IMG/VR virus record: IMGVR_UViG_3300036944_000366
Coordinates: 1-62,536 of that record
DNA length: 62,536 bases
Source: a virus
Lineage: Duplodnaviria > Caudoviricetes
Reading direction: 5' to 3' (one strand)
In this document: positions 1 through 62,536 of the stretch, one piece after another
How the letters are laid out: each line of letters begins with the position of its first letter
Numbering within the stretch: position 1 is the stretch's first letter
Notes under the pieces: model-generated
Told to the model about the DNA's origin: nothing
Seen by the model: the letters and a program-made list of their open reading frames with translations, nothing else
Database searches by the model: none
Program-made: the position numbers and the translations under genes

Positions 1-127
1 GCAAAGAAGGCAAGTCCGAGAAGGGCGGCTTGAACGCGAAAGGGCGGGCGTCTTACAACAAGGCGAACCCCGGCAAGCCCGGCCTGAAGGCTCCCCAGCC
101 CGAGGGCGGCAAACGCCGCGACTCTTT
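1..127. repeat. Exact terminal repeat (copy 1); genome circularisation overlap
   Basis: 1-127 is identical to 62410-62536; one ORF reads continuously across the junction. Confidence 0.95.
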
Positions 128-230
128 TTGCGCTCGTATGGAAGGCATGAAGAAGAAGCTGACCAGCGAGAAAACAGCCAAAGACCCGGACTCCCGGATC
201 AACAAAAGCCTGCGGGCTTGGAAGTGCTGA
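1..230 (+). CDS. 3' part of small basic protein (DUF6321-like)
   Basis: GGLNAKGRASY...RRDSFCARM...SRINKSLRAWKC; K/R rich. Confidence 0.8.
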   Translation, partial: KEGKSEKGGLNAKGRASYNKANPGKPGLKAPQPEGGKRRDSFCARMEGMKKKLTSEKTAKDPDSRINKSLRAWKC

Positions 231-231
231 C

Positions 232-477
232 ATGGAGATGATGCTTTGGAACGCAGCCCTGAGCGCTATTGTGGCGATCATGGGCTTTTTGCTCAAAGGT
301 AAGTTTGACGAGCTGGACCGGCTCAGCATTTTGCTGAACCGCACCCGTGAAGAAGTTGCTCGTGACCACATTACCCGTGCGGAGTTCCGTGCGGACATGC
401 AGCAGTTGCTGGACCGGTTTGACAGGCTTGAGCGCAAGATCGACAACTTGCGAGGCAGCAATGCCAAGCACGAGTAA
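232..477 (+). CDS. Small protein, N-terminal TM helix plus coiled coil
   Basis: Hydrophobic N-terminus LWNAALSAIVAIMGFLL, then heptad-like helix; tightly packed with neighbours. Confidence 0.75.
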   Translation: MEMMLWNAALSAIVAIMGFLLKGKFDELDRLSILLNRTREEVARDHITRAEFRADMQQLLDRFDRLERKIDNLRGSNAKHE

Positions 478-808
478 AAAACAGCACAACTTCATGAACG
501 CCGTGGCGCACAGCCCCGCGTTTGCGAAGAAGGTAGGCGTCCCACAATCCGTGGGCAAAGACTTTTCCAACGCGGACAAAAACCGCAAATTCAAAGAAGG
601 TGGTGACACTATGGCAACGAAAATGAACGCAGGCTTTGAAGCAATGATGGCCAAGAAAAAAGGTGCTCCTGCCAAGAAAATGGCTATGGGCGGCGTGACC
701 AAGATGGGCTCTGTCAAGACAGGCGCTCCAAGCCGTGACGGTATTGCCACCAAAGGCAAGACCAAGGGCACTATGGTCACAATGAAACGCGGCGGCAAGA
801 CCTGCTGA
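461..808 (+). CDS. Small basic protein with three xxxGG motifs
   Basis: Likely ATG at 461 (MPSTSKKQHNFM); FKEGG, MAMGG, MKRGG. Confidence 0.75.
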   Translation: MPSTSKKQHNFMNAVAHSPAFAKKVGVPQSVGKDFSNADKNRKFKEGGDTMATKMNAGFEAMMAKKKGAPAKKMAMGGVTKMGSVKTGAPSRDGIATKGKTKGTMVTMKRGGKTC

Positions 809-809
809 T

Positions 810-1085
810 ATGATGGCCAGCCGCGGCATGGGGGACATCGCCCCCTCAAAGATGCCCAAAGGTGTGAAAAAAGCACGCCGGGATGACACCGACTTCACGC
901 AATACGCTGAAGGCGGCAAAGTCAATGCGGCGGGCAACTACACCAAGCCCAGTCTGCGCAAGCGGATTGTGAGCCAAGTCAAGGCTGCTGCAACGCAGGG
1001 CACAGGTGCAGGTCAGTGGTCAGCGCGAAAAGCCCAGCTCGTGGCCAAGAAGTACAAGGCTGCGGGCGGCGGGTACAAGGACTGA
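810..1085 (+). CDS. Basic protein; C-terminal part resembles the N-half of DUF5872
   Basis: GQWSARKAQLVAKKYKAAGGGY motif after YAEGG. Confidence 0.75.
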   Translation: MMASRGMGDIAPSKMPKGVKKARRDDTDFTQYAEGGKVNAAGNYTKPSLRKRIVSQVKAAATQGTGAGQWSARKAQLVAKKYKAAGGGYKD

Positions 1086-1086
1086 C

Positions 1087-1320
1087 GTGAAAGCGCCCCA
1101 GCAATCCCTCAAAGACTGGGGCGACCAGAAGTGGCGCACCAAGAGTGGGAAGCCGTCTTCAAAAACGGGGGAGCGCTACTTGCCTGAGAAGGCGATAAAA
1201 TCGCTGAGCCCCGCAGAGTATGCGGCAACGACCCGTGCAAAACGTGCCGGTAAGGCGGCGGGCAAGCAGTTTGTGGCCCAGCCCAAGACTATCGCAAAGA
1301 AAACAGCAGGGTTTAGATAA
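1087..1320 (+). CDS. Basic protein resembling the C-half of DUF5872
   Basis: GTG start; SLKDWGDQKWRTKSGK...ERYLPEKA...GKQFV. Confidence 0.7.
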   Translation: MKAPQQSLKDWGDQKWRTKSGKPSSKTGERYLPEKAIKSLSPAEYAATTRAKRAGKAAGKQFVAQPKTIAKKTAGFR

Positions 1321-2018
1321 TGGCAACTTCCGGCACCTCATCGTTTAACCTCGACTTGACGGAAATCGTTGAGGAGGCGTTCGAGCGCGTAGGTTCGGAG
1401 TTGCGCACGGGCTACGACCTGCGTACGGCCCGTCGTTCGTTGAACCTGATGTTTGCCGACTGGGCAAACCGCGGCATCAACATGTGGACGTTTGAGCAGG
1501 GCTCGATCTCGTTGGTGGCGGGCACAGCAACGTATGACCTTCCGGCCGACACTGTGGACTTGCTTGAGCATGTGATTCGCACGGGCGCGGGCAGCGCATC
1601 GACACAGGCGGACTTGACCATTACGCGTATTAGCGTCTCGACCTACGCCACGATCCCCAACAAGTTGCAACAGGCCCGGCCTATTCAGGTCTGGATTGAG
1701 CGCTTGAACACCCCACGCATCACCGTCTGGCCTGTGCCGGACGACACCCAGCCCTACACCTTCGTGTACTGGCGCATGAAGCGTATCCAAGACGCTGGCA
1801 ATGGCGTCAACACAATGGACATGCCCTTCCGGTTCATCCCGTGCATGGTGGCAGGCTTGGCCTACTACTTGGCGCTCAAGGTGGCGGGCGGTGCGGAACG
1901 TCTGCCGATTTTGAAGCAGCAGTACGACGAGGCTTGGCAGTTGGCCAGCGATGAAGACCGTGAAAAAGCTGCGGTACGTTTTGTGCCCCGTCAGATGTAC
2001 ATTGGAAGCGGTACGTAA
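1320..2018 (+). CDS. Putative head-tail adaptor protein
   Basis: 232 aa in structural operon; ARRSLNLMFADWANRG...GLAYYLA pattern typical of podovirus adaptors. Confidence 0.6.
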   Translation: MATSGTSSFNLDLTEIVEEAFERVGSELRTGYDLRTARRSLNLMFADWANRGINMWTFEQGSISLVAGTATYDLPADTVDLLEHVIRTGAGSASTQADLTITRISVSTYATIPNKLQQARPIQVWIERLNTPRITVWPVPDDTQPYTFVYWRMKRIQDAGNGVNTMDMPFRFIPCMVAGLAYYLALKVAGGAERLPILKQQYDEAWQLASDEDREKAAVRFVPRQMYIGSGT

Positions 2019-2411
2019 ATGGGCAATCGTTTTGCGTCAGCCAAGAACTCGATTGCGCAATGTGATCGGTGTGGGTTTCGCTTTAAGTTGACCCAGTTGC
2101 GCACGGAAGTCATCAAGACCAAGCAGTACAACCTTATGGTCTGTGACTCCTGCTGGGACCCAGATCACCCGCAGTTGCTGCTGGGCATGTATCCGGTAGA
2201 TGATCCGCAGGCAGTGCGCAATCCACGTAAAGACACCACGTACATCACAGCGGGTGTCAACACGGCCGGGTACACTACCGGCGGGTCTAGAGACATTCAG
2301 TGGGGGTGGAACCCGGTTGGCGGGTCCCGGTTCTTTGACAACGCGCTGACGCCAAATAACTTGGCTTTAGTCGTGGAAATTGGTACAGTTACAGTACAAA
2401 TAGGAGTCTGA
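2019..2411 (+). CDS. Zn-ribbon hypothetical protein
   Basis: CDRC...CDSC pairs. Confidence 0.7.
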   Translation: MGNRFASAKNSIAQCDRCGFRFKLTQLRTEVIKTKQYNLMVCDSCWDPDHPQLLLGMYPVDDPQAVRNPRKDTTYITAGVNTAGYTTGGSRDIQWGWNPVGGSRFFDNALTPNNLALVVEIGTVTVQIGV

Positions 2412-2412
2412 C

Positions 2413-2595
2413 ATGGACAAGCAAGATTTGAAGCAGGACAAAAAGATGGTAGCGGGCGCAGTGCATAAGCACGAGGCACGCATGCACCCCGGTAAAAAAC
2501 CGACCAAGCTACGCGCTGGCGGCAAAACCAACAGCGACATGCTGAAGATGGGTCGCGGATTGGCCAAAATTGCCAACCAAAAAGCAAAGGGGTAA
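2413..2595 (+). CDS. Small basic protein
   Basis: AGGAG RBS; LRAGG motif. Confidence 0.7.
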   Translation: MDKQDLKQDKKMVAGAVHKHEARMHPGKKPTKLRAGGKTNSDMLKMGRGLAKIANQKAKG

Positions 2596-2597
2596 TC

Positions 2598-2801
2598 ATG
2601 GCCACGTACCGTTCCCCCAAACCCGCTGCTACGCAAGCAGTGTTGCCCGACACGGACAACAAAAAGTACATGCGCGACATGAACGTCTCTGTGGGCACAA
2701 ACCACAGCAACGACTACAAGCCAACCAAGACTTCCGGCATTAAAATCCGAGGTACTGGCTGTGCGACCAAGGGCGTGTTGGCCCGAGGCCCGATGGCATA
2801 A
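2598..2801 (+). CDS. Small basic protein
   Basis: C-terminal IRGTGCATKG motif. Confidence 0.7.
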   Translation: MATYRSPKPAATQAVLPDTDNKKYMRDMNVSVGTNHSNDYKPTKTSGIKIRGTGCATKGVLARGPMA

Positions 2802-2809
2802 GGCAGCGC

Positions 2810-3496
2810 ATGAACTACACCGAGCTTAAATCCGCGATCATCGCCTACACGGAAAATCAGGATACGTCGTTTGAGACGGAGATACCTGTCTTTGTGCAGC
2901 AGGCGGAGCAGCGCATTTACAACTCGGTGCAGTTCCCTTCTTTGCGTAAAAACGTCACCGGCGCAACGTCAGCGGGTAACAAGTATCTATCTTGTCCTAC
3001 GGACTTCTTGGCTCCGTATTCGCTGGCCGTTGTTACCGGCGCGGTGGGCGGTGACTTGAACACGGGGACCTACGAGTACCTGCTGAACAAGGACGTAAAC
3101 TTTATCCGCCAAGCGTACCCAACACCAAACGACACGAGCGTGCCCAAGTACTACGCCCTGTTTGGACCTTTGGTTATTGGCAGCGCGATCACAACCGAGT
3201 TGTCTTTGATTTTGGGGCCAACGCCTGATAACGCGTACCCTGTTGAGTTGCACTATTACTACTACCCGGCGTCGATTGTGACCGCAGGCACATCTTGGCT
3301 GGGGGACAACTTTGATTCTGTGCTCCTGTACGGATCGCTGCTTGAGGCGTACACGTACATGAAAGGTGAGCAGGACATGCTGACCCTGTACAACCAGAAG
3401 TTTATGGAAGCGCTTGCGTTGGCTAAACGTCTGGGTGATGGCATGGAGCGTCAGGACGCGTACCGCTCCGGGCAGTTCCGTCAGCAAGTAACATGA
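2810..3496 (+). CDS. Putative adaptor / tail tubular protein
   Basis: MNYTELKSAI...FVQQAEQRI...LLYGSLLEA; position in structural operon. Confidence 0.6.
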   Translation: MNYTELKSAIIAYTENQDTSFETEIPVFVQQAEQRIYNSVQFPSLRKNVTGATSAGNKYLSCPTDFLAPYSLAVVTGAVGGDLNTGTYEYLLNKDVNFIRQAYPTPNDTSVPKYYALFGPLVIGSAITTELSLILGPTPDNAYPVELHYYYYPASIVTAGTSWLGDNFDSVLLYGSLLEAYTYMKGEQDMLTLYNQKFMEALALAKRLGDGMERQDAYRSGQFRQQVT

Positions 3497-3516
3497 TAGA
3501 TAATCAAGGAAATTAA

Positions 3517-3711
3517 ATGGCAACCGTAACAACGACCAAAGGCGACATGGATGACGCCCTTCTTGAGAAAAAAGAAGGTCAGTTTGAAAATGACGACGAG
3601 TTGACTACGTGGGTCGAGTACTGGTTGGACGGCGAGTTGGTGCACCGTTCTGTACACGTCCATTTGAAGAAAGCGCCTGTCATCGGCGCATCCACCGCAG
3701 TTTTTGAATAA
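3517..3711 (+). CDS. Hypothetical protein
   Basis: AAGGA RBS, 64 aa. Confidence 0.7.
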   Translation: MATVTTTKGDMDDALLEKKEGQFENDDELTTWVEYWLDGELVHRSVHVHLKKAPVIGASTAVFE

Positions 3712-3722
3712 AGGAGCCTGAC

Positions 3723-4181
3723 ATGGCAAACACGCAAGCAATGTGCACCTCGTTTATGGGCGAGCTGCTGACTGGAACACACAACTTCACAACCGGTACT
3801 GGCGACTCGTTCAAGGCGGCGTTGTTTCTGTCTTCCGCAACGATCAATGCCGCTACCACAGTGTACTCAACCACGGGCGAAGTTTCCGGTTCGGGCTACA
3901 CCGCTGGCGGCGTTGCGGTCACAAACGGCACTTCACCGCTTAGCTCCAACACATCCGCAACTGCGGGTACGGCCTACTGGACTCCCTCTGCGTCACTCAC
4001 ATACACATCGGTCACGCTGACATCTGCGTTTAACTGCGTGCTGATTTACAACACAAGCAAGACCAACAAAGCGGTGAGTGTGCACACGTTTGGCGATCAG
4101 ACAATCACGGCCGGAACCTTCACGCTGACCATGCCTACAAACAGTACGGCTACGGCGCTCTTGCGTTTGGCAACCACTTGA
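3723..4181 (+). CDS. Putative virion structural protein (paralog of 4183..4629)
   Basis: Thr/Ser rich; FKAALF...TTVYSTTGEVSGSGYTAGG. Confidence 0.75.
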   Translation: MANTQAMCTSFMGELLTGTHNFTTGTGDSFKAALFLSSATINAATTVYSTTGEVSGSGYTAGGVAVTNGTSPLSSNTSATAGTAYWTPSASLTYTSVTLTSAFNCVLIYNTSKTNKAVSVHTFGDQTITAGTFTLTMPTNSTATALLRLATT

Positions 4182-4182
4182 T

Positions 4183-4629
4183 ATGACTTTTGCGCAAACT
4201 GCAACGACCAGTTTTATTGTGGAGCTGCCGCAAGGCGTCCACAATTTCGGTCCGACTGCGCCCGATACTTTCAAGATTGCGTTGTACACAGCGGCCGCTA
4301 CTTTGGACGCTACAACCACAGCGTACTCCACCACAGGAGAAGTGGTTGGAACAGGATACACTGCCGGGGGCAACACGCTGGTCATCAGTGTGACGCCCGT
4401 TGCAGCTAACAACTCCAGCGGTGTGCCGACTGCGTATTGGTCTTTTGCCAACACTACTTGGGCTGGAGCGTCGTTTACTGCGCGAGGCGCACTGATTTAC
4501 AACGCGACCGAAAGCAACAAATCTGTTGCGGTGTTGGATTTTGGCTCTGACAAAACCGTGAGCAACACCACATTTCAAATTGTTTTTCCAACCCCAGACG
4601 CCGACAGCGCCATTGTGCGTATTTCGTAA
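4183..4629 (+). CDS. Putative virion structural protein (paralog of 3723..4181)
   Basis: FKIALY...TTAYSTTGEVVGTGYTAGG. Confidence 0.75.
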   Translation: MTFAQTATTSFIVELPQGVHNFGPTAPDTFKIALYTAAATLDATTTAYSTTGEVVGTGYTAGGNTLVISVTPVAANNSSGVPTAYWSFANTTWAGASFTARGALIYNATESNKSVAVLDFGSDKTVSNTTFQIVFPTPDADSAIVRIS

Positions 4630-4665
4630 AAGGCGTAAATGCCCGCGAGGGCCTTAAGGACCACC

Positions 4666-5181
4666 ATGACCAACGACACCGCACGCGCTACAGGCAAGTT
4701 CAAACTCGAATGTTTTGACCCACAGGGCAACCTGAAGTGGGTTGCGGAAAAAAGCAATCTGGTTGTGAACGTGGGCCTTGCTTACATGGCAAACACCGCC
4801 CTGACGGGTGGTTCGCAGCTTACTACGTGGTATGTTGGCCTCTACGGCGCTCAGGCATCGAACAACCCCGCCGCTTCCGACACGGCATCATCCCACGCTG
4901 GATGGACAGAAGTTACGCCTTACAGCAACGCAACGCGTCCCCAAGCCACTTTTCCAACTGCGTCAGCAGCCAACCCCACGGTTGTAACAAACTCAGCTTC
5001 GCCTGCTTCGTTCCTGATTAACGCCACTTCAGTTGTTGGCGGCGCGTTCATCATCAGTAACAACACAAAAGGCGGGACTACCGGAACTTTGTTCGCGGCA
5101 GCCGACTTTACAACTGCGGATCGTTCCGTGGCTTTGGGCGATGTTTTGAATGTGACCTACACCTTCAGCTTGGCGGGGTAA
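4666..5181 (+). CDS. Putative tail-fibre-associated structural protein
   Basis: AAGGA RBS before ATG 4666; beta-rich, ends GDVLNVTYTFSL. Confidence 0.65.
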   Translation: MTNDTARATGKFKLECFDPQGNLKWVAEKSNLVVNVGLAYMANTALTGGSQLTTWYVGLYGAQASNNPAASDTASSHAGWTEVTPYSNATRPQATFPTASAANPTVVTNSASPASFLINATSVVGGAFIISNNTKGGTTGTLFAAADFTTADRSVALGDVLNVTYTFSLAG

Positions 5182-5183
5182 GC

Positions 5184-5372
5184 ATGGTCAAGATTGATTT
5201 CAATATCAATGGTTTTGGCGACGCTTTGCATCTGCCTGACGACCACGGCTTGACTGACGCAGAGATTGAAACAATGAAGCAGGCCCGATACGACAAGTGG
5301 CTTGACTTTATCAACAACCCCCCTGCCGCAATTGACGAACCCGTTGCAATTGACGAACCCATTGAGGAATAA
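5184..5372 (+). CDS. Small hypothetical protein
   Basis: 62 aa, tightly packed; short C-terminal AIDEP duplication. Confidence 0.6.
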   Translation: MVKIDFNINGFGDALHLPDDHGLTDAEIETMKQARYDKWLDFINNPPAAIDEPVAIDEPIEE

Positions 5373-5374
5373 GC

Positions 5375-7837
5375 ATGGCTGCACGGTTCTGGGTAACAGG
5401 CGGTACAGGTGACTGGAACAGCACAACCAATTGGTCTACAACTTCCGGTGGAGCTTCTGGTGCGTCTGTGCCGGGTTCTGCTGACACTGCAACGCTGAAC
5501 GCCTCCTCTGGCTCTGGCACGGTCACGCTCGACATCAGCCCAGACATCCAAACCCTGACCTGCACGGGCTTCACGGGCACACTTGCGTTTGGCACAAACA
5601 CGATTTCGCTGAACAGCACGGGAACCATTTTCACTGGCGCTACGACCATGACGGTCACAGGTACGCCTTTGATTATTTGCACTGACTCAAGTGCAACGGG
5701 AAGAACAGTCAATTCCGGAACAGTCACAGAGGCTAACAGTATTTCGTTCAGAATTACTGCTGGAACTGGGGCTTTAGGTTTTGGTGCTAATTCAGTATTT
5801 AGAAATTTAGATTTTACTGATGGAACAAATCCAACTGGATACGCTGGATTATTGGGTACGGCGGCTTTAACTATTTACGGCGATTTCAAAGCATCGACAG
5901 GCATGACGGCTTCGTCGTCTGCAAATGCTTTTACTTTTGCAGCCACATCAGGCACAAAGACAATCAACACTGCTGGCGTAACATTTGACCGTGCGTTCAC
6001 ATTCAACGGTGTGGGCGGCACTTTCCAACTTGCTTCAGCCCTGACTTCTGGCGCAACCCGCACAGTCACACTGACTGCTGGTGCGTTAGATGTGAATAGC
6101 TATACACTGACTACGGGCTTGTTTACCGGAACAGGCAGCGGTGTTCGTCAACTCGTCACTAATTCCGTGCCAATTGTGATTACTGGTAGCGGCGCTGTCG
6201 TGGTCAACTTTGGAACGACCACAAACTACACGGTTGATGTAAGTCCTACGTTCAACTTAACTTATTCTGGTTCTGTTGGTACGCGGACAATTTCTTCAGG
6301 TTCAACTAGCAATCTTGTTGTATCTCCAAACATTACCGTAACTGCTGGTAGCGATACAATCACAACCAGCGGAACAACAACGCTAAGTAATTTAATTTTT
6401 ACAAGCCCGTTTACCGGAACACTGGGCAACGCAACTCGCAACATTTACGGAAACCTTACTTTGGTTTCTGGAATGGCTACCCCATCTTCAGGTTCTTTGG
6501 TCACCACGTTTAATGGCGTTAGCTCTCAGACCATTACAACCGCCGGTAAAACTCTTGATTTCCCCATCACATTTAATGGCGTTGGTGGAACATGGACAAT
6601 TCAAGATGCGCTTACTGTTGGCGCAACTCGCACAACTACACTGACTAATGGCGCAGTGGGTTTAAACACCTACACGTTGACCACGGGAGTTTTTAACACA
6701 AACAACAGCAACACACGTTTAATTGCTTTTGGCACTGGCAAAATTGTGTTGACTGGTACGGACGCACTTGTTTGGACCAACGCAACGGGCACAGGCTTTA
6801 CTTACACCGGAACATCCCGGATTGAAGCTTTTGGACCATCCACAACCGGCACACGCTCATTTAACCCCAGTACGGTAAGCACAAGTACAGAGGCTACAGC
6901 TTTAAGTTTTTACATTACTGGCGGGACAGACACGGTTAGCTTTACAGCTACAAGCCGCCGCGTCAACAGCATGGATTTCACAGGCTTTTCAGGAACATTC
7001 ACAAACTCCCAGCAAACAGTCCACGGAAGCTACACAATCTCAACGGGGATGACTGTCGGCGCAGGCACAGAAGTCACTACCTTTGCGTCAACCAGCGGAA
7101 CAAAAACAATCACCATCAACGGCAAAACTTTGGACTTCCCGATCACTTTTAACGGTGTTGGTGGCACATGGTCTTTTGCAGATGCTTTGACGCAGGGCGC
7201 TGGAAAAGCATTCACGATGACTGAGGGCACGGTTAATCTGGCTTCTGGCGTAACCAGCACGGTGGGCGCTTTTGCCACATCAGGCACAAACCAAAAATAT
7301 CTGCAAAGCTCCACGGCAGGGGTTCAGGCTACGTTGTCTCAAGCAACGGGTACAGTTGACGTTAGTTACCTGACCATCCAAGACAGCGCCGCTACGGGCG
7401 GGGCCACATGGATTGCGTACTTGGCCAACGCAAATATTGATGCCGGGAACAACACGGGCTGGACGTTTTTCAACAACGTCTACGCAAACACTGCCACCGA
7501 CTCCGCAGCCGTAACAGACGTAGCTGAGGCAGCGGCCACATTTAATGCAGCTGCCTCGGACACTGCTGCTTTATCGGACTCGGCAGAGGCGGCGACCACG
7601 TTTAATGCAACCATCTCGGATACTGCCGCCGTAACAGACGTAACAGACGTAGCAGCCACATTTAATCCAGAGGTTGCTGATACGGCCACTTTGTCTGACT
7701 CAGCAGAGGCGGCGGCTACGTTTAATGCAGCCGCATCCGACAGCGCCACACTAACAGACGCTACCAGTAGTGCCCTCCTGTGGAACTTAATTGATGACGC
7801 CCAAGACCCAAACTGGCAAAATATCAACACCATCTAA
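5375..7837 (+). CDS. Tail fibre / adhesin-like repeat protein
   Basis: Gly/Thr rich; three ~190-aa repeats containing TFNGVGGT; five 20-aa C-terminal repeats. Confidence 0.7.
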   Translation: MAARFWVTGGTGDWNSTTNWSTTSGGASGASVPGSADTATLNASSGSGTVTLDISPDIQTLTCTGFTGTLAFGTNTISLNSTGTIFTGATTMTVTGTPLIICTDSSATGRTVNSGTVTEANSISFRITAGTGALGFGANSVFRNLDFTDGTNPTGYAGLLGTAALTIYGDFKASTGMTASSSANAFTFAATSGTKTINTAGVTFDRAFTFNGVGGTFQLASALTSGATRTVTLTAGALDVNSYTLTTGLFTGTGSGVRQLVTNSVPIVITGSGAVVVNFGTTTNYTVDVSPTFNLTYSGSVGTRTISSGSTSNLVVSPNITVTAGSDTITTSGTTTLSNLIFTSPFTGTLGNATRNIYGNLTLVSGMATPSSGSLVTTFNGVSSQTITTAGKTLDFPITFNGVGGTWTIQDALTVGATRTTTLTNGAVGLNTYTLTTGVFNTNNSNTRLIAFGTGKIVLTGTDALVWTNATGTGFTYTGTSRIEAFGPSTTGTRSFNPSTVSTSTEATALSFYITGGTDTVSFTATSRRVNSMDFTGFSGTFTNSQQTVHGSYTISTGMTVGAGTEVTTFASTSGTKTITINGKTLDFPITFNGVGGTWSFADALTQGAGKAFTMTEGTVNLASGVTSTVGAFATSGTNQKYLQSSTAGVQATLSQATGTVDVSYLTIQDSAATGGATWIAYLANANIDAGNNTGWTFFNNVYANTATDSAAVTDVAEAAATFNAAASDTAALSDSAEAATTFNATISDTAAVTDVTDVAATFNPEVADTATLSDSAEAAATFNAAASDSATLTDATSSALLWNLIDDAQDPNWQNINTI
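7490..7765 (+). repeat. Imperfect 60-bp coding tandem repeat (about 5 units)
   Basis: Period-60 recurrence of gcRgccacRtttaat; protein repeat DxAxxxDxxxxAATFNxx. Confidence 0.85.
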
Positions 7838-7852
7838 AGCAAAAGGACTAAC

Positions 7853-9733
7853 ATGACAACAGGAAACACCGCACTGCTCGGACTGGCGCTGCCAGTTCAA
7901 GGCGAACTTGCAGGGACATGGGGCACTGTTGTTAACACGTCCATCACCTCGCTGATTGACTCCGCTATCGCCGGTACAACCACACTCAGCACGGACGCTG
8001 ACGTTACGTTGACCACCACAGCCCTTGCAGCCAACCAAGCTCGGCAAGCCATTCTCTTGTGGACAGCCAGCAACGGGGCGACAACACGCAACATTACTGC
8101 GCCCGCGCAGAGTAAGCCTTACATTGTCATCAACGCAGGCACAGGTTCGATTGTTTTGCGCGGCGCTGGCCCAACAACCGGCGTAACCATTTTGGCGGGC
8201 GAAAAGTGCATGGCCGCATGGAATGGAAGTGACTTCGTTAAGATAGGAACTGCGGCGTCCAGCGTAACGTACACCCCTGCGGGGACCGGCGCTGTCACAA
8301 CCGATGTGCAAACCAAACTGCGTGAAACGGTTAGCGTCAAAGACTTTGGCGCTGTTGGAGACGGGGTTACAAACGCCACCTCTGCAATTCAAGCCGCCAT
8401 TGATGCGTGTTTTACAAGCGGCCAAACAGTGTACGTTGATGCGGGAACATACGCCGTAACGAGCATCAAAATTTATCCAAACACCATTCTTGAGTTTGAT
8501 GCCAACGCAACATTCAAGCAAACCGCAAACGGGTTTGCCATTCGCACATCAACGAGCCCGTCTGTAACCGTACCAAACACTTCTGTTCGTTACGCAAAAA
8601 TTTACAACGCGCAAATTAACATGAACAGTTGCACGGGCGCAGCTATCTTTTTAGAAGGCGCTCAATCTTGCGTTGTTGACAATGCAGTTATAACCAACGT
8701 GGGTAGCGGAACATTTACCTACGACGATGGTGTGACCAACAACGCAAACTACCGCACATCGGCAATCATGATTAAGGGCATTACCGGTGTAGCTGGCCCT
8801 TACTACAACCAGATCAACCATTGCCGAGCCAGCGGGGGCGGCAGTTCAAGCACCAACAGCGGCATCTGGCTTGGCACAACAATTGGCAGCACAGACAACC
8901 AGCGTGCCAACTTAAACCAAGTCAACCAATGCGTTTTCACCAGCTTTGGTGAAGGCATTTCTATGTGGGTGGGTAGCGATAACAGGTTTATTCAACCAGA
9001 AGTCTCTAGCTGTGGAACCGGCATTGTTGTTGGGAATACAACCCTGTACACCCTGAACTCCAACGGAAATAGTTTTCAGCAAGTTTATGCCGAAAGCTGC
9101 ACTACAGGGATGAACCTAACAACCCTAAGTTTGGACACCACAATTTTTGGGTTTTCCTCCTTGTCTGGAACAACAACGGGGCTTGTAGACAACGGAGAGC
9201 GAACTTACGTTGCTGAGTTAAGGGCCACCTCTCAAATTGCAAACACGCCACGGTCTTACCCCGGAGGTCTTTATTACCCCAACCTCGGAACAGCAACGAC
9301 TGGAACATCAACAAGCACGTTGATGGGGTATTACGACACCGGAACTTTTACTCCAATTCTGGCGGACAACCAAACGGGAGGTAATGTTGCAACTTTTCTT
9401 TACGCCTATGGTTTGTACACAAGAATCGGCAACCGAGTTTTTGTGACCATCTCTCTTACAGACATCACTACTACAGGAATGACTGCTGGGAATCAGGTAT
9501 TTATTCGCGGCCTACCTTGGGATGTAAATTCAAACACGTTGCTTCGCTCGGCTGGCGCTGTGTCGTTTAGTTTTATTTCAACAACCACAGGTTGCATAAG
9601 CGCCCGTGCAATCGCGGCATCAAACTACATTTCCTTGTTTGAACAAACGACCACAGGGCAGGCAACACTGCTGGTTTCACAGCTTACCAGCGGTTCAACA
9701 GATTTGTTTATTGAACTTTCTTATCAGGTGTGA
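7853..9733 (+). CDS. Tailspike with pectate-lyase-like beta-helix (putative depolymerase)
   Basis: VSVKDFGAVGDGVTNATSAIQAAID motif followed by Asn/Gly beta-helix-like sequence. Confidence 0.8.
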   Translation: MTTGNTALLGLALPVQGELAGTWGTVVNTSITSLIDSAIAGTTTLSTDADVTLTTTALAANQARQAILLWTASNGATTRNITAPAQSKPYIVINAGTGSIVLRGAGPTTGVTILAGEKCMAAWNGSDFVKIGTAASSVTYTPAGTGAVTTDVQTKLRETVSVKDFGAVGDGVTNATSAIQAAIDACFTSGQTVYVDAGTYAVTSIKIYPNTILEFDANATFKQTANGFAIRTSTSPSVTVPNTSVRYAKIYNAQINMNSCTGAAIFLEGAQSCVVDNAVITNVGSGTFTYDDGVTNNANYRTSAIMIKGITGVAGPYYNQINHCRASGGGSSSTNSGIWLGTTIGSTDNQRANLNQVNQCVFTSFGEGISMWVGSDNRFIQPEVSSCGTGIVVGNTTLYTLNSNGNSFQQVYAESCTTGMNLTTLSLDTTIFGFSSLSGTTTGLVDNGERTYVAELRATSQIANTPRSYPGGLYYPNLGTATTGTSTSTLMGYYDTGTFTPILADNQTGGNVATFLYAYGLYTRIGNRVFVTISLTDITTTGMTAGNQVFIRGLPWDVNSNTLLRSAGAVSFSFISTTTGCISARAIAASNYISLFEQTTTGQATLLVSQLTSGSTDLFIELSYQV

Positions 9734-9735
9734 CC

Positions 9736-9831
9736 ATGAAAGACTGGGCCGTTAGCTTTGTTGCTGCGGCCCTTCTTGTTGGGCTTGTGCTTTGGTGCAT
9801 CCGCATTTTTATTTGGAGTTTTTATGGCTGA
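9736..9831 (+). CDS. 31-aa single-TM peptide (not in ORF track)
   Basis: MKDWAVSFVAAALLVGLVLWCIRIFIWSFYG; fills the gap exactly and overlaps the next ATG. Confidence 0.55.
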   Translation: MKDWAVSFVAAALLVGLVLWCIRIFIWSFYG

Positions 9832-10141
9832 AGAAACCAAAGAATCAGCAAAAAGTGCGTTGATCGAAAAGATCACGTTTGCCATCCTGCCCTTGTTGTT
9901 CTCGTGTGTGGTGTACCTCATGAACGCACTGTCCAATTTGGCGCATGAAGTCACCATTCTTAACAGCAAGATCAGCTTGGTGGTGACGTCCGACAATAAG
10001 CAGGCAACCAACACAGGCGCTGAGTTGGCCCGTGAACGGTTGCGCCAAGACCTGTCGCTGGAGATTCAAAAGAACCGCGACGACATCCAATACAACCGCC
10101 AAAAAATTGCAATCATCGAAACCAAGATGGACAAAAAATGA
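9824..10141 (+). CDS. TM plus coiled-coil protein in lysis cassette
   Basis: GGAG RBS before ATG 9824; one TM segment. Confidence 0.65.
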   Translation: MAEETKESAKSALIEKITFAILPLLFSCVVYLMNALSNLAHEVTILNSKISLVVTSDNKQATNTGAELARERLRQDLSLEIQKNRDDIQYNRQKIAIIETKMDKK

Positions 10142-10602
10142 ACTTGAGCGACCTGAACCCGTTGGCTGCCATCGGCGGCAAACTGATCGACCGTTTTTTG
10201 CCCGACCCCGCCGCAGCCGCAGCCGCAAAGCAGGAGTTGGCCCAAATGCAGGAGAACGGCGAATTGGCGCGGATGGCCAACGACACCAAGGTGCTGGAGA
10301 TCACCAACGCCAACACAGACAGCGCACGCAACATGAACGCCAAGATTCAAGAGTCTGACAGCGCTTCATGGTTGGCCAAGAACACGGCCTATGCGCTTGA
10401 CATTGGGATTGTGTCAGCCACCATATTCTTGGCTTGGTTTGCCTTCATAAAGGGCGTCCCAGAGGCCAACAAAGAACTGGTGTACATGGCACTTGGATCG
10501 CTCATTACCATGTGCGGCACCGTGCTGAACTTTCACCGTGGCAGCTCCCAAGGCTCCAAAGACAAAGGCCTTGACCTTCAAAACCTAAAAGACAAAAAAT
10601 GA
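10138..10602 (+). CDS. Putative holin
   Basis: IGGKLIDRFLPDP N-terminus, two C-terminal TM segments, ATGA overlap with endolysin. Confidence 0.65.
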   Translation: MNLSDLNPLAAIGGKLIDRFLPDPAAAAAAKQELAQMQENGELARMANDTKVLEITNANTDSARNMNAKIQESDSASWLAKNTAYALDIGIVSATIFLAWFAFIKGVPEANKELVYMALGSLITMCGTVLNFHRGSSQGSKDKGLDLQNLKDKK

Positions 10603-11189
10603 CGGAAGACCAACTCAAGGAAATGCACATTGACCCGTCTTGGCTGGAGCCACTGAAGGCGGCTTTTGACCGTTACGACATCAGCACCCCTGAGCGCCAA
10701 GCGGCATTTATTGGGCAGTGCTCCCACGAGTCGGGCAACTTCAAGACCCTGCAAGAGAACCTGAACTACAGCGCCAAGGGCTTGCATGCCACTTGGCCAA
10801 GCCGGTTCCCATCCGAAGAGGCGGCTCAGCCGTTCCACCGCAACTCCGAGAAGATCGCCAACAAGGTGTACTCGGGTCGTATGGGCAACACTCAAGATGG
10901 CGACGGATGGAAGTACCGTGGCCGAGGTCTGATCCAATTGACCGGCAAAGACAACTACCGCCTTGCCTCGGACGCTCTGGGCGTGGACTTGGTTGGCAAC
11001 CCTGACTTGGTTCTGTCCAAAGAATATGCCGCCCTGACGGCTGCGTGGTACTGGAACAAGCGCGGCCTAAACAAAGAGGCCGACGCCAAAGACTTCACGG
11101 GGATGACAAAGAAGATTAACGGTGGGACAATAGGGCTCGAAGACAGGGTTGCGCACATCAACACCGCCCTCAACGTCCTGACCGCATGA
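10599..11189 (+). CDS. Endolysin, glycoside hydrolase family 19
   Basis: AAFIGQCSHES, ENLNYS, YRGRGLIQLTGKDNY, TKKINGG motifs. Confidence 0.92.
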   Translation: MTEDQLKEMHIDPSWLEPLKAAFDRYDISTPERQAAFIGQCSHESGNFKTLQENLNYSAKGLHATWPSRFPSEEAAQPFHRNSEKIANKVYSGRMGNTQDGDGWKYRGRGLIQLTGKDNYRLASDALGVDLVGNPDLVLSKEYAALTAAWYWNKRGLNKEADAKDFTGMTKKINGGTIGLEDRVAHINTALNVLTA

Positions 11190-11197
11190 GGTAAAAC

Positions 11198-13636
11198 GTG
11201 CCACTACAAAAAATACTGTTTAAGCCGGGGATTAACCGCGAAAACACACGCTATACCACTGAAGGCGGATGGTATGACGGCGACAAAGTGCGCTTTCGTC
11301 AAGGCACGCCCGAGAAGATTGGCGGCTGGCAACGCATTTCGGCCAGCACGTTTTTGGGCGTTTGTCGTTCATTATGGAACTGGGCAACGCTTGCCTATTT
11401 GAACTTGATTGGCGTGGGTACAAACCTTAAGTTCTATATAGAGAACGGCGGGGCTTACTACGACATCACGCCCATTCGCAGTACCGTTACGCTGACAAAC
11501 CCGTTTACTGCCACGCTTAACTCAGCAGTTATCACAGTTGCGGACACTGCTCACGGTGCTGTTGCTGGGGATTTTGTGACATTTAGCGGGGCTACGGGCC
11601 TTGGCGGCAACATCACAGCGGCGGTGCTCAACAAAGAGTATCAAGTTACCGCTGTGGTGAGCGACGACGCATACACCGTTACTGCCAGTGCAACGGCCAA
11701 CGCAACGGACGTTTCAGGATCGCCCGGGGGTGGTACGGTAACTGCGACTTACCAAATTAACACAGGCTCGGCGATTGAAGTGCCTGAAGTTGGTTGGGGC
11801 GGTGGAGCTTGGGGCTCAGGAGCGTGGGGTGTTGGTTCCACCACGGCATTTTCGCTTCGACTGTGGAACCAGAGCAACTACGGTGAAGACTTGGTTTTTG
11901 GCCCCCGCGGCGGCGGTGTCTATTACTGGAACGCAACCGACGGGTTAAATACTCGCGGGGTTCTCATGAACTCTTTGGGCGGGGCCGTTACAATTTCACT
12001 GACAAACCCAACAATTGTTTCCGGGGTAACACTGTTTACTTCCGGCGCGGCGTTGCAGTTTCAGGGCAATTTGCCGTCAACTATGGCGGCGAACACTACG
12101 TATTACGTTTTTGATCCTGACGGTTTGGCTTACCGGTTGCTGGATGCAGATGGAAACTTTGTAGGCAACTCCCTTCCGCCAGCAGTTTTGGGGGTAACGG
12201 GTTTGGGGGGTGTGGGTACGGTTGTTGCCCGTGTACTGCCTTTACCCGCGCTGTCTGGAGTGGGCGCGGTTGGAAGCGTAGGCACTGTTGGTCCTGTAGC
12301 GGCTATGACTGGCGTCTATTTGAGCGGCGTCTCTGCAACGGGTTCTTTGGGCACAATGAACGAGGCAGGCGTTGCGCTTTCAGGAGTATCCGCATCCGGC
12401 GTGGTAAACACTTTCACTGCGGCAAACAACAGCGGGATTGTTTTGTCGGGAACCACCAGCGTTGGAAACGCAGGGACTGTGCTCCCTACAGGCAGTTTGA
12501 CGGGCGCGTATGTGTCAAAAATTGTGGATGTGCCGGAGTTGCAAAACACGTTGACAGTCTCTGACACCTCACGGTTCATCATTGTTTTTGGCACAAACGA
12601 CTACAACAGCATCACGATGGACCCCATGCTAATCCGCTGGTCCAACCAAGACGACTTTTATAACTGGACGCCTGATGCAACCAATCAGGCAGGCAGCATC
12701 CGTCTGTCGCACGGCTCTGAAATTGTTACGGCTATCCAGACTCGGCAAGAAATTGTGACCTTTACCGACTCCGCCGTGTATTCACTGCAATACCTTGGCC
12801 CCCCCGCTGTGTGGCAGACGCAGTTGCTTGGCGATAATATATCTATCGTAAGCCCGAACTGTGTTGCACTGGCTTCTGGCATTGTGTACTGGATGGGCGT
12901 AGATAAGTTCTATGCCTACGATGGCCGAGTGCAAACGCTTAACTGCGATGTCCGGCGCTACGTTTTTAGCAACTTCAATCAGGGCCAAGCCTCTCAAGTC
13001 TTTTCGGGGACTAACGAAGGGTTTAACGAAGTATGGTGGTTCTACTGCTCAGCTACTGGGCCAGATGGTACAAACACGCCAGCAAACCCAAACACCGTTG
13101 CTGACCGGTACGTGGTGTTCAACTACGCCGAACGAATCTGGTATTACGGTACGTTGCAACGCACTGCGTGGCTGGATTCAGGAATCAACGACTACCCTAT
13201 AGCCGCTACATACAGCAACAATCTTGTGAACCATGAGCAAGGGATTAACAACGACGAGACAGAAACTACGCTGCCTATTGCTGCCAACATCTCGTCGTCT
13301 GAGTTCGACATTGGTGACGGTCATAACTTTGGATTTGTTTGGCGCGTGCTGCCTGACTTGACGTTTGGAAACTCGACTACATCACCTAGTGCGCAAGCGC
13401 CTACTGTGACTATGACGCTGTACGGGCTTTCAAACTCCGGTTCTGGGGCAACTAGCTCGGCAGGAGCGCCGGTTGCGGCTGTTGCTACTTACACGCTTAC
13501 AGAAGAATTCACGGGGCAGATTTACACCCGGATGCGCGGTCGTCAGATAATTTTCAAGATTGAGTCGAACCAAGTTAACACGGAGTGGCAGATTGGCGCT
13601 CCTCGTATTGACATCAGGCCTGATGGACGTAGGTGA
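11198..13636 (+). CDS. Putative tail nozzle / head-closure (stabilisation) protein
   Basis: 812 aa beta-rich; LIRWSNQDD, VYWMGVDKFYAYDGRV, ends RIDIRPDGRR; precedes ejection genes. Confidence 0.65.
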   Translation: MPLQKILFKPGINRENTRYTTEGGWYDGDKVRFRQGTPEKIGGWQRISASTFLGVCRSLWNWATLAYLNLIGVGTNLKFYIENGGAYYDITPIRSTVTLTNPFTATLNSAVITVADTAHGAVAGDFVTFSGATGLGGNITAAVLNKEYQVTAVVSDDAYTVTASATANATDVSGSPGGGTVTATYQINTGSAIEVPEVGWGGGAWGSGAWGVGSTTAFSLRLWNQSNYGEDLVFGPRGGGVYYWNATDGLNTRGVLMNSLGGAVTISLTNPTIVSGVTLFTSGAALQFQGNLPSTMAANTTYYVFDPDGLAYRLLDADGNFVGNSLPPAVLGVTGLGGVGTVVARVLPLPALSGVGAVGSVGTVGPVAAMTGVYLSGVSATGSLGTMNEAGVALSGVSASGVVNTFTAANNSGIVLSGTTSVGNAGTVLPTGSLTGAYVSKIVDVPELQNTLTVSDTSRFIIVFGTNDYNSITMDPMLIRWSNQDDFYNWTPDATNQAGSIRLSHGSEIVTAIQTRQEIVTFTDSAVYSLQYLGPPAVWQTQLLGDNISIVSPNCVALASGIVYWMGVDKFYAYDGRVQTLNCDVRRYVFSNFNQGQASQVFSGTNEGFNEVWWFYCSATGPDGTNTPANPNTVADRYVVFNYAERIWYYGTLQRTAWLDSGINDYPIAATYSNNLVNHEQGINNDETETTLPIAANISSSEFDIGDGHNFGFVWRVLPDLTFGNSTTSPSAQAPTVTMTLYGLSNSGSGATSSAGAPVAAVATYTLTEEFTGQIYTRMRGRQIIFKIESNQVNTEWQIGAPRIDIRPDGRR

Positions 13637-13697
13637 CATGTATACCGATCTAAAAATAACGTGTATACTACAAGCTCTTAATCTGAAGGGGCTTGTG

Positions 13698-14318
13698 ATG
13701 AAATTCGTGGATCGAACAGGGCAGGTGTTTGGAAAACTGACGGTACTCGGGCAGGCCGGACGAAACCGTTTGAAAAAAGTTTTGTGGCGCTGTCAGTGTG
13801 TCTGCGGTAACGAAACGACAGTCGTGGCAGGATCGCTGGTCACCGGGAACACTACTTCCTGCGGGTGTGTTATTCCCAACTTCAAACACGGCGGCTGGAA
13901 CAAGTCTTCCTACAACACATGGCGGGCCATGATGCGTCGCTGCTACACCGCTTCAGACAAGGACTACCCAAAGTGGGGCGGTAGGGGGGTACTTGTTTAC
14001 GCGCCTTGGCACGATTACGCTACTTTTGCGAAAGAAGTTGGAGAGCCTTCAGGGGCAGAGACCTTTGACCGGATTGATACCACGGGAAACTACGTGCCGG
14101 GCAATGTACGCTGGACAACCCCAACAGTGCAGGCTCGAAATATTCGCGTACCAAAGACAAGTAAGACCGGGGTCACTGGCGTGCTGTTCCATCATGGCTG
14201 CTATTACGCCGCAATAACCGTGCAAAAGAAAAAGTACTACTCCAAGGTGTGCGCTACTTTGGAAGAAGCCGCGGCAGCCCGTAAAGAACTTGAGCGCCTC
14301 CACTGGGGAATTGCATAA
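13698..14318 (+). CDS. Free-standing HNH-type homing endonuclease with AP2-like C-terminus
   Basis: FGKLTVL...WRCQCVCG...SCGC; DRIDTTGNYVPGNVRW...QARN; TGVTGV...YYAAI...EAAAAR. Confidence 0.8.
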   Translation: MKFVDRTGQVFGKLTVLGQAGRNRLKKVLWRCQCVCGNETTVVAGSLVTGNTTSCGCVIPNFKHGGWNKSSYNTWRAMMRRCYTASDKDYPKWGGRGVLVYAPWHDYATFAKEVGEPSGAETFDRIDTTGNYVPGNVRWTTPTVQARNIRVPKTSKTGVTGVLFHHGCYYAAITVQKKKYYSKVCATLEEAAAARKELERLHWGIA

Positions 14319-14584
14319 TGGCAGAACTAAACGCAACCCCGCCCAACTTGCCGTTGGCTCCGGACCAGTACGAACGCCGGTATCAGGACCAACTGAACAA
14401 CATTTTGCGCTTGTTCTTCAACCAGCTCAACAACCCCGGAGCGGTTGGCGCAGCCACGCTGAACCTGAACCTGAACACACTGCCAACAGACGCGGACCTT
14501 GCGAACCTGAGACTTGGCGATGTGTTTCGAGACACCACCACGGGTTCGGCCAGCCAAGTGCTTCGCATAAAGACCGCCCCGTGA
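14318..14584 (+). CDS. Small putative structural protein
   Basis: PNLPLAPDQYERRYQDQLNNILRLFF; tightly packed. Confidence 0.7.
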   Translation: MAELNATPPNLPLAPDQYERRYQDQLNNILRLFFNQLNNPGAVGAATLNLNLNTLPTDADLANLRLGDVFRDTTTGSASQVLRIKTAP

Positions 14585-14618
14585 TAACATCCACCAACCC
14601 TATTTTTAAGAGGCAAAT

Positions 14619-17264
14619 ATGAGCCTTCACGCACTCGCGGGCCACATGTCCGCCAAAGGCCGTGGTCCCGACTCGATGTTGGTTCACATGACCCCCCGAG
14701 AAGTCGCAAGTCTTCAGGCTTTGGCGGTAAAAAACGGCACGTCGTTAACAGTCAACCCCGAAACAGGGTTGCCGGAAGCGTTCAAACTCAAAGACTTGCT
14801 GCCCATGATTGCAGGCGCAGCGCTTGGCCCTGCCGGTTTTGGTTTGATGTCTGCTGGTATGGCAGGTGTGGCCGTTGGCGGCATCACCACTTTGGCTACA
14901 GGCAGCTTGTCTCGCGGCCTCATGGCCGGTTTGGGTGCTTATGGCGGTGCAGGTTTGGCCGAAGGGTTAGCGGGTATGGGGTCTACAGCGGTTGGCTCGG
15001 AGGCACTTGCTGCCGCTAATGCGGCGACGGACCCAATAGCGTCCCTTGCAGCAGCTAAAGACGCTGCAACTGCGGCGGGCACCGTTGCTCCTACAGGTTT
15101 TTCAGCACTGACCGAAGGGGCAAGCCGCGCTTTTACAAGCCCTGAAGGCCTCAAAGAGTTGGGTACGTCAATGGGGGGTATGGGTAAACTGGCCCAGTCC
15201 GGACTTGCCGCAATCTCCCCCATGTTGGCGGATAAAGGCGTGCAGACCACAACTAAGATGCCTAGCACGGGCACTATCCGCAGGTACAACTTTGATCCGT
15301 ACGGGCAGACCTACACGCCTGCCGGGGAGTACGCAGCTGCTGAAGAAGACAGAAAAGCAACAGGCGGTATCGTGGCGTTGGCCGCAGGCGGTCCCTCGTA
15401 TATTGACTTGAACAAAGACAGCTCGGCTGACCAAATTGCTTCTGCTTACAAAGCGTTCACTGATGCCTCTGGCGGTGACACGAAGGAAAACCAAGCCGCA
15501 GCTATTGACTACTTGGCAAACCTTGGTATCGGAAACGACAAGATTAACCAGTCCTACAGCAATTTTCAAGAAGGTCCAAAATACACCAACTACACGGCGC
15601 AAGACGTTACGGACTACTTGCAGGCCAACCCCAACGCAGACATTGCAGCAGCCACGCAGCAATTTAACGCCGACCCAACCACGGTAAATCAGGCCATCGG
15701 CCAACTGGGCGCTGGGTTCCTCGACCCAACGCAGACGGCAAAAGGCTCCGGCAGCGGGCAGTACTTCGACACATTCTCTAAATACGGCATTGACGCAAAC
15801 GAGTTGTTTGCGGCAAACAAAGCGCTCAACCCCAACTATTCTTTTGCAGGCGACACAACTGCTGGCGGGATGAACCGCGCCTTTGAAACAGCAAAAGACT
15901 TTAAGGGTTTTAATCCTGTGGGCACCAGTCAAGCCCTTCAGGATGTTGAGTGGGTCAAGAAGATGGACACCGAAGGCGCAAACGCCGTTGACATTGCCCG
16001 CTTGACTGGCCTTTCGATTGGTGAAGTGCAAGCGCGTGAAACCGCTGCGCGGTTGTTAATGAAAACGGGTATTGGTACAGGCAAATTAGACACGGTAGAT
16101 ATTTTGCCCGGCGGCGGTCCCGGCGGAATCAGCGGTGGTGGCAACACGGTGGTCAACCCCAACGGCACAGTTACAACTACGCCCAACATTCCCGGTCGTC
16201 CAGATGGCGGCTTTACAGGTATGGGGCAAGTTAAAGACGCGTACACGGCAGGTGGCGGTAGTTTGGGTTACGTCAACAACGCCCCTAAAGACATGGACGA
16301 GTTCAACCGGCGCTTCAACACGCAAACGGGCGACTCACTGGCGGCATACAACTACCTCATAGGTAAAGGCGCATACCCAACGCAGTCTGGCGTGGGGCAA
16401 ATCATGCGCCCGTATGGCGAAGGCGCACTTGGCATGCCGGTAACCGAAGGCCGTCCAACGCAGCGGTATATTTACGACCCGGTCACACGCGGGTACAAAG
16501 AAAACCCCAACTACGTGCCCATCACATACGACAGCAAGGGCAAGCGCGTCGAAGGGCTTTCAACAAACGAAGTGCTTAAAGGCGTTAAAGCGCTTAAGGA
16601 CCCCGCTGATAACGTCGCGTTATTTGACTGGGCAACCGCCAACAACGTCTCTGAAGCACAACTTGCCGCTGCGCTGGGCATCTCGATTGCCGAAGCCCGC
16701 GCCCGTATTGCCGCAGGCAAGACAAAGAGCACTGCCGCAAATGCGGCAGTGGCAGGCACTACTGTTGTAGATACTGGCGGGGGTGGCGATAGCTCTGGTG
16801 CCGGGGCTGGTGGTGTTGGGGGTACTGGCGGTAACGGTGGCGGTGTTGGTGGGGGCATGGGCAACTCCGGAGAAGGCGGCGGGGGTCCCGGCGAAGGGGG
16901 CTGGGCCTACGGAGGGCAAGTCAAGCGCATGGCTCTTGGCGGTCTTGGCGCTCTGGCTGGCGGCGGTCAAGCCGGGTACAACCTCGGCGGCTACTCTGAT
17001 GGCGGTCGTTTGCTGCGCGGCCCCGGTGATGGCGTGTCTGACAGCATCCCTGCGACAATTGGTAACAAGCAACCCGCACGCCTTGCCGATGGTGAATTCG
17101 TGGTCCCGGCCCGCATTGTGTCTGAGCTGGGCAACGGCTCGACTGAAGCTGGCGCACGCAAGCTGTACGCCATGATGGACCGTGTTCAAAAGGCCCGTGG
17201 CAAGACCACAGGCAAGAGCCGTGTTGCTGCCAACACACGTTCTGAAAAATATCTCCCCGCATAA
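14619..17264 (+). CDS. Putative ejection / internal virion protein
   Basis: Gly/Ala-rich hydrophobic N-region; C-terminal GPGDGVSDSIPA...LADGEFVVPA domain as in tape-measure C-termini. Confidence 0.65.
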   Translation: MSLHALAGHMSAKGRGPDSMLVHMTPREVASLQALAVKNGTSLTVNPETGLPEAFKLKDLLPMIAGAALGPAGFGLMSAGMAGVAVGGITTLATGSLSRGLMAGLGAYGGAGLAEGLAGMGSTAVGSEALAAANAATDPIASLAAAKDAATAAGTVAPTGFSALTEGASRAFTSPEGLKELGTSMGGMGKLAQSGLAAISPMLADKGVQTTTKMPSTGTIRRYNFDPYGQTYTPAGEYAAAEEDRKATGGIVALAAGGPSYIDLNKDSSADQIASAYKAFTDASGGDTKENQAAAIDYLANLGIGNDKINQSYSNFQEGPKYTNYTAQDVTDYLQANPNADIAAATQQFNADPTTVNQAIGQLGAGFLDPTQTAKGSGSGQYFDTFSKYGIDANELFAANKALNPNYSFAGDTTAGGMNRAFETAKDFKGFNPVGTSQALQDVEWVKKMDTEGANAVDIARLTGLSIGEVQARETAARLLMKTGIGTGKLDTVDILPGGGPGGISGGGNTVVNPNGTVTTTPNIPGRPDGGFTGMGQVKDAYTAGGGSLGYVNNAPKDMDEFNRRFNTQTGDSLAAYNYLIGKGAYPTQSGVGQIMRPYGEGALGMPVTEGRPTQRYIYDPVTRGYKENPNYVPITYDSKGKRVEGLSTNEVLKGVKALKDPADNVALFDWATANNVSEAQLAAALGISIAEARARIAAGKTKSTAANAAVAGTTVVDTGGGGDSSGAGAGGVGGTGGNGGGVGGGMGNSGEGGGGPGEGGWAYGGQVKRMALGGLGALAGGGQAGYNLGGYSDGGRLLRGPGDGVSDSIPATIGNKQPARLADGEFVVPARIVSELGNGSTEAGARKLYAMMDRVQKARGKTTGKSRVAANTRSEKYLPA

Positions 17265-17275
17265 GGAGCCAAGAC

Positions 17276-18301
17276 ATGGCTGATCCAGTACAACAAAATG
17301 TATCGCAGACGACCATCCCCGACTATGCGAAAGAGTATGTCGAGCGGTTGTTGGGCAGAACCGAAGCCCTAACCGATCTGTCGTCCAACCCCTACATGCA
17401 GTACATGGGGGAGCGGCAAGCGCAGTTCTCTCCTTTGCAACAACAGGCGTTTGAGAACGCGGCACTGATGCGCAGCAGCCCCCAGTTGCAAGATGCAACC
17501 GGATTGGCCGGGATGGCGGGCTTGGGCGCTTTGAACACCAGCTACACGTATAGACCTGCTGACTTTACGGCCGAAAACGCTGGTCGCATGATGTCTCCGT
17601 ACATGCAGAACGTGGTGGACGTGCAGTCCCAGCAAGCCAAACGTCAAGCAGATATTGCTGCGCAGACTCAACAAGCACAAGCGGCCCGTTCGGGCTCGTT
17701 TGGTGGCGCACGTGACTACATTTCCCGCAATCAGGGCAACGCAGAGTTGCAGCGCAATCTGGCCAACATCCAAGCCACAGGCTCACAAAACGCTTTTACT
17801 CAAGCGCAAAACCAGTACAACACACAAAATCAGCTCAACGCTCAGCAAGGCCAGTTCGGTGCGGGCCTTGGCATGCAGGGTTTGCAGACAGCGCTTTCCA
17901 GCGCTAACACTCTGGGCAATTTGGGTAACCAGCAGTACACCCAGAACATGGGCATCACAAGCATGCAAAACCAGTTCGGTGGTCAACAGCAACAGCAAGT
18001 TCAGAACATGCTGAACAACCAATACAACGACTTCCAAAACTACCAGAACTATCCGTACAAGCAGTTGGGCTTTATGTCCGACATGCTGCGCGGTTTGCCT
18101 CTGTCGCAAACATCTTCAAACATCTACCAACAAGCGCCTTCCACGGGCGCACAAGTCCTTGGCGCAGCCACCTCATTGGGCGGTGCGTACTTGATGGGCG
18201 GTCGCAAAGAAGGCGGTGTTGTGGGCAGCTACGCAAACGGCGGCGCTGTGAACTCTCAGCCAGCAGGTCTGGCTGAACTGGCTCTTTCTCGGATGGCGTA
18301 A
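17276..18301 (+). CDS. Putative ejection (DNA transfer) protein, Gln-rich
   Basis: Q/N/A-rich helical; GSFGGAR motif; position. Confidence 0.6.
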   Translation: MADPVQQNVSQTTIPDYAKEYVERLLGRTEALTDLSSNPYMQYMGERQAQFSPLQQQAFENAALMRSSPQLQDATGLAGMAGLGALNTSYTYRPADFTAENAGRMMSPYMQNVVDVQSQQAKRQADIAAQTQQAQAARSGSFGGARDYISRNQGNAELQRNLANIQATGSQNAFTQAQNQYNTQNQLNAQQGQFGAGLGMQGLQTALSSANTLGNLGNQQYTQNMGITSMQNQFGGQQQQQVQNMLNNQYNDFQNYQNYPYKQLGFMSDMLRGLPLSQTSSNIYQQAPSTGAQVLGAATSLGGAYLMGGRKEGGVVGSYANGGAVNSQPAGLAELALSRMA

Positions 18302-18310
18302 GGATAAATC

Positions 18311-19876
18311 ATGGCAATCGACCAACGCGACGTCAGCTCCACATTGCGGTTCATGGATGACCGCGCCTTGCAGCAGTATGCTGCGATGCACAAGAACGAC
18401 CCTTACATCTTCCCTCTGGCTTTTCAAGAAAGCCAAAACCGCCAGAAGCTGCGCATGAACCAACAGGCGCAAGCCGGTGCACAGCCCCAGCCAAAAGTAG
18501 CCGACGCAGCACTGGCCCAGATGGCTCCCCCACAAGCACAACCGATGCCTGAAGCACAGGGTATTGGCGCGTTGCCTGCACCGAACATGCAGTTTGCAGC
18601 CGAAGGCGGCATCCTCGGTTACGACGATGCAGACCTTGCTGAGCGCAGCGAACCTGTAGTGATGATGGCTGAAGGCGGGGTTGCTCGGTATCAGGTTGGG
18701 GGTCCTACTTTTGACCCAGCTACAGGCGTGGTGGTTGCAGACCCTGCCGCTTACGGCGGTACAGACGACCGAACACTGTTTGAGCGCTTGGGCATCTTCA
18801 ACCCCGAGAACCGCCGTGCTTTAGAAAAAGCAGAACGAGAGCAAGCAATTCGGGAAGAAGCGGCCAAAGCTGCAAAAACCCCCGGCGCTAAAGCGGCCGC
18901 TGCCGCAGCCCCCACTACAACTACGCCTGCGCCAACAGTCGATGCCGCCCCCAAACCCGATACTACCCGCAAGACCGGCCCTAGCAATAAGCCAGCCGCA
19001 GCGGCATCCACCGCGGACAAGGGGCCAACAGGCATTGAGGCACTGGCAGACAAGCTCACACGTTCGACCGATCTTGCCCTTGGAGAGCAGCGCAATGCAC
19101 GCGCTGGGCTTTCATCGCGTATGGAGCAAGAAGCTACAGAGTACGCCGCCGACACCAAGAACAGAATCAAGGAAGAGGGCGACGTGTTCAAGGGCAAAGA
19201 AGAGCGCCTTGCTGCACGGGAAAAAGGTATTGAAGGTTTGGGCGACAAGTACATGGGCTTGGCGCTGCTGCAAGCAGGCGCTGCCATGATGTCCACTCCG
19301 GGCAACCTCGGCTCCGTGATCGGCAAAGGCATCCAAGTAGGAAGCGAGCGCTACATCGCTGGTATCGACAAGATCAACGCCGCCAAGGACAAGTTTGCCG
19401 AAGCACGCGACCGTCTGGACGACCTGCGCCTGAACCGCGACGACATGAACAAGAAAGAAGTTCGTGACGCCGACCGCGCTATTCGCACTGCCCGACTCCA
19501 AGGCCAGCAGTTGCTGGTTGACGGTGCTGGGAAAGACTTGGAAATCTCAAACGCAAACCAAACAAAAATCTTTGGCGCGGTTGCCAACGCAATGCAGTCG
19601 GACAAAGAAATCGCCAGCAAAGAAGGTATTGCTCGTTCGCAGATCGCAGCAACGCTCAACACGCCTGATCGCATCCTGTTTGACCAGCTGATGAAAAAGA
19701 ACGGTAATGACGCTACCAAAGCGTTGGAAGCGTTCAAGCTGGCCAAAGGCGACAAGTTTGATGTGCGCTCGTCGTACGCAGACTACCTCAAGGCGTTTGC
19801 GGGCAAAGAAGGTTTGACGCCTCCGATGTCAATGGGGGCCTACGCCGGGCAGTTTGGGGCTACTCTCCCACGCTGA
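18311..19876 (+). CDS. Putative ejection protein
   Basis: Helical; GLALLQAGAAMM segment; three xxxGG motifs. Confidence 0.6.
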   Translation: MAIDQRDVSSTLRFMDDRALQQYAAMHKNDPYIFPLAFQESQNRQKLRMNQQAQAGAQPQPKVADAALAQMAPPQAQPMPEAQGIGALPAPNMQFAAEGGILGYDDADLAERSEPVVMMAEGGVARYQVGGPTFDPATGVVVADPAAYGGTDDRTLFERLGIFNPENRRALEKAEREQAIREEAAKAAKTPGAKAAAAAAPTTTTPAPTVDAAPKPDTTRKTGPSNKPAAAASTADKGPTGIEALADKLTRSTDLALGEQRNARAGLSSRMEQEATEYAADTKNRIKEEGDVFKGKEERLAAREKGIEGLGDKYMGLALLQAGAAMMSTPGNLGSVIGKGIQVGSERYIAGIDKINAAKDKFAEARDRLDDLRLNRDDMNKKEVRDADRAIRTARLQGQQLLVDGAGKDLEISNANQTKIFGAVANAMQSDKEIASKEGIARSQIAATLNTPDRILFDQLMKKNGNDATKALEAFKLAKGDKFDVRSSYADYLKAFAGKEGLTPPMSMGAYAGQFGATLPR

Positions 19877-19880
19877 TCTT

Positions 19881-19889
19881 TGCCATAAT
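19881..19889 (+). promoter_or_regulatory. Possible extended -10 promoter for the giant gene
   Basis: TGcCATAAT in the only intergenic gap upstream of 19946. Confidence 0.35.
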
Positions 19890-19945
19890 AGGCAGGCGCT
19901 TAAACATTCGGGGTCGCGCCACCCGATCACAATTCGAGAACTGCT

Positions 19946-22900
19946 ATGGCTGACAAAATCCAACTCCCCAACGGTGCTTTTTTTCCGGTCAAAGAGGGCG
20001 AAAGTAAAGAGCAGGCGCTGTCTGTCGCCAAGCAGATGTACCCCGATGCGTTTGCTCCACCCGTAGCAGAGAAATCCAAGGAAGACACAAAGGGTTTCAA
20101 AGCTGCCGCAGCCGCAGGCTTTGAGCGACTCAAAGGCGAAGCCGCACTGACCGCGGGTAAGCTGGGCCTGATGGATGAGGCCAAGGCCGAGCAGTTCCAA
20201 AAAGAAAAGCAGGCCGCAGCACAAGCACGCTTCACTCCCACCGAAGAAGGCTGGACCGAAGCGCCATTCCAGAAGTTCAAAGAAACCCTTGGCGGTTCTG
20301 TGCCGTACATGCTGGCTCCTGCTGCCGCAGGTATTGCGGCTTTGGCCGCGCCAGTATCCGCCCCGGTTGCTGCTGGCTTGGGTTTGCTGGGCGCAGGCGC
20401 TGTGTCTACAGGCCAGTTCACCGGCTCCAACCTTGCCGCTCAGATGGAGACAGGCAAGTCCCTGAAGGAGTCCAGCGGAGCCGCTGCCCTTGCCGCAGCC
20501 GTTCCTCAAGCACTGATCGACACTGCCGCCATGGCGTTGCTGCCCGGTGTGGGCAAGCTGTTCGGCTCTGTGGGCTCCAAGCTGACAACCGAGCAAGCCA
20601 AAGCGATTGCCAACCAGACGCTTGGCAAAGCGGTCATGGACTACACCGCCAAGACCGGCACGGCCATGACCCGAGAAGGTTTTACCGAGACTGTGCAACA
20701 GGTACTCGAACGCCTGCAAGCAGGCACGAACCTCGCAGACGAAGACGCACGCAAAGAGTACATCGAGAGTTTTATTGGCGGCGCAGTGCTTGGCGGTGCA
20801 GTCGCGCCTGCTGGACGTTACATCGAGCGCAGCGGTGCAAAAACGCAGGCAGCAAAAGTTGATAGGGAAGAGCGCAACGTAGCGGCCAAAACAGCCGCTG
20901 AGCAAGCCCGCATCGCAGAGGAAGCGGACGCTGCCCGTAAGAACACGCCTGAGTACGCCATGGAAGTTGGGCAGCAGTACGACACCCTCCTGCAACAGTT
21001 TCAGGCAAAGCAGGCGCAACTCAAGAAGCCCGGCAAAAATGCAGACCCTGTGCAAAAGGCGGAGTACGCTGACGCACAGAAGGAATTGCAGGCCCTGAAC
21101 GGGCAACTCAAAGAGCTGGTGCCCGAGTACCGCCGCACAGCGCCTATCCGGGCGCAGATGCCTGAGACGCTTGAGCTGACACCTTCCCCAGCAGAAACGG
21201 CAGCACCGACAGAAGCCGTTGAAGTTGACCCTACCCAGTTACTTGAGCGCAAGCGTCAGGCGCAGCAGCTGCTGGAGCAAAACCAGCAAGAGCTGTCCGA
21301 CGTAACTGCCGCAGGCAACATGGCCCAGTTTGATGCGGGCATGAAGCAACGCAAAGCTCTGCAAAAAGAGATTGGCCAAATTGACGCGCAGCTTAAACAG
21401 GCCGGTGTAGAGGATGTGCAAACAGACCCCGCCGCTATTCAGGCGCAACTTGAGAAAGAATACGCGAAGCTCTCCAATATGGCAGGAGCGGGGTTTGATC
21501 CGGACAAGGCCGAACGCCAACGGGCAAAGATCACAAAGCTCGAAACACAGCTTCAAAGTGTTGCAGGCGGACAACAAGGTCTTGACTTCGGCGCTACTCG
21601 CACGTTGGAGCTCCCTCTTACTGCTGCGCAGAACCAACGCGAAGCTATGGCAGCACGCGGCACGGCCGCAGGCCAGCAACGTATTGCCGGTGTGGAGGAA
21701 GAAGAGCAAGCGCTGTTGGAAGAGCAGCGTGCGCAAACGGAACGAGACCTACAAGAAGCCCAGCGCGTGCAAGCACTTGGCGGAGAGTTTGCTGGGTTGC
21801 AGCGGATGCAGGCAGCTCCTGCCGGTATCTCCGACCAGTTTGGTTTGTTTGGTACTGAGGAGCTGCCACCCGCAGGGTCTGCGGGTATTGGGCAGATGAA
21901 GCAAAAGTTGCTGGGCGAAGACGTTACGTTTACCGCCGAGGAAGACAAACCGCGTGACCTGCGCCGTGTACCCGGCGCTGAGTTCAAACTCCGTGGCCGC
22001 AATGAAGGCACTGCGCCTGTTACACGCGATGAGCTGGCAGACCGCCTTAACCGTGTGCTGTCTACGTACGACCTGTCACCAGAAGCAGTTGAACTTTTGC
22101 AACGCGCTGAGAAAGCGTTGCCGCAGTCAGGCGCTGACTATTTTGCTTTGCTGGACGAACAGCTGGCCAAGATTGAAAGTGGTGAAGAAGGCGTGCCCCG
22201 TAAGGGACAAAGCCGCACAGCCGAGCTCCAGACATTCCCTGCGGCTCCGGCACAGCAGGCACGCGCATCTACTACAGCGCCAACAGAAGCTGGCGTTCGC
22301 CAAGTCGAACAAATTACTGGCGCAGTTCCGGGGCAAGCTGCTTCCAAGTTGAAGACTCCTATTGCGCAGCCAGAAGCTGAAGACCGCCGCACAGGCGTGC
22401 GCGGTGCAGCCGACGTAACAAAACGCGTGGACGATACGCAGGCATCCACACTGCGCGGTCCTTCTGCGCAAGCAGGCGAGTTGTCTTTGGCCAACGAGTT
22501 GGCGGAGCCTTTGCGTATACAAGAAGAAGCTGCCCGCGAAGACACTGGCCAGAAGTCGTTGTTCCCTGAAGAACAAGAAAAGCTGGGCTTCATCAAAGGC
22601 AATCGCGGTGCTTTCCAGATGTTCATGAAGAGCAAGTTCGTGCAGAACTTGCGCCAGCAGTTGCGCCGTGACGAGGAAATCGCCAAGCGTGCGCAGGCCA
22701 TCCCTGCGCTGGAGAAGCGTGCCAACAGCTTGATTGCCGAGATTGAGGACATCCTCAAACAGTACGCCGAGTACCGCAGTGCCGACGCCGTTGTGAAAGC
22801 CAACAAGGACGTGGCCAAAGCCAAACGTGACATGGCCGAAATCCGCGCAGCCGCCAGCAAGTCCACCGTGGACCGCATGCTTCTTGCCGGAGCCATCGAA

Positions 22901-25900
22901 GACCTCAAGCAAGCGCGTAAACAAGTCATTGAGCAGGGCTACACCGAAGGCGGTGTGCAGGAGTTGATCGCCAACATTGACGACGTCAACGCGCAGTTGC
23001 AAGACGCGCAGACAGACATGGCCCTGCTCAACTCAGCGTTGTCCGTGCTTGACGGTCAGATGCAGTCGTTTGCCGCTGTTCAGAAACTGACAGCACTGAT
23101 CGACAAGGCTCCGTCGGTCGAACGTATCGACCAAGCCAAGCAAGAGTTTGCGGCTGTTCGGGCCGAGCTGGAGGTCCTGCAAACTGAAAACAACGAACTG
23201 CAAACACGGTTGCGCAAAGACGCGGCAGACAAACGCCGTGCAGACGAGGCCGTCAAAGCAGCGGAGCGCAAAGCACAGGCGGCTGCGGGGCAGCTCAAAC
23301 CGTCCGAGCAAGCGCTCAACAACTTGCCAAACTATGACAAGGCTACGCAGTACCCGGCGCTGACTGAAGCACAAATGCTGGCGCGTGAACAAGGCGGCAC
23401 AACGCCCACACTGTCGGCAGCAGAAACAACGCAAATCAATGGCGACCCCGCACAAGTTCTTGGCGGCTATCGTTCACGCATTACTGACTTGGAAAAGCTC
23501 ATCAGGCAGTCGCAGGATAAATCCAAAACAGCGCTGGCCAAAGACATGGTGCAGCCTGCACAAAACCTGCGCGATGCCCTTGATAAAGCGTACAAAAAAG
23601 CCAAGTCTGCTGCCGAGCGAGATGTGCTGGGACCAAAACTGGATGCAGCCGAAGCCAAGTTGGCGCAAGCTAAAGCTGAGCTGGCCAACACGCAGGTAAT
23701 CTGGGTGGGCATGAAGAAGCAGATCAACGACTTGGCCAACGTCATGGCTCGCGCTGACTGGCTGGAAGGGCTTATTGCTGAAGGTAAGATTGAATTGGAA
23801 GCGCCCGCTGCCGCAAAGGTCCGGGCCAAACCCACAGCAGAAGAAGCCGCCACCACACGCGCAGCACAAGCCAAAGCCGCAGCAGAGCGCACAACTGCGC
23901 CTGCAACATCCGGCGAAGCGCTGACACGTTCGGAAGCCGCCAAGGCACGCCAGTCCCAAAAGACTTTGTTTGAAGGCAAAGGCGTGCCTGAAGGGACGGC
24001 AAAAGAAATCCCAATGACTCCCGCTGAGCGTTTGGCGGCTATGCAAAAAACCGCTGCGGCGCGGAACAAAGCGCTGTATCGTGTATCCGCCACAACCGGC
24101 CCAAGCATGAGCGTAGCTCAAGTGCAAAAAGTCTATGACGCGCTGACAGGTGCGTGGGTGAACAAGCCTGAGACTGTTGTGGTGGCGGATGAAAAAGGTT
24201 TGCCCATCCGTATTCGCAATCAAGCAGAGCGCGATGGTATGACCGGCAAGATTCCCGGTTTGTATGACCCCGTAAGTGGCAAGGTGTATTTGGTTGCGTC
24301 CAACCTGCGCAGCGTCAACGACGTGATCCTGACGACAGTGCACGAGATTGCTGGCCACTTTGGCTTGCAGTCCATCCTTGGCGACACCTACGCCAAGACC
24401 ATGACCGACATCTACAACGGCAACGCAGCTATCCGTAAAGCTGCCAACGCCAAGATGAAACAGGTCAAGTCTCTTGACCAGAACACCGCCGTGGAAGAAG
24501 CGCTGGCAGAGCAGGCCGAGTTGGACCCCAACGCGCCGGATACCCGCAGCGCCATGCGCAAGATTTACGACACCCTGAAGAAGTGGGTGCGCGACACCTT
24601 GGGGTTAAAGGACACCGTCACAGACGCACAGGTCAACCAGATCATTGCCAACGCCCGCAAGTACGTCATCCAAGGCGGCGAAGCCGGTACGGGTACGGCT
24701 GGCGTAGCTACGCCGTCATACCGCTCAAAAACCACAGCACCCGCCAACGCACTGGAGTCATTGGCCCAAGACATCACAGCGCAGCCCAAGACCCTCAAAG
24801 AGAAGCTGGGCAACAACTTGGCGTTGCAGGCTGAAATGCAGGCCGTGGATATGCGGGCGGGTTTGCGTGACGTGCTCAAGTTTGGCGACGACAACCTGTT
24901 CACACAAGCGATGTACCACGTGCGCAAGGCCGAGCAGAAGATGGCGCAGATGTTCACCGTGATGAACAGCGGCCCGCTGGTGGCTTACAAAGACGAGAAA
25001 GGTCTCGTCGGCTACCGCAGCTCAAACCAGAACAGTGCTCGGGAAGTGTTTGACGCCATCGCTGACATCCCTGTGGACGACCCACAACTGAAGACCAACA
25101 TCGCGCAAGCGTACATGGTTGCTCAGCGTGCGCAAAACAAAGGTCTGTCCAAGCTGGACTTCGGTGAGTTGGGTATCACAGAGGAAAAACTGCAAGCCGC
25201 CTTGGCAGCAGCCAATGCCGACCCTGCCTTGAAAGACGCGCTGGAGAACGTGCGCCGCAAGTACAACGCCTACAACAAGGGGTTGATCGAGTTCCTCGCC
25301 AGCTCTGGCCGCATCTCCAAGAAGACGGCCGCTGACTTGCTGAAAGACGGCGACTACGTGCCTTACTACCGTGTGCGTGACAACGGCACAGCCGAGCTGA
25401 ACTTCGGCAACAACGTCACGTTCAACGTGGGCGACATCCGCCGCCAGCCATACCTTGCCGAACTCAAAGGCGGCGAGACCAAACTGCTGCCCTTGAACGA
25501 AGCCATCCAGCAAAACACTTTGCTGCTGACGGACATGGCGTTGACCAACAACGCCACCAAGAGCGTGGCGTACGGCTTGCAGGCTCTGGGCAAAGGCATG
25601 GGGCCAGTCGATCCGAAGACAGGCAAGCCTACAAACCTGATGCCCATCAAACCCGGCAAAGGCCCAGCAGACGCCCGTACTATCCGGTTCTTCCAAGAGC
25701 CGGACCCAAACAAGCCAGACGACACTGGTGAGCGCCACGTTGTGGTGGAGACCAAGGGTACGCTTGCCGAAGGCGTCCCTGCGGAACTCGTGGTACAGAG
25801 CTTGGAAGGCTCAAGCCTTGCGCTGCCCGGCTTCCTGAAACTGGGCGGTGTTGCTGCCGATCTGTTGCGTGCTGGTGTGACCCGCACACCTCTGTACATT

Positions 25901-27376
25901 GCCCGCAAACTGCTGCGCGAACCCATGGCCGCGTCGTTTACCGGCGGTCTGGAGTCAAACACGTTCTCGTCCATCTTCAAGGCAGGCGCTGAGTATCTAC
26001 GCATGAGCACTGGCCGCAGCGACATGCAGGCCAAGCTGATCGAGAAAGGCTTGATCCAGTCCAACATCTTCGCAGGCGACATGTCTGACATGAAGAAGAT
26101 GGCGCTCCAGCTTGCCAGCGGTAAAGACCAAAACGCTTTTGAAAAGCTCCTTGCTGCGGCTGACCGTTCTGCGATGCGGGCGGACGCCGCTACGCTGGCG
26201 CTGGTGCTCAAAAACGCTGAAGCCAACGGCTTGTCCGAAGTCGAGGCCGATATGGCCACGATGGAGTCGATGAACTTCTACAAGCGCGGGCTGTCGCCAA
26301 CGCTGCAATACGCAAGCCGCCTGATTCCGTTCTTCAACGCCCAGATTCAGGGTCTGAACGTGTTGGTCAAGGCAGCGCGAGGCAACATGCCGTTCGAGGA
26401 ACAGCAGCAAATCAAGCGCAAGTTCTTCAACAATGCGCTGTTGTTGACCGCCACCGGTCTGGTGTATGCCATGGCCATGGAAGACGACGAGACTTTCCGC
26501 AACGCACGCCCACGGGATAAGTACTCCAACTTCTTCATGCCGATCCCCGGCGTGGATGAGCCACTGAAGTTGCCAATCCCGTTTGAAGCGGGTTACTTCT
26601 TCTCCATGGCGGTTGCCGCTGTGGATGCAATGCGTGCCGAGACTGACGGCAAAGCGCAGTGGCAGGCTATCCGTGATCTGTTCTTGGGCTCGGTCCCCGG
26701 CTACTCGTCCATGGGCATGCCGCAGATCGTCAAGCCTGCCTTTGAGGTGTGGACCAACAAGAACTTCCTGACTGGCGGTCCCGTTGAGTCGTTGCGTTTG
26801 CAGGGCATGAACCCAGAAGAGCGCTACCTTGCCACCACGACAGAGCTGGCCAAGCAGATGAGCAAGGCGGTGCCTATCTTGTCCCCCGTCCAGATCGAGC
26901 ACATTGTGCGCGGGTACTTGGGTGTGCTGCCTCTGGCAGCAGCGGCTGGGGCCAACGGTTTGTTTGAACGTGAAGGCAAGGGCGAGAAGCCTGAAGGCCG
27001 TGCGTCAGACCTGCCGCTGGTGGGTACCGCCTTCCAGAAGAAGTACGGCGGTGCTGATGCTGACGTTGTGTTCCGTGAAGCCAAAGAAGCCGAGCAGACA
27101 CGCAACACGCTCAACAAAATGCTCAAGGAAGGCCGCAAAGAAGAGGCCATCGAGTTCCGTGATGCAAACCGTGCCGAGCTGGCGCTGGCTTCTGTCGCAG
27201 GGCAGTACCGCCAAGTGGTTGGGCGCATCAACGAGGACATCCGCCGCACGCAAGAGCGCACCGACTTGAACGCTCAGGAAAAGCGTATCCGACTGGACGC
27301 GCTGGACAAGGCCAAGCAAGACCGCGCCGATGCTTTCCTCAAAGCACAGCGCAGAATTGAAGAAGCTCAGCGATAA
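19946..27376 (+). CDS. Giant (2476 aa) polyvalent / ejection protein with zincin-like motif and LPD38-like C-terminus
   Basis: VHEIAGHFGL motif; C-terminal LPIPFEAG...KPAFEVWTNKNFLTG...SPVQIEHIVRGYLG. Confidence 0.75.
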   Translation: MADKIQLPNGAFFPVKEGESKEQALSVAKQMYPDAFAPPVAEKSKEDTKGFKAAAAAGFERLKGEAALTAGKLGLMDEAKAEQFQKEKQAAAQARFTPTEEGWTEAPFQKFKETLGGSVPYMLAPAAAGIAALAAPVSAPVAAGLGLLGAGAVSTGQFTGSNLAAQMETGKSLKESSGAAALAAAVPQALIDTAAMALLPGVGKLFGSVGSKLTTEQAKAIANQTLGKAVMDYTAKTGTAMTREGFTETVQQVLERLQAGTNLADEDARKEYIESFIGGAVLGGAVAPAGRYIERSGAKTQAAKVDREERNVAAKTAAEQARIAEEADAARKNTPEYAMEVGQQYDTLLQQFQAKQAQLKKPGKNADPVQKAEYADAQKELQALNGQLKELVPEYRRTAPIRAQMPETLELTPSPAETAAPTEAVEVDPTQLLERKRQAQQLLEQNQQELSDVTAAGNMAQFDAGMKQRKALQKEIGQIDAQLKQAGVEDVQTDPAAIQAQLEKEYAKLSNMAGAGFDPDKAERQRAKITKLETQLQSVAGGQQGLDFGATRTLELPLTAAQNQREAMAARGTAAGQQRIAGVEEEEQALLEEQRAQTERDLQEAQRVQALGGEFAGLQRMQAAPAGISDQFGLFGTEELPPAGSAGIGQMKQKLLGEDVTFTAEEDKPRDLRRVPGAEFKLRGRNEGTAPVTRDELADRLNRVLSTYDLSPEAVELLQRAEKALPQSGADYFALLDEQLAKIESGEEGVPRKGQSRTAELQTFPAAPAQQARASTTAPTEAGVRQVEQITGAVPGQAASKLKTPIAQPEAEDRRTGVRGAADVTKRVDDTQASTLRGPSAQAGELSLANELAEPLRIQEEAAREDTGQKSLFPEEQEKLGFIKGNRGAFQMFMKSKFVQNLRQQLRRDEEIAKRAQAIPALEKRANSLIAEIEDILKQYAEYRSADAVVKANKDVAKAKRDMAEIRAAASKSTVDRMLLAGAIEDLKQARKQVIEQGYTEGGVQELIANIDDVNAQLQDAQTDMALLNSALSVLDGQMQSFAAVQKLTALIDKAPSVERIDQAKQEFAAVRAELEVLQTENNELQTRLRKDAADKRRADEAVKAAERKAQAAAGQLKPSEQALNNLPNYDKATQYPALTEAQMLAREQGGTTPTLSAAETTQINGDPAQVLGGYRSRITDLEKLIRQSQDKSKTALAKDMVQPAQNLRDALDKAYKKAKSAAERDVLGPKLDAAEAKLAQAKAELANTQVIWVGMKKQINDLANVMARADWLEGLIAEGKIELEAPAAAKVRAKPTAEEAATTRAAQAKAAAERTTAPATSGEALTRSEAAKARQSQKTLFEGKGVPEGTAKEIPMTPAERLAAMQKTAAARNKALYRVSATTGPSMSVAQVQKVYDALTGAWVNKPETVVVADEKGLPIRIRNQAERDGMTGKIPGLYDPVSGKVYLVASNLRSVNDVILTTVHEIAGHFGLQSILGDTYAKTMTDIYNGNAAIRKAANAKMKQVKSLDQNTAVEEALAEQAELDPNAPDTRSAMRKIYDTLKKWVRDTLGLKDTVTDAQVNQIIANARKYVIQGGEAGTGTAGVATPSYRSKTTAPANALESLAQDITAQPKTLKEKLGNNLALQAEMQAVDMRAGLRDVLKFGDDNLFTQAMYHVRKAEQKMAQMFTVMNSGPLVAYKDEKGLVGYRSSNQNSAREVFDAIADIPVDDPQLKTNIAQAYMVAQRAQNKGLSKLDFGELGITEEKLQAALAAANADPALKDALENVRRKYNAYNKGLIEFLASSGRISKKTAADLLKDGDYVPYYRVRDNGTAELNFGNNVTFNVGDIRRQPYLAELKGGETKLLPLNEAIQQNTLLLTDMALTNNATKSVAYGLQALGKGMGPVDPKTGKPTNLMPIKPGKGPADARTIRFFQEPDPNKPDDTGERHVVVETKGTLAEGVPAELVVQSLEGSSLALPGFLKLGGVAADLLRAGVTRTPLYIARKLLREPMAASFTGGLESNTFSSIFKAGAEYLRMSTGRSDMQAKLIEKGLIQSNIFAGDMSDMKKMALQLASGKDQNAFEKLLAAADRSAMRADAATLALVLKNAEANGLSEVEADMATMESMNFYKRGLSPTLQYASRLIPFFNAQIQGLNVLVKAARGNMPFEEQQQIKRKFFNNALLLTATGLVYAMAMEDDETFRNARPRDKYSNFFMPIPGVDEPLKLPIPFEAGYFFSMAVAAVDAMRAETDGKAQWQAIRDLFLGSVPGYSSMGMPQIVKPAFEVWTNKNFLTGGPVESLRLQGMNPEERYLATTTELAKQMSKAVPILSPVQIEHIVRGYLGVLPLAAAAGANGLFEREGKGEKPEGRASDLPLVGTAFQKKYGGADADVVFREAKEAEQTRNTLNKMLKEGRKEEAIEFRDANRAELALASVAGQYRQVVGRINEDIRRTQERTDLNAQEKRIRLDALDKAKQDRADAFLKAQRRIEEAQR

Positions 27377-27555
27377 AACCACACCCCGCTCAGTCCCTTG
27401 TGGACGGCGGGGTAGGCTTTGGCATCGAAGATGCGGCAGCGCAGCGCCTCACTGAGGCCTGCTTTGCGTACTGCTTCGGAGTTGAGGCAGGGGATGAAGA
27501 ACCCCTGCCCCCGCTCAACTCGTGCCCAAGGGAATGCTCTGGAGTACCGAGTCAT
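27367..27555 (-). CDS. Small hypothetical protein
   Basis: FPWARVERGQGFFIPCL...GVWFYR; last gene of the minus arm. Confidence 0.6.
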   Translation of the reverse strand: MTRYSRAFPWARVERGQGFFIPCLNSEAVRKAGLSEALRCRIFDAKAYPAVHKGLSGVWFYR

Positions 27556-30502
27556 CGAGTGTGCTCATGTTCGCGCTCAGGCGCAGTGTTGCCACACGCA
27601 TCGGGGGGCCGTCCGTCTTGGCCAGCATGTCCTTCTTGGGAACTTGCTGCACGATGAACGAGTGCGCGATCTCCTGCTTGAACGTGGCGTAACTGAAGCT
27701 CATGTTGGAGCAGAACGCACGGAGCAGGCGCTCCTCGATGTAGAAGTCGATATAGCCCGGATTGACGCCATGCTCGACCCGGCCCATGATCTCTTGCCGC
27801 GTTGTCGTCTTGCCCACACTCGTGCCGTCCCCAAACATCGCAGCAGGGCCCGCCTTCTCGCCGTACTTGACGATGACGAACTTGCCTTGGAACTCTTGGG
27901 TGAACGCGTTGAGCACGTCCTCTGCGGTGCGCTTGCCGCCCTTGATGGCCTGACGCTGGTGGTCGATCTGTCGGCGGTACGACTCGATGATCTCCTGCAA
28001 GGGGATGTTGACGATGCCCGTGTGCTTGTCGCTCAGAAGCAGACCAGCCGCAATGATTGCGCCCACACCGGCCATCCAGTACCGCTCGTCGTTGGGGGCC
28101 TTGTACTCGGTGTACATACGGCGCACGCACTCAGGAACCAGCTCACGCAGCATGCTTGCGTTGTCCACCAGATACTGCGCCAAGATTTCGCCTGCTACGG
28201 CAAAGTTGAACGGCAGCGTCTTGATGATCTCGATCTCCTCTTGCGACCACTCCAGCTTCACGTCCATGTTGAACTCGATCATGCGGCGCAACTCACCCTC
28301 GGAGGAGTGCTTGCGCTCACCTGTCATGTAGTCAACGGCAGGGCGGTTGGAGGACATCAGCGCCAGCGTGGCCCATGTGGACAGGTTCAGCCGTTCCTTG
28401 TTGGTTCCAGACTCCATGCGCTCTTTGCCGCGCCCTTCGCTCATGCTGAACAAGAAGGCAGGGAACCACTCGAAGTCCTTGCGGTTGTTGGTTGTGATCT
28501 CGTCCGTGATAAGCGGCAAGCTGCGCAGGTGACCAAGGCGTTGCTGCATAGCAACAGGTGATGTGCCCGAGCCTGTGCGGTAGTGGATGGGGTGGCCCCA
28601 GATGGATGCCGCTGCATCCAGTGACAACGACTTGCCAGTGCCTGACTCAGTGGACGCTACGTGGACTGTCATGCCCAGCAGGCCAGTGAACTTCATCAAG
28701 GGGGCGGCAGCACCGGCCAGCACCACGGCCAACTGATCCCACATCTTGCGCCGCACCATCATGTTGATGACGGTTCTCCACGCATCAAGCGTGCCCGTGG
28801 GTTTGGTGCTGTTCACAATGTTTTGCAACTCAGTCATCGGAACCATGACCGGCAAACGGTTTGCGCTGTACACGCGGCTTGCAAAAACAAACGTACCGTC
28901 GTCTTGCCACCCGTAGCTGGGAGGCATGTTGATAGGGGACCGCTCCACGCTGATCTTCTCCACGCTGGCGCGGACGTAGTCGTAGAAGTTCTTGTCGTTG
29001 CCGGAACCAAACGCTGCCATGACGTTCTGGTTGGCCAAGTGTTTGATCGTCTCGTCCTTGCTGGCCAGACACTTTTGGGGAACCAGCACGTTGTGCAGCT
29101 GCTTGTTCTTGATGACGCAGAAGTGCACCTCGTAGCTGCCGTTGTTGTTCAGCACGTCCACCGGGAAAATAGTGTTGGAACAAAGCAACAGTTGCTTCGT
29201 GACCTTGTGGCCGTCACTGTCTTCCTCGATGCGTTCCAAGAACACGCCGCCCCTTGCACCAAAGGCATAGCCCCGTGGTGGCTCAGGCTGGGCAATCAGT
29301 ACAGTGTCGGCCTCAGTATCGGTATCGGACGCTGCGCTGCTCTCAACTTCGACCGTAGTCTCCTCAGTGGTCAGCGCCATCTCTCTGCCCCACAACAGTG
29401 GGTTGGTGATCTTGCCCCAGTGCGGGCAGCCGCGGCATACGCCGGGGTTCATGTCGTCCATGGCAGCGCATGAGTACGGGCCTTTGATCTCGGCCAGCTT
29501 CTGGTGCATGCGCTCGTGGGGGTAGGGGTGCAGGTCGCTGAGCCACGTAGCCGCCTTCCCGCCGTCTGCGCAGACCTTGGCCCAACTGAGCACTCCGCGC
29601 CAGATCGGCTCCATGCCGTCATCGCTTGCGTTGTCCACGTAGTTCTGGAGCTGGCCGCATCCGGTGCCTGCCTTTGTTTTGAGCAGGAGTTTCTTGAACA
29701 GCGTGATGCTGTTTTGTGCAAGCGCCGTCAACGTGGATGGCGCACCGGCTCCCGTTGGCCTTTGCCCCGGCAACGCAAGTGTTGAGCTGGTAGGCATCTT
29801 CACGAACTCGGGGCCAAACCCTTCGGCCGTCATGATGGCCTCGACGTCGTCCACAGCGAACCGATCCCCCTCGGAGATACTGCGCACATTCGTAGCGCCG
29901 CGCACCGCCTTGCCGTTCTTGATCCCGGTGTTGATGGTGTCAGGTACGCGCAAGACCCGAGAAGCATCGCCTGTGACAGCAGTGTCGATGGCCAGCCCAT
30001 GCTTGAGGCACATCTCTTTGAAGCGCTTGGCAAAGGCGTACCAGTCGTCCTTGAACAGCATCTCGTCCAGCGGCCAGTAGGCGTGAATGCCGCCGCCAGA
30101 ATGAACCAGCCAAGGGTCGCCCAGACCTGCCAGTCCGGTGTCCTCACAGAACTTCTGCAAGGCTTGCGCCGCAGCTTTGGCGCTTGGGTATGACTTGGGC
30201 TTGATGACCAGCTCACCCTCTTTGTCTGGCACAGGGATGTCTTTGGGGTGGTTGCAGTCAAGGTCCACGGCCAGCACTTGGCTGGCGTGCATGTTGTCCT
30301 TGGTGCGGTCCTTGTCCGTGCCGAACGTGCCGAGTGCGAAGTATGTGTCGTATCCAGCTTGCGCCCACTTCTCGACGGTGGGCATGAGTTCCTCAAGTGT
30401 TTGTCCGAAGACGTGTTGTTTCTTCTTTGAGAGTTCTACCGCGCAGTAATAGCCATTACCCGGAGACGGCAAAACCGCCGCCATCAAATCGAGCGGAGTC
30501 AT
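27515..30502 (-). CDS. Primase / helicase with DUF927 domain
   Basis: N-terminal AVDLD, SGGGIHAYW, SRVLRVP (prim-pol like); Cys cluster; ESGTGKS P-loop and LITDE Walker B. Confidence 0.85.
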   Translation of the reverse strand: MTPLDLMAAVLPSPGNGYYCAVELSKKKQHVFGQTLEELMPTVEKWAQAGYDTYFALGTFGTDKDRTKDNMHASQVLAVDLDCNHPKDIPVPDKEGELVIKPKSYPSAKAAAQALQKFCEDTGLAGLGDPWLVHSGGGIHAYWPLDEMLFKDDWYAFAKRFKEMCLKHGLAIDTAVTGDASRVLRVPDTINTGIKNGKAVRGATNVRSISEGDRFAVDDVEAIMTAEGFGPEFVKMPTSSTLALPGQRPTGAGAPSTLTALAQNSITLFKKLLLKTKAGTGCGQLQNYVDNASDDGMEPIWRGVLSWAKVCADGGKAATWLSDLHPYPHERMHQKLAEIKGPYSCAAMDDMNPGVCRGCPHWGKITNPLLWGREMALTTEETTVEVESSAASDTDTEADTVLIAQPEPPRGYAFGARGGVFLERIEEDSDGHKVTKQLLLCSNTIFPVDVLNNNGSYEVHFCVIKNKQLHNVLVPQKCLASKDETIKHLANQNVMAAFGSGNDKNFYDYVRASVEKISVERSPINMPPSYGWQDDGTFVFASRVYSANRLPVMVPMTELQNIVNSTKPTGTLDAWRTVINMMVRRKMWDQLAVVLAGAAAPLMKFTGLLGMTVHVASTESGTGKSLSLDAAASIWGHPIHYRTGSGTSPVAMQQRLGHLRSLPLITDEITTNNRKDFEWFPAFLFSMSEGRGKERMESGTNKERLNLSTWATLALMSSNRPAVDYMTGERKHSSEGELRRMIEFNMDVKLEWSQEEIEIIKTLPFNFAVAGEILAQYLVDNASMLRELVPECVRRMYTEYKAPNDERYWMAGVGAIIAAGLLLSDKHTGIVNIPLQEIIESYRRQIDHQRQAIKGGKRTAEDVLNAFTQEFQGKFVIVKYGEKAGPAAMFGDGTSVGKTTTRQEIMGRVEHGVNPGYIDFYIEERLLRAFCSNMSFSYATFKQEIAHSFIVQQVPKKDMLAKTDGPPMRVATLRLSANMSTLDDSVLQSIPLGTS

Positions 30503-30522
30503 GAGGGTCCTTCGGGAACAGA

Positions 30523-30675
30523 TTACTTGAGGGTGTCTTCGTAGACGTTGTCGGACAGCGTAGCAAAGCGCTCGTACAACTCTTTCACGACTTCGGCAGG
30601 CACGCTGTAGTTGGCCATGTAAATGTGGTTCAGCAACTCTTCGTCAGTCAGGGCTTGAGGTTGTACTCGTGACAT
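30523..30675 (-). CDS. 50-aa hypothetical protein (not in ORF track)
   Basis: GGAGAAG RBS; MSRVQPQALTDEELL...; fills the gap. Confidence 0.6.
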   Translation of the reverse strand: MSRVQPQALTDEELLNHIYMANYSVPAEVVKELYERFATLSDNVYEDTLK

Positions 30676-30926
30676 ATTCTTCTCCATGCCTCATCCGCTG
30701 TGGTTGAGGACTGCATTATTGTTAAAAGGGTTTCCACGCGATGGCGGTACGCAACAAAGACTTCTGATCCGTTGAACCAGTTGTAGACGGTCTGTCGTGT
30801 GACGCCAAGGGCGAAGGCTATTTTCGTGACGGGGAAATCCAAGTGGATAGCCCAACGCCCAAGCTGGTTGCCCAGAGACTTGGGAGTCTTCATCACGTCA
30901 TCAATGATTTTTTGTGAGTAGGCCAT
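30648..30926 (-). CDS. HTH (Cro/XRE-like) transcriptional regulator
   Basis: VTKIAFALGVTRQTVYNWFNG helix-turn-helix. Confidence 0.85.
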   Translation of the reverse strand: MAYSQKIIDDVMKTPKSLGNQLGRWAIHLDFPVTKIAFALGVTRQTVYNWFNGSEVFVAYRHRVETLLTIMQSSTTADEAWRRICHEYNLKP

Positions 30927-30932
30927 GGTAGT

Positions 30933-30950
30933 AGGGGCCGAAGCCCCTTT
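30933..30950. terminator. GC-rich hairpin (UUCG loop on minus strand)
   Basis: AGGGGC-CGAA-GCCCCT between SPFH and HTH genes; weak U tract. Confidence 0.5.
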
Positions 30951-30952
30951 GG

Positions 30953-31756
30953 TTATTTGATGTGCACGAACGGTGTGACCTGTCCGGGCATCGTGGTCGG
31001 CAGCTTACCGTCCCACTTCTCGATGGCCTTCAACTCCACGTACTCTTTGCCGCCTTGCGATGTGATGGCAGCAGCACGCATACGGATTGCATCAGCATCA
31101 CCTTGCGCTTCGACACGCTTACGATCAGCTTCAGCTTTGGCCAGCTCGACTTCCTTTTGCTTTGCGGCAATCTGGAAGTTGCGGTTTGCGGACTCCTTGA
31201 TGGATGCCTCCAGCGCAGGGTCGGTCACCAAGTTGCGCACGTTTGCGCTACGCACAAAGAACCAACCCTTGCCAGCGCTCTCGTCCAAGTCCTTTTGCAG
31301 GGCTTCAACAACCTTGGCTGCAATGGCCACGCGCTCGGTGTGCACAGTCTCGGAGCTGTAGCCAGACACGGCGTTGTAGATTGCTTCTCGGGCTTGGCGC
31401 GTCACGTAGTTGTTACCAACACGCACACCGTCCTCACCCTTGAACTCAGCCAAATCACCGGGCCAGCGGGTCATGATTTCCGAGGCCTTTGCGGAGTCGA
31501 TCTGGTAGTAGATGTCCACGTCCAAGTCGGTCAGCGTAATCTTGTCCTTGGTCTGCGGCTTCATGTCGTTCATCTGAAGCAGCAACTCCTTTGCTGTGAC
31601 TTCAGTGACGCGCTTGAACAGCGTGAAGAACACGCCCGGTGGCATGGTCTCTTTCTTGACTTGGCCCATGGTGGACTCAACGCCGATGTTGCCGGTGTCG
31701 ATCTGGGTGCAGGCAGACAGTGCTGCTGCCGCGACGATGGTTAACAGTTTTTTCAT
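30953..31756 (-). CDS. SPFH / band-7 domain lipoprotein
   Basis: Lipobox LSAC; IDTGNIGV; C-terminal AEA coiled coil and IEKWDGKLP. Confidence 0.88.
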   Translation of the reverse strand: MKKLLTIVAAAALSACTQIDTGNIGVESTMGQVKKETMPPGVFFTLFKRVTEVTAKELLLQMNDMKPQTKDKITLTDLDVDIYYQIDSAKASEIMTRWPGDLAEFKGEDGVRVGNNYVTRQAREAIYNAVSGYSSETVHTERVAIAAKVVEALQKDLDESAGKGWFFVRSANVRNLVTDPALEASIKESANRNFQIAAKQKEVELAKAEADRKRVEAQGDADAIRMRAAAITSQGGKEYVELKAIEKWDGKLPTTMPGQVTPFVHIK

Positions 31757-31763
31757 TTGCTTC

Positions 31764-31955
31764 TCACAGTATTTTTGTTGATGTCAGGTTGGTCTGGAAG
31801 ACCAAACCCAGTAAAGCGATACAGACCAAGGCCAGTACGGCAAGCGCGTGGCGCTTGAGCAGGATAGTCGCCAAGACTTTTTCCCGGTTGTTCAGGTAGT
31901 ACCAGAGGAAATACCCTCCGACTACCAGCAGCAAAAGAAGCACTAGGTGTTTCAT
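31764..31955 (-). CDS. Small two-TM membrane protein
   Basis: Two hydrophobic stretches. Confidence 0.65.
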   Translation of the reverse strand: MKHLVLLLLLVVGGYFLWYYLNNREKVLATILLKRHALAVLALVCIALLGLVFQTNLTSTKIL

Positions 31956-31964
31956 AGGTAAGGT

Positions 31965-32051
31965 GGGGGTACTCGCTGCGTCTGCGGGGGCTGCACCGCA
32001 TGAACTGAATCACTTGGCTGGGCGTTATCCAACAGCATCCGCTTTCCCCCC
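31965..32051 (-). ncRNA. Candidate structured RNA element downstream of the SSB-like gene
   Basis: GGGGG-GAAA-GC...CUG / CAG...GC-GAGUA-CCCCC closing stem with loop-E-like internal loop. Confidence 0.5.
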
Positions 32052-32058
32052 GATTTAA

Positions 32059-33039
32059 TTACTCGTCGTCCCAGTCGGACACGATGTCAGCCAGCTTGGA
32101 CTTCTTGGCAGGCACGGCACCACCTTTGGCGGTCTCCTTGCGCACTTCGGGTTCGTCCGTTTCAGCTTCTTCCACTGGCTTGGCTTTGGGCTTGGCCTTG
32201 GCGGCTTTGACTTCGGCCATCGCGGCAGTGTCGTCCTCGTCCATCATCTCGCCCATGGGCTTAGCAACGGGCTTTGGCGCAGCGCCGCCGATGTTCATCG
32301 GTGCGGCTTTCACGCCGTCAGCTTGCGCCACGGTCAGGGTCACAGCCTTCTTGGCATCGTCAGACTCGCCTTGCGTCACAGCAATCGGGTACTCGTCGTC
32401 TGTCAACCAGCGCGTAGGCGCGAAGAACAGCTTGGGAGACTCGGCCTTGGTGTCGAACTTCATGCGCGTGACGATCTGCTCGGGGTTAACCGGAGGTGTC
32501 TGCGCTGCCAAGTAGCGGGCGTAGGCTTGCAGGGGACGCTTGTCGCCTTCTTCCTTACCGAAGATGCTGGTAGCTGGGAGTGTCAGTTGCAGCACATCAC
32601 CTTCAGGGTTGTTGGCCAGCACAACAGCAAGGCGCTGTTGGAAGCGGCAGGCGCGGCTGTTGCCGTTACCGGAACCGGCTTCGTTCTGTGGGCAACCCAT
32701 GCAGGCGTGGTTCTGCGGGGCCGAGATGCTTGCGTCAGGCTTCTCGCCGTCATTGCTCCAGCAGTCAGGGCGCACGATTGCGTCAGCGTTGTAAGCGCCA
32801 GCGTAGAAGATGCGGCTGACCTTGGGGGCAGCGCGAACAATGATGACGTCAAGGTGGCGGTCGTCGATGCTGGTGATCTCCTTGCCGCCTGCCACCAGAC
32901 GGAACACGCCGCCTTTGATGGAGATGCGCTTGGTAGATACGCCAGAACCGCCGGTCAGGGCCTTGGCTGTGTCAGACAACTCGTTGTTACGAGCAAATGC
33001 GGGGACGTTGGACGAACTGAAAAGCGTAATGTTGCTCAT
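32059..33039 (-). CDS. Putative ssDNA-binding protein
   Basis: RISIKGGVFR, Cys cluster (CWS...CMGCPQN...AC), acidic tail DWDDE; replication module. Confidence 0.6.
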   Translation of the reverse strand: MSNITLFSSSNVPAFARNNELSDTAKALTGGSGVSTKRISIKGGVFRLVAGGKEITSIDDRHLDVIIVRAAPKVSRIFYAGAYNADAIVRPDCWSNDGEKPDASISAPQNHACMGCPQNEAGSGNGNSRACRFQQRLAVVLANNPEGDVLQLTLPATSIFGKEEGDKRPLQAYARYLAAQTPPVNPEQIVTRMKFDTKAESPKLFFAPTRWLTDDEYPIAVTQGESDDAKKAVTLTVAQADGVKAAPMNIGGAAPKPVAKPMGEMMDEDDTAAMAEVKAAKAKPKAKPVEEAETDEPEVRKETAKGGAVPAKKSKLADIVSDWDDE

Positions 33040-33046
33040 GATTGCG

Positions 33047-33463
33047 TTACTTTCGGATTGGTGTTACACGAATGTCGAACCCAGTGACTGAGTTCAAACC
33101 CGGCGGCAGGACGCCGGGGTTTTCTTCCAAGAACTGCGCCATGTTGGTTTGGGCGATGCGCTTTTCCAACAGGTCTACGACTTGATGCTCAAGCACGAAT
33201 GCTTTGAACGAGTCCCAGTCCTGTGTGTTGTAGCGCGTCGACTTCGTCAACGACACGGTTCCAGAGGAAGTCTTGACCGATGTCAGGCCGAGGGCCTTCA
33301 TCTGGTCTTTGATTGCAAGGCGAACTGTTTCGCGCTGCTCCTCAAGGTCAGCCAGCTCTTTGTCGAGCTTGGCTTGCTTGGCCTTGATCTTGGCGTGAAT
33401 GGCGACCAGCGTGTCGAGCGGAATTGCTTCAACTTCCGGTGCTTCTTCGAGGTCTTCAGTCAT
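33047..33463 (-). CDS. Hypothetical replication-module protein
   Basis: Coiled coil then DWDSFKAFV...LLEKRI...PPGL. Confidence 0.75.
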   Translation of the reverse strand: MTEDLEEAPEVEAIPLDTLVAIHAKIKAKQAKLDKELADLEEQRETVRLAIKDQMKALGLTSVKTSSGTVSLTKSTRYNTQDWDSFKAFVLEHQVVDLLEKRIAQTNMAQFLEENPGVLPPGLNSVTGFDIRVTPIRK

Positions 33464-33482
33464 TGCTTTCTCCTAATATTTT

Positions 33483-33498
33483 TGTCAAGCGTTGGACA
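33483..33498. promoter_or_regulatory. Imperfect palindrome, putative operator
   Basis: TGTCAAGCGTTGGACA; 14/16 identical to 46012-46027. Confidence 0.55.
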
Positions 33499-33532
33499 GT
33501 TTACATGGATTTTCTGGTGGTGCAACCCCCTT

Positions 33533-35092
33533 TCAAGAATTTATTTCAAGCGTAAACATCTCTGTCAGAAGTGAGCTATCGCTTACTTTCGCTCCAAGGG
33601 CTTTGAACATCTTGGACTCCACGGGCGAACTCTGGATGTGGAAGACGGTCACCTTGTCGGAGTTCTGCCCCTTGCGGTCGGCACGGGCAATACACTGGAT
33701 GTACTGCTCAACGCTCATCAACGGGCCGTAGAACACCACGGTGTCAGCGGCTGTCAGCGTAATGCCGTGCGCTGTAGCCTGCGGCTGCATGACCAGCACC
33801 CTTGGGTCAGTGTCGGTCTGGAAGCGGTGGATGATGTCGCCTCGTTTGTTGGCCGACACGCCGCCGTGGATGCACTCGTTGGTGATGCCCTTGGATGTCA
33901 GGTGCCGCTGGATGGTCTCGATGCTGGCGCGGAACAACGCGAAGATGATGACCTTGCGCTGCGTCTCCTCCAGAATTTCCTCCAACACGCCAAGGCGTGG
34001 GCCAGCGTCGAACTCCACCACCTCTTTGGTATCCGTGAGCGCAGCACCGCAACTGACTTGCAGCAACTTACTCAGCATAGCAGCGGCGTTGACCGCTGTG
34101 ATGACCTCCCCTGCGGCTTGGACCAGCATCTGGTCCTTGAGCATGTTGTAGTACTTGGCCTGCTGCGGAGTCAGCGGAACCTCACGGGTCAGCGTCATCA
34201 CTGGCGGCAAGTCAAGGCACTGGTCTTTGGAGAAGCGGATCGCTGGTTGCAGCGCGTTGAACACACGGTCACGCGCATCAGGCTTGGGGGCCCACTTGTA
34301 CAGCGTGATCTTGTTCATCACCGAGTCGCGCCATCCTGTGTAGAACAGCGGCACGTTGTCAGGGTTGACCAGCTTGGCCAGCCCATACGCATCAGCAGGC
34401 GACTGCGATGCAGGTGTGCCCGTCATCATCCACAGGTGGGTCGTGGGGCCAATGACAGACTTGAGCGTCTTCCAGCGCTTGGTGGTCACGGTCTTGTAGG
34501 CGTTGGCCTCGTCAACAATCACCAGATCAAAGCGCCCATCATTGATGACCTCATCGGCAATCAGGTTCAGTCCGTCGTAGTTGCAGATCACGAACTCGTA
34601 GTCCTGCTGAATCATCTCGATGCGCCGTGATGACTTGGTGTGGTGCGCCACGATGGCCGAGCGGTGGATGATGCTGTTGTTCAGATCACTGAGCCATGCG
34701 GAGTGCATGATCGACAGTGGGCACAGTATCAACACACGCCGCACAAAGCCTAGCTTCATCAAGTAGTCAGCCGCCCACAGCGCAGCAAGCGTCTTGCCTG
34801 TGCCGGGATCGTTGAAACAAAACGCACGCTTGTGCATGGTCAGAAACGAGGCCGTCTCTACTTGGTGAGCCATAGGCTTGTAGCGCCCCGGCCAGTTATA
34901 GCGCCGTGTGATCGGTGACTGGATGTCCTTCACGCCGAGGTTCTTCAGAACACGCGCCTCATCGAGGCCCCAGTACACAGCCACATCGAAGCCGCCGTCA
35001 TCACGTTCAATGACTTTGTGCTTCGGAATGATCTTGTACTTCTCAGGGTTGCGTGTCCTGAAGACGACGGCCTTGTCGTCAATGATGTCCAT
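33533..35092 (-). CDS. SNF2-family helicase
   Basis: DPGTGKT, IVDEA, MTGTP, HGITLTAA, QCIARADRKGQ. Confidence 0.92.
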   Translation of the reverse strand: MDIIDDKAVVFRTRNPEKYKIIPKHKVIERDDGGFDVAVYWGLDEARVLKNLGVKDIQSPITRRYNWPGRYKPMAHQVETASFLTMHKRAFCFNDPGTGKTLAALWAADYLMKLGFVRRVLILCPLSIMHSAWLSDLNNSIIHRSAIVAHHTKSSRRIEMIQQDYEFVICNYDGLNLIADEVINDGRFDLVIVDEANAYKTVTTKRWKTLKSVIGPTTHLWMMTGTPASQSPADAYGLAKLVNPDNVPLFYTGWRDSVMNKITLYKWAPKPDARDRVFNALQPAIRFSKDQCLDLPPVMTLTREVPLTPQQAKYYNMLKDQMLVQAAGEVITAVNAAAMLSKLLQVSCGAALTDTKEVVEFDAGPRLGVLEEILEETQRKVIIFALFRASIETIQRHLTSKGITNECIHGGVSANKRGDIIHRFQTDTDPRVLVMQPQATAHGITLTAADTVVFYGPLMSVEQYIQCIARADRKGQNSDKVTVFHIQSSPVESKMFKALGAKVSDSSLLTEMFTLEINS

Positions 35093-35107
35093 TACTTCTC
35101 CGTGTGG

Positions 35108-35353
35108 TTATTTTGAACTGGCGCGGTTCTTGGCAACACTGCGCATGCGCAGGTTACTGCGGGCGGATGTGCCACCACTCTTGAGCGGCTTGATGTGGTC
35201 AACATCTTTGCCGTCTCCTTTGCTGGCTGCGCCCTCGGCCTCCATGATGCGGCGGGCTTTCACGCGCTCACCTCGCTTGGCGACTTGCTCGGGCTTGCCG
35301 TGGAAGTCTTTGTACTCTTGCTTGTAGTTACGTTTGCTGGGGTCTTGTGCCAT
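35108..35353 (-). CDS. Small HNH endonuclease
   Basis: DVDHIKPLKSGG...SNLR...N; ATG at 35353. Confidence 0.8.
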   Translation of the reverse strand: MAQDPSKRNYKQEYKDFHGKPEQVAKRGERVKARRIMEAEGAASKGDGKDVDHIKPLKSGGTSARSNLRMRSVAKNRASSK

Positions 35354-35354
35354 A

Positions 35355-36020
35355 TCAATCTTTCTTTCGGTTGTACTCACAGGTTTTAACAACGCACCAC
35401 CCGCATAGCGGTGTGGGCTTGGGGTTCCACACCCCGGTCTCATGCGCCTTTTCAATGCGGGCGACGCGTGTCCGGTAATCCCACCAATACTCCTCGGCCT
35501 CACCGCGCAAGAAGCTGGCCTTGACCAAGTCGTTCTTGACCACGAACAGCAGACCGCCACTGACCTTGCGTATGTGCGGGAAGTGCACGAACACCATCAG
35601 CGCCATCAGCCGAAGCTGCTCCCGATCCGGGTACTTGTTGTTGCCCGACTTATAGTCGACCACGCGAGCTGTCAAGTTGTCATCGTCGATGATGAGCAAG
35701 TCGGCAATACCGCGCACCCATACATCTTTGTCCATGAATCCGCAAGGGCGCAGATCGGACGTGACGCCCATCTCGTGCTCACACAGCTTGCGGCCGGGCT
35801 TGGCTTTGAGCGCATCGAGCATGTCCTTGATGAACTCAAACTGTGGTGGCAACGGCGTGTTGTCCTTGATGTAGAACTCCGCCGCGGAGTGCAGCTCCTT
35901 GCCGTACAGCGTAGCCTCTGTGTCAGTGAACGGGTAGCTCTTGAGCACCTTCACCTCGTGGTAGCGCCGGGGACAACCTTCGTAGTCCTTGAGCGCGGAG
36001 TGCGACCATTTAACTGTCAT
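35355..36020 (-). CDS. PD-(D/E)XK (Cas4/RecB-like) exonuclease
   Basis: GCPRRY; RGIADL...VVDYKSG; QL; CGWC...C. Confidence 0.88.
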   Translation of the reverse strand: MTVKWSHSALKDYEGCPRRYHEVKVLKSYPFTDTEATLYGKELHSAAEFYIKDNTPLPPQFEFIKDMLDALKAKPGRKLCEHEMGVTSDLRPCGFMDKDVWVRGIADLLIIDDDNLTARVVDYKSGNNKYPDREQLRLMALMVFVHFPHIRKVSGGLLFVVKNDLVKASFLRGEAEEYWWDYRTRVARIEKAHETGVWNPKPTPLCGWCVVKTCEYNRKKD

Positions 36021-36199
36021 CGTGTTTCCTTTGTGTTTTGGTCAATCCACTTGAGCGCCTCGCCCATCTCGGTGTACTCCTCGATGGGTACTACGCGAAC
36101 GTCCATATCACCTTTTTCCCGGTGCGTCATTAACAGCACGCCTGTGCCGTACAACAAAGCGTTTTTGAACAGCTCATCAAAGATGACATCTTCTTCCAT
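36017..36199 (-). CDS. Hypothetical protein
   Basis: Overlapping start/stop with neighbours. Confidence 0.6.
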   Translation of the reverse strand: MEEDVIFDELFKNALLYGTGVLLMTHREKGDMDVRVVPIEEYTEMGEALKWIDQNTKETR

Positions 36200-36507
36200 C
36201 AGAACCTCGCAGATTGAATTGCTTTTGATAACCGGGTGCTGAACCCTTCGACGAAGTGCTCGTCGTTGTTCAGGTCGGGGCGGTCCATGCTCTCAAGGAT
36301 GGCGTGTGTCAGCTCATGCCAGAACGTCTCTTGCAGTGCAGACAGTTTCAGCGGTATGCCGTGGTACGACTTACGCGCCAAGGTGATGGTGCGCTTGGCG
36401 TAGTGCACCTCCCCCATGTACAGACGCTCACGCATCGACTCAGCGATGTCCACGCTGTACCAGTTCTCACCCACCTTGATCTTTTTGGGTAGTGTCAGTT
36501 GCTTCAT
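36199..36507 (-). CDS. Small zincin-like (HExxH) protein
   Basis: TFWHELTHAIL...E. Confidence 0.75.
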   Translation of the reverse strand: MKQLTLPKKIKVGENWYSVDIAESMRERLYMGEVHYAKRTITLARKSYHGIPLKLSALQETFWHELTHAILESMDRPDLNNDEHFVEGFSTRLSKAIQSARF

Positions 36508-36631
36508 TTGCTTTCTCCTTAGTTAAAACTTGACGCAGTGTCCACCGTGCGTCAACACGGTCAGCAAACCATCGAAACAGTTTGCGGCAGTCATCTTGCA
36601 GCAGGTATGGTGGCCACCCCGTCTTTTTCAT
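36467..36631 (-). CDS. 54-aa hypothetical protein (not in ORF track)
   Basis: MKKTGWPPYLLQDDCRKLFRWFADRVDAR...; starts right after the polymerase stop. Confidence 0.5.
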   Translation of the reverse strand: MKKTGWPPYLLQDDCRKLFRWFADRVDARWTLRQVLTKEKANEATDTTQKDQGG

Positions 36632-36632
36632 A

Positions 36633-38624
36633 TCAGCCCTTTGCTAAACCATAACGGCGGTGTGCACCGACCTCTGAGTTCAGCGGTATGCCGGGCATGT
36701 ACTTAGGCGGAGCAATCATCTGCTCCAGCACCCAGCCCTTGGCATACTCGACCTCAGCGTCAGGCACGACACAGAGCAATTCATCATGCACTGTGCCTAC
36801 CACGGGGTACTTCTTGTCCACCCGTAGCATGCCGTCCGTCATCACCACACGCGCAGTTCCCTGCACGATGTTGTTCGTTATCTTACCTGCATACAGCTTG
36901 GTTGGCTTGACGCCCTCCTCCCCGTACACCCAGTTGCGTTGCTTTGTTTCTTTATCGACTTCGTTACGTAAGTTCGGATACTTGAGGGTCATGCCCGAGG
37001 GCAAGACGATCTCTTCTTTTCTGAACGTGACGCATTTATACACCACCTCTTCGCCGCCGTAAAGCGACTTCTCCATCAGCTTGGAGCACATGTCCCAGAA
37101 GCTGACCACGGGGTGCGCTGTGCTGCGGTAGATGTCGATGATCTTCTTGGCCGCGACACAGTGGATCAGCAGCTCCCGCTCCGTACAGGTGTGGGGAATC
37201 TCCCGGAGCTTCTTAACATTCTCGTCCCACCCAACGAAGCGGTCGATGTAGGCGGCGTCCACACCGAGCTTCTTTGCAAACGCTTTGTCGTAGCGTACGG
37301 GAGGAGCGCCAAGGAATCCAACGAGAAGCTGAGCAGCGAAAGACGCCCAGCCAAGCCCGTACCCGCAGCCAAGGAGTGCCGACTTTGCAGACTGTCGCAA
37401 GTCTGGGTGGCTTTCTTTTGAAAGGCCGGGTATGTTGAACATCTGAGCGCCGAAAGCGGCGTAAGCGTCACTGCCAGACCTGAAGATGTCGAGCATATCT
37501 TCGTAATCCGCAAACCACGCAAGTACTCGCGGTTCAATTTGTGAAAGGTCCCCGACGACAAGCTGGTTCCCCAGCGGTGCCATGATTGCTTTGCGTAAGA
37601 ACGAACCTCGCTTGAGGTTTTGCATGTTGATCGCACTGCCTTTGGCCGCAGTCCAACGGCCCGTTGCCGCGCCGTAGTAGCTAAGCGGAACCGGGAGCGG
37701 GCCCCTGCCCGAGATGTCAAGGAAACGCTGGGCACGGGTACGTTCGGTTGTAGACTTAACGCGAAGACGCGCTTCACAAAGAAGGGCAACGTCTTCACGT
37801 TCACCGTTGAGCAGCGCTTGAAATAGCGCGTCATTTTTTGCGAGAGCAAACGCCTCCTTCCCAGTGGTCTTGCTGATTTTCGTAGGGGGAGTGACGCCCA
37901 TGAGAGTAAGTACTTGCGCAAACTTATCGTTCGACGCAAGCGAAGACTCCTCAATGCCGAGTTTCTTAAGTAGCCCTTCACGTTTTTCTCCTTCTTCTGA
38001 TAGCGCTTTGATGAGCATCTCCCTGTCCAGCTCAAGGCAGGCGTTGGTGTACATGCGCAGGGTCATGTCGATGAGGCGCAGTTCTTTGGCTGGATACCCT
38101 TTGATGAGCCGCAAGAAAATCTGCTCACACAACCATGTGTCGTGGCAGCAGTAGTCGGCAAGGATGGCCTCAACATCCGCAGGCAGCTCGTCCAGAATAT
38201 TCTCTGACGGAGACAGCCCATCGCCCTTGGGCGGCAGGTTAAACAGCGCAGCCAGCTTGGCCAGACTGTTGCCCACCTCAACCCCGCGCAGTGCACGGCC
38301 CATCGACAACGTGTCGAAGATGAACGCAGGTCGGGCGTTGTAGTGCCAGCTCATGATGGACACATCAAACAGTGCGTTCTGTGCAACCACCGCAGTGCGG
38401 CTCCAGTCGATCAGCGCAAAGAACTTGGGCAGCTCTTTGCGTGTCACCCATACTGCGGGTTCTGCGCTGCCCAGCGGCTTCCACGATAGGCCCCATGCTT
38501 TGAAGCGCGGGTCGCGTACGTACTCCTCGTTGGTCTGTGTTGAGAACCCAAGCCGCACATCAGGTGAGCGGCCCCATGCTGTCTCGAAGTCCAGCACTAT
38601 GACTTGGTCGTATGGTGCGCTCAA
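36633..38624 (-). CDS. polA: DNA polymerase family A with 3'-5' exonuclease
   Basis: LDFET exo motif; GDLSQIEPR motif A; RQSAKSALLGCGYG motif B; TVHDE motif C. Confidence 0.95.
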   Translation of the reverse strand: MSAPYDQVIVLDFETAWGRSPDVRLGFSTQTNEEYVRDPRFKAWGLSWKPLGSAEPAVWVTRKELPKFFALIDWSRTAVVAQNALFDVSIMSWHYNARPAFIFDTLSMGRALRGVEVGNSLAKLAALFNLPPKGDGLSPSENILDELPADVEAILADYCCHDTWLCEQIFLRLIKGYPAKELRLIDMTLRMYTNACLELDREMLIKALSEEGEKREGLLKKLGIEESSLASNDKFAQVLTLMGVTPPTKISKTTGKEAFALAKNDALFQALLNGEREDVALLCEARLRVKSTTERTRAQRFLDISGRGPLPVPLSYYGAATGRWTAAKGSAINMQNLKRGSFLRKAIMAPLGNQLVVGDLSQIEPRVLAWFADYEDMLDIFRSGSDAYAAFGAQMFNIPGLSKESHPDLRQSAKSALLGCGYGLGWASFAAQLLVGFLGAPPVRYDKAFAKKLGVDAAYIDRFVGWDENVKKLREIPHTCTERELLIHCVAAKKIIDIYRSTAHPVVSFWDMCSKLMEKSLYGGEEVVYKCVTFRKEEIVLPSGMTLKYPNLRNEVDKETKQRNWVYGEEGVKPTKLYAGKITNNIVQGTARVVMTDGMLRVDKKYPVVGTVHDELLCVVPDAEVEYAKGWVLEQMIAPPKYMPGIPLNSEVGAHRRYGLAKG

Positions 38625-38905
38625 TTAAATAACTCCTTGGGGGGTGCATCGCGCAGCACCATTGCTTGCGCCATATCGTTTGCCTGTCCGATCATGGTGG
38701 CCAAATCCATCTCGTCAGCGCCAACGCAGAACGTCAGCATCGCGTCTCCAGTATCGACCAGCACAACTGCTTTGTTGGGCAGGTCGGGGTTGTAGCACTT
38801 GGCCAGCATCATGATGAGTTTGCCGAAGTGATCGCGCAGGCCCATGTCGCTGTTGCTCAGGCTCTCTATCGTGGCATCCCACGACTCTTGTGTCAGCTTA
38901 TCCAT
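38621..38905 (-). CDS. Hypothetical protein
   Basis: Overlaps both neighbours. Confidence 0.7.
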   Translation of the reverse strand: MDKLTQESWDATIESLSNSDMGLRDHFGKLIMMLAKCYNPDLPNKAVVLVDTGDAMLTFCVGADEMDLATMIGQANDMAQAMVLRDAPPKELFN

Positions 38906-39189
38906 GCTTGCAACTCCTGTTCTAGTTCTTCCAAATTATCCTCACGGACCACAACCGCGAACCCGTATGCGGCTTTGATTGCCTGAAGCTCGCGCTCCTG
39001 TAGTGCCGTGGTCTTGCCCTTGCCCGCCTTGCACTCGATAGCGATGAAGCGGCCTTGGTAGCATCCGATGATGTCGGGGATACCTGAGCGCCCAAGCCCC
39101 ATGCCCGGAGGCATGAAGTGGTAGATGCCCAAGCGGTCCAGTACCTTGCGTACTTCGTTCTTGACCTTCTTCTCTGGGGTGTCAGCCAT
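38893..39189 (-). CDS. VRR-NUC nuclease (putative resolvase)
   Basis: GIPDII...FIAIECKAGKGKTTALQ. Confidence 0.88.
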   Translation of the reverse strand: MADTPEKKVKNEVRKVLDRLGIYHFMPPGMGLGRSGIPDIIGCYQGRFIAIECKAGKGKTTALQERELQAIKAAYGFAVVVREDNLEELEQELQAWIS

Positions 39190-39427
39190 TTTGAATCTCC
39201 GCGAGTTTGACTGCGTAGTGCCGCGCCTTGTTGGCGTCGTCACTGTCCTTCTTGCCTTGACGCATGGCGTACTTGATGACGTTGCCTTTGAGGAAGCCCA
39301 CGAACTCCTCGTGCGTGAGCACAGCCTCCATCACAGCCCAAGGCTGGATGCCCATGTCTTTGTAGTGTTGGCCACCAATCTGCAAATCGTTTGCAGTGGT
39401 TCCGTTGAATCCGTCTTTGATGTTCAT
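39182..39427 (-). CDS. DUF3310 family protein
   Basis: QIGGQHY...QPW...GFLKGNVIKYAMR...DANKARHY. Confidence 0.85.
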   Translation of the reverse strand: MNIKDGFNGTTANDLQIGGQHYKDMGIQPWAVMEAVLTHEEFVGFLKGNVIKYAMRQGKKDSDDANKARHYAVKLAEIQNG

Positions 39428-39678
39428 GTGGTTCTCCTTCGTTTAGCATCTGGTCGTGGGCAATTTTCTGGGGGCACAACTACGCACCATACGGCGCTGG
39501 GCATTCCCCTCCCGCCGTAGTGTGTCCATCTGTCGATGTATGCGTCTGGCATTTCTTTCAGGCGCTTGCGCACGCTGGGCGGTTCGAGGTTAAGGTAGTT
39601 GGCTATCGTGCCAACATCCATCCCGTCAGGGTTTTTCCTGAGCAGGGCGCGTAGTGAGTGCGTGGCGTAAGTTCTCAT
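39424..39678 (-). CDS. HTH-like hypothetical protein
   Basis: LRKNPDGMDVGTIA...MPDAYIDRW...VVPPENCPRP. Confidence 0.7.
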   Translation of the reverse strand: MRTYATHSLRALLRKNPDGMDVGTIANYLNLEPPSVRKRLKEMPDAYIDRWTHYGGRGMPSAVWCVVVPPENCPRPDAKRRRTT

Positions 39679-39971
39679 AGTTCGTGCTTGTTGAGTGAGG
39701 GCTTGACGTTGGGGGCAGCGCGGCTGTAAACGCCGAACTGTTTGTACGCAGTGACAGCCAGCTCCTTGTCTTTCTTGCGCGACCCCAGTTTGTGGATCGT
39801 ACCTATACTTTTGCCAAGTTGGCGTTGGGAGTCCACAAAATCCGTGGCAATTTGTGCTCCGCTCTTACCGTCCTCGCCCTTGGCCCGGAAAGTGTGGTCT
39901 TTAAGAAACATGCTGTCGCGGGGGTTGCTGGCCCACAGGAACGGCGAGTCGGGGTGGCATTTACATTTCAT
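39675..39971 (-). CDS. Hypothetical protein
   Basis: ATGA overlaps both sides. Confidence 0.65.
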   Translation of the reverse strand: MKCKCHPDSPFLWASNPRDSMFLKDHTFRAKGEDGKSGAQIATDFVDSQRQLGKSIGTIHKLGSRKKDKELAVTAYKQFGVYSRAAPNVKPSLNKHEL

Positions 39972-40336
39972 GTGTTCTTCTCCTTGAGTTTGTCTTCAAC
40001 CCGTTTCATTGCCCGTTCAGGAATAGTGTCCCAACAATCTGCCAACTCTTTATTTGTCAGCCCAACCCATTGCCGCTGTGCTGCGGGTGGGGTGGTGTTT
40101 AACCGATTCAATAGCCACTCCATGACATTCAAAGATACAAATTCCCGTGTGTTTTCGTAAATTTCTTGCTCAAGGCTGTCTATTGTTGCCACAGGCTCCT
40201 GCACAGTTGCTGAACGGGCTTGCTTGATGGCGGTGCAAGCGTCTTCTGCCATTGCGTAATCCATCAAACTAGTAGACGTGTCGATGAAATACTCCAACGC
40301 CGCCAGCGCCAAGTTGAGTGCTTCGTCTTTGGTCAT
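39968..40336 (-). CDS. Modular accessory protein (QEPVA / TTPPAA family)
   Basis: Shares N-, mid- and C-terminal blocks with 41113, 42196 and 42694 genes. Confidence 0.75.
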   Translation of the reverse strand: MTKDEALNLALAALEYFIDTSTSLMDYAMAEDACTAIKQARSATVQEPVATIDSLEQEIYENTREFVSLNVMEWLLNRLNTTPPAAQRQWVGLTNKELADCWDTIPERAMKRVEDKLKEKNT

Positions 40337-40572
40337 AGTCCCAACTCCTTGAGTGCTGCTTGCAGTCCAGCCAAGCCACCGACACGCTGGTTGTTGATGA
40401 AGATTTGTGGCATCTGCCGGGCTTCGGGGTACGCCAAGATAAAGCTATTGCGCACAAAGTCGGGCCATGCTTCAACATCAATATCGGTGTACCCAATCCC
40501 CTTGTCGTCCAGCAGCCGCTTGGCTGTCACGCAGTTGGGGCATCCTGATTTTGTATATACAACAATGTTCAT
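40333..40572 (-). CDS. grx: Glutaredoxin
   Basis: VYTKSGCPNC...MPQIFIN...VGG. Confidence 0.92.
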   Translation of the reverse strand: MNIVVYTKSGCPNCVTAKRLLDDKGIGYTDIDVEAWPDFVRNSFILAYPEARQMPQIFINNQRVGGLAGLQAALKELGL

Positions 40573-40760
40573 GTGTTCTCCTTCAGGTATCTGTCTACCT
40601 TCCCTTGTTCAAACTTCGCATAATGTTGCGCCGCTTCCCAAAACCCAATCAATGAATCTTGGTTTATAAGCCACGCAAACATGCGTATCTCCGGTGTTAT
40701 TTCTGTTATGCCAGCTTCGGCGGCAAGTCGCTCTAAGTTTTCGTGCAGTCGGTTGGTCAT
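40569..40760 (-). CDS. Hypothetical protein (paralog of 40757..41116)
   Basis: RLAAEAGI..ITPEIR.FA. Confidence 0.7.
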   Translation of the reverse strand: MTNRLHENLERLAAEAGITEITPEIRMFAWLINQDSLIGFWEAAQHYAKFEQGKVDRYLKENT

Positions 40761-41116
40761 GTGTTCTTCTCCATTTCAGTTTTCAGCCTCGGGTAGTATC
40801 GCCCGACAGATACAAGCGTTGAGTTCGCGGTCTTCTCGTTGAAGCCGCATTCAAGGTGTTGCTTGATATTCAAGTGCGCCATGGCCAGCAAACCGTACAC
40901 CGCTGTAAGCTCTGCGTTGAGTTTTGATACGGCGAGTTCATGTTGCTTTTCGCGCATATCAGGCTCAGCAGCCGTCAGGTCTACCCCCTCATGCCCGGGC
41001 CACCCCACCAAATCTTGTCGCACAAGCACAGCAAAGCGCCGAATCTCAGGCGTCACATCTTTAATGCCAGCTTCGGCGGCAAGGCGGTCAAATTTTTCAA
41101 TCAGTCGTTCAGTCAT
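40757..41116 (-). CDS. Hypothetical protein (paralog of 40569..40760)
   Basis: RLAAEAGI..VTPEIR.FA. Confidence 0.7.
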   Translation of the reverse strand: MTERLIEKFDRLAAEAGIKDVTPEIRRFAVLVRQDLVGWPGHEGVDLTAAEPDMREKQHELAVSKLNAELTAVYGLLAMAHLNIKQHLECGFNEKTANSTLVSVGRYYPRLKTEMEKNT

Positions 41117-41790
41117 GCGTTCTTCTCCTTGAGTTTGGCTTCGATGGCTCGGGCGACTTCTGTAAAAGACAGCATTGCCGCACCAAGCGGAACACAGGCT
41201 TTTTCAATTTCCTCATCCGTCAGGTCTACCCATGTGCGCTGTGCGGGTGGGGTGGTGTAGCGCTCCAGCGCAGAAAACAGAGCGCCACCGTGATCCGCTT
41301 CAACGTCTCGGCCTTTGTAGCCCGGCAAAGAATCGCCATGAACTGCTCGTGCGCCTCTGGCATCGTTGTAGCCAAGGTCATATGCGCCACGGATCGCATC
41401 AAAAATCCGGCGTTTTGCCATTGCATGCAGCGCCACAGGCTCCTGCACAGGTGCTGCGGGTGGGGTGGTGTAGAGGGGTTCGACTTCTTTGTCTTTCTCG
41501 GGAGTCGGTGCAAAACACCCGAACAGTTCCCAATCACCCTTTCGTTTACTCATACCATCTGTGCCGTAGTGGTATCTAACACGCCACGCCACAGGCTCCT
41601 GCACAGATGCTGGCTGTGCGGGTGGGTGAAGCAGTGGCTCATTTGTAATGTGCTTGCGCCCATTCCTGTCTGTAATTATTCGTTCAGTCATGTGTTCTCC
41701 TTCAAGGGGGTACTTTGCGTCGTAGGTGCCTCGCTCTTTGGCTCTCTCGACCATGAACCGGAACAGGGCCTTGATTTCGTCTTTGCTCAT
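41113..41790 (-). CDS. Modular accessory protein with two variable modules; internal RBS and ATG at 41691
   Basis: Two QEPVA...TTPPA units; ends ARAIEAKLKEKNA. Confidence 0.7.
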   Translation of the reverse strand: MSKDEIKALFRFMVERAKERGTYDAKYPLEGEHMTERIITDRNGRKHITNEPLLHPPAQPASVQEPVAWRVRYHYGTDGMSKRKGDWELFGCFAPTPEKDKEVEPLYTTPPAAPVQEPVALHAMAKRRIFDAIRGAYDLGYNDARGARAVHGDSLPGYKGRDVEADHGGALFSALERYTTPPAQRTWVDLTDEEIEKACVPLGAAMLSFTEVARAIEAKLKEKNA

Positions 41791-41972
41791 GTGCCCTCCT
41801 TGGGTTCATCAAAATCAAACCACTCATGTATTTCGTTGAGCACCTCACGCACGATTGACTCGTTGATGTCTGCCGTGCTTGGCGCATCGTTGTGCTTGTA
41901 GGCCCTTGTGTGCCCAATAACTACTCCGTCAGTGATGCACTGCTCAAGCAACTGGGTAAATTTTGGTCTCAT
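41787..41972 (-). CDS. Hypothetical protein
   Basis: ATGA overlaps. Confidence 0.65.
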   Translation of the reverse strand: MRPKFTQLLEQCITDGVVIGHTRAYKHNDAPSTADINESIVREVLNEIHEWFDFDEPKEGT

Positions 41973-42199
41973 GTTTTCTCCTCAAGGGTTAGGCCCCACA
42001 CTTTGTACCCGGCGCAGTCGGTTGTGTGGAACAGTCCGTCTGTGCCAAGTGCGTTCTGGTGCAGTGCGTGTGCTGTTGGGTGTTTTTCATGGCAAGGAAA
42101 CCCGCCAGACTCTTTTATGGTTCCGTACATCTGCCGCACTAAATATCTGTGCAACTCAGGCGTCGTTGGTTTGCATGGGCACATCGTACATACCTTCAT
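41969..42199 (-). CDS. Small Cys/His metal-binding protein
   Basis: CTMCP...FPCH...CAG. Confidence 0.65.
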   Translation of the reverse strand: MKVCTMCPCKPTTPELHRYLVRQMYGTIKESGGFPCHEKHPTAHALHQNALGTDGLFHTTDCAGYKVWGLTLEEKT

Positions 42200-42606
42200 G
42201 TGTTCTTCTCCTTGAGTTTGGCTTCGATGGCTCGGGCAGCGTCTTCCCAAAATGGTTTACGCAATCCTTCAGCAACTTCTTCGTCCGTCAGCCCAACCCA
42301 TGTGCGCTGTGCTGCGTGTTGGGTGGTGTAAAGAGGCGTTGATGTAACTGGATAGCTCTTAGAAAAGTCCACCCCCGGTTTACCAAATGGGTGTTTTCGT
42401 TTTTGCGTGATCGAAACAATCCCTTTGCCGTTGGCCTTGATGCCTTCAGTGTTGTCCATTACGTGCATCCACGCCACAGGCTCTTGCACAGGTGCTGGCT
42501 GTGCTGGTGGGTTGTTTAGTGCAGCAATTGCGGCGTTCCACCCACGGTTGAACAACGTCACTTCCATAGAATCGCAATCGCGTTCTGGTTTTTTACTCGG
42601 CGTCAT
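42196..42606 (-). CDS. Modular accessory protein
   Basis: PAPVQEPVAW...PLYTT...QRTWVGLTDEE...ARAIEAKLKEKNT. Confidence 0.7.
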   Translation of the reverse strand: MTPSKKPERDCDSMEVTLFNRGWNAAIAALNNPPAQPAPVQEPVAWMHVMDNTEGIKANGKGIVSITQKRKHPFGKPGVDFSKSYPVTSTPLYTTQHAAQRTWVGLTDEEVAEGLRKPFWEDAARAIEAKLKEKNT

Positions 42607-42697
42607 TTTTGTCCCTTCCCCCGGCCATGTAGCCAACTATAAAAATGAAAATTGCCACAAAAAGAAAATAGGCGATACGGTCATCCGTGCAACTCAT
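42593..42697 (-). CDS. 34-aa single-TM peptide (not in ORF track)
   Basis: AAGGAG RBS and ATGA overlap; MSCTDDRIAYFLFVAIFIFIVGYMAGG... Confidence 0.5.
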   Translation of the reverse strand: MSCTDDRIAYFLFVAIFIFIVGYMAGGRDKNDAE

Positions 42698-43398
42698 GTG
42701 TTCTCCTTATTTTCTACAGACTGCATAGGTACTGCTGCGGGTGGGGTGGTGGCGATCCAGAAAGGTGGCTGTTTACCCTCCAGCAAATAACGCACTTCAG
42801 CCAGAACCAGATCAACATCAGTAGGGTCGGCGGGGATGCGGCGCGGCGCGTGTCCGTCCTGAATGCGTTGCTCTGCTGCCTTGATGCGGTCAATCAAACC
42901 ATCAGGCCACGCCACAGGCTCCTGCTGCGGTTGTGACTTTGTTCCCCTCAGTCTTAATCTCCCGGGGCCAGACGCAAGCGTGTATGCGTCTATGATTTGG
43001 CGCAGGGATGTGGTGGCATCAAGTTCGGCTTGCAAGTCAGGTGCTGCGGGTGGGGTGGTGTAGAGGGGCGTTGCGTCATCCCAGCATTTTGATTCGTAAT
43101 AGATGCGAATTCCGTCTTCATCCCTGTACCACGCCACAGGCTCCTGCACAGGTGCTGGCTGCGGATTGATGTCACCAGTTGCCATGTACCGATCAAGCTG
43201 CCCCTTTGTTACATCGCCATATTGCCGAAGGTGATAGACAGGCTCCTGCACAGGTGTTGAACGGGCTTGCTTAATGGCTGTGATGGCTTTGTCAACCTTT
43301 GCTTGACTGAAATATTGGTAGCTGCCTTCGCTTCCATATACCTGATCGCAAGACTCCAACGCCGCCAGCGCCAAGTCGAGTGCATCGTCTTTGGTCAT
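42694..43398 (-). CDS. Modular accessory protein with three QEPV modules
   Basis: MTKDDALDLALAALE...; three QEPV and two TTPPAA blocks. Confidence 0.72.
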   Translation of the reverse strand: MTKDDALDLALAALESCDQVYGSEGSYQYFSQAKVDKAITAIKQARSTPVQEPVYHLRQYGDVTKGQLDRYMATGDINPQPAPVQEPVAWYRDEDGIRIYYESKCWDDATPLYTTPPAAPDLQAELDATTSLRQIIDAYTLASGPGRLRLRGTKSQPQQEPVAWPDGLIDRIKAAEQRIQDGHAPRRIPADPTDVDLVLAEVRYLLEGKQPPFWIATTPPAAVPMQSVENKENT

Positions 43399-43628
43399 TT
43401 GGTTTCTCCTCTTGCTCGGATGGTGTCGCGCAAACTTATGCAAATGTCAGCGCCATCCCGGTCGTTATGGCAAACAAGAATGCCAGCCAATTCATCACAC
43501 AACTTTGCACACGCCTCACGCTCATCGGCACGAACAAGGGCTTCAAAACGTTTGAGGTGTTCCATGCTATCCCTTGAAGTGTTTACAAGCATTCCAGCTT
43601 CACGGGCCATCTTTATTGCGTCTCTCAT
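43395..43628 (-). CDS. Hypothetical protein, EREACAKxC...IRARG family
   Basis: Motif shared with 43762..43968. Confidence 0.7.
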   Translation of the reverse strand: MRDAIKMAREAGMLVNTSRDSMEHLKRFEALVRADEREACAKLCDELAGILVCHNDRDGADICISLRDTIRARGETK

Positions 43629-43765
43629 TTCTTCTCCCTCAAGCATGAGCATGTATACCCACTTGAGTCGTAGCCCAAACCCAAGCAGTAAGGACAATGC
43701 TCGTCCACGACAGCGCGTGGCACAGGGGCGAACCAGCGCTTGATCCAGTTGATGATGGCCGTCAT
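43625..43765 (-). CDS. 46-aa Zn-finger peptide (not in ORF track)
   Basis: HCPYCLGLGYDSSGYTCSC; ATGA overlaps at both ends. Confidence 0.6.
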   Translation of the reverse strand: MTAIINWIKRWFAPVPRAVVDEHCPYCLGLGYDSSGYTCSCLREKK

Positions 43766-43968
43766 GCTTGCCCCCTTGCGCGGATGGCGTCAGCAAGATC
43801 AGCCGGATGCGTGGACTTGTCAGCGGCATCGCACACCTTTGCGCACTCCTCGCGCTCCGCTTGTATGGCCCTTTGCCATGTGCGCAGGAACACGCTCAAC
43901 TCTTCAGGGGTTGGCTCCCCCAACATCTCGCTGATCTCCAGCCAAGTGACTTTCATTTCTTCGTTCAT
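43762..43968 (-). CDS. Hypothetical protein, EREECAKxC...IRARG family
   Basis: Motif shared with 43395..43628. Confidence 0.7.
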   Translation of the reverse strand: MNEEMKVTWLEISEMLGEPTPEELSVFLRTWQRAIQAEREECAKVCDAADKSTHPADLADAIRARGQA

Positions 43969-43969
43969 G

Positions 43970-44569
43970 TCACGCTCCGAAAATGTTGCGCAGTTCTGAG
44001 TACACAGCCATTGCTTGACGCACCGTGAGCTTGTCGATGACATCGCTAGTCTCCCAAGGCCTCTCTACTGGCGTGGTGTGCAGCGCTGTGGTCATTTGCG
44101 TTGCTGGCAACGAAGCAATACCCATACGTGGCACAGGGGGAATGACTTCCCCGGTGCGGGTGTTGACTATCGTGACTCTCTTGCGCTCGGGCATGGGTGC
44201 GGGGGCTTGCTGGACTTTCTTGGTCGAGGATGCTTTGATCGGTGTGTACTCGTTGGCGTTGGCGTACAGCAGTTTGTTGGTCTCCCTCAGCATCCCTTGC
44301 CGCAGCATTTGCCCAAGCAGTGAGGACACGGACTTGTTGTTGAACCCTTGCTTGGCCAACTCTTTGCCCACCTCTGTGCGTGTCATGGCGGGGTTGTTGC
44401 GCACGAAGTCGAACGTAACGCGAGTCACGTTGTTGGTGGTCTGAAAGTATTGTTTGGGCACGGCTTGCTCCTTGGGTGGTTGAATTGTTTGCTGGGCTTC
44501 ATCATCTGCGGCCCATGCGTTGACTGTTTGTGCAAGCGCTTTCTCCAGCGCGGTCTTGATGTCTGGCAT
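43970..44569 (-). CDS. Hypothetical protein, possible winged helix
   Basis: TFDFVRNNPAMTRTEV...SVSSLLGQMLRQG. Confidence 0.7.
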   Translation of the reverse strand: MPDIKTALEKALAQTVNAWAADDEAQQTIQPPKEQAVPKQYFQTTNNVTRVTFDFVRNNPAMTRTEVGKELAKQGFNNKSVSSLLGQMLRQGMLRETNKLLYANANEYTPIKASSTKKVQQAPAPMPERKRVTIVNTRTGEVIPPVPRMGIASLPATQMTTALHTTPVERPWETSDVIDKLTVRQAMAVYSELRNIFGA

Positions 44570-44584
44570 TGCTTTCTCCTTTGG

Positions 44585-44776
44585 TTACTTTAAGCGGCGA
44601 ATAAACGGTGCGAATGGTGGTTCCTCTACTACCGGGGGTGGAGGCGGCGTAGCACGGCCCTCAGAGGGCGGCGTCCAGCCATACTTGCGCCATGTGGCTT
44701 GCACATCTGCGCCTGACGTCCACTTGAAGTCGGGATGACCTACCGGAACGAACGGTACTGTTTTGATTTCACTCAT
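44585..44776 (-). CDS. Small Pro-rich hypothetical protein
   Basis: Strong RBS; DVQATWRKYGWTPPSE. Confidence 0.7.
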   Translation of the reverse strand: MSEIKTVPFVPVGHPDFKWTSGADVQATWRKYGWTPPSEGRATPPPPPVVEEPPFAPFIRRLK

Positions 44777-44796
44777 AGTTTTCTCCTTGGGTTTTC

Positions 44797-45984
44797 TCAG
44801 TTGCCTTTGACGCAGAGCACTTGCTTGAGCGTGTGCACCACTTCAACGAGATCGGTTTGGTTGGCCATCACTTGGTCGATGTCTTTGTACGATGCGGGGA
44901 TTTCGTCGATGACTCCTTCATCTTTGCGGCATTCAACTCCCTCTGTTTGAGCAATGAGGTCAGTAAGGGAGAAGCGGCGCTTGGCTTCGGCTCTCGACAT
45001 AACTCGTCCTGCACCATGCGAACAAGAGCAGTAGGAGCTAACATCACCTTTGCCTCGGACGATGTAAGACCGCTGTCCCATACTTCCCGGAATAATTCCA
45101 AGATCGCCTTCTCGGGCACGGATTGCCCCTTTGCGTGTGACCCACATGTTGCGTCCGAAGTGGTGTTCTTTTTCGACATAGTTGTGGTGGCAGTTGATTG
45201 CTTCCTGTGTGATGGTGAACGCAGGCATCATCCCGCGCATCGCTTCGATAACTTGAATCATCATGCGGCGGCGGTTCTCAAGCGCGTAGTTCTGCGCCCA
45301 TCCCACTGCGTACATGTATGCGTCAAAGTCGTCTGTGTCCTCGGGGAAGTACGCGAGGTTGTCATCGGGCAACGTGATAAAGAACTGCTCCATCTGGCGC
45401 TTGGCCTTGGCGATGTAGTGTGTGCCGATCATGTTGCCGATGCCGCGTGATCCGGAGTGAAGCATGATCCACACATCTTGGCTCTCGTCGATGCACACCT
45501 CAATGAAGTGGTTGCCTGACCCGAGTGAGCCGATCTGTGATGCGGCCTTGGCGTGGAACTTGTCGTAGTCGCCTTTGTACAGCGGCTCAACAACGGTGCG
45601 CAAAAGCTCGGGAGTCACGCTTCCAATGTCTGTGCTGTCATCGTGCGCACCCCCCACACCTAGAGGCACACGGCGCTCGATCTCGTCACGCAAAGGCTTG
45701 AGATTGTCGGGCAGATCACTGGCCTTCAGAGACAGGCGCACAGCGTTCATGCCGCACCCAATATCGACACCCACAGCGGCGGGGATAACGGCCTTCTCCG
45801 TGGCAATGACCGTGCCCACAGTCGAGCCGATGCCAGCGTGAACGTCAGGCATACAGGCCACGCCATTGGCGTTGATGAATGGTAGCCGCGCCAAGTTCTT
45901 GAGTTGCGTCAAAGCGGAGGCTTCGACGTCGTCCGTCCATACTTTGATGGGGCGTGCGCCCTCATCTTGCATTACTTGTTTCAT
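44797..45984 (-). CDS. rtcB: RtcB RNA ligase
   Basis: MPDVHAG, GVDIGCG, GSLGSGNHFIE, LHSGSRG, HHNY, TRKGA, PGSMG, SHGAGR, DEIPASYK. Confidence 0.96.
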   Translation of the reverse strand: MKQVMQDEGARPIKVWTDDVEASALTQLKNLARLPFINANGVACMPDVHAGIGSTVGTVIATEKAVIPAAVGVDIGCGMNAVRLSLKASDLPDNLKPLRDEIERRVPLGVGGAHDDSTDIGSVTPELLRTVVEPLYKGDYDKFHAKAASQIGSLGSGNHFIEVCIDESQDVWIMLHSGSRGIGNMIGTHYIAKAKRQMEQFFITLPDDNLAYFPEDTDDFDAYMYAVGWAQNYALENRRRMMIQVIEAMRGMMPAFTITQEAINCHHNYVEKEHHFGRNMWVTRKGAIRAREGDLGIIPGSMGQRSYIVRGKGDVSSYCSCSHGAGRVMSRAEAKRRFSLTDLIAQTEGVECRKDEGVIDEIPASYKDIDQVMANQTDLVEVVHTLKQVLCVKGN

Positions 45985-46006
45985 AGTTTTCTCCTTGGAA
46001 TGGTGA

Positions 46007-46240
46007 TTATTTGTCGAGCGTTAGACATTTGTCAACACCAATTTGCAATTCTTTTTTAAGTTCTGCAATCTGGTAGTCGAGGCTTCGCCTCTTGCGCCAT
46101 GCTTGGTCTTCGTTTTGCAGGTCAGACGGGCAGTTACGCACAGCGTGAGCCGGTCTTGCGTAGCGGTTGCAATCAGCGATGGCTTCGTCCAGTTTGGCTT
46201 GCAAGTCAGAAAGAGTTTGTTGATAGGGAAGTCCGGTCAT
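46007..46240 (-). CDS. Hypothetical protein
   Basis: AAGGAG RBS, ATGA overlap. Confidence 0.6.
   Translation of the reverse strand: MTGLPYQQTLSDLQAKLDEAIADCNRYARPAHAVRNCPSDLQNEDQAWRKRRSLDYQIAELKKELQIGVDKCLTLDK
46012..46027. promoter_or_regulatory. Imperfect palindrome upstream of rtcB, putative operator
   Basis: TGTCGAGCGTTAGACA; matches 33483-33498. Confidence 0.55.
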
Positions 46241-46608
46241 GTCAGCTCCTTGGGCACAGCAACGTCATCGCCCAGCTTGCTGGCGACATAACAGCGCATC
46301 GCAGCGATCAGGTAAGTCGGGCCGTGTTGAATGTGCGTACACCCTCTGTCACAAGCCATCCATTCAAGCCCAGCAACGGGCGATCCCTCGGATACAGTGA
46401 TGGCTTCACGCTCAATAATCGGCCCACCTTGCGCCCAGTTGGTTGAAGGAGAAAAGGTGACGCCAATATCTTGCAAGCCCTGCGATTCGTAGACCCGCTT
46501 TGTTAGTGGATTGAAACAAGGGGAGCCATATCTGTATCGCAGGTTATCGTATATACACTTTGCCACCGCCCAATCAAGGGCGGCACCTGTCAATTCTGAT
46601 GTTTTCAT
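46237..46608 (-). CDS. DUF2591 / NinX-like phage protein
   Basis: ELTGAALDWAVAK...SPSTNWAQGGPIIERE...GPTYLIAAMRC. Confidence 0.8.
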   Translation of the reverse strand: MKTSELTGAALDWAVAKCIYDNLRYRYGSPCFNPLTKRVYESQGLQDIGVTFSPSTNWAQGGPIIEREAITVSEGSPVAGLEWMACDRGCTHIQHGPTYLIAAMRCYVASKLGDDVAVPKELT

Positions 46609-46610
46609 AG

Positions 46611-46736
46611 TCACTCCAAGTAAAGGTACACGGCCATGAAGATGGCCAACAGTAGGAAGATCACGCGCTCTGCTTTGTCGCTGACGATCTCGATGTGGGT
46701 GGGGATGCCCCTTGCGGGGCCTGTGTATCGTTTCAT
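46611..46736 (-). CDS. 41-aa peptide with C-terminal TM (not in ORF track)
   Basis: Strong RBS AAGGAG; ...VIFLLLAIFMAVYLYLE. Confidence 0.6.
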   Translation of the reverse strand: MKRYTGPARGIPTHIEIVSDKAERVIFLLLAIFMAVYLYLE

Positions 46737-46755
46737 GCTTTCTCCTTGGGTTAAC

Positions 46756-47850
46756 TTATGCGGCGTAAGAGTGGTCAAAGATCGTTGCAAGCACGGCCGT
46801 GGGGTCGTACGTTGCGCTGTTCTTGAGCGCCTCGGTAAGCACAGCCTCGTTGATCTTGTTGCGGTCGATCAGGCGCTCGGCCATCTCTGGGTCTTCGGGC
46901 CACACGGACTCACACATCAGCTCGATGAGCCACTGCTTACTGCCAGCCTGTGCGTCATACAGCGCCTCTTGCAACTCGATGGTGTACGAGTCGTAGTCGT
47001 AGTCGTCATCGCTGAGGTGATGCCATGCAGAGTTGACACCCGTCAAGGCCGAGGTGTACCACGATGAGTAGTCGATGTGCTCGACCACCGCAGGGTCACG
47101 GTCAGTAGGCAGGCTGTCCCAGTCGATGAGCGCCACACGATCCGCCAGTGCTTGGAAGTGGACGATGTCGAGCGACTCCTTGTCGCTGTGCTCAGAGTAG
47201 TAACCCACGCTGATGTTGGTGCACTCGGGTATGACCTCGATGAACTCGGCCGTGTCTGTGTACACACCTGAGTTGTCGGGCAGGTACATCAGGGTATCGT
47301 CGGCGTTGAGCGCGGCGCTGAGAGCATCGGCAAACGCATCGGAACAGCAACGCCCACGACCTTGGTGCGTGATGACACTGTCGATACCCCTGCGGTCAAA
47401 GGCAATAGCGCGGTCGAACTCAGAGAGAAGTTCTCCCTGTGTCTTGGCGATGTGTGTCGCACCGATACCGCCGCACTCCTCGCCTTGCGTGAAGATGTAG
47501 TAGGCATCAACGCCAGCGTGTAGCAGGTGCATGAGCATCGCCACACCCGCGCCATCGTCAGCACCCAGCGCGGCACCGTCAGCGTACCAGTGCGTGCTGG
47601 TCTGCTTGATCTTGTTGGGGCCTTCCTTGCGGTGCACAGTATCGACGTGCGCAACGAACAGCGTCCGGTTGGTGTCGCTGATGCGTGTGTCAACGTGCAG
47701 GTTACCTGCCGCATCGCGGTGCGTCTTGGCATACAACGGCGCACGTTCTTCCAGCCAGTCAGTCAGGCGCTTGGTTCCCTCGCTGTCATGTGGGCGCATC
47801 ATTGAGAGCGCACGGGCAAGGGTCTTGTACAGGATGGTTGATTTGTTCAT
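46756..47850 (-). CDS. M28/M20-clan zinc peptidase
   Basis: AHVDTVH, LGADDGAG, GEECG, FDRRG, YTDT, NISVGY..EH. Confidence 0.85.
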   Translation of the reverse strand: MNKSTILYKTLARALSMMRPHDSEGTKRLTDWLEERAPLYAKTHRDAAGNLHVDTRISDTNRTLFVAHVDTVHRKEGPNKIKQTSTHWYADGAALGADDGAGVAMLMHLLHAGVDAYYIFTQGEECGGIGATHIAKTQGELLSEFDRAIAFDRRGIDSVITHQGRGRCCSDAFADALSAALNADDTLMYLPDNSGVYTDTAEFIEVIPECTNISVGYYSEHSDKESLDIVHFQALADRVALIDWDSLPTDRDPAVVEHIDYSSWYTSALTGVNSAWHHLSDDDYDYDSYTIELQEALYDAQAGSKQWLIELMCESVWPEDPEMAERLIDRNKINEAVLTEALKNSATYDPTAVLATIFDHSYAA

Positions 47851-47863
47851 GGATGTTTCTCCT

Positions 47864-49342
47864 TCAAAATGTGGGCATAACAAATGGGGTAGGCTCGGCC
47901 TCGACCGCTGTCTCGGCCTCATCCTCGTCATCCTCGTCATCCGCGTCTGGCTCAGGTGCATGGTCAGGGTGGTACAGCTCGCCGTCAACTATTACGTTGT
48001 CCTCGTCGTCGGTGTACCAGTTGCCTGACTCAGTGCACTGCCAGCAGTCCTCGGTCAGCGCGTACTGCTGGGTGTCATCGGCGTAGCAGATGTCGTCATC
48101 GTCAACGTGGTAGTACGCATCAGCGGAGTCGATGAACACCGCGTTGTCCATGTGCGCGTACTCGCCGTTGGCTAACTCAACGATGCTGTTGTCAGACAGG
48201 TAATTGCAGTGGTAGTAAGAATCTTGTGACCCAACATACACAGCGTCGTCGTTGTGCACATGGTACTCATGCCTGTTGCGGCCAGATACCAGTGTGTAGT
48301 TGTCGATACAGCACGGGCCGACATGCCTGTCACCGTGGTAGCCGATAGAGTAGCTGTCGTCATCGTCCATGCCTTGGCCGCAGTCATCGCAGGTACAGGT
48401 GTAGCCGTTGAGCATACCGCTGGTACTGCACGCCTCCCACCCGTCGTAGCTTGAGATGGTAAAGGTGTCAGTGCTCACGTCCTCGTCAACGTGCTGACAG
48501 TTGCCGTCGATGTACGGCATCAAGTACCCGCCCTGTCGAAGCGGATAGCGCTTGATGCGTGCTTCGCTAGGCCAGCCGCGCCACTTGGCATAACCCAAGC
48601 CCTGCAACATAGCCTCGATGGACTCGTCAGCACCTGAGTGCGAACTGTACTCACGCTCACGTTTGTATGAACGTACAAACCCTTTGGTCTCCCCGTCACC
48701 GTCCTCGAACACAAGGCAACGACCTAGCACCATACCGTCAGTGTCAGTACGCACAGCCATACCCCAGCCAAGCGATGGGTCATACACAGCGTAGGGATGG
48801 CGCTCCACCCTGTCGTCGCACGCGATGTCGAAGCTCGGACTCATACACGAGCGAGGCCCGTGGATCACAGCGTGGACCATCTTGTCCATGTCCTTGGTGA
48901 TGTCAGTCGTGCCGCCATAGGTGTACTGCGCAACCACGTCACGGATAAGGTTGGATGGTGCGTCAGGGAAGTGACGCGTCAGGTACTTACCGATGGTAGT
49001 CACGACAGCTTTGGCATCGCTGTCCCCGTTGTGCATAGCTGACTTCTCGTCGCGTGTATAGGCTAGGCGGTTTGGGTCAGTGATGGACTTGTGTGGCCAC
49101 TCAAGCAACAGTTGATGCCAGTCATCTGCACGATACTGGTGCTCGGTCATCATCTTGTACACAGCAGGGTGCAGTTGGTGCCGCTGGCGCTGTTGGTTGA
49201 ACCACTCGCGCCCCTGCACAACTGTCTCGTACTCTCCCGCGCGGATGCGTCTGAACACGCCATCCGATACGATGCGTGCGGCTTGCATGAACACATAGTC
49301 CATGAACTGGTGTGCTTCGTGTAGGCTTTTCCATGTAGGCAT
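47864..49342 (-). CDS. Hypothetical protein with acidic Cys/His-rich C-terminal repeats
   Basis: 492 aa; CDDC, PCC, CWQC; D/E-rich tail. Confidence 0.75.
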   Translation of the reverse strand: MPTWKSLHEAHQFMDYVFMQAARIVSDGVFRRIRAGEYETVVQGREWFNQQRQRHQLHPAVYKMMTEHQYRADDWHQLLLEWPHKSITDPNRLAYTRDEKSAMHNGDSDAKAVVTTIGKYLTRHFPDAPSNLIRDVVAQYTYGGTTDITKDMDKMVHAVIHGPRSCMSPSFDIACDDRVERHPYAVYDPSLGWGMAVRTDTDGMVLGRCLVFEDGDGETKGFVRSYKREREYSSHSGADESIEAMLQGLGYAKWRGWPSEARIKRYPLRQGGYLMPYIDGNCQHVDEDVSTDTFTISSYDGWEACSTSGMLNGYTCTCDDCGQGMDDDDSYSIGYHGDRHVGPCCIDNYTLVSGRNRHEYHVHNDDAVYVGSQDSYYHCNYLSDNSIVELANGEYAHMDNAVFIDSADAYYHVDDDDICYADDTQQYALTEDCWQCTESGNWYTDDEDNVIVDGELYHPDHAPEPDADDEDDEDEAETAVEAEPTPFVMPTF

Positions 49343-49432
49343 TTTGCTTTCTCCTTAGTTTCAAGTTTGGAATGATGGGTATACCGGTATGGTCGCCACC
49401 CATCAAGGCGTCAGAGAGAAACTCTCTCTTGA

Positions 49433-49672
49433 TTACTTGCGTGCTTTCTTCTTGGGCAGTGTGAACGTGCCGAGCCACTGCGTACCCTTGACCATCGGCT
49501 GGTACATGGCGATCTCGTATGGGTCTGTGTGCTTACAGGGCACAAGGAACAGGTTGTAGGTGTAGCCGTCCTTCTCCATCAGGTCGAGCAGTGCAGGCAG
49601 GTCACGCTCCTCGTTGGTTGTAGCCCATTGCGCTACGCTGGAAGCGTAGAAGTGGGAGTGGTTCTCTGTCAT
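49433..49672 (-). CDS. Early hypothetical protein
   Basis: AAGGAG RBS. Confidence 0.7.
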   Translation of the reverse strand: MTENHSHFYASSVAQWATTNEERDLPALLDLMEKDGYTYNLFLVPCKHTDPYEIAMYQPMVKGTQWLGTFTLPKKKARK

Positions 49673-49673
49673 G

Positions 49674-49880
49674 TCATTCTCCTTGGTTTATTTCATACAG
49701 GCGGTGCTGGCGGTAGAACTTGCAGAACAAGTCATCGAACGCAGAGAGAAGTTTCTCTCTGTTGGTGCTGTCCGCTACGTAGAACGCCCTTGCGATGTGC
49801 CCTGCGAAGCTCCCACCTTGGGACTCCATCAGTCGTGCCGCACTGAGCAGCATGTCACGGTCTAAGTCCATTGCTTTCAT
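49674..49880 (-). CDS. Early hypothetical protein
   Basis: AAGGAG RBS; GGSFAGHIARAFYVADSTN. Confidence 0.7.
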   Translation of the reverse strand: MKAMDLDRDMLLSAARLMESQGGSFAGHIARAFYVADSTNREKLLSAFDDLFCKFYRQHRLYEINQGE

Positions 49881-50089
49881 TTGCTTTCTCCTTGGTTAAG
49901 TAACTTGTCACGCCATGCGTTGAGGTCAGAGAGAACTTTCTCTCTCGTGCCTTTGTAGCCCATCATCTTGAGCGTTGAGTAGGCCGTTGGCCCACGGGAT
50001 TTGCTCAGCCCCTTGAGTTCTAGCTTGAGCATCTGGCGCAGTGTCAAGAGGCGAGCCGCCTCGATCTGCGATCCGGTCAGTGTTGTCAT
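49877..50089 (-). CDS. Early hypothetical protein
   Basis: AAGGAG RBS; LKLELKGL...AY. Confidence 0.7.
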   Translation of the reverse strand: MTTLTGSQIEAARLLTLRQMLKLELKGLSKSRGPTAYSTLKMMGYKGTREKVLSDLNAWRDKLLNQGESK

Positions 50090-50200
50090 GGATGTTTCTC
50101 CTTGCCGCCCTGCTTGAGGTAGGCTCGACCATGCGGGCGGCGTTGCATGGCCAAGCGGTTAAAGAGAGTTGTTGATAGGGAGAGAGAACTTCTCTCTGGG

Positions 50201-50971
50201 TTATTTGATGAGGTTGAGTAGGCCTGTCCATCGGGCAGGCAGGGGCATCGTTGGCTTGAGGTTGTCCATCGCAAGGTAGGCGCGTTGCAAGTCCATATCT
50301 CGGGCGTCGAGTTCGGCAATAAGCTCGGGGGCTGTTGCAAAAAGGCGCTCTTGGTCGATCTCGTCCTGCGCTTTCTTCATCTGGCCCACAAGGAACGCAC
50401 GCTGTATGACGTGGACATTGGGGGATACGCGGCGCTCGAACGGCACCTTTCTTTTACCTCTGACCGGATCGGGGACTGCATTAAACAGATCACGCACAAG
50501 GCGTTTGCTTTTGTCGCTGACGTAGTCTGCCCAATGTTCCCCGTTGTTGGGGATGGTGCGGCCAGTCTCCTCCTTGATGAAGGCCACGAACTGGCCCGGC
50601 GCAAACTCGCCTGCCTTTTGTAGCTTGACCAGCTTTGCGATCACCTCAACGAGCACGTCCTCGTAGGCCGACAGCGCCTTGTACTTGGCCGCTGTCCCTG
50701 CGTTACCAAACTCAGCGGCTACTTGGCGTTTGGCTTGGGACTTCATGGTGCGTACGCCGCCCAGCTCCATCCTTGCGGAAGACAGGATGTCGTCCCACAG
50801 TTGATGCGCCACGGTGGCCTTGATTTTCAGCTTGCGTTGCCGAGCCTTGGCCAGCTTCACGGCCTGCAAGATGTCACGCATCACGGGCACAGGGTACTTG
50901 TGCTCGGTCAGGTGGCGCTCCAAACGAGGCGCACTCATGGCCAACCAAGCGGGTTGGAGGACTTCTTCCAT
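50201..50971 (-). CDS. Early hypothetical protein
   Basis: AAGGAG RBS before ATG 50971; upstream extension in the ORF track is low-complexity non-coding sequence. Confidence 0.7.
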   Translation of the reverse strand: MEEVLQPAWLAMSAPRLERHLTEHKYPVPVMRDILQAVKLAKARQRKLKIKATVAHQLWDDILSSARMELGGVRTMKSQAKRQVAAEFGNAGTAAKYKALSAYEDVLVEVIAKLVKLQKAGEFAPGQFVAFIKEETGRTIPNNGEHWADYVSDKSKRLVRDLFNAVPDPVRGKRKVPFERRVSPNVHVIQRAFLVGQMKKAQDEIDQERLFATAPELIAELDARDMDLQRAYLAMDNLKPTMPLPARWTGLLNLIK

Positions 50972-51006
50972 ACTTTTACTCCTTAAAATTACGAATTGTA
51001 CAGGGG

Positions 51007-51348
51007 CTGTCCGGACTGTCCTAATTCTTTTACACATTAACGGTGGTTCATGGACGGGGCTTTGCCCCTCTGCAAGCCGCATGAACACAGGGTTCTTTGC
51101 TTTCGAGGGGGGCAGGTGTCCACTTATTCTTGCCAAAATAAAAAGAGAACACGCTTCACCTTTAATTTTATATATGTGTGTATGTGTGTGGATCTGTACG
51201 AACATATAAAAATTCATCTTCTTCTCTATATCTATATAAATATATATAGAAAGAGAGGACAGTTTTGAGCGGAGCCACGCAACCATGCGGGTTGCAGGCA
51301 GTCCACGCTTTGCTTTCATGTGTAAAAGTAAATGGACAGTCCGGACAG
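51007..51348. other. Origin-like element: imperfect inverted repeat around an AT-rich core
   Basis: CTGTCCGGACTGTCC (51007) / GGACAGTCCGGACAG (51334) plus further symmetric blocks. Confidence 0.55.
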
Positions 51349-51391
51349 TGGTTTTTTAACAACACTTTGAGGGCCAGAGAGAAGTTCTCTC

Positions 51392-51619
51392 TCAAAAGTT
51401 GGGGAAGGCTTGCTGTTGCCTGATGTTGACCTCATGCCACATCTGTGCGACGGAGGCGCAGGGGATGCTGATGGTGGTGCCTACCTTGCTCACGAGGTGG
51501 ATGGTGTAGGTGGGGTCTTTCTTGCCCAGTGGGTAGTAGGTTTGAGCGCACCAGAGTGCGCCTGCTTGGTCACGCCACTGTGTGACGGTTTCGAGGGCGG
51601 GTTGCTTGTTGTTACGCAT
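51392..51619 (-). CDS. Early hypothetical protein
   Basis: AAGGAG RBS before ATG 51619. Confidence 0.65.
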   Translation of the reverse strand: MRNNKQPALETVTQWRDQAGALWCAQTYYPLGKKDPTYTIHLVSKVGTTISIPCASVAQMWHEVNIRQQQAFPNF

Positions 51620-51630
51620 GGCTGTCTCCT

Positions 51631-51813
51631 TCAGTTGGTGTGGTGGATGCGGACATAGCGGGCCATGGCTTTGAGCATGACCTTTTGGGGGACGCAATAC
51701 TTGATTGCGATGAATTTGGCTACCAAGGGCAAGTACGTGGGGGAGATGCGCTTGAGTTGGTCGTGCAGTTCGTGGATGATGCGCTTGGCATCACGGGTGA
51801 CAAGGTTGTTCAT
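51631..51813 (-). CDS. Early hypothetical protein
   Basis: GGAG RBS. Confidence 0.6.
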   Translation of the reverse strand: MNNLVTRDAKRIIHELHDQLKRISPTYLPLVAKFIAIKYCVPQKVMLKAMARYVRIHHTN

Positions 51814-51954
51814 GGAAGTTTCTCCGATTGGTTTTGGCTATGAAGTCGCCGCCGTGATTGGCGAAGCCAGTGGCGGTTAGACACGGGGAGGAACAACGGG
51901 CCAGCCACGCCCGTTGAATTCGAGAGAGAAAATCTCTCTGAGAATCATTCGCAT

Positions 51955-52374
51955 TTACAGGGAACGCAGAACGATCAGGGCTTGCTTGAGTTGGGCCTCA
52001 AGGGAGTCGCCCTCGAAGTTGGCCAAGAAGTCCATCGCCGCCGCCGTGTGCACCTTGCTGATGCGCTGTTGCGCCGCAGGCTTGGCCTTGGCTTTGACCG
52101 GACGCACAACGTAGTAGCGGAAGTCACTCGAAGCGCGGTCAATGGCCTTGACTGCCTCTGGCTTTGCACCAGCGCCTTTGCCCAGAGAGAACATTCTCTC
52201 TGGGTTGCTCACGCCTTGGCCCTCAAGGTGGCCAAGCATCCACTCTTTGCGCAGTGCGCCTTGTTGCGTAGGGGTTGCGCTGGTGTAAGCCTTGTGGAAG
52301 GCGTCAGCCGCATCACGTAGGGCTGTTGTGTGGTTGCCGACATTGGTTGCGAATTGCTTGATGGATAAAGACAT
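51955..52374 (-). CDS. First gene of the early arm, hypothetical
   Basis: Strong RBS; basic helical protein. Confidence 0.7.
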   Translation of the reverse strand: MSLSIKQFATNVGNHTTALRDAADAFHKAYTSATPTQQGALRKEWMLGHLEGQGVSNPERMFSLGKGAGAKPEAVKAIDRASSDFRYYVVRPVKAKAKPAAQQRISKVHTAAAMDFLANFEGDSLEAQLKQALIVLRSL

Positions 52375-52431
52375 GGAAGTTTCTCCTTGGGTTGATGTAT
52401 CGGCTGGGCTGATTCCCTAACCGATGCCTCT

Positions 52432-52460
52432 ATTGTATGGAAGGGGGTGTTTCTAAGCAT
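52432..52460 (-). promoter_or_regulatory. Possible early promoter
   Basis: -10 TACAAT (52437-52432) followed by a leader hairpin and RBS; -35 is poor. Confidence 0.4.
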
Positions 52461-52658
52461 TACTGGCAGGGCCAAAGCTAGTACGGAAGACCCCACCGTA
52501 CCCCCACCAAGCCTTGTATGTGACGACAGCCCCGGTCCGCATGAACACTGTTTCACTCCCGCTCCCACCACTTTGTAAAAACTTAGACAACCACCCCCCT
52601 GTACAAAACCACACCCCCTCTAAAAAATTTTATAAAAATTTCAAAAAACTCGGGGCGT

Positions 52659-52689
52659 AAAAAAACCCCCCGCGTTGCCGTGGGGGGTT
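52659..52689 (-). terminator. Intrinsic terminator on minus strand
   Basis: AACCCCCC-ACG-GCAA-CGC-GGGGGG-U7. Confidence 0.8.
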
Positions 52690-52746
52690 AAGGGGTCTCT
52701 CAACCCAAGGAGAAGCAAAGGACCAACCGAAGTTGCACCCAAGCCG
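52659..52746 (-). ncRNA. Predicted ~90-nt anti-RBS small RNA
   Basis: Promoter TTGCTG-17-TATACT upstream, UUCG hairpin, UUUGCUUCUCCUUGGGUUGA tract, terminator; no ATG-initiated ORF. Confidence 0.6.
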
Positions 52747-52781
52747 GAAGTGAGTATATACTCTGCACATCGGGACAGCAA
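52733..52781. promoter_or_regulatory. Overlapping divergent sigma70-type promoters
   Basis: Palindrome GAGTATATACTC gives TATACT on both strands; + strand TTGCAC-18-TATACT, - strand TTGCTG-17-TATACT. Confidence 0.65.
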
Positions 52782-52838
52782 CCCGCAACTCTTTGGAGGG
52801 TAGGCAACAGAATGTTGCTGGGCCTCCGTCAGGACCAA

Positions 52839-53459
52839 ATGTTAGACCACCTCCTTGACTTCGACCCTGAAGTCCTGCCCAAATCTCAAGCGCCCGCCCC
52901 GGCGGAGAAGGTTGCGCCTGTTGAGCTGCTCAACGGCAAGATCAGTACAAACGACTGGTTGAAAGAAATGGGTGTCCCAGACGCTGAGACCGCGGTCTCT
53001 GAGTTGGAAAAGAAGCAGGCCCGGGAAACTTTCTCCGCGCTGACAACCGCATCCGCCATAAAAGAACAGCACGCCTTGATCTCCTCGATTGAGACGCCCG
53101 AGGCCGTGAAGCACCTTGTGGGAATGCTGACGGCCTATGACTGGGAGTTTGTAAGCCAAGCGAAAGAATTGCGCGGGTATGCGGTGGCCAAGATTTTGGA
53201 AGAGTGTGAGAGCCCCAACGCCAACATCCGGCTCAAAGCGCTGGGCCTTTTGGGCAAGGTCACCGAGATCGGGCTGTTCACAGAGAAGATTGAGGTCAAG
53301 AAGACTGACATGACCGAGGCCGAGATCGACCAGCGCCTGAAAGAGAAGCTGGCCAAGTTCATGGATGTGTCCGACGCCGACGTTACGGACCTTGTGGACA
53401 TCACAGACGTCACCCCAACCCCCGCCCCTGATGACGACCAACCCACCACTGACGCCTGA
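52839..53459 (+). CDS. Putative terminase small subunit
   Basis: Directly upstream of terL; IRLKALGLLGK...GLFTEKIEV. Confidence 0.65.
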   Translation: MLDHLLDFDPEVLPKSQAPAPAEKVAPVELLNGKISTNDWLKEMGVPDAETAVSELEKKQARETFSALTTASAIKEQHALISSIETPEAVKHLVGMLTAYDWEFVSQAKELRGYAVAKILEECESPNANIRLKALGLLGKVTEIGLFTEKIEVKKTDMTEAEIDQRLKEKLAKFMDVSDADVTDLVDITDVTPTPAPDDDQPTTDA

Positions 53460-54963
53460 GCAAGCCTCTGCGCTGTTCAAGAACCTCGGCAAGCTGACAG
53501 CGACCGAGAAGTTGGAGGCGTTGGAGCTTTTGGACAAGGCGCAGGAGCACAAGCAGAAGAATTTGGCCCGCTCGGACATGATCGAGTTCGCCAAGGCGAT
53601 GTATCCGGGCTTCAAAATCGGGCCGCACCACAGGAAACTGGCCAAAATCTTTGCAGAAGTGATCGCCGGGACCAAAAAACGGGTCATCATCAACATTGCG
53701 CCGCGTATGGGTAAGTCTGAGTTCAGCTCTTACCTGTTCCCGGCGTTCTTTTTGGGCAATTTCCCCGAGAAGAAGATCATCATGGGCACGCACACGGCCG
53801 GTTTGTCGGAAGACTTCGGCCGCAGGGTGCGAAACCTACTGGAAGACGACGACTACCATGGACTTTTCCCCCAAACGCTGGTTGCTGCTGACCAAAAGGC
53901 GGCTGGTAAGTGGTCTACAAGCGCTGGCGGTCAGTACTATGCTGCTGGTGTCGGCGGTGCTCTTGCTGGTCGTGGTGCTGATCTGTTCGTTATTGACGAT
54001 CCTCACTCGGAGCAGGACGTTAAGGCCAACTCACGGCTGGCTTTCGACACTGCATGGTCTTGGTTCCAAACAGGCCCGCTCCAGCGACTGATGCCGGGCG
54101 GTGCGATCATCATCGTGATGACGCGCTGGGGCAAACTGGACCTGACTGGACGCCTGATTGACTACCAGTCGAAGAACCCCAACGCCGAGCCGTGGGAGAT
54201 CGTGGAGCTTCCGGCCATCCTCAACGAGGACATGCCCAACGAGAAGTCGCTCTGGCCAGAGCAGTGGCCGCTGGCCACCCTCAAGGCTACCAAGGCCAGC
54301 ATTGACCCCCAGTACTGGAACGCCCAGTACATGCAGCAGCCCACCAGCAACAGCGCAGCCATCATCTCGCGCAAGTCTTGGAGGGTGTGGACCCGTGACG
54401 AGCCGCCCCGGTGCGACTTCGTCATCCAGAGCTGGGACACGGCATTTGAGACCAGCAACACGGCCGACTACTCTGCGTGCACAACGTGGGGGGTGTTCTA
54501 CAACGAGGAAGAGAACGACAAGCCGCAGGTGATCTTGCTGGACGCGTTCAAAGACCGGATGGCCTTCCCCGAGCTCAAGGTGATCGCACTCAAGCACTAC
54601 AAAGAGTGGGAGCCTGACGCGTTCATCGTGGAGAAGAAAGCGGCCGGAGCGCCGCTGATCCAAGAGCTGCGGGCCATGGGCATCCCGGTCGACGAGTTCA
54701 GCCCCAGCCGGGGCAACGATAAAATTGTGCGGCTTAACGCGGTGTCGGACCTGTTTGCCTCTGGCTCGGTCTGGGCACCAGACACGCGGTGGGCACGCGA
54801 GGTGATCGAGGAAGTTGCATCCTTTCCCAACGGGGAGAACGACGACTACGTTGACACCACATCTCAGGCGCTGTTACGCTTTCGCCGGGGCGGCTTCATA
54901 CCGCTTGAAACCGACGAGCAAGAAGAGCGCTTTTACCAAGCCCGCCGGGCTGCGTACTATTAA
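53431..54963 (+). CDS. terL: Terminase large subunit
   Basis: IAPRMGKS Walker A, VIDDPH Walker B, VMTRW, SWDTA, NDDYVD nuclease motifs. Confidence 0.95.
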   Translation: MTTNPPLTPEQASALFKNLGKLTATEKLEALELLDKAQEHKQKNLARSDMIEFAKAMYPGFKIGPHHRKLAKIFAEVIAGTKKRVIINIAPRMGKSEFSSYLFPAFFLGNFPEKKIIMGTHTAGLSEDFGRRVRNLLEDDDYHGLFPQTLVAADQKAAGKWSTSAGGQYYAAGVGGALAGRGADLFVIDDPHSEQDVKANSRLAFDTAWSWFQTGPLQRLMPGGAIIIVMTRWGKLDLTGRLIDYQSKNPNAEPWEIVELPAILNEDMPNEKSLWPEQWPLATLKATKASIDPQYWNAQYMQQPTSNSAAIISRKSWRVWTRDEPPRCDFVIQSWDTAFETSNTADYSACTTWGVFYNEEENDKPQVILLDAFKDRMAFPELKVIALKHYKEWEPDAFIVEKKAAGAPLIQELRAMGIPVDEFSPSRGNDKIVRLNAVSDLFASGSVWAPDTRWAREVIEEVASFPNGENDDYVDTTSQALLRFRRGGFIPLETDEQEERFYQARRAAYY

Positions 54964-54977
54964 GAAAGAGTTACATC

Positions 54978-57476
54978 ATGGCAACGAACATTGACAAGGC
55001 GCTGTTCCAGCAGCCCACGGGCATCGCGGCGGCGGCAGCCGAAGCTGAGGAGCCAATTGAGATTGAGATTGTTGACCCTGAAGCCGTGCGCATTGACATG
55101 GGCGACTTGGAGATCGAGATGCGCGAAGCCGAGCCGTCGGCCGACGACTTTGATGCCAACTTGGCCGAGTACATGACCGACGGGGCCATGAGCACCATGG
55201 CTGGTGATCTGGCGGGCGACATCGACAACGACCGCAACAGCCGCAAGGACTGGGAGAAAGCCTACACGGAAGGCCTGAAACTGCTGGGCTTGCAGATCGA
55301 GGAGCGCACAGAGCCGTGGAACGGCGCATCGGGCGTGTTCCACCCGATGATTACTGAGGCCGTTGTAAGGTTCCAGTCAGAGACAATCACCGAGACGTTC
55401 CCGGCCAAGGGCCCTGTGCGCACAAAGATCGTGGGCAAGGAGACGCCAGAGAAGAAAGCCGCGGCTTCCCGTGTGGAAGAGGACATGAACTTCCAGCTCA
55501 CCGAGAACATGCACGAGTTCCGGCCTGAGCACGAGCGCATGCTGTGGAGCCTCCCGGCCACCGGTTCAGCGTTCAAGAAGGTCTACTTTGACCCCAGCTT
55601 GGCGCGTCAGGTGTCGATCTTTATCCCCGCCGAGGACATCTTGCTGCCCTACGGCACCTCCGACATCCAGACTTGCTACCGCGTCACGCACCAGATGCGC
55701 AAGACGAAAAACGAGATCGTCAAGCTCCAGCAAGCCGGGTTCTACCTCGACGTGGACATCGGGGAGCCGGACAAAGCGATCAGTGAGATCAACAAAGCCA
55801 AGGACAAAGAGACCGGGTTCAGTGACCTGAACGACGAGCGCTTCACGCTGTACGAGTGCCACGTGGACTTGGACCTCAAAGGCTTTGAGGACGAGGATGA
55901 GGATGGTGAGCCCACAGGCATCGCGCTGCCTTACGTGGTGACGTTCATCCGTGGCACAAACACCGTGCTGTCCATCCGCCGCAACTGGCGCGAGGACGAC
56001 GAGCTCAAACTCAAGCGCCAGCACTTCGTGCACTACCAGTACATCCCCGGCTTCGGTGCGTACGGCTTCGGTCTGTTCCACCTGATCGGCGGGTTTGCCA
56101 AGTCGGCCACCAGCTTGATGCGCCAGTTGATCGACGCTGGCACATTGAGCAACTTGCCCGGTGGTTTGAAGTCCCGTGGCCTGCGCATCAAGGGCGACGA
56201 CACACCGATTGCTCCGGGCGAGTTCCGCGACGTGGACGTGGGCTCGGGCACGATCCGCGACAACATCTTACCGCTGCCTTACAAAGAGCCAAGTCAAGTT
56301 CTGATGGCGTTGCTGGGCAACGTGGTGGAAGAGGGGCGTCGTTTTGCCGCAACAGCGGACATGAAGATCAGCGACATGGGCGCGAATGCGCCTGTGGGCT
56401 CCACGCTGGCACTGCTGGAGCGCCAGTTGAAAGTCATGACGGCCGTCCAAGCCCGAGTGCACTTTGCCCTGAAGCAAGAGCTGCAACTGCTGGCTACCAT
56501 CATCCGCGACTACACGGACGACGAGTACACCTACGAGCCCGACGGCGAAGAGGGCCCCAAGGCCAAGGCGGCGGACTACCGTCACGTGGACGTGTTGCCC
56601 GTGAGCGACCCCAACGCAGCGACTCTCAGCCAGCGCGTGGTTCAGTACCAAGCCGTCATCCAGATGGCGCAGATGGCTCCGGACATTTACGACCTGCCGC
56701 AGTTGCACCGCGGCATGCTGGAGGTGCTGGGTATCAAGCATGCGGACAAGCTCGTGCCGCTGGAGGAGGACTTGAAACCCACCGACCCGGTCACCGAGAA
56801 CCAGCACGTGCTCAAGGGCGAGCCTGTCAAGGCGTTCCTGCACCAAGACCACCAGTCGCACATTCAGGTGCACATGTCAATGTTGCAGAACCCCACCATC
56901 ATGCAGCTGATTGGCCAGAACCCACGGGCTCCGATGATCCAAGCGGCGTTGACGGCACACGTGGCCGAGCACGTTGGCTTCATGATGCGCCAGCAAGTCG
57001 AGCAACAACTGGGCCTGCCACTGCCGCCCGAAGGCGAGCAGCTGCCACCGAACGTGGAGATCGCACTGTCGGCCATGATGGCGCAGGCTTCCCAGCAGGT
57101 GCTCATGCAAGACCAAGCCAAGGCCGCTCAGCAGCAAGCCCAGCAGCAACAGCAAGACCCCGTTGTCCAGATGCAGATGCAAGAGTTGCAGCTCAAGGCC
57201 AAAGAGGTCGAGCTCAAGGAAAAGAAAATCCTTGTGGACGCTGCCATTGCCGCCGACAAGCAAGAGCTGGAAGAGCAAAAAGTCTCTGGCAATCTGGAGC
57301 TGGAAGCCCTGCGCGTGGGGGCCCAGATCAACGAGAGCAAGAACAAAGCTCAGTTTGAACAAGAACGTGACGGCATCAAGCTCGGTGTCGACATCGCAAA
57401 GAGCAAAGCCCAGCAGCTTCAGCAGGCCATGGCCGCAGCCTCCCAAAGCGGTAAACAGGAGAAAAAACCTAAATGA
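54978..57476 (+). CDS. Portal protein
   Basis: Follows terL; HPMITEAVVRFQ, GSAFKKVYFD, GFGAYGFGL; Q-rich C-terminal coiled coil. Confidence 0.85.
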   Translation: MATNIDKALFQQPTGIAAAAAEAEEPIEIEIVDPEAVRIDMGDLEIEMREAEPSADDFDANLAEYMTDGAMSTMAGDLAGDIDNDRNSRKDWEKAYTEGLKLLGLQIEERTEPWNGASGVFHPMITEAVVRFQSETITETFPAKGPVRTKIVGKETPEKKAAASRVEEDMNFQLTENMHEFRPEHERMLWSLPATGSAFKKVYFDPSLARQVSIFIPAEDILLPYGTSDIQTCYRVTHQMRKTKNEIVKLQQAGFYLDVDIGEPDKAISEINKAKDKETGFSDLNDERFTLYECHVDLDLKGFEDEDEDGEPTGIALPYVVTFIRGTNTVLSIRRNWREDDELKLKRQHFVHYQYIPGFGAYGFGLFHLIGGFAKSATSLMRQLIDAGTLSNLPGGLKSRGLRIKGDDTPIAPGEFRDVDVGSGTIRDNILPLPYKEPSQVLMALLGNVVEEGRRFAATADMKISDMGANAPVGSTLALLERQLKVMTAVQARVHFALKQELQLLATIIRDYTDDEYTYEPDGEEGPKAKAADYRHVDVLPVSDPNAATLSQRVVQYQAVIQMAQMAPDIYDLPQLHRGMLEVLGIKHADKLVPLEEDLKPTDPVTENQHVLKGEPVKAFLHQDHQSHIQVHMSMLQNPTIMQLIGQNPRAPMIQAALTAHVAEHVGFMMRQQVEQQLGLPLPPEGEQLPPNVEIALSAMMAQASQQVLMQDQAKAAQQQAQQQQQDPVVQMQMQELQLKAKEVELKEKKILVDAAIAADKQELEEQKVSGNLELEALRVGAQINESKNKAQFEQERDGIKLGVDIAKSKAQQLQQAMAAASQSGKQEKKPK

Positions 57477-57667
57477 TCCAAGACTTCGCACGCGTATTGC
57501 GCGAAAAAATACGCACCGACATGAACAACTACGCCGATGACATGGCTGGTGGGGCATGCCGCAACTATGACGATTACCAAAAACTCTGCGGAATCATTCA
57601 GGGTCTTGCGACCGCAGAGCGTTATCTCCTAGACCTTGCAGAGAAAGTTGAGCAATCAGATGAGTGA
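57473..57667 (+). CDS. Small head-module protein
   Basis: YDDYQKLCGIIQGL; overlaps neighbours. Confidence 0.7.
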   Translation: MIQDFARVLREKIRTDMNNYADDMAGGACRNYDDYQKLCGIIQGLATAERYLLDLAEKVEQSDE

Positions 57668-58094
57668 AATCATTCTGCCTCCGGGCATTACCCTGCCTGC
57701 CCACATCCAGCCCCTCGACACCCCAGACGAGACGGCGGACAGCGAAACCAAAGCATCGGCGCTGCCTATCCCCACGGGATACAAGCTGCTGTGCATCGTG
57801 CCCGAGGTCGATGAAAAGATCGCCGGTACGAGCCTCGACCTCGTTCGAGATGCGGCGACCATGCGAGCCGAAGAACATGCCACAACCGTGTTGTTCGTCA
57901 TGCGGGTCGGACCAGACGCGTACAAAGACACCGCCAAGTTCCCATCAGGTGCATGGTGCAAGGAAGGTGATTTTGTTCTCGTGCGTACCTACACCGGTAC
58001 GCGATTCAAGGTGTTTGGTAAAGAGTTCAGGGTGCTGAACGACGACCAAATTGAGTGTGTTGTGCAAGACCCTCGCGGTTATACCCGCGCATGA
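57660..58094 (+). CDS. groES: GroES-like co-chaperonin
   Basis: PTGYKLL...VMRVGPDAY...KEGDFVL...YTGTRF...EFRVLNDDQI. Confidence 0.8.
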   Translation: MSEIILPPGITLPAHIQPLDTPDETADSETKASALPIPTGYKLLCIVPEVDEKIAGTSLDLVRDAATMRAEEHATTVLFVMRVGPDAYKDTAKFPSGAWCKEGDFVLVRTYTGTRFKVFGKEFRVLNDDQIECVVQDPRGYTRA

Positions 58095-58104
58095 AGGAGT
58101 AAAA

Positions 58105-59046
58105 ATGGCTGAACCGTACAAGTTCCCCGACGAGATCGAGGACACTTCAATCGAGGTGACTACCGAAAGCGACGTTGAAGTCGAGATCGTTGATGACACC
58201 CCCGCGCAAGACAGAGGCCGCAAGCCTTTGGACCGCGAAGTGGCGGATCCCACGGAGGAAGAGATCGAGAATTACTCCGACAACGTCAAAAAGCGTATCA
58301 AGGACCTGACACACGCTCGCCACGACGAGCGCCGTGCCAAAGAGGCCCTGCTGCGTGAGAAAGAAGAGCTGGAGCGTCTTGCACAGCACATGCTGGCGGA
58401 GAACAACAGGCTCAAACAGACCGTGAATACGGGCAATGAGCAGTATGTGGCTTCCGTCAAGCAGATTGCAGACTCAGATGTCGAAAAAGCCCGCCGCGCT
58501 TTGAAAGAAGCGCAAGAGTCTTTTGACAACGAGGCCATCGCCACCGCATCAGAAGCATTGATGGATGCCAAGATGCGGGCGGAAAGTGTAAAAAATTATC
58601 GCCCCACCCCTTTACAGGTGGAAGAAACTGTTGTACAAACACGTCAACAGCAAGACAAAACGTCCCAAGTCGATGAAAAGACGCTGCGCTGGCAGGCAAA
58701 AAACCAGTGGTTTGGGGCTGACGGTTTTGAGGAACACACCAGCTTTGCACTAGGGCTGCACCAAAAACTAGTGAATTCGGGACTCGACCCCCGCTCTGAC
58801 GAATACTTCGAGAGAATCGACTCTCGCATGAAGTCAACATTCCCGGACGTGTTCGGAAATGAAGACCGGCCAAAATCCGGCGATGGCTCCCGACGACCTG
58901 CTTCTGTCGTGGCACCGGCGACTCGTTCGACTGGAGCTCGAAAAGTTCAACTAACCCCTACGCAAGTTGCGTTGGCAAAAAAGTACGGACTGACCCCGCA
59001 GCAATATGCTGTTGAAGTAGCAAAACTGGAGAAATCGAATGGCTGA
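58105..59046 (+). CDS. Putative scaffolding protein
   Basis: Acidic coiled coil; ends LTPTQVALAKKYGLTPQQYA. Confidence 0.7.
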   Translation: MAEPYKFPDEIEDTSIEVTTESDVEVEIVDDTPAQDRGRKPLDREVADPTEEEIENYSDNVKKRIKDLTHARHDERRAKEALLREKEELERLAQHMLAENNRLKQTVNTGNEQYVASVKQIADSDVEKARRALKEAQESFDNEAIATASEALMDAKMRAESVKNYRPTPLQVEETVVQTRQQQDKTSQVDEKTLRWQAKNQWFGADGFEEHTSFALGLHQKLVNSGLDPRSDEYFERIDSRMKSTFPDVFGNEDRPKSGDGSRRPASVVAPATRSTGARKVQLTPTQVALAKKYGLTPQQYAVEVAKLEKSNG

Positions 59047-59497
59047 AACAATTAACCGGAATCCCCGTACCCTTGAGGCACGCGATAAAACGACTCGTTA
59101 TGTGTATACACCTGCGAGTGCACTGCCTGATCCTACCCCTGAACCCGGTATGGTGTATCGCTGGATTGCGACACACGTACTTGGCGAAGCACAAAACACG
59201 AACGTGTCTACCAAGATGCGTGAAGGTTGGGAACCGGTCAAAGCAGTCGACCATCCGGAACTGATGCTGGAGGGTAATGCGAAAACTGGCAACGTCGAAC
59301 TCGGCGGTCTCATGCTCTGCAAGATGCCCCGTGAACGTGCGCAAGCCCGTGATGAGTATTACGCCAAACAAGCTCAGGCCCAGATGGAATCTGTTGATAA
59401 CAGTTTCATGCGAAACAATGACCCCCGCATGCCACTCTTCGCTGACCGCAAGTCAACGACCAGTCGCGGTGGCGGTTTTGGTTCTGGTTCAAAGTAA
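59039..59497 (+). CDS. Head-module hypothetical protein
   Basis: YRWIATH...REGWEPV...GGLMLCK. Confidence 0.75.
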   Translation: MAETINRNPRTLEARDKTTRYVYTPASALPDPTPEPGMVYRWIATHVLGEAQNTNVSTKMREGWEPVKAVDHPELMLEGNAKTGNVELGGLMLCKMPRERAQARDEYYAKQAQAQMESVDNSFMRNNDPRMPLFADRKSTTSRGGGFGSGSK

Positions 59498-59511
59498 CAA
59501 GGAGTCCTTAA

Positions 59512-60114
59512 ATGGCAACTACAGCTTCCGCTTACGGGCTGCGCCCCGTAAATCGTATCGACGGCATGCCTTATGCTGGCGCTACTTCTCAGTTCTTGGT
59601 TGATCCAGCAGGTCTGGCATCCAATCTGTTCTTCGGCCAAGTCGTTATTCTTAACGCCGCTGGCTACGTTGCTCTGTCAACCGCTACTGGCGCTGACTTG
59701 ACTACCAACAACCTTGGTGGTTCGAGTCTGGGTGCTCTCGGCGTGTTTGTCGGATGCTCTTACATCAACGCTCAAGGTCAGCAAATCTACGGCCAGTACT
59801 ACCCCTCCGGCACAACCGGCGTGGTAACTGCATACGTGGTTACTGATGACAGCGTGACTTTCCAAGCTCAACTGGACGGCGCTGCTGACCAGTCGGACCT
59901 CGGTGCAAACACTTTCTTCGCAGCCGTTCAGAGCACCAGCACTGGTTCTACCCAGACTGGTAACTCGACCAGCGCGTTGGAGTCCACCACCCAGACCGCT
60001 GCTGCCGCGTTCAAAATCATCGGCTTTGCATCCCCTGTGACTGACGCTTACCCAGACGTTCTGGTTAAGTTCAATCCCGGCGCACACGCCTTCTCTAACG
60101 CCGTCGGCATCTAA
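59512..60114 (+). CDS. Putative capsid decoration / minor head protein
   Basis: YGLRPV...GVFVGCSY; directly upstream of the capsid gene. Confidence 0.65.
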   Translation: MATTASAYGLRPVNRIDGMPYAGATSQFLVDPAGLASNLFFGQVVILNAAGYVALSTATGADLTTNNLGGSSLGALGVFVGCSYINAQGQQIYGQYYPSGTTGVVTAYVVTDDSVTFQAQLDGAADQSDLGANTFFAAVQSTSTGSTQTGNSTSALESTTQTAAAAFKIIGFASPVTDAYPDVLVKFNPGAHAFSNAVGI

Positions 60115-60125
60115 GGAGCTAAACC

Positions 60126-61055
60126 ATGGCTATTTCACGCGCACAACTGCTCAAAGAGCTGCTCCCCGGTCTGAACGCTTTGTTCGGTTTGGAATATGCA
60201 CGCTACGGCGAGCAACACAAAGAAATTTACGAAACAGAGAAATCTGAGCGTAGTTTCGAAGAAGAGACCAAGCTGTCCGGTTTTGGCGCTGCTCCTGTCA
60301 AGAACGAAGGCTCCGCCATCGCTTACGACAACGCGCAAGAAGCCTTCACTGCACGCTACACCCACGAAACCATCGCTTTGGGCTTCTCCATCACGGAAGA
60401 AGCTGTGGAAGACAACCTGTACGACAGTCTGTCTGCCCGCTACACCAAGGCGCTGGCTCGCGGTATGGCTTACACCAAGCAAGTTAAAGCTGCTTCGGTG
60501 TTGAACACTGGCTTTGCTGGCACCGCTCTGGGCGGCGACGGCGTGTCTTTGTTCGGTAACAACTCCAGCGGCACTCGCGTTGGTCATCCTTTGGTTGGCG
60601 GTGGTGTGAACTACAACAGCCCAACTACTGGCGTTGACTTGAACGAGACCTCGTTGGAAAACGCTACCATCCAGATCGCTGCGTGGACTGATGAACGCGG
60701 TCTGTTGATCGCTGCCAAGCCAGTCAAGCTGATTATCCCCCCATCATTGATGTTCGTTGCCAAGCGTTTGCTGGACACCGAACTGCGTGTTGGTACTGCT
60801 GACAACGACATCAACGCGTTGAAGCAAATGGGCACGATCTCTGGCGGCTACACCGTCAACAACTTCTTGACCGACAACAACGCTTGGTTCCTGACCACAG
60901 ACGTTCCAAACGGCTTGAAGCATTTCGAGCGTACCGCTCTGGCCACCTCCATGGATGGTGACTTCGACACAGGTAACGTCCGTTACAAGGCCCGCGAGCG
61001 TTATTCGTTCGGCTGGTCTGACCCATTGGGTATGTGGGGTTCTTCGGGCTCTTAA
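60126..61055 (+). CDS. Major capsid protein (Mu gpT-like)
   Basis: MAISRAQLLKELLPGL...LIIPPSL...FLTDNNAWFL...DFDTGNVRYKARERYSFGWSD. Confidence 0.9.
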   Translation: MAISRAQLLKELLPGLNALFGLEYARYGEQHKEIYETEKSERSFEEETKLSGFGAAPVKNEGSAIAYDNAQEAFTARYTHETIALGFSITEEAVEDNLYDSLSARYTKALARGMAYTKQVKAASVLNTGFAGTALGGDGVSLFGNNSSGTRVGHPLVGGGVNYNSPTTGVDLNETSLENATIQIAAWTDERGLLIAAKPVKLIIPPSLMFVAKRLLDTELRVGTADNDINALKQMGTISGGYTVNNFLTDNNAWFLTTDVPNGLKHFERTALATSMDGDFDTGNVRYKARERYSFGWSDPLGMWGSSGS

Positions 61056-61152
61056 TCCGGAATCAGTACGGTAGAGGTGACTGGCCTACCAGTTGTTTAC
61101 CCGTTGGCAACTTAAAAGGAAGTAACGGCATTGGGGTGAGAGACCCCAAACT

Positions 61153-61180
61153 AGGGCCCCCTCGGGGGCCCTTTTTATTT
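61153..61180 (+). terminator. Intrinsic terminator after the capsid gene
   Basis: AGGGCCCCC-TC-GGGGGCCCT followed by TTTTATTT. Confidence 0.85.
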
Positions 61181-61181
61181 G

Positions 61182-61210
61182 TTGCGCCTCTTTTTCTTTT
61201 GGTGTATATT
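61182..61210 (+). promoter_or_regulatory. Sigma70-type promoter
   Basis: TTGCGC-17-TATATT. Confidence 0.6.
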
Positions 61211-61219
61211 GCAAACACT

Positions 61220-61293
61220 CCCGGACTATCCGGTGTATCTGACGGCTCCGGGCCGACGTCATGCAGACAGATACGCCTTAACTGCATGAAGGA
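61220..61293 (+). ncRNA. Double-pseudoknot leader RNA (possibly the Mu-gpT-DE motif)
   Basis: Three interleaved helices of 6, 10 and 8 bp ending at the RBS. Confidence 0.65.
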
Positions 61294-61299
61294 AAAATC

Positions 61300-61833
61300 A
61301 TGGCTCAGACTACTTTCCAAGGCCCAGTTCGTTCGTTGGCTGGCTTCTACACCCAAGGCCCCGCTTCTGTAGTGAACTTGGCTAACGGCACCAACACAGT
61401 GACTCTGGATGTCGCCACATACGCGGGCAAGACCATCCGCACCAACGACGCTACGCTGGTCATCACGCTGCCCACCATCAACGCTACAGCCAATCCTGTG
61501 ACTTCTGGCCCCGGCCAAGACCCCAACACCGTGAACAACGTGGGCACAACCTACACGTTCGTGGTTGAGACTGCCGCAACGGCGTTGTCCATCGTCACTG
61601 ACGGTACAGACAAGTTTGTTGGCTCCATGCTGATGGTTGACACCGACAGCTCCGGCGCTGTGACAGCTTTTGCTCCCGCATCGACCAACGACGTCATCAC
61701 CTTCAACGGCACTACCACCGGTGGTATCGCTGGTTCGACCGTTACCGTGACTGTGTTGGCTGCCAACAAGTACATGGTGACTGGCGTGGCTCTGGCCTCT
61801 GGCTCTGTTGTCACCCCATTCGCTGACGCTTAA
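61300..61833 (+). CDS. Putative virion structural protein
   Basis: Thr/Gly/Val rich beta protein after the capsid gene. Confidence 0.75.
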   Translation: MAQTTFQGPVRSLAGFYTQGPASVVNLANGTNTVTLDVATYAGKTIRTNDATLVITLPTINATANPVTSGPGQDPNTVNNVGTTYTFVVETAATALSIVTDGTDKFVGSMLMVDTDSSGAVTAFAPASTNDVITFNGTTTGGIAGSTVTVTVLAANKYMVTGVALASGSVVTPFADA

Positions 61834-61842
61834 TTGATCTCG

Positions 61843-61862
61843 GGGGCTTCGGCCCCTGTTTT
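61843..61862 (+). terminator. UUCG hairpin / weak terminator
   Basis: GGGGC-TTCG-GCCCC-TGTTTT. Confidence 0.55.
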
Positions 61863-61876
61863 AAAGGAGATTGATT

Positions 61877-62392
61877 ATGACGATGCAAACCGATGTTCTC
61901 AGTGGCCACATACACCAGAGCGGCTACGTTGTTCAGCAGTTTCGTTCGCGGATTAAAGGTCTTTCGGTCAGGGGCACAGCCACTGCGGGAGAAATTGCGC
62001 TTTTCAGCACCGAAATAGACCCCGTTGCAGCTACCTATGCGCAGTCCGGAGCAACAGTCACCATAACTTCGACGGCGCACGGCTTGGTGACAGGCGACAC
62101 TGTTGGTATTTCTTACCAGCCCGGTACAGGCGGAGCCGCCACATCCGGCAACTATGTAGTTACACGCCTGACGGCCGACACGTTTACGGTTGTTAGCCCT
62201 AACCCAAACACGGTTACGGCAGGCGCAGTGTGTAACTACGTTTCTAACGGTACGTGGTTGATGACACTTGATCTGGCGGCAGGCGACACGTTTCAAAACT
62301 ACTTTCTCATCCCCGGGCAAGGTATTTTGTGTGTTCAGCAGTGCTACGCGCTGATGACCAACTTGAACACATGCACGGTGTTCTATGGCTAA
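61877..62392 (+). CDS. Putative virion structural protein
   Basis: AAGGAG RBS; VTITSTAHGLVTGDTV beta module, similar to one in the nozzle protein. Confidence 0.7.
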   Translation: MTMQTDVLSGHIHQSGYVVQQFRSRIKGLSVRGTATAGEIALFSTEIDPVAATYAQSGATVTITSTAHGLVTGDTVGISYQPGTGGAATSGNYVVTRLTADTFTVVSPNPNTVTAGAVCNYVSNGTWLMTLDLAAGDTFQNYFLIPGQGILCVQQCYALMTNLNTCTVFYG

Positions 62393-62536
62393 GACCGCAG
62401 CATGGACACGCAAAGAAGGCAAGTCCGAGAAGGGCGGCTTGAACGCGAAAGGGCGGGCGTCTTACAACAAGGCGAACCCCGGCAAGCCCGGCCTGAAGGC
62501 TCCCCAGCCCGAGGGCGGCAAACGCCGCGACTCTTT
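62385..62536 (+). CDS. 5' part of small basic protein (DUF6321-like) spanning the circular junction
   Basis: ATG at 62385 gives MAKTAAWTRKEGKSEKGGLNAKGRASY..., continuing in frame into ORF 30..230. Confidence 0.8.
   Translation, partial: MAKTAAWTRKEGKSEKGGLNAKGRASYNKANPGKPGLKAPQPEGGKRRDS
62410..62536. repeat. Exact terminal repeat (copy 2)
   Basis: Identical to 1-127. Confidence 0.95.

What the first reader, a model, noticed from the sequence alone, without database searches (positions are those of the whole stretch)
52659..52781. Candidate anti-Shine-Dalgarno sRNA wired to the late promoter and complementary to the shared RBS of early genes
Seen in sequence: the palindrome GAGTATATACTC supplies a TATACT -10 box on both strands. 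On + it pairs with TTGCAC and points at the terminase operon. On - it pairs with TTGCTG (17-bp spacer) and points at a ~90-nt unit with no ATG-initiated ORF. That unit contains a CAAC-UUCG-GUUG hairpin, the tract CUUUGCUUCUCCUUGGGUUGA, and a strong intrinsic terminator (52689-52659). The tract is the reverse complement of the leader used by many early genes: 15 nt perfect to the first early gene (52381-52395), 13 nt at 46740 and 44781, 11 nt near 41796, and 10 nt upstream of rtcB, 49672, 49880 and the SPFH gene. Several targets (36507, 49342, 49880, 46736) can extend pairing through UUGCU/UGCU with a one-base bulge. Inference: one sRNA, switched on together with late transcription, silences a whole early regulon whose RBSs have converged on one sequence, and may also hit host AAGGAG mRNAs. 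I do not know of a description of this arrangement.
Basis: partly seen in the sequence, partly recalled or inferred. Interest (0 to 1): 0.9.

Follow-up and report, generated by a model that had tools for sequence, protein, structure and literature searches.

The report
Conserved phage anti-ribosome-site small RNA
Between the early and late genes, this uncultured lake phage and over a hundred relatives keep a small folded RNA gene whose open stretch mirrors the ribosome-binding sites of the phage's early genes, so it probably damps their translation, though the RNA has never been observed.

Summary

**The RNA gene is real on comparative evidence.**
- Window 52746-52659 (minus strand) is a conserved, structured RNA gene of about 85 nt.
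- A covariance model finds one copy per related locus, always divergent from terS (67 of 81 sources, then 43 of 54).
- Its three hairpins show compensatory changes in 22 of 25 pairs. G-U pairs, GNRA/UUCG loops and folding energy all favour the minus strand.
- The only invariant body segment, GCUU(U)CUCC, is unpaired.

**It matches early ribosome sites.** GGAGAA occurs in 24 of 44 early start regions against 2 of 37 late ones, and three further complete genomes show the same split.

- The 15-nt match to the first early gene is specific to this window.
- Tract and ribosome-site covariation is inconclusive.
- Co-activation with the late promoter is unproven. Published work on bidirectional promoters suggests competition instead.

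**One clade lacks the module.** It keeps the early operon and has a degenerate minus-strand -10. The unit is therefore a stand-alone gene, not an early leader.

No transcript data exist.

It works like the CU-rich anti-RBS sRNAs of Burkholderia but is no Rfam member. The scan has noted analogous phage RNAs on other DNA.

The parts
52659..52746 (-). Predicted small RNA, about 85-88 nt. The 5' end is inferred as 7 nt after the -10; the 3' end is the U-tail.
   Evidence: Covariance model R1 scores 113 bits here and finds one hit per related locus. The structure is supported by covariation. The minus strand is favoured by G-U pairs, folding energy and loop types.
52714..52745 (-). SL1: an outer helix plus the inner CAAC-UUCG-GUUG hairpin (52724-52735). 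It contains the complement of the late -35.
   Evidence: Nine of its 10 pairs show changes on both sides, and 92.5% of cells are paired. Relatives carry insertions and deletions that keep a hairpin.
52707..52716 (-). Seed tract GCUUCUCCUU. Positions 52709-52716 are invariant in 39 distinct versions. The tract is the complement of AAGGAGAAGC.
   Evidence: Invariant columns G31-C38. Mean probability of being unpaired is 0.87 for (U)UCUCC against 0.38 for the rest of the RNA.
52693..52706 (-). SL2: GGGUU-GAGA-GACCC, a 5-bp stem with a GNRA tetraloop.
   Evidence: All 5 pairs show changes on both sides, and 97.4% of cells are paired. The loop is GNRA in 17 of 43 versions on the minus strand and in 0 on the plus strand.
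52659..52689 (-). Intrinsic terminator: a G+C-rich stem, a GCAA loop and seven U.
   Evidence: Eight of its 10 pairs show changes on both sides. The A-run on + is conserved in all relatives. The tool lists the equivalent site as a minus-strand terminator in L053, L043 and L029.
52752..52763 (.). Palindrome GAGTATATACTC, which holds the two overlapping -10 hexamers (minus 52753-52758, plus 52757-52762).
   Evidence: The minus-strand hexamer is TATACT (21) or TACACT (24) in 45 distinct versions that carry the RNA module. It is TACACC in 6 of 6 distinct versions that lack the module.
52776..52781 (-). -35-like TTGCTG of the small-RNA promoter, with a 17-bp spacer.
   Evidence: Read from the sequence. 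TTG is kept at this spacing in divergent groups, for example TTGTAC in the L063 group.
52733..52738 (+). -35-like TTGCAC of the late (terS) promoter, with an 18-bp spacer to TATACT.
   Evidence: Read from the sequence. TTGC is invariant in the 38 distinct relatives aligned.
52769..52789 (+). Conserved block ATCGGGACAGCAACCCGCAAC at the predicted 5' end of the late mRNA. It overlaps the small-RNA -35.
   Evidence: It occurs once in the window and is nearly invariant in most relatives.
52381..52395 (-). Leader of the first early gene, with a 15-nt perfect complement to the small RNA. This match is specific to the window.
   Evidence: Inverted repeat I1. It is not conserved in relatives.
46740..46754 (-). 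Example target: the start region of the 41-aa early gene. It has a 13-nt match that extends further with a bulge.
   Evidence: duplex energy -26.1 kcal/mol.
49886..49895 (-). Example target: a start region of the AAGGAGAAAGCAAAUG type.
   Evidence: duplex energy -24.1 kcal/mol.

Best explanation
The minus strand at 52746-52659 encodes a stand-alone small regulatory RNA of about 85 nt.

**Transcription.** It is transcribed from a sigma-70-like promoter whose -10 hexamer overlaps that of the divergent late (terS) promoter by 2 bp. It ends at a strong intrinsic terminator, which lies upstream of the early-operon control region.

**Fold.** The RNA folds into SL1, an open tract, SL2 and the terminator.

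**Proposed action.** The open tract 5'-UUGCUU(U)CUCCUU-3' is the complement of the Shine-Dalgarno sequence plus spacer (AAGGAGAA(A)GCAA) shared by many early and replication genes. I infer that it base-pairs with these start regions in trans, competes with the 16S rRNA anti-SD, and lowers early-protein synthesis as the RNA accumulates. Late genes mostly lack this motif and would escape.

**Shown here:** the gene's conservation, fold and strand; the open seed; and the early-versus-late bias in complementarity.

**Inferred:** transcription, the exact ends, timing, pairing in vivo and repression.

**Confidence split.** I put the existence of the RNA gene at about 0.85. I put the early-translation damping role at about 0.5, which is the confidence given below.
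For: **1. One copy per genome in a fixed place.** Model R1 hits 67 of 81 sources and 43 of 54 further sources at E <= 1. Every hit is on the minus strand just upstream of terS. The window has a single hit. The complete genomes G001 and G002 have one hit each; G003 has none at E <= 0.01.

**2. The structure covaries.**
- 94.9% of cells are paired, against 74.4% in shuffles.
- 22 of 25 pairs have changes on both sides.
- The covariation score is 0.446 against 0.145, reached by 0 of 500 shuffles.
- Sliding the partners gives at most 60.6% paired.

**3. The strand is minus.**
- There are 93 G-U/U-G cells against 7 A-C/C-A cells.
- The minus strand folds better in 38 of 39 versions, with mean energy -38.4 against -31.7 kcal/mol.
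- All 43 distinct versions fold into three hairpins.
- GNRA loops number 27 (terminator), 17 (SL2) and 13 (SL1), plus 8 UUCG loops, on the minus strand. The plus-strand reading gives 2 GNRA loops in all.

**4. The seed is conserved and open.** GCUU(U)CUCC is the only invariant block of the RNA body. It is unpaired with probability 0.87, against 0.38 for the rest.

**5. Complementarity favours early genes.**
- Duplex energy is -17.5 (44 early genes) against -12.5 kcal/mol (37 late genes), p = 5e-6. Only 1 of 300 flank shuffles did as well.
- GGAGAA lies in early against late start regions as follows: window 24/44 vs 2/37, G001 22/39 vs 1/42, G002 23/53 vs 3/42, G003 16/31 vs 3/44.

**6. It is an independent module.**
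- The clade L058/59/62/68, L074/78 and L098-L108 lacks the whole unit but keeps the late promoter, the early leader and the early genes.
- In that clade the minus-strand -10 is TACACC in 6 of 6 distinct versions. It is TATACT or TACACT in 45 of 45 versions that carry the unit.

**7. The promoter geometry fits a described class.** The predicted divergent start sites are 23 bp apart. PMC12825309 names 23 bp as one of the common spacings at bidirectional promoters (passage read).
Against: - No RNA data exist: no run could be listed, so the transcript, its ends and its timing are unobserved.
- Both promoters are weak by consensus. Each -35 matches 3 of 6 positions, and the tool calls none.
- The structural alignment was fitted to the model, which inflates the pair counts. 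The folding-energy and loop tests do not depend on that alignment.
- The 15-nt match to gene 1 is specific to this window.
- No orthologous target is consistently strong. The gene-1 family averages -14.7 kcal/mol, and only 30% of its members reach -18 or better.
- Covariation of tract and start regions is weak.
  - Start regions with two A's occur only in genomes whose tract has two A's (8 against 0). These genomes are close relatives.
  - Own against cross matching is 8.36 against 7.49 nt, but it is confounded by relatedness, and four tracts were mis-anchored by my script.
  - In the most divergent lineages (L109, L114, L115, L131, L133, L141) a genome's own start regions match no better than foreign ones.
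- Any exposed CUCCU pairs with any strong SD. The early bias may therefore simply reflect stronger SDs in early genes (GGAG in 35/44 against 12/37).
- The early or late class was assigned by strand only.
- The module-less clade is probably a single loss event.
Confidence: 0.5

Rival explanations
1. The RNA is real, but its main job is not early-gene shut-off. It could be a general anti-SD competitor aimed at host mRNAs with strong AGGAG sites. It could also bind and titrate a protein such as Hfq, S1 or a translational regulator.
For: - Only the GGAG-complement core is kept in the most divergent lineages, while the spacer part drifts.
- No conserved phage target was found.
- Own and foreign start regions match equally well in the divergent lineages.
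- Bacterial CU-rich double-hairpin sRNAs act on many RBSs, and overexpressing ncS27 attenuates growth (PMC5688073, passages read).
Against: - In most of the family the flanks match the phage's own commonest start region, GGAGAAAGCAAATG.
- Late phage genes avoid the motif.
- The host is unknown, so host targets could not be examined.
Confidence: 0.2
2. The unit is the terminated leader (attenuator) of the early operon. The early promoter would be the minus-strand promoter at the palindrome, and the anti-SD tract would act in cis on read-through transcripts by sequestering the first gene's RBS.
For: - The unit lies upstream of the early genes and points towards them.
- In the window the tract has a 15-nt perfect complement in the gene-1 leader, 304 nt downstream.
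- I could not identify a consensus early promoter in the window.
Against: - A whole clade lacks the unit and the minus-strand -10, yet keeps the conserved early leader and the early genes.
- The 15-nt match is not conserved.
- The terminator is strong and universally kept.
- By my reading, distant relatives carry a TTGACA/TAGACA -35 inside an operator-like palindrome right after the terminator. The tool did not call it, because its -10 ends in A.
Confidence: 0.08
3. The transcript is a functionless by-product of a symmetrical late promoter. The terminator exists only to keep this divergent transcription out of the early operon.
For: - Bidirectional promoters are common consequences of -10 symmetry (PMC12825309, abstract and passages read).
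- The two -10 hexamers share one palindrome.
Against: - Compensatory changes maintain SL1 and SL2, not just the terminator.
- An 8-nt unpaired block is invariant across 39 distinct versions while its surroundings vary.
- GNRA and UUCG loops are kept.
Confidence: 0.07
4. The plus-strand copy of the tract is a genuine translation start for a mini-ORF (a leader peptide of about 11 codons) that ends at the late -10 box and couples translation to late-promoter activity.
For: - In 22 of 39 distinct versions, ATG (16), TTG (5) or GTG (1) follows GGAG at start-site spacing.
- Several of these ORFs have 10-12 codons and stop just before the palindrome.
Against: - 17 of 39 versions, including the window (AAG), have no start codon there, and frames and lengths vary from 4 to over 40 codons.
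- The site lies upstream of the late -35, so the late transcript would not contain it.
- G-U pairs, folding energy and loop types all favour the minus strand.
Confidence: 0.04
5. The element works at the DNA level only: the inverted repeat or palindrome is a packaging or operator site with no RNA role.
For: - The unit sits directly upstream of terS.
- The -10 palindrome changes symmetrically in many relatives (AGTATATACT to AGTGTACACT).
Against: - The 15-nt inverted repeat is unique to the window.
- Asymmetric palindrome variants exist, and each half still reads as TAnAnT.
- DNA sites do not explain the strand-asymmetric G-U pairing or the hairpin covariation.
Confidence: 0.03

Closest known systems
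CU-rich 'double-hairpin' / 'toxic' small RNAs of Burkholderiales (Rfam RF02278; ncS03, ncS05, ncS27, ncS62 of B. cenocepacia; PMC5688073 and PMC4603805, passages read)
   Same: - Both are short RNAs (57-92 nt) built of hairpins plus an intrinsic terminator.
[quoted passage not shown]
- In the Burkholderia RNAs, 55-80% of predicted interactions fall on start regions, and overexpressing ncS27 attenuates growth.
- The window gives weak sub-threshold matches to RF02278, ncS54 and anti-hemB.
   Different: - The score is 19.6 bits against a gathering score of 50, so it is not a member.
- It is phage-encoded and single-copy.
- It has three hairpins.
- It sits back-to-back with the terS promoter.
- Its seed matches the phage's own early start regions.
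T4 RegA translational repressor (recalled from general knowledge; the review PMC3014915 was seen in a search listing only)
   Same: The proposed logic is the same: one phage factor that recognises the start regions of many early mRNAs and shuts off their translation.
   Different: RegA is a protein. Here the factor would be an RNA that acts by base-pairing.
Phage antisense RNAs such as P22 sar, lambda OOP and P1 c4 (recalled; no paper read)
   Same: They are small phage RNAs with intrinsic terminators that block ribosome binding or destabilise an mRNA.
   Different: Those RNAs are transcribed opposite or next to one specific target and are fully complementary to it. This RNA has no gene on its opposite strand and would act in trans on many start regions through a short seed.
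Bacterial bidirectional promoters with pseudo-symmetrical -10 regions (PMC12825309, abstract and passages read)
   Same: - The two -10 hexamers lie on opposite strands within one near-palindrome.
- The predicted divergent start sites are 23 bp apart, one of the common spacings named in the paper.
   Different: - The start sites were not measured here.
- The paper reports that activators of one direction tend to inhibit the other. That argues against simple co-activation of the small RNA and the late genes.

Membership tests
Rfam RF02278 Betaproteobacteria toxic / double-hairpin sRNA | Score at or above the family's gathering threshold (50 bits) | tested here: not met
   The score is 19.6 bits, E = 0.064-0.19. 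No family matches at gathering level anywhere in the window.
Rfam RF02278 Betaproteobacteria toxic / double-hairpin sRNA | Unpaired CU-rich stretch complementary to RBSs, flanked by hairpins, with a terminator | tested here: met
   The unpaired (U)UCUCC has P = 0.87 and lies between SL1 and SL2, followed by the terminator. The family's description comes from PMC5688073.
Trans-acting base-pairing sRNA (general kind) | Own promoter and intrinsic terminator, and no conserved ORF | tested here: met
   - The -10 and -35 are conserved, and the -10 is lost together with the gene.
- The terminator covaries.
- The RNA has no AUG, and the plus-strand ORF is not conserved.
- Promoter activity itself was not measured.
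Trans-acting base-pairing sRNA (general kind) | Transcript detected and target repression shown | not testable with these tools
   No RNA run was listed, and no cultured host is known.
Cis-antisense phage RNA (sar / OOP type) | Encoded opposite its target gene | tested here: not met
   No gene lies on the plus strand at 52659-52746. Complementary sites are spread over 30-52 kb.
Promoter-proximal terminated leader (attenuator) of the early operon | The operon depends on this promoter and on read-through of the terminator | tested here: not met
   The module-less clade keeps the early leader and genes.
Bidirectional promoter (pseudo-symmetrical -10) | Two -10 hexamers on opposite strands in one near-palindrome, with divergent start sites 10, 18 or 23 bp apart | tested here: inconclusive
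   The sequence geometry predicts 23 bp (start sites at 52746 and 52769, each 7 nt after its -10). The start sites were not measured. The spacing classes come from PMC12825309.

The most novel reading that the evidence does not exclude
One 450-bp hub holds the early promoter, the late promoter and an RNA timer. RNA polymerase binds the shared palindrome in one of two orientations and makes either late mRNA or the small RNA. The small RNA would then be an RNA counterpart of T4 RegA. It would recognise a 'private' start-region tag, GGAGAA(A)GCAA, carried by the early regulon but not by late genes, and switch that whole class off after transcription. It may have arisen as an inverted copy of a gene start. 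That would explain why its plus strand still looks like an RBS followed by ATG in many relatives.
Probability: 0.3. Interest if true: 0.8.

Novelty: new variant of a known kind. Interest (0 to 1): 0.62.

Why it matters
- **A gap in phage biology.** Temporal control in phages is usually explained by transcription. Class-wide translational shut-off is known mainly from the T4 RegA protein.
- **A new mechanism if confirmed.** A conserved phage RNA that reads a shared ribosome-site tag on early genes would be a simple RNA-only way to time gene expression.
- **A large natural data set.** The family has more than 100 sequence variants and one natural knock-out clade. These give ready-made material for compensatory-mutation tests.
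- **Possibly widespread.** Earlier notes of this scan describe analogous RNAs in unrelated phages, so the strategy may be common. I did not check those notes here.
- **Practical use.** The covariance model allows this RNA to be annotated in lake viromes.

Tried and rejected
**Searches that found nothing**
- Expression data: the look-up of sequencing runs (kind rna, 9 kb around the locus) listed no RNA holder.
- blastn of 51900-53500 against named phages found no match.
- The named phages DSL-LC04 and 023Pt_psg01 (about 52% TerL identity) have a different gene order and no R1 hit.
- Rfam gave nothing at gathering level and only chance-level matches below it.

**Promoters**
- The sigma-70 scan called no promoter in 51800-53400.
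- It called no minus-strand promoter after the terminator in L053, L043 or L029.
- The position of the early promoter is therefore my reading of alignments, not a tool result.

**Tests with a negative or unclear result**
- Covariation of the 15-nt repeat with the gene-1 leader: rejected.
- Link between the A-count of the tract and of the start regions: suggestive but confounded by relatedness.
- Own against cross-genome matching: inconclusive. Four tracts (L135, L018, L022, L024) were anchored on the wrong AAGGA by my script.
- Search for a conserved orthologous target: none found.
- Plus-strand mini-ORF: considered and rejected.

**Method limits**
- The MAFFT-only alignment gave RNAalifold just the GCAA/UUGC helix and the terminator. 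The full structure needed the covariance model, whose seed of 7 sequences included one mis-aligned row (L022).
- The gene lists come from my own simple ORF caller, not from a curated annotation. A few calls are dubious, for example 'gene 1' of L022 and L069. Five 'odd' ORFs were left out of the early and late classes.

**Side checks**
- Pfam and PHROGs on neighbouring proteins identified RtcB, a helicase, a DNA polymerase, a peptidase and terminase domains. The first four early proteins gave nothing.
- Host: three MAG-binned contigs are labelled Burkholderiaceae, Limnohabitans and Phycisphaerales. This is a weak hint only.
- The search of earlier findings by sequence found no look-alike window.

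**Literature**
- I searched for a published phage anti-SD sRNA of this kind. Judged by titles and abstract starts only, the listings show no such description.
- Supplementary files were not consulted.
Full report
**Context.**
- The window is a complete virus record of 62,536 bp. Its 127-bp terminal repeat probably marks a circular assembly.
- Plus-strand genes run from about 52812 through the end and on to 27376. They include the small and large terminase subunits and large structural proteins.
- Minus-strand genes run from 52374 down to 27515. They include RtcB, a helicase, a DNA polymerase, a DUF927 primase-type protein and many small ORFs.
- I call these two blocks late and early. That is an assignment by gene content and strand, not by measurement.
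- The finding lies in the 440-bp gap between the two blocks.

- CCAAGGAGAA occurs 7 times against 0.09 expected. Six copies are on the minus strand in gene leaders, and one is on the plus strand inside the unit.
- The 15-mer has 15 matches at up to 3 mismatches against 1.43 expected.
- The sigma-70 scan calls neither promoter, because each -35 matches only 3 of 6 positions.

**It is a conserved RNA gene.**
- The small terminase has 173 relatives in viral contigs, of which the best 80 were kept. A second scan from a divergent member found 200, again keeping 80.
- The intergenic DNA is alignable in 46 sequences, 38 of them distinct.
- A covariance model was built from 7 close versions with the window's predicted fold.
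- The model finds exactly one hit per locus, always on the strand opposite terS and directly upstream of it. It hit 67 of 81 sources at E <= 0.01 and 43 of 54 further sources at E <= 1.
- It also hit a related contig binned with a MAG.
- On the 44 distinct rows of the resulting alignment:
  - 94.9% of cells are standard pairs, against 74.4% in shuffles.
  - 22 of 25 pairs show changes on both sides.
  - The covariation score is 0.446 against 0.145, reached by 0 of 500 shuffles.
  - Sliding the partners by 1-3 columns gives at most 60.6% paired.
- That alignment was fitted to the model, so I added tests that do not depend on it:
  - All 43 distinct full-length versions fold into three hairpins on their own.
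  - The minus strand is more stable than the plus strand in 38 of 39 versions, with mean energy -38.4 against -31.7 kcal/mol.
  - G-U/U-G cells outnumber A-C/C-A cells 93 to 7.
  - GNRA loops number 27 (terminator), 17 (SL2) and 13 (SL1), plus 8 UUCG loops, on the minus strand. The plus-strand reading gives 2 GNRA loops in all.
- These tests make a minus-strand RNA the best reading of the structure.

**Anatomy.**
- SL1 (52714-52745) varies by insertions and deletions that keep a hairpin.
- The only invariant block of the body is GCUU(U)CUCC. It lies between SL1 and SL2.
- The mean probability of being unpaired is 0.87 for (U)UCUCC, against 0.38 for the rest of the RNA.
- In the predicted folds the UUGC part of the tract can pair with the 5' end or with the GCAA of SL1. 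The reliably open seed is therefore about UUCUCCUU.

**Promoter.**
- The two -10 hexamers overlap by 2 bp within the palindrome.
- Across relatives the minus-strand hexamer is TATACT (21) or TACACT (24) in 45 distinct versions. The plus-strand hexamer is TATACT, TACACT, TACATT or TACAGT.
- Asymmetric variants exist, so each half behaves as a -10 rather than as a strict palindrome.
- One clade lacks the whole unit, from terminator to SL1: L058/59/62/68, L074/78 and L098-L108, all with at least 90% terS identity to one another.
  - It keeps the late -10, the AT-rich block, the conserved early leader and the early genes.
  - In all 6 of its distinct versions the minus-strand hexamer has become TACACC, losing the final T.
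  - This is probably a single event. It still ties that hexamer to the RNA, and it shows that early transcription does not depend on the unit.
- The predicted start sites (52746 and 52769) are 23 bp apart. A study of E. coli bidirectional promoters names 23 bp as one of the common spacings. The same study reports that activating one direction tends to inhibit the other (PMC12825309, abstract and passages read).

**Targets.**
- In the window, duplex energies between the tract and gene start regions are -17.5 kcal/mol for 44 early genes and -12.5 kcal/mol for 37 late genes (Mann-Whitney p = 5e-6).
- When CUCCUU is kept and the flanks are shuffled, the mean is -13.8 +/- 1.1 kcal/mol. Only 1 of 300 shuffles did as well as the real tract.
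- The motif GGAGAA lies in early against late start regions as follows:

| Genome | Early | Late |
|---|---|---|
| Window | 24/44 | 2/37 |
| G001 | 22/39 | 1/42 |
| G002 | 23/53 | 3/42 |
| G003 | 16/31 | 3/44 |

- Many relatives carry the exact start region GGAGAAAGCAAATG on several early genes. In those relatives the tract is its perfect complement. The window's tract has one A fewer, which leaves a one-base bulge.

**What does not hold.**
- The 15-nt match with the first early gene is unique to the window. In 43 other distinct versions the longest shared stretch is 4-10 nt.
- No orthologous gene is a consistently strong target.
- Start regions with two A's occur only in genomes whose tract has two A's (8 against 0), but those genomes are close kin.
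- Own-genome matching exceeds cross-genome matching (8.36 against 7.49 nt, 0 of 5000 permutations).
  - This result is confounded by relatedness.
  - It is weakened by four mis-anchored tracts.
  - It is absent in the most divergent lineages, where the spacer part of the tract has drifted and only the GGAG complement remains.
- The firm statement is therefore 'an exposed anti-SD seed whose flanks, in most of the family, match the commonest early start region'. It is not 'tract and regulon co-evolve'.

**Rivals.**
- Plus-strand mini-ORF. It exists in 22 of 39 versions, but its frame and length are not conserved and the window has none. The strand evidence also speaks against it.
- Early-leader attenuator with cis pairing. 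It is contradicted by the module-less clade.
- Functionless divergent transcript. It does not explain the invariant open block or the covariation in SL1 and SL2.
- DNA-only packaging or operator site. It does not explain the strand-asymmetric pairing.
- A role against host mRNAs or in protein titration. This cannot be excluded and is the strongest rival.

**Comparison with known systems.**
- No Rfam family matches at its threshold.
- The best sub-threshold matches are Burkholderia CU-rich sRNAs: RF02278 at 19.6 bits against 50, plus ncS54 and anti-hemB.
- Those 'double-hairpin' RNAs carry unpaired CU-rich stretches that are reverse complements of RBSs. Overexpressing ncS27 attenuates growth (PMC5688073, passages read; PMC4603805; the review PMC10987360).
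- The phage RNA works like them but is not a member.
- In logic it resembles the T4 RegA protein. That comparison is recalled, not tested.
- My two literature searches listed no description of a phage RNA of this kind, judged by titles and abstract starts only.
- Earlier notes of this scan report analogous anti-SD RNAs in other phages. One of them (e1-6240881) named the Burkholderia family that I then checked.

**Verdict.**
- The unit is a well-supported new small-RNA family of an uncultured freshwater phage clade. The host may be among the Burkholderiales, on weak binning evidence only.
- Its most likely role is damping translation of the phage's early genes through an anti-SD seed.
- I put the gene's existence at about 0.85 and the mechanism at about 0.5.
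- The timing and the link with the late promoter remain open.

Noticed in passing
window 47422-52201: Eight palindromes of the form CAGAGAGAA-N2-3-TTCTCTCTG lie in the first 5 kb of the early block, several of them inside coding sequence. They could be an operator set or RNA hairpins.
   Followed up: partly
window 52400-52600 (minus strand): The G-rich leader between the small-RNA terminator and the first early gene holds blocks conserved in all relatives, including the clade without the small RNA (TGGGAGCGGGT..AGTGTTC and TGGGGGTACGGTGGGG). It may be a structured 5' UTR or an unusual promoter region.
   Followed up: partly
window 52620-52652; 33483-33498; 46012-46027; relatives L028-L053 just after the terminator: A conserved AT-rich block follows the terminator. 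In distant relatives, TGTC-N8-GACA palindromes lie next to it and contain a TTGACA/TAGACA -35-like hexamer. This looks like an operator over the early promoter.
   Followed up: partly
whole window and genomes G001-G003: The two gene classes use different ribosome sites. GGAGAA occurs in about half of the minus-strand (early) start regions and in under 10% of the plus-strand (late) ones. The split holds in four complete genomes.
   Followed up: yes
window 52769-52789: ATCGGGACAGCAACCCGCAAC is nearly invariant at the predicted 5' end of the late mRNA, with a CGGG/CCCG stem. It could be a 5' hairpin or a regulator site.
   Followed up: no
window 52812-52842: Relatives align to AAATGTTAGA at 52840. 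The terS start is therefore more likely the ATG at 52840 than the one at 52812.
   Followed up: no
window 35093-35117 (leader of helicase gene 33533-35092): This start region resembles the plus-strand copy of the tract over about 22 nt, including the first codons (ATGGAC against AAGGAC). It gave the lowest duplex energy, -28.8 kcal/mol. The resemblance fits an origin of the RNA as an inverted copy of a gene start.
   Followed up: no
window 19946-27376: The 2476-aa late protein has only an LPD38 'large polyvalent protein' domain near its C-terminus. No polymerase domain was found.
   Followed up: no
L165-L167: Close relatives of the terminase lie on short contigs binned with MAGs labelled Burkholderiaceae, Limnohabitans and Phycisphaerales. 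This is only a weak host hint. L165 carries the small RNA.
   Followed up: partly
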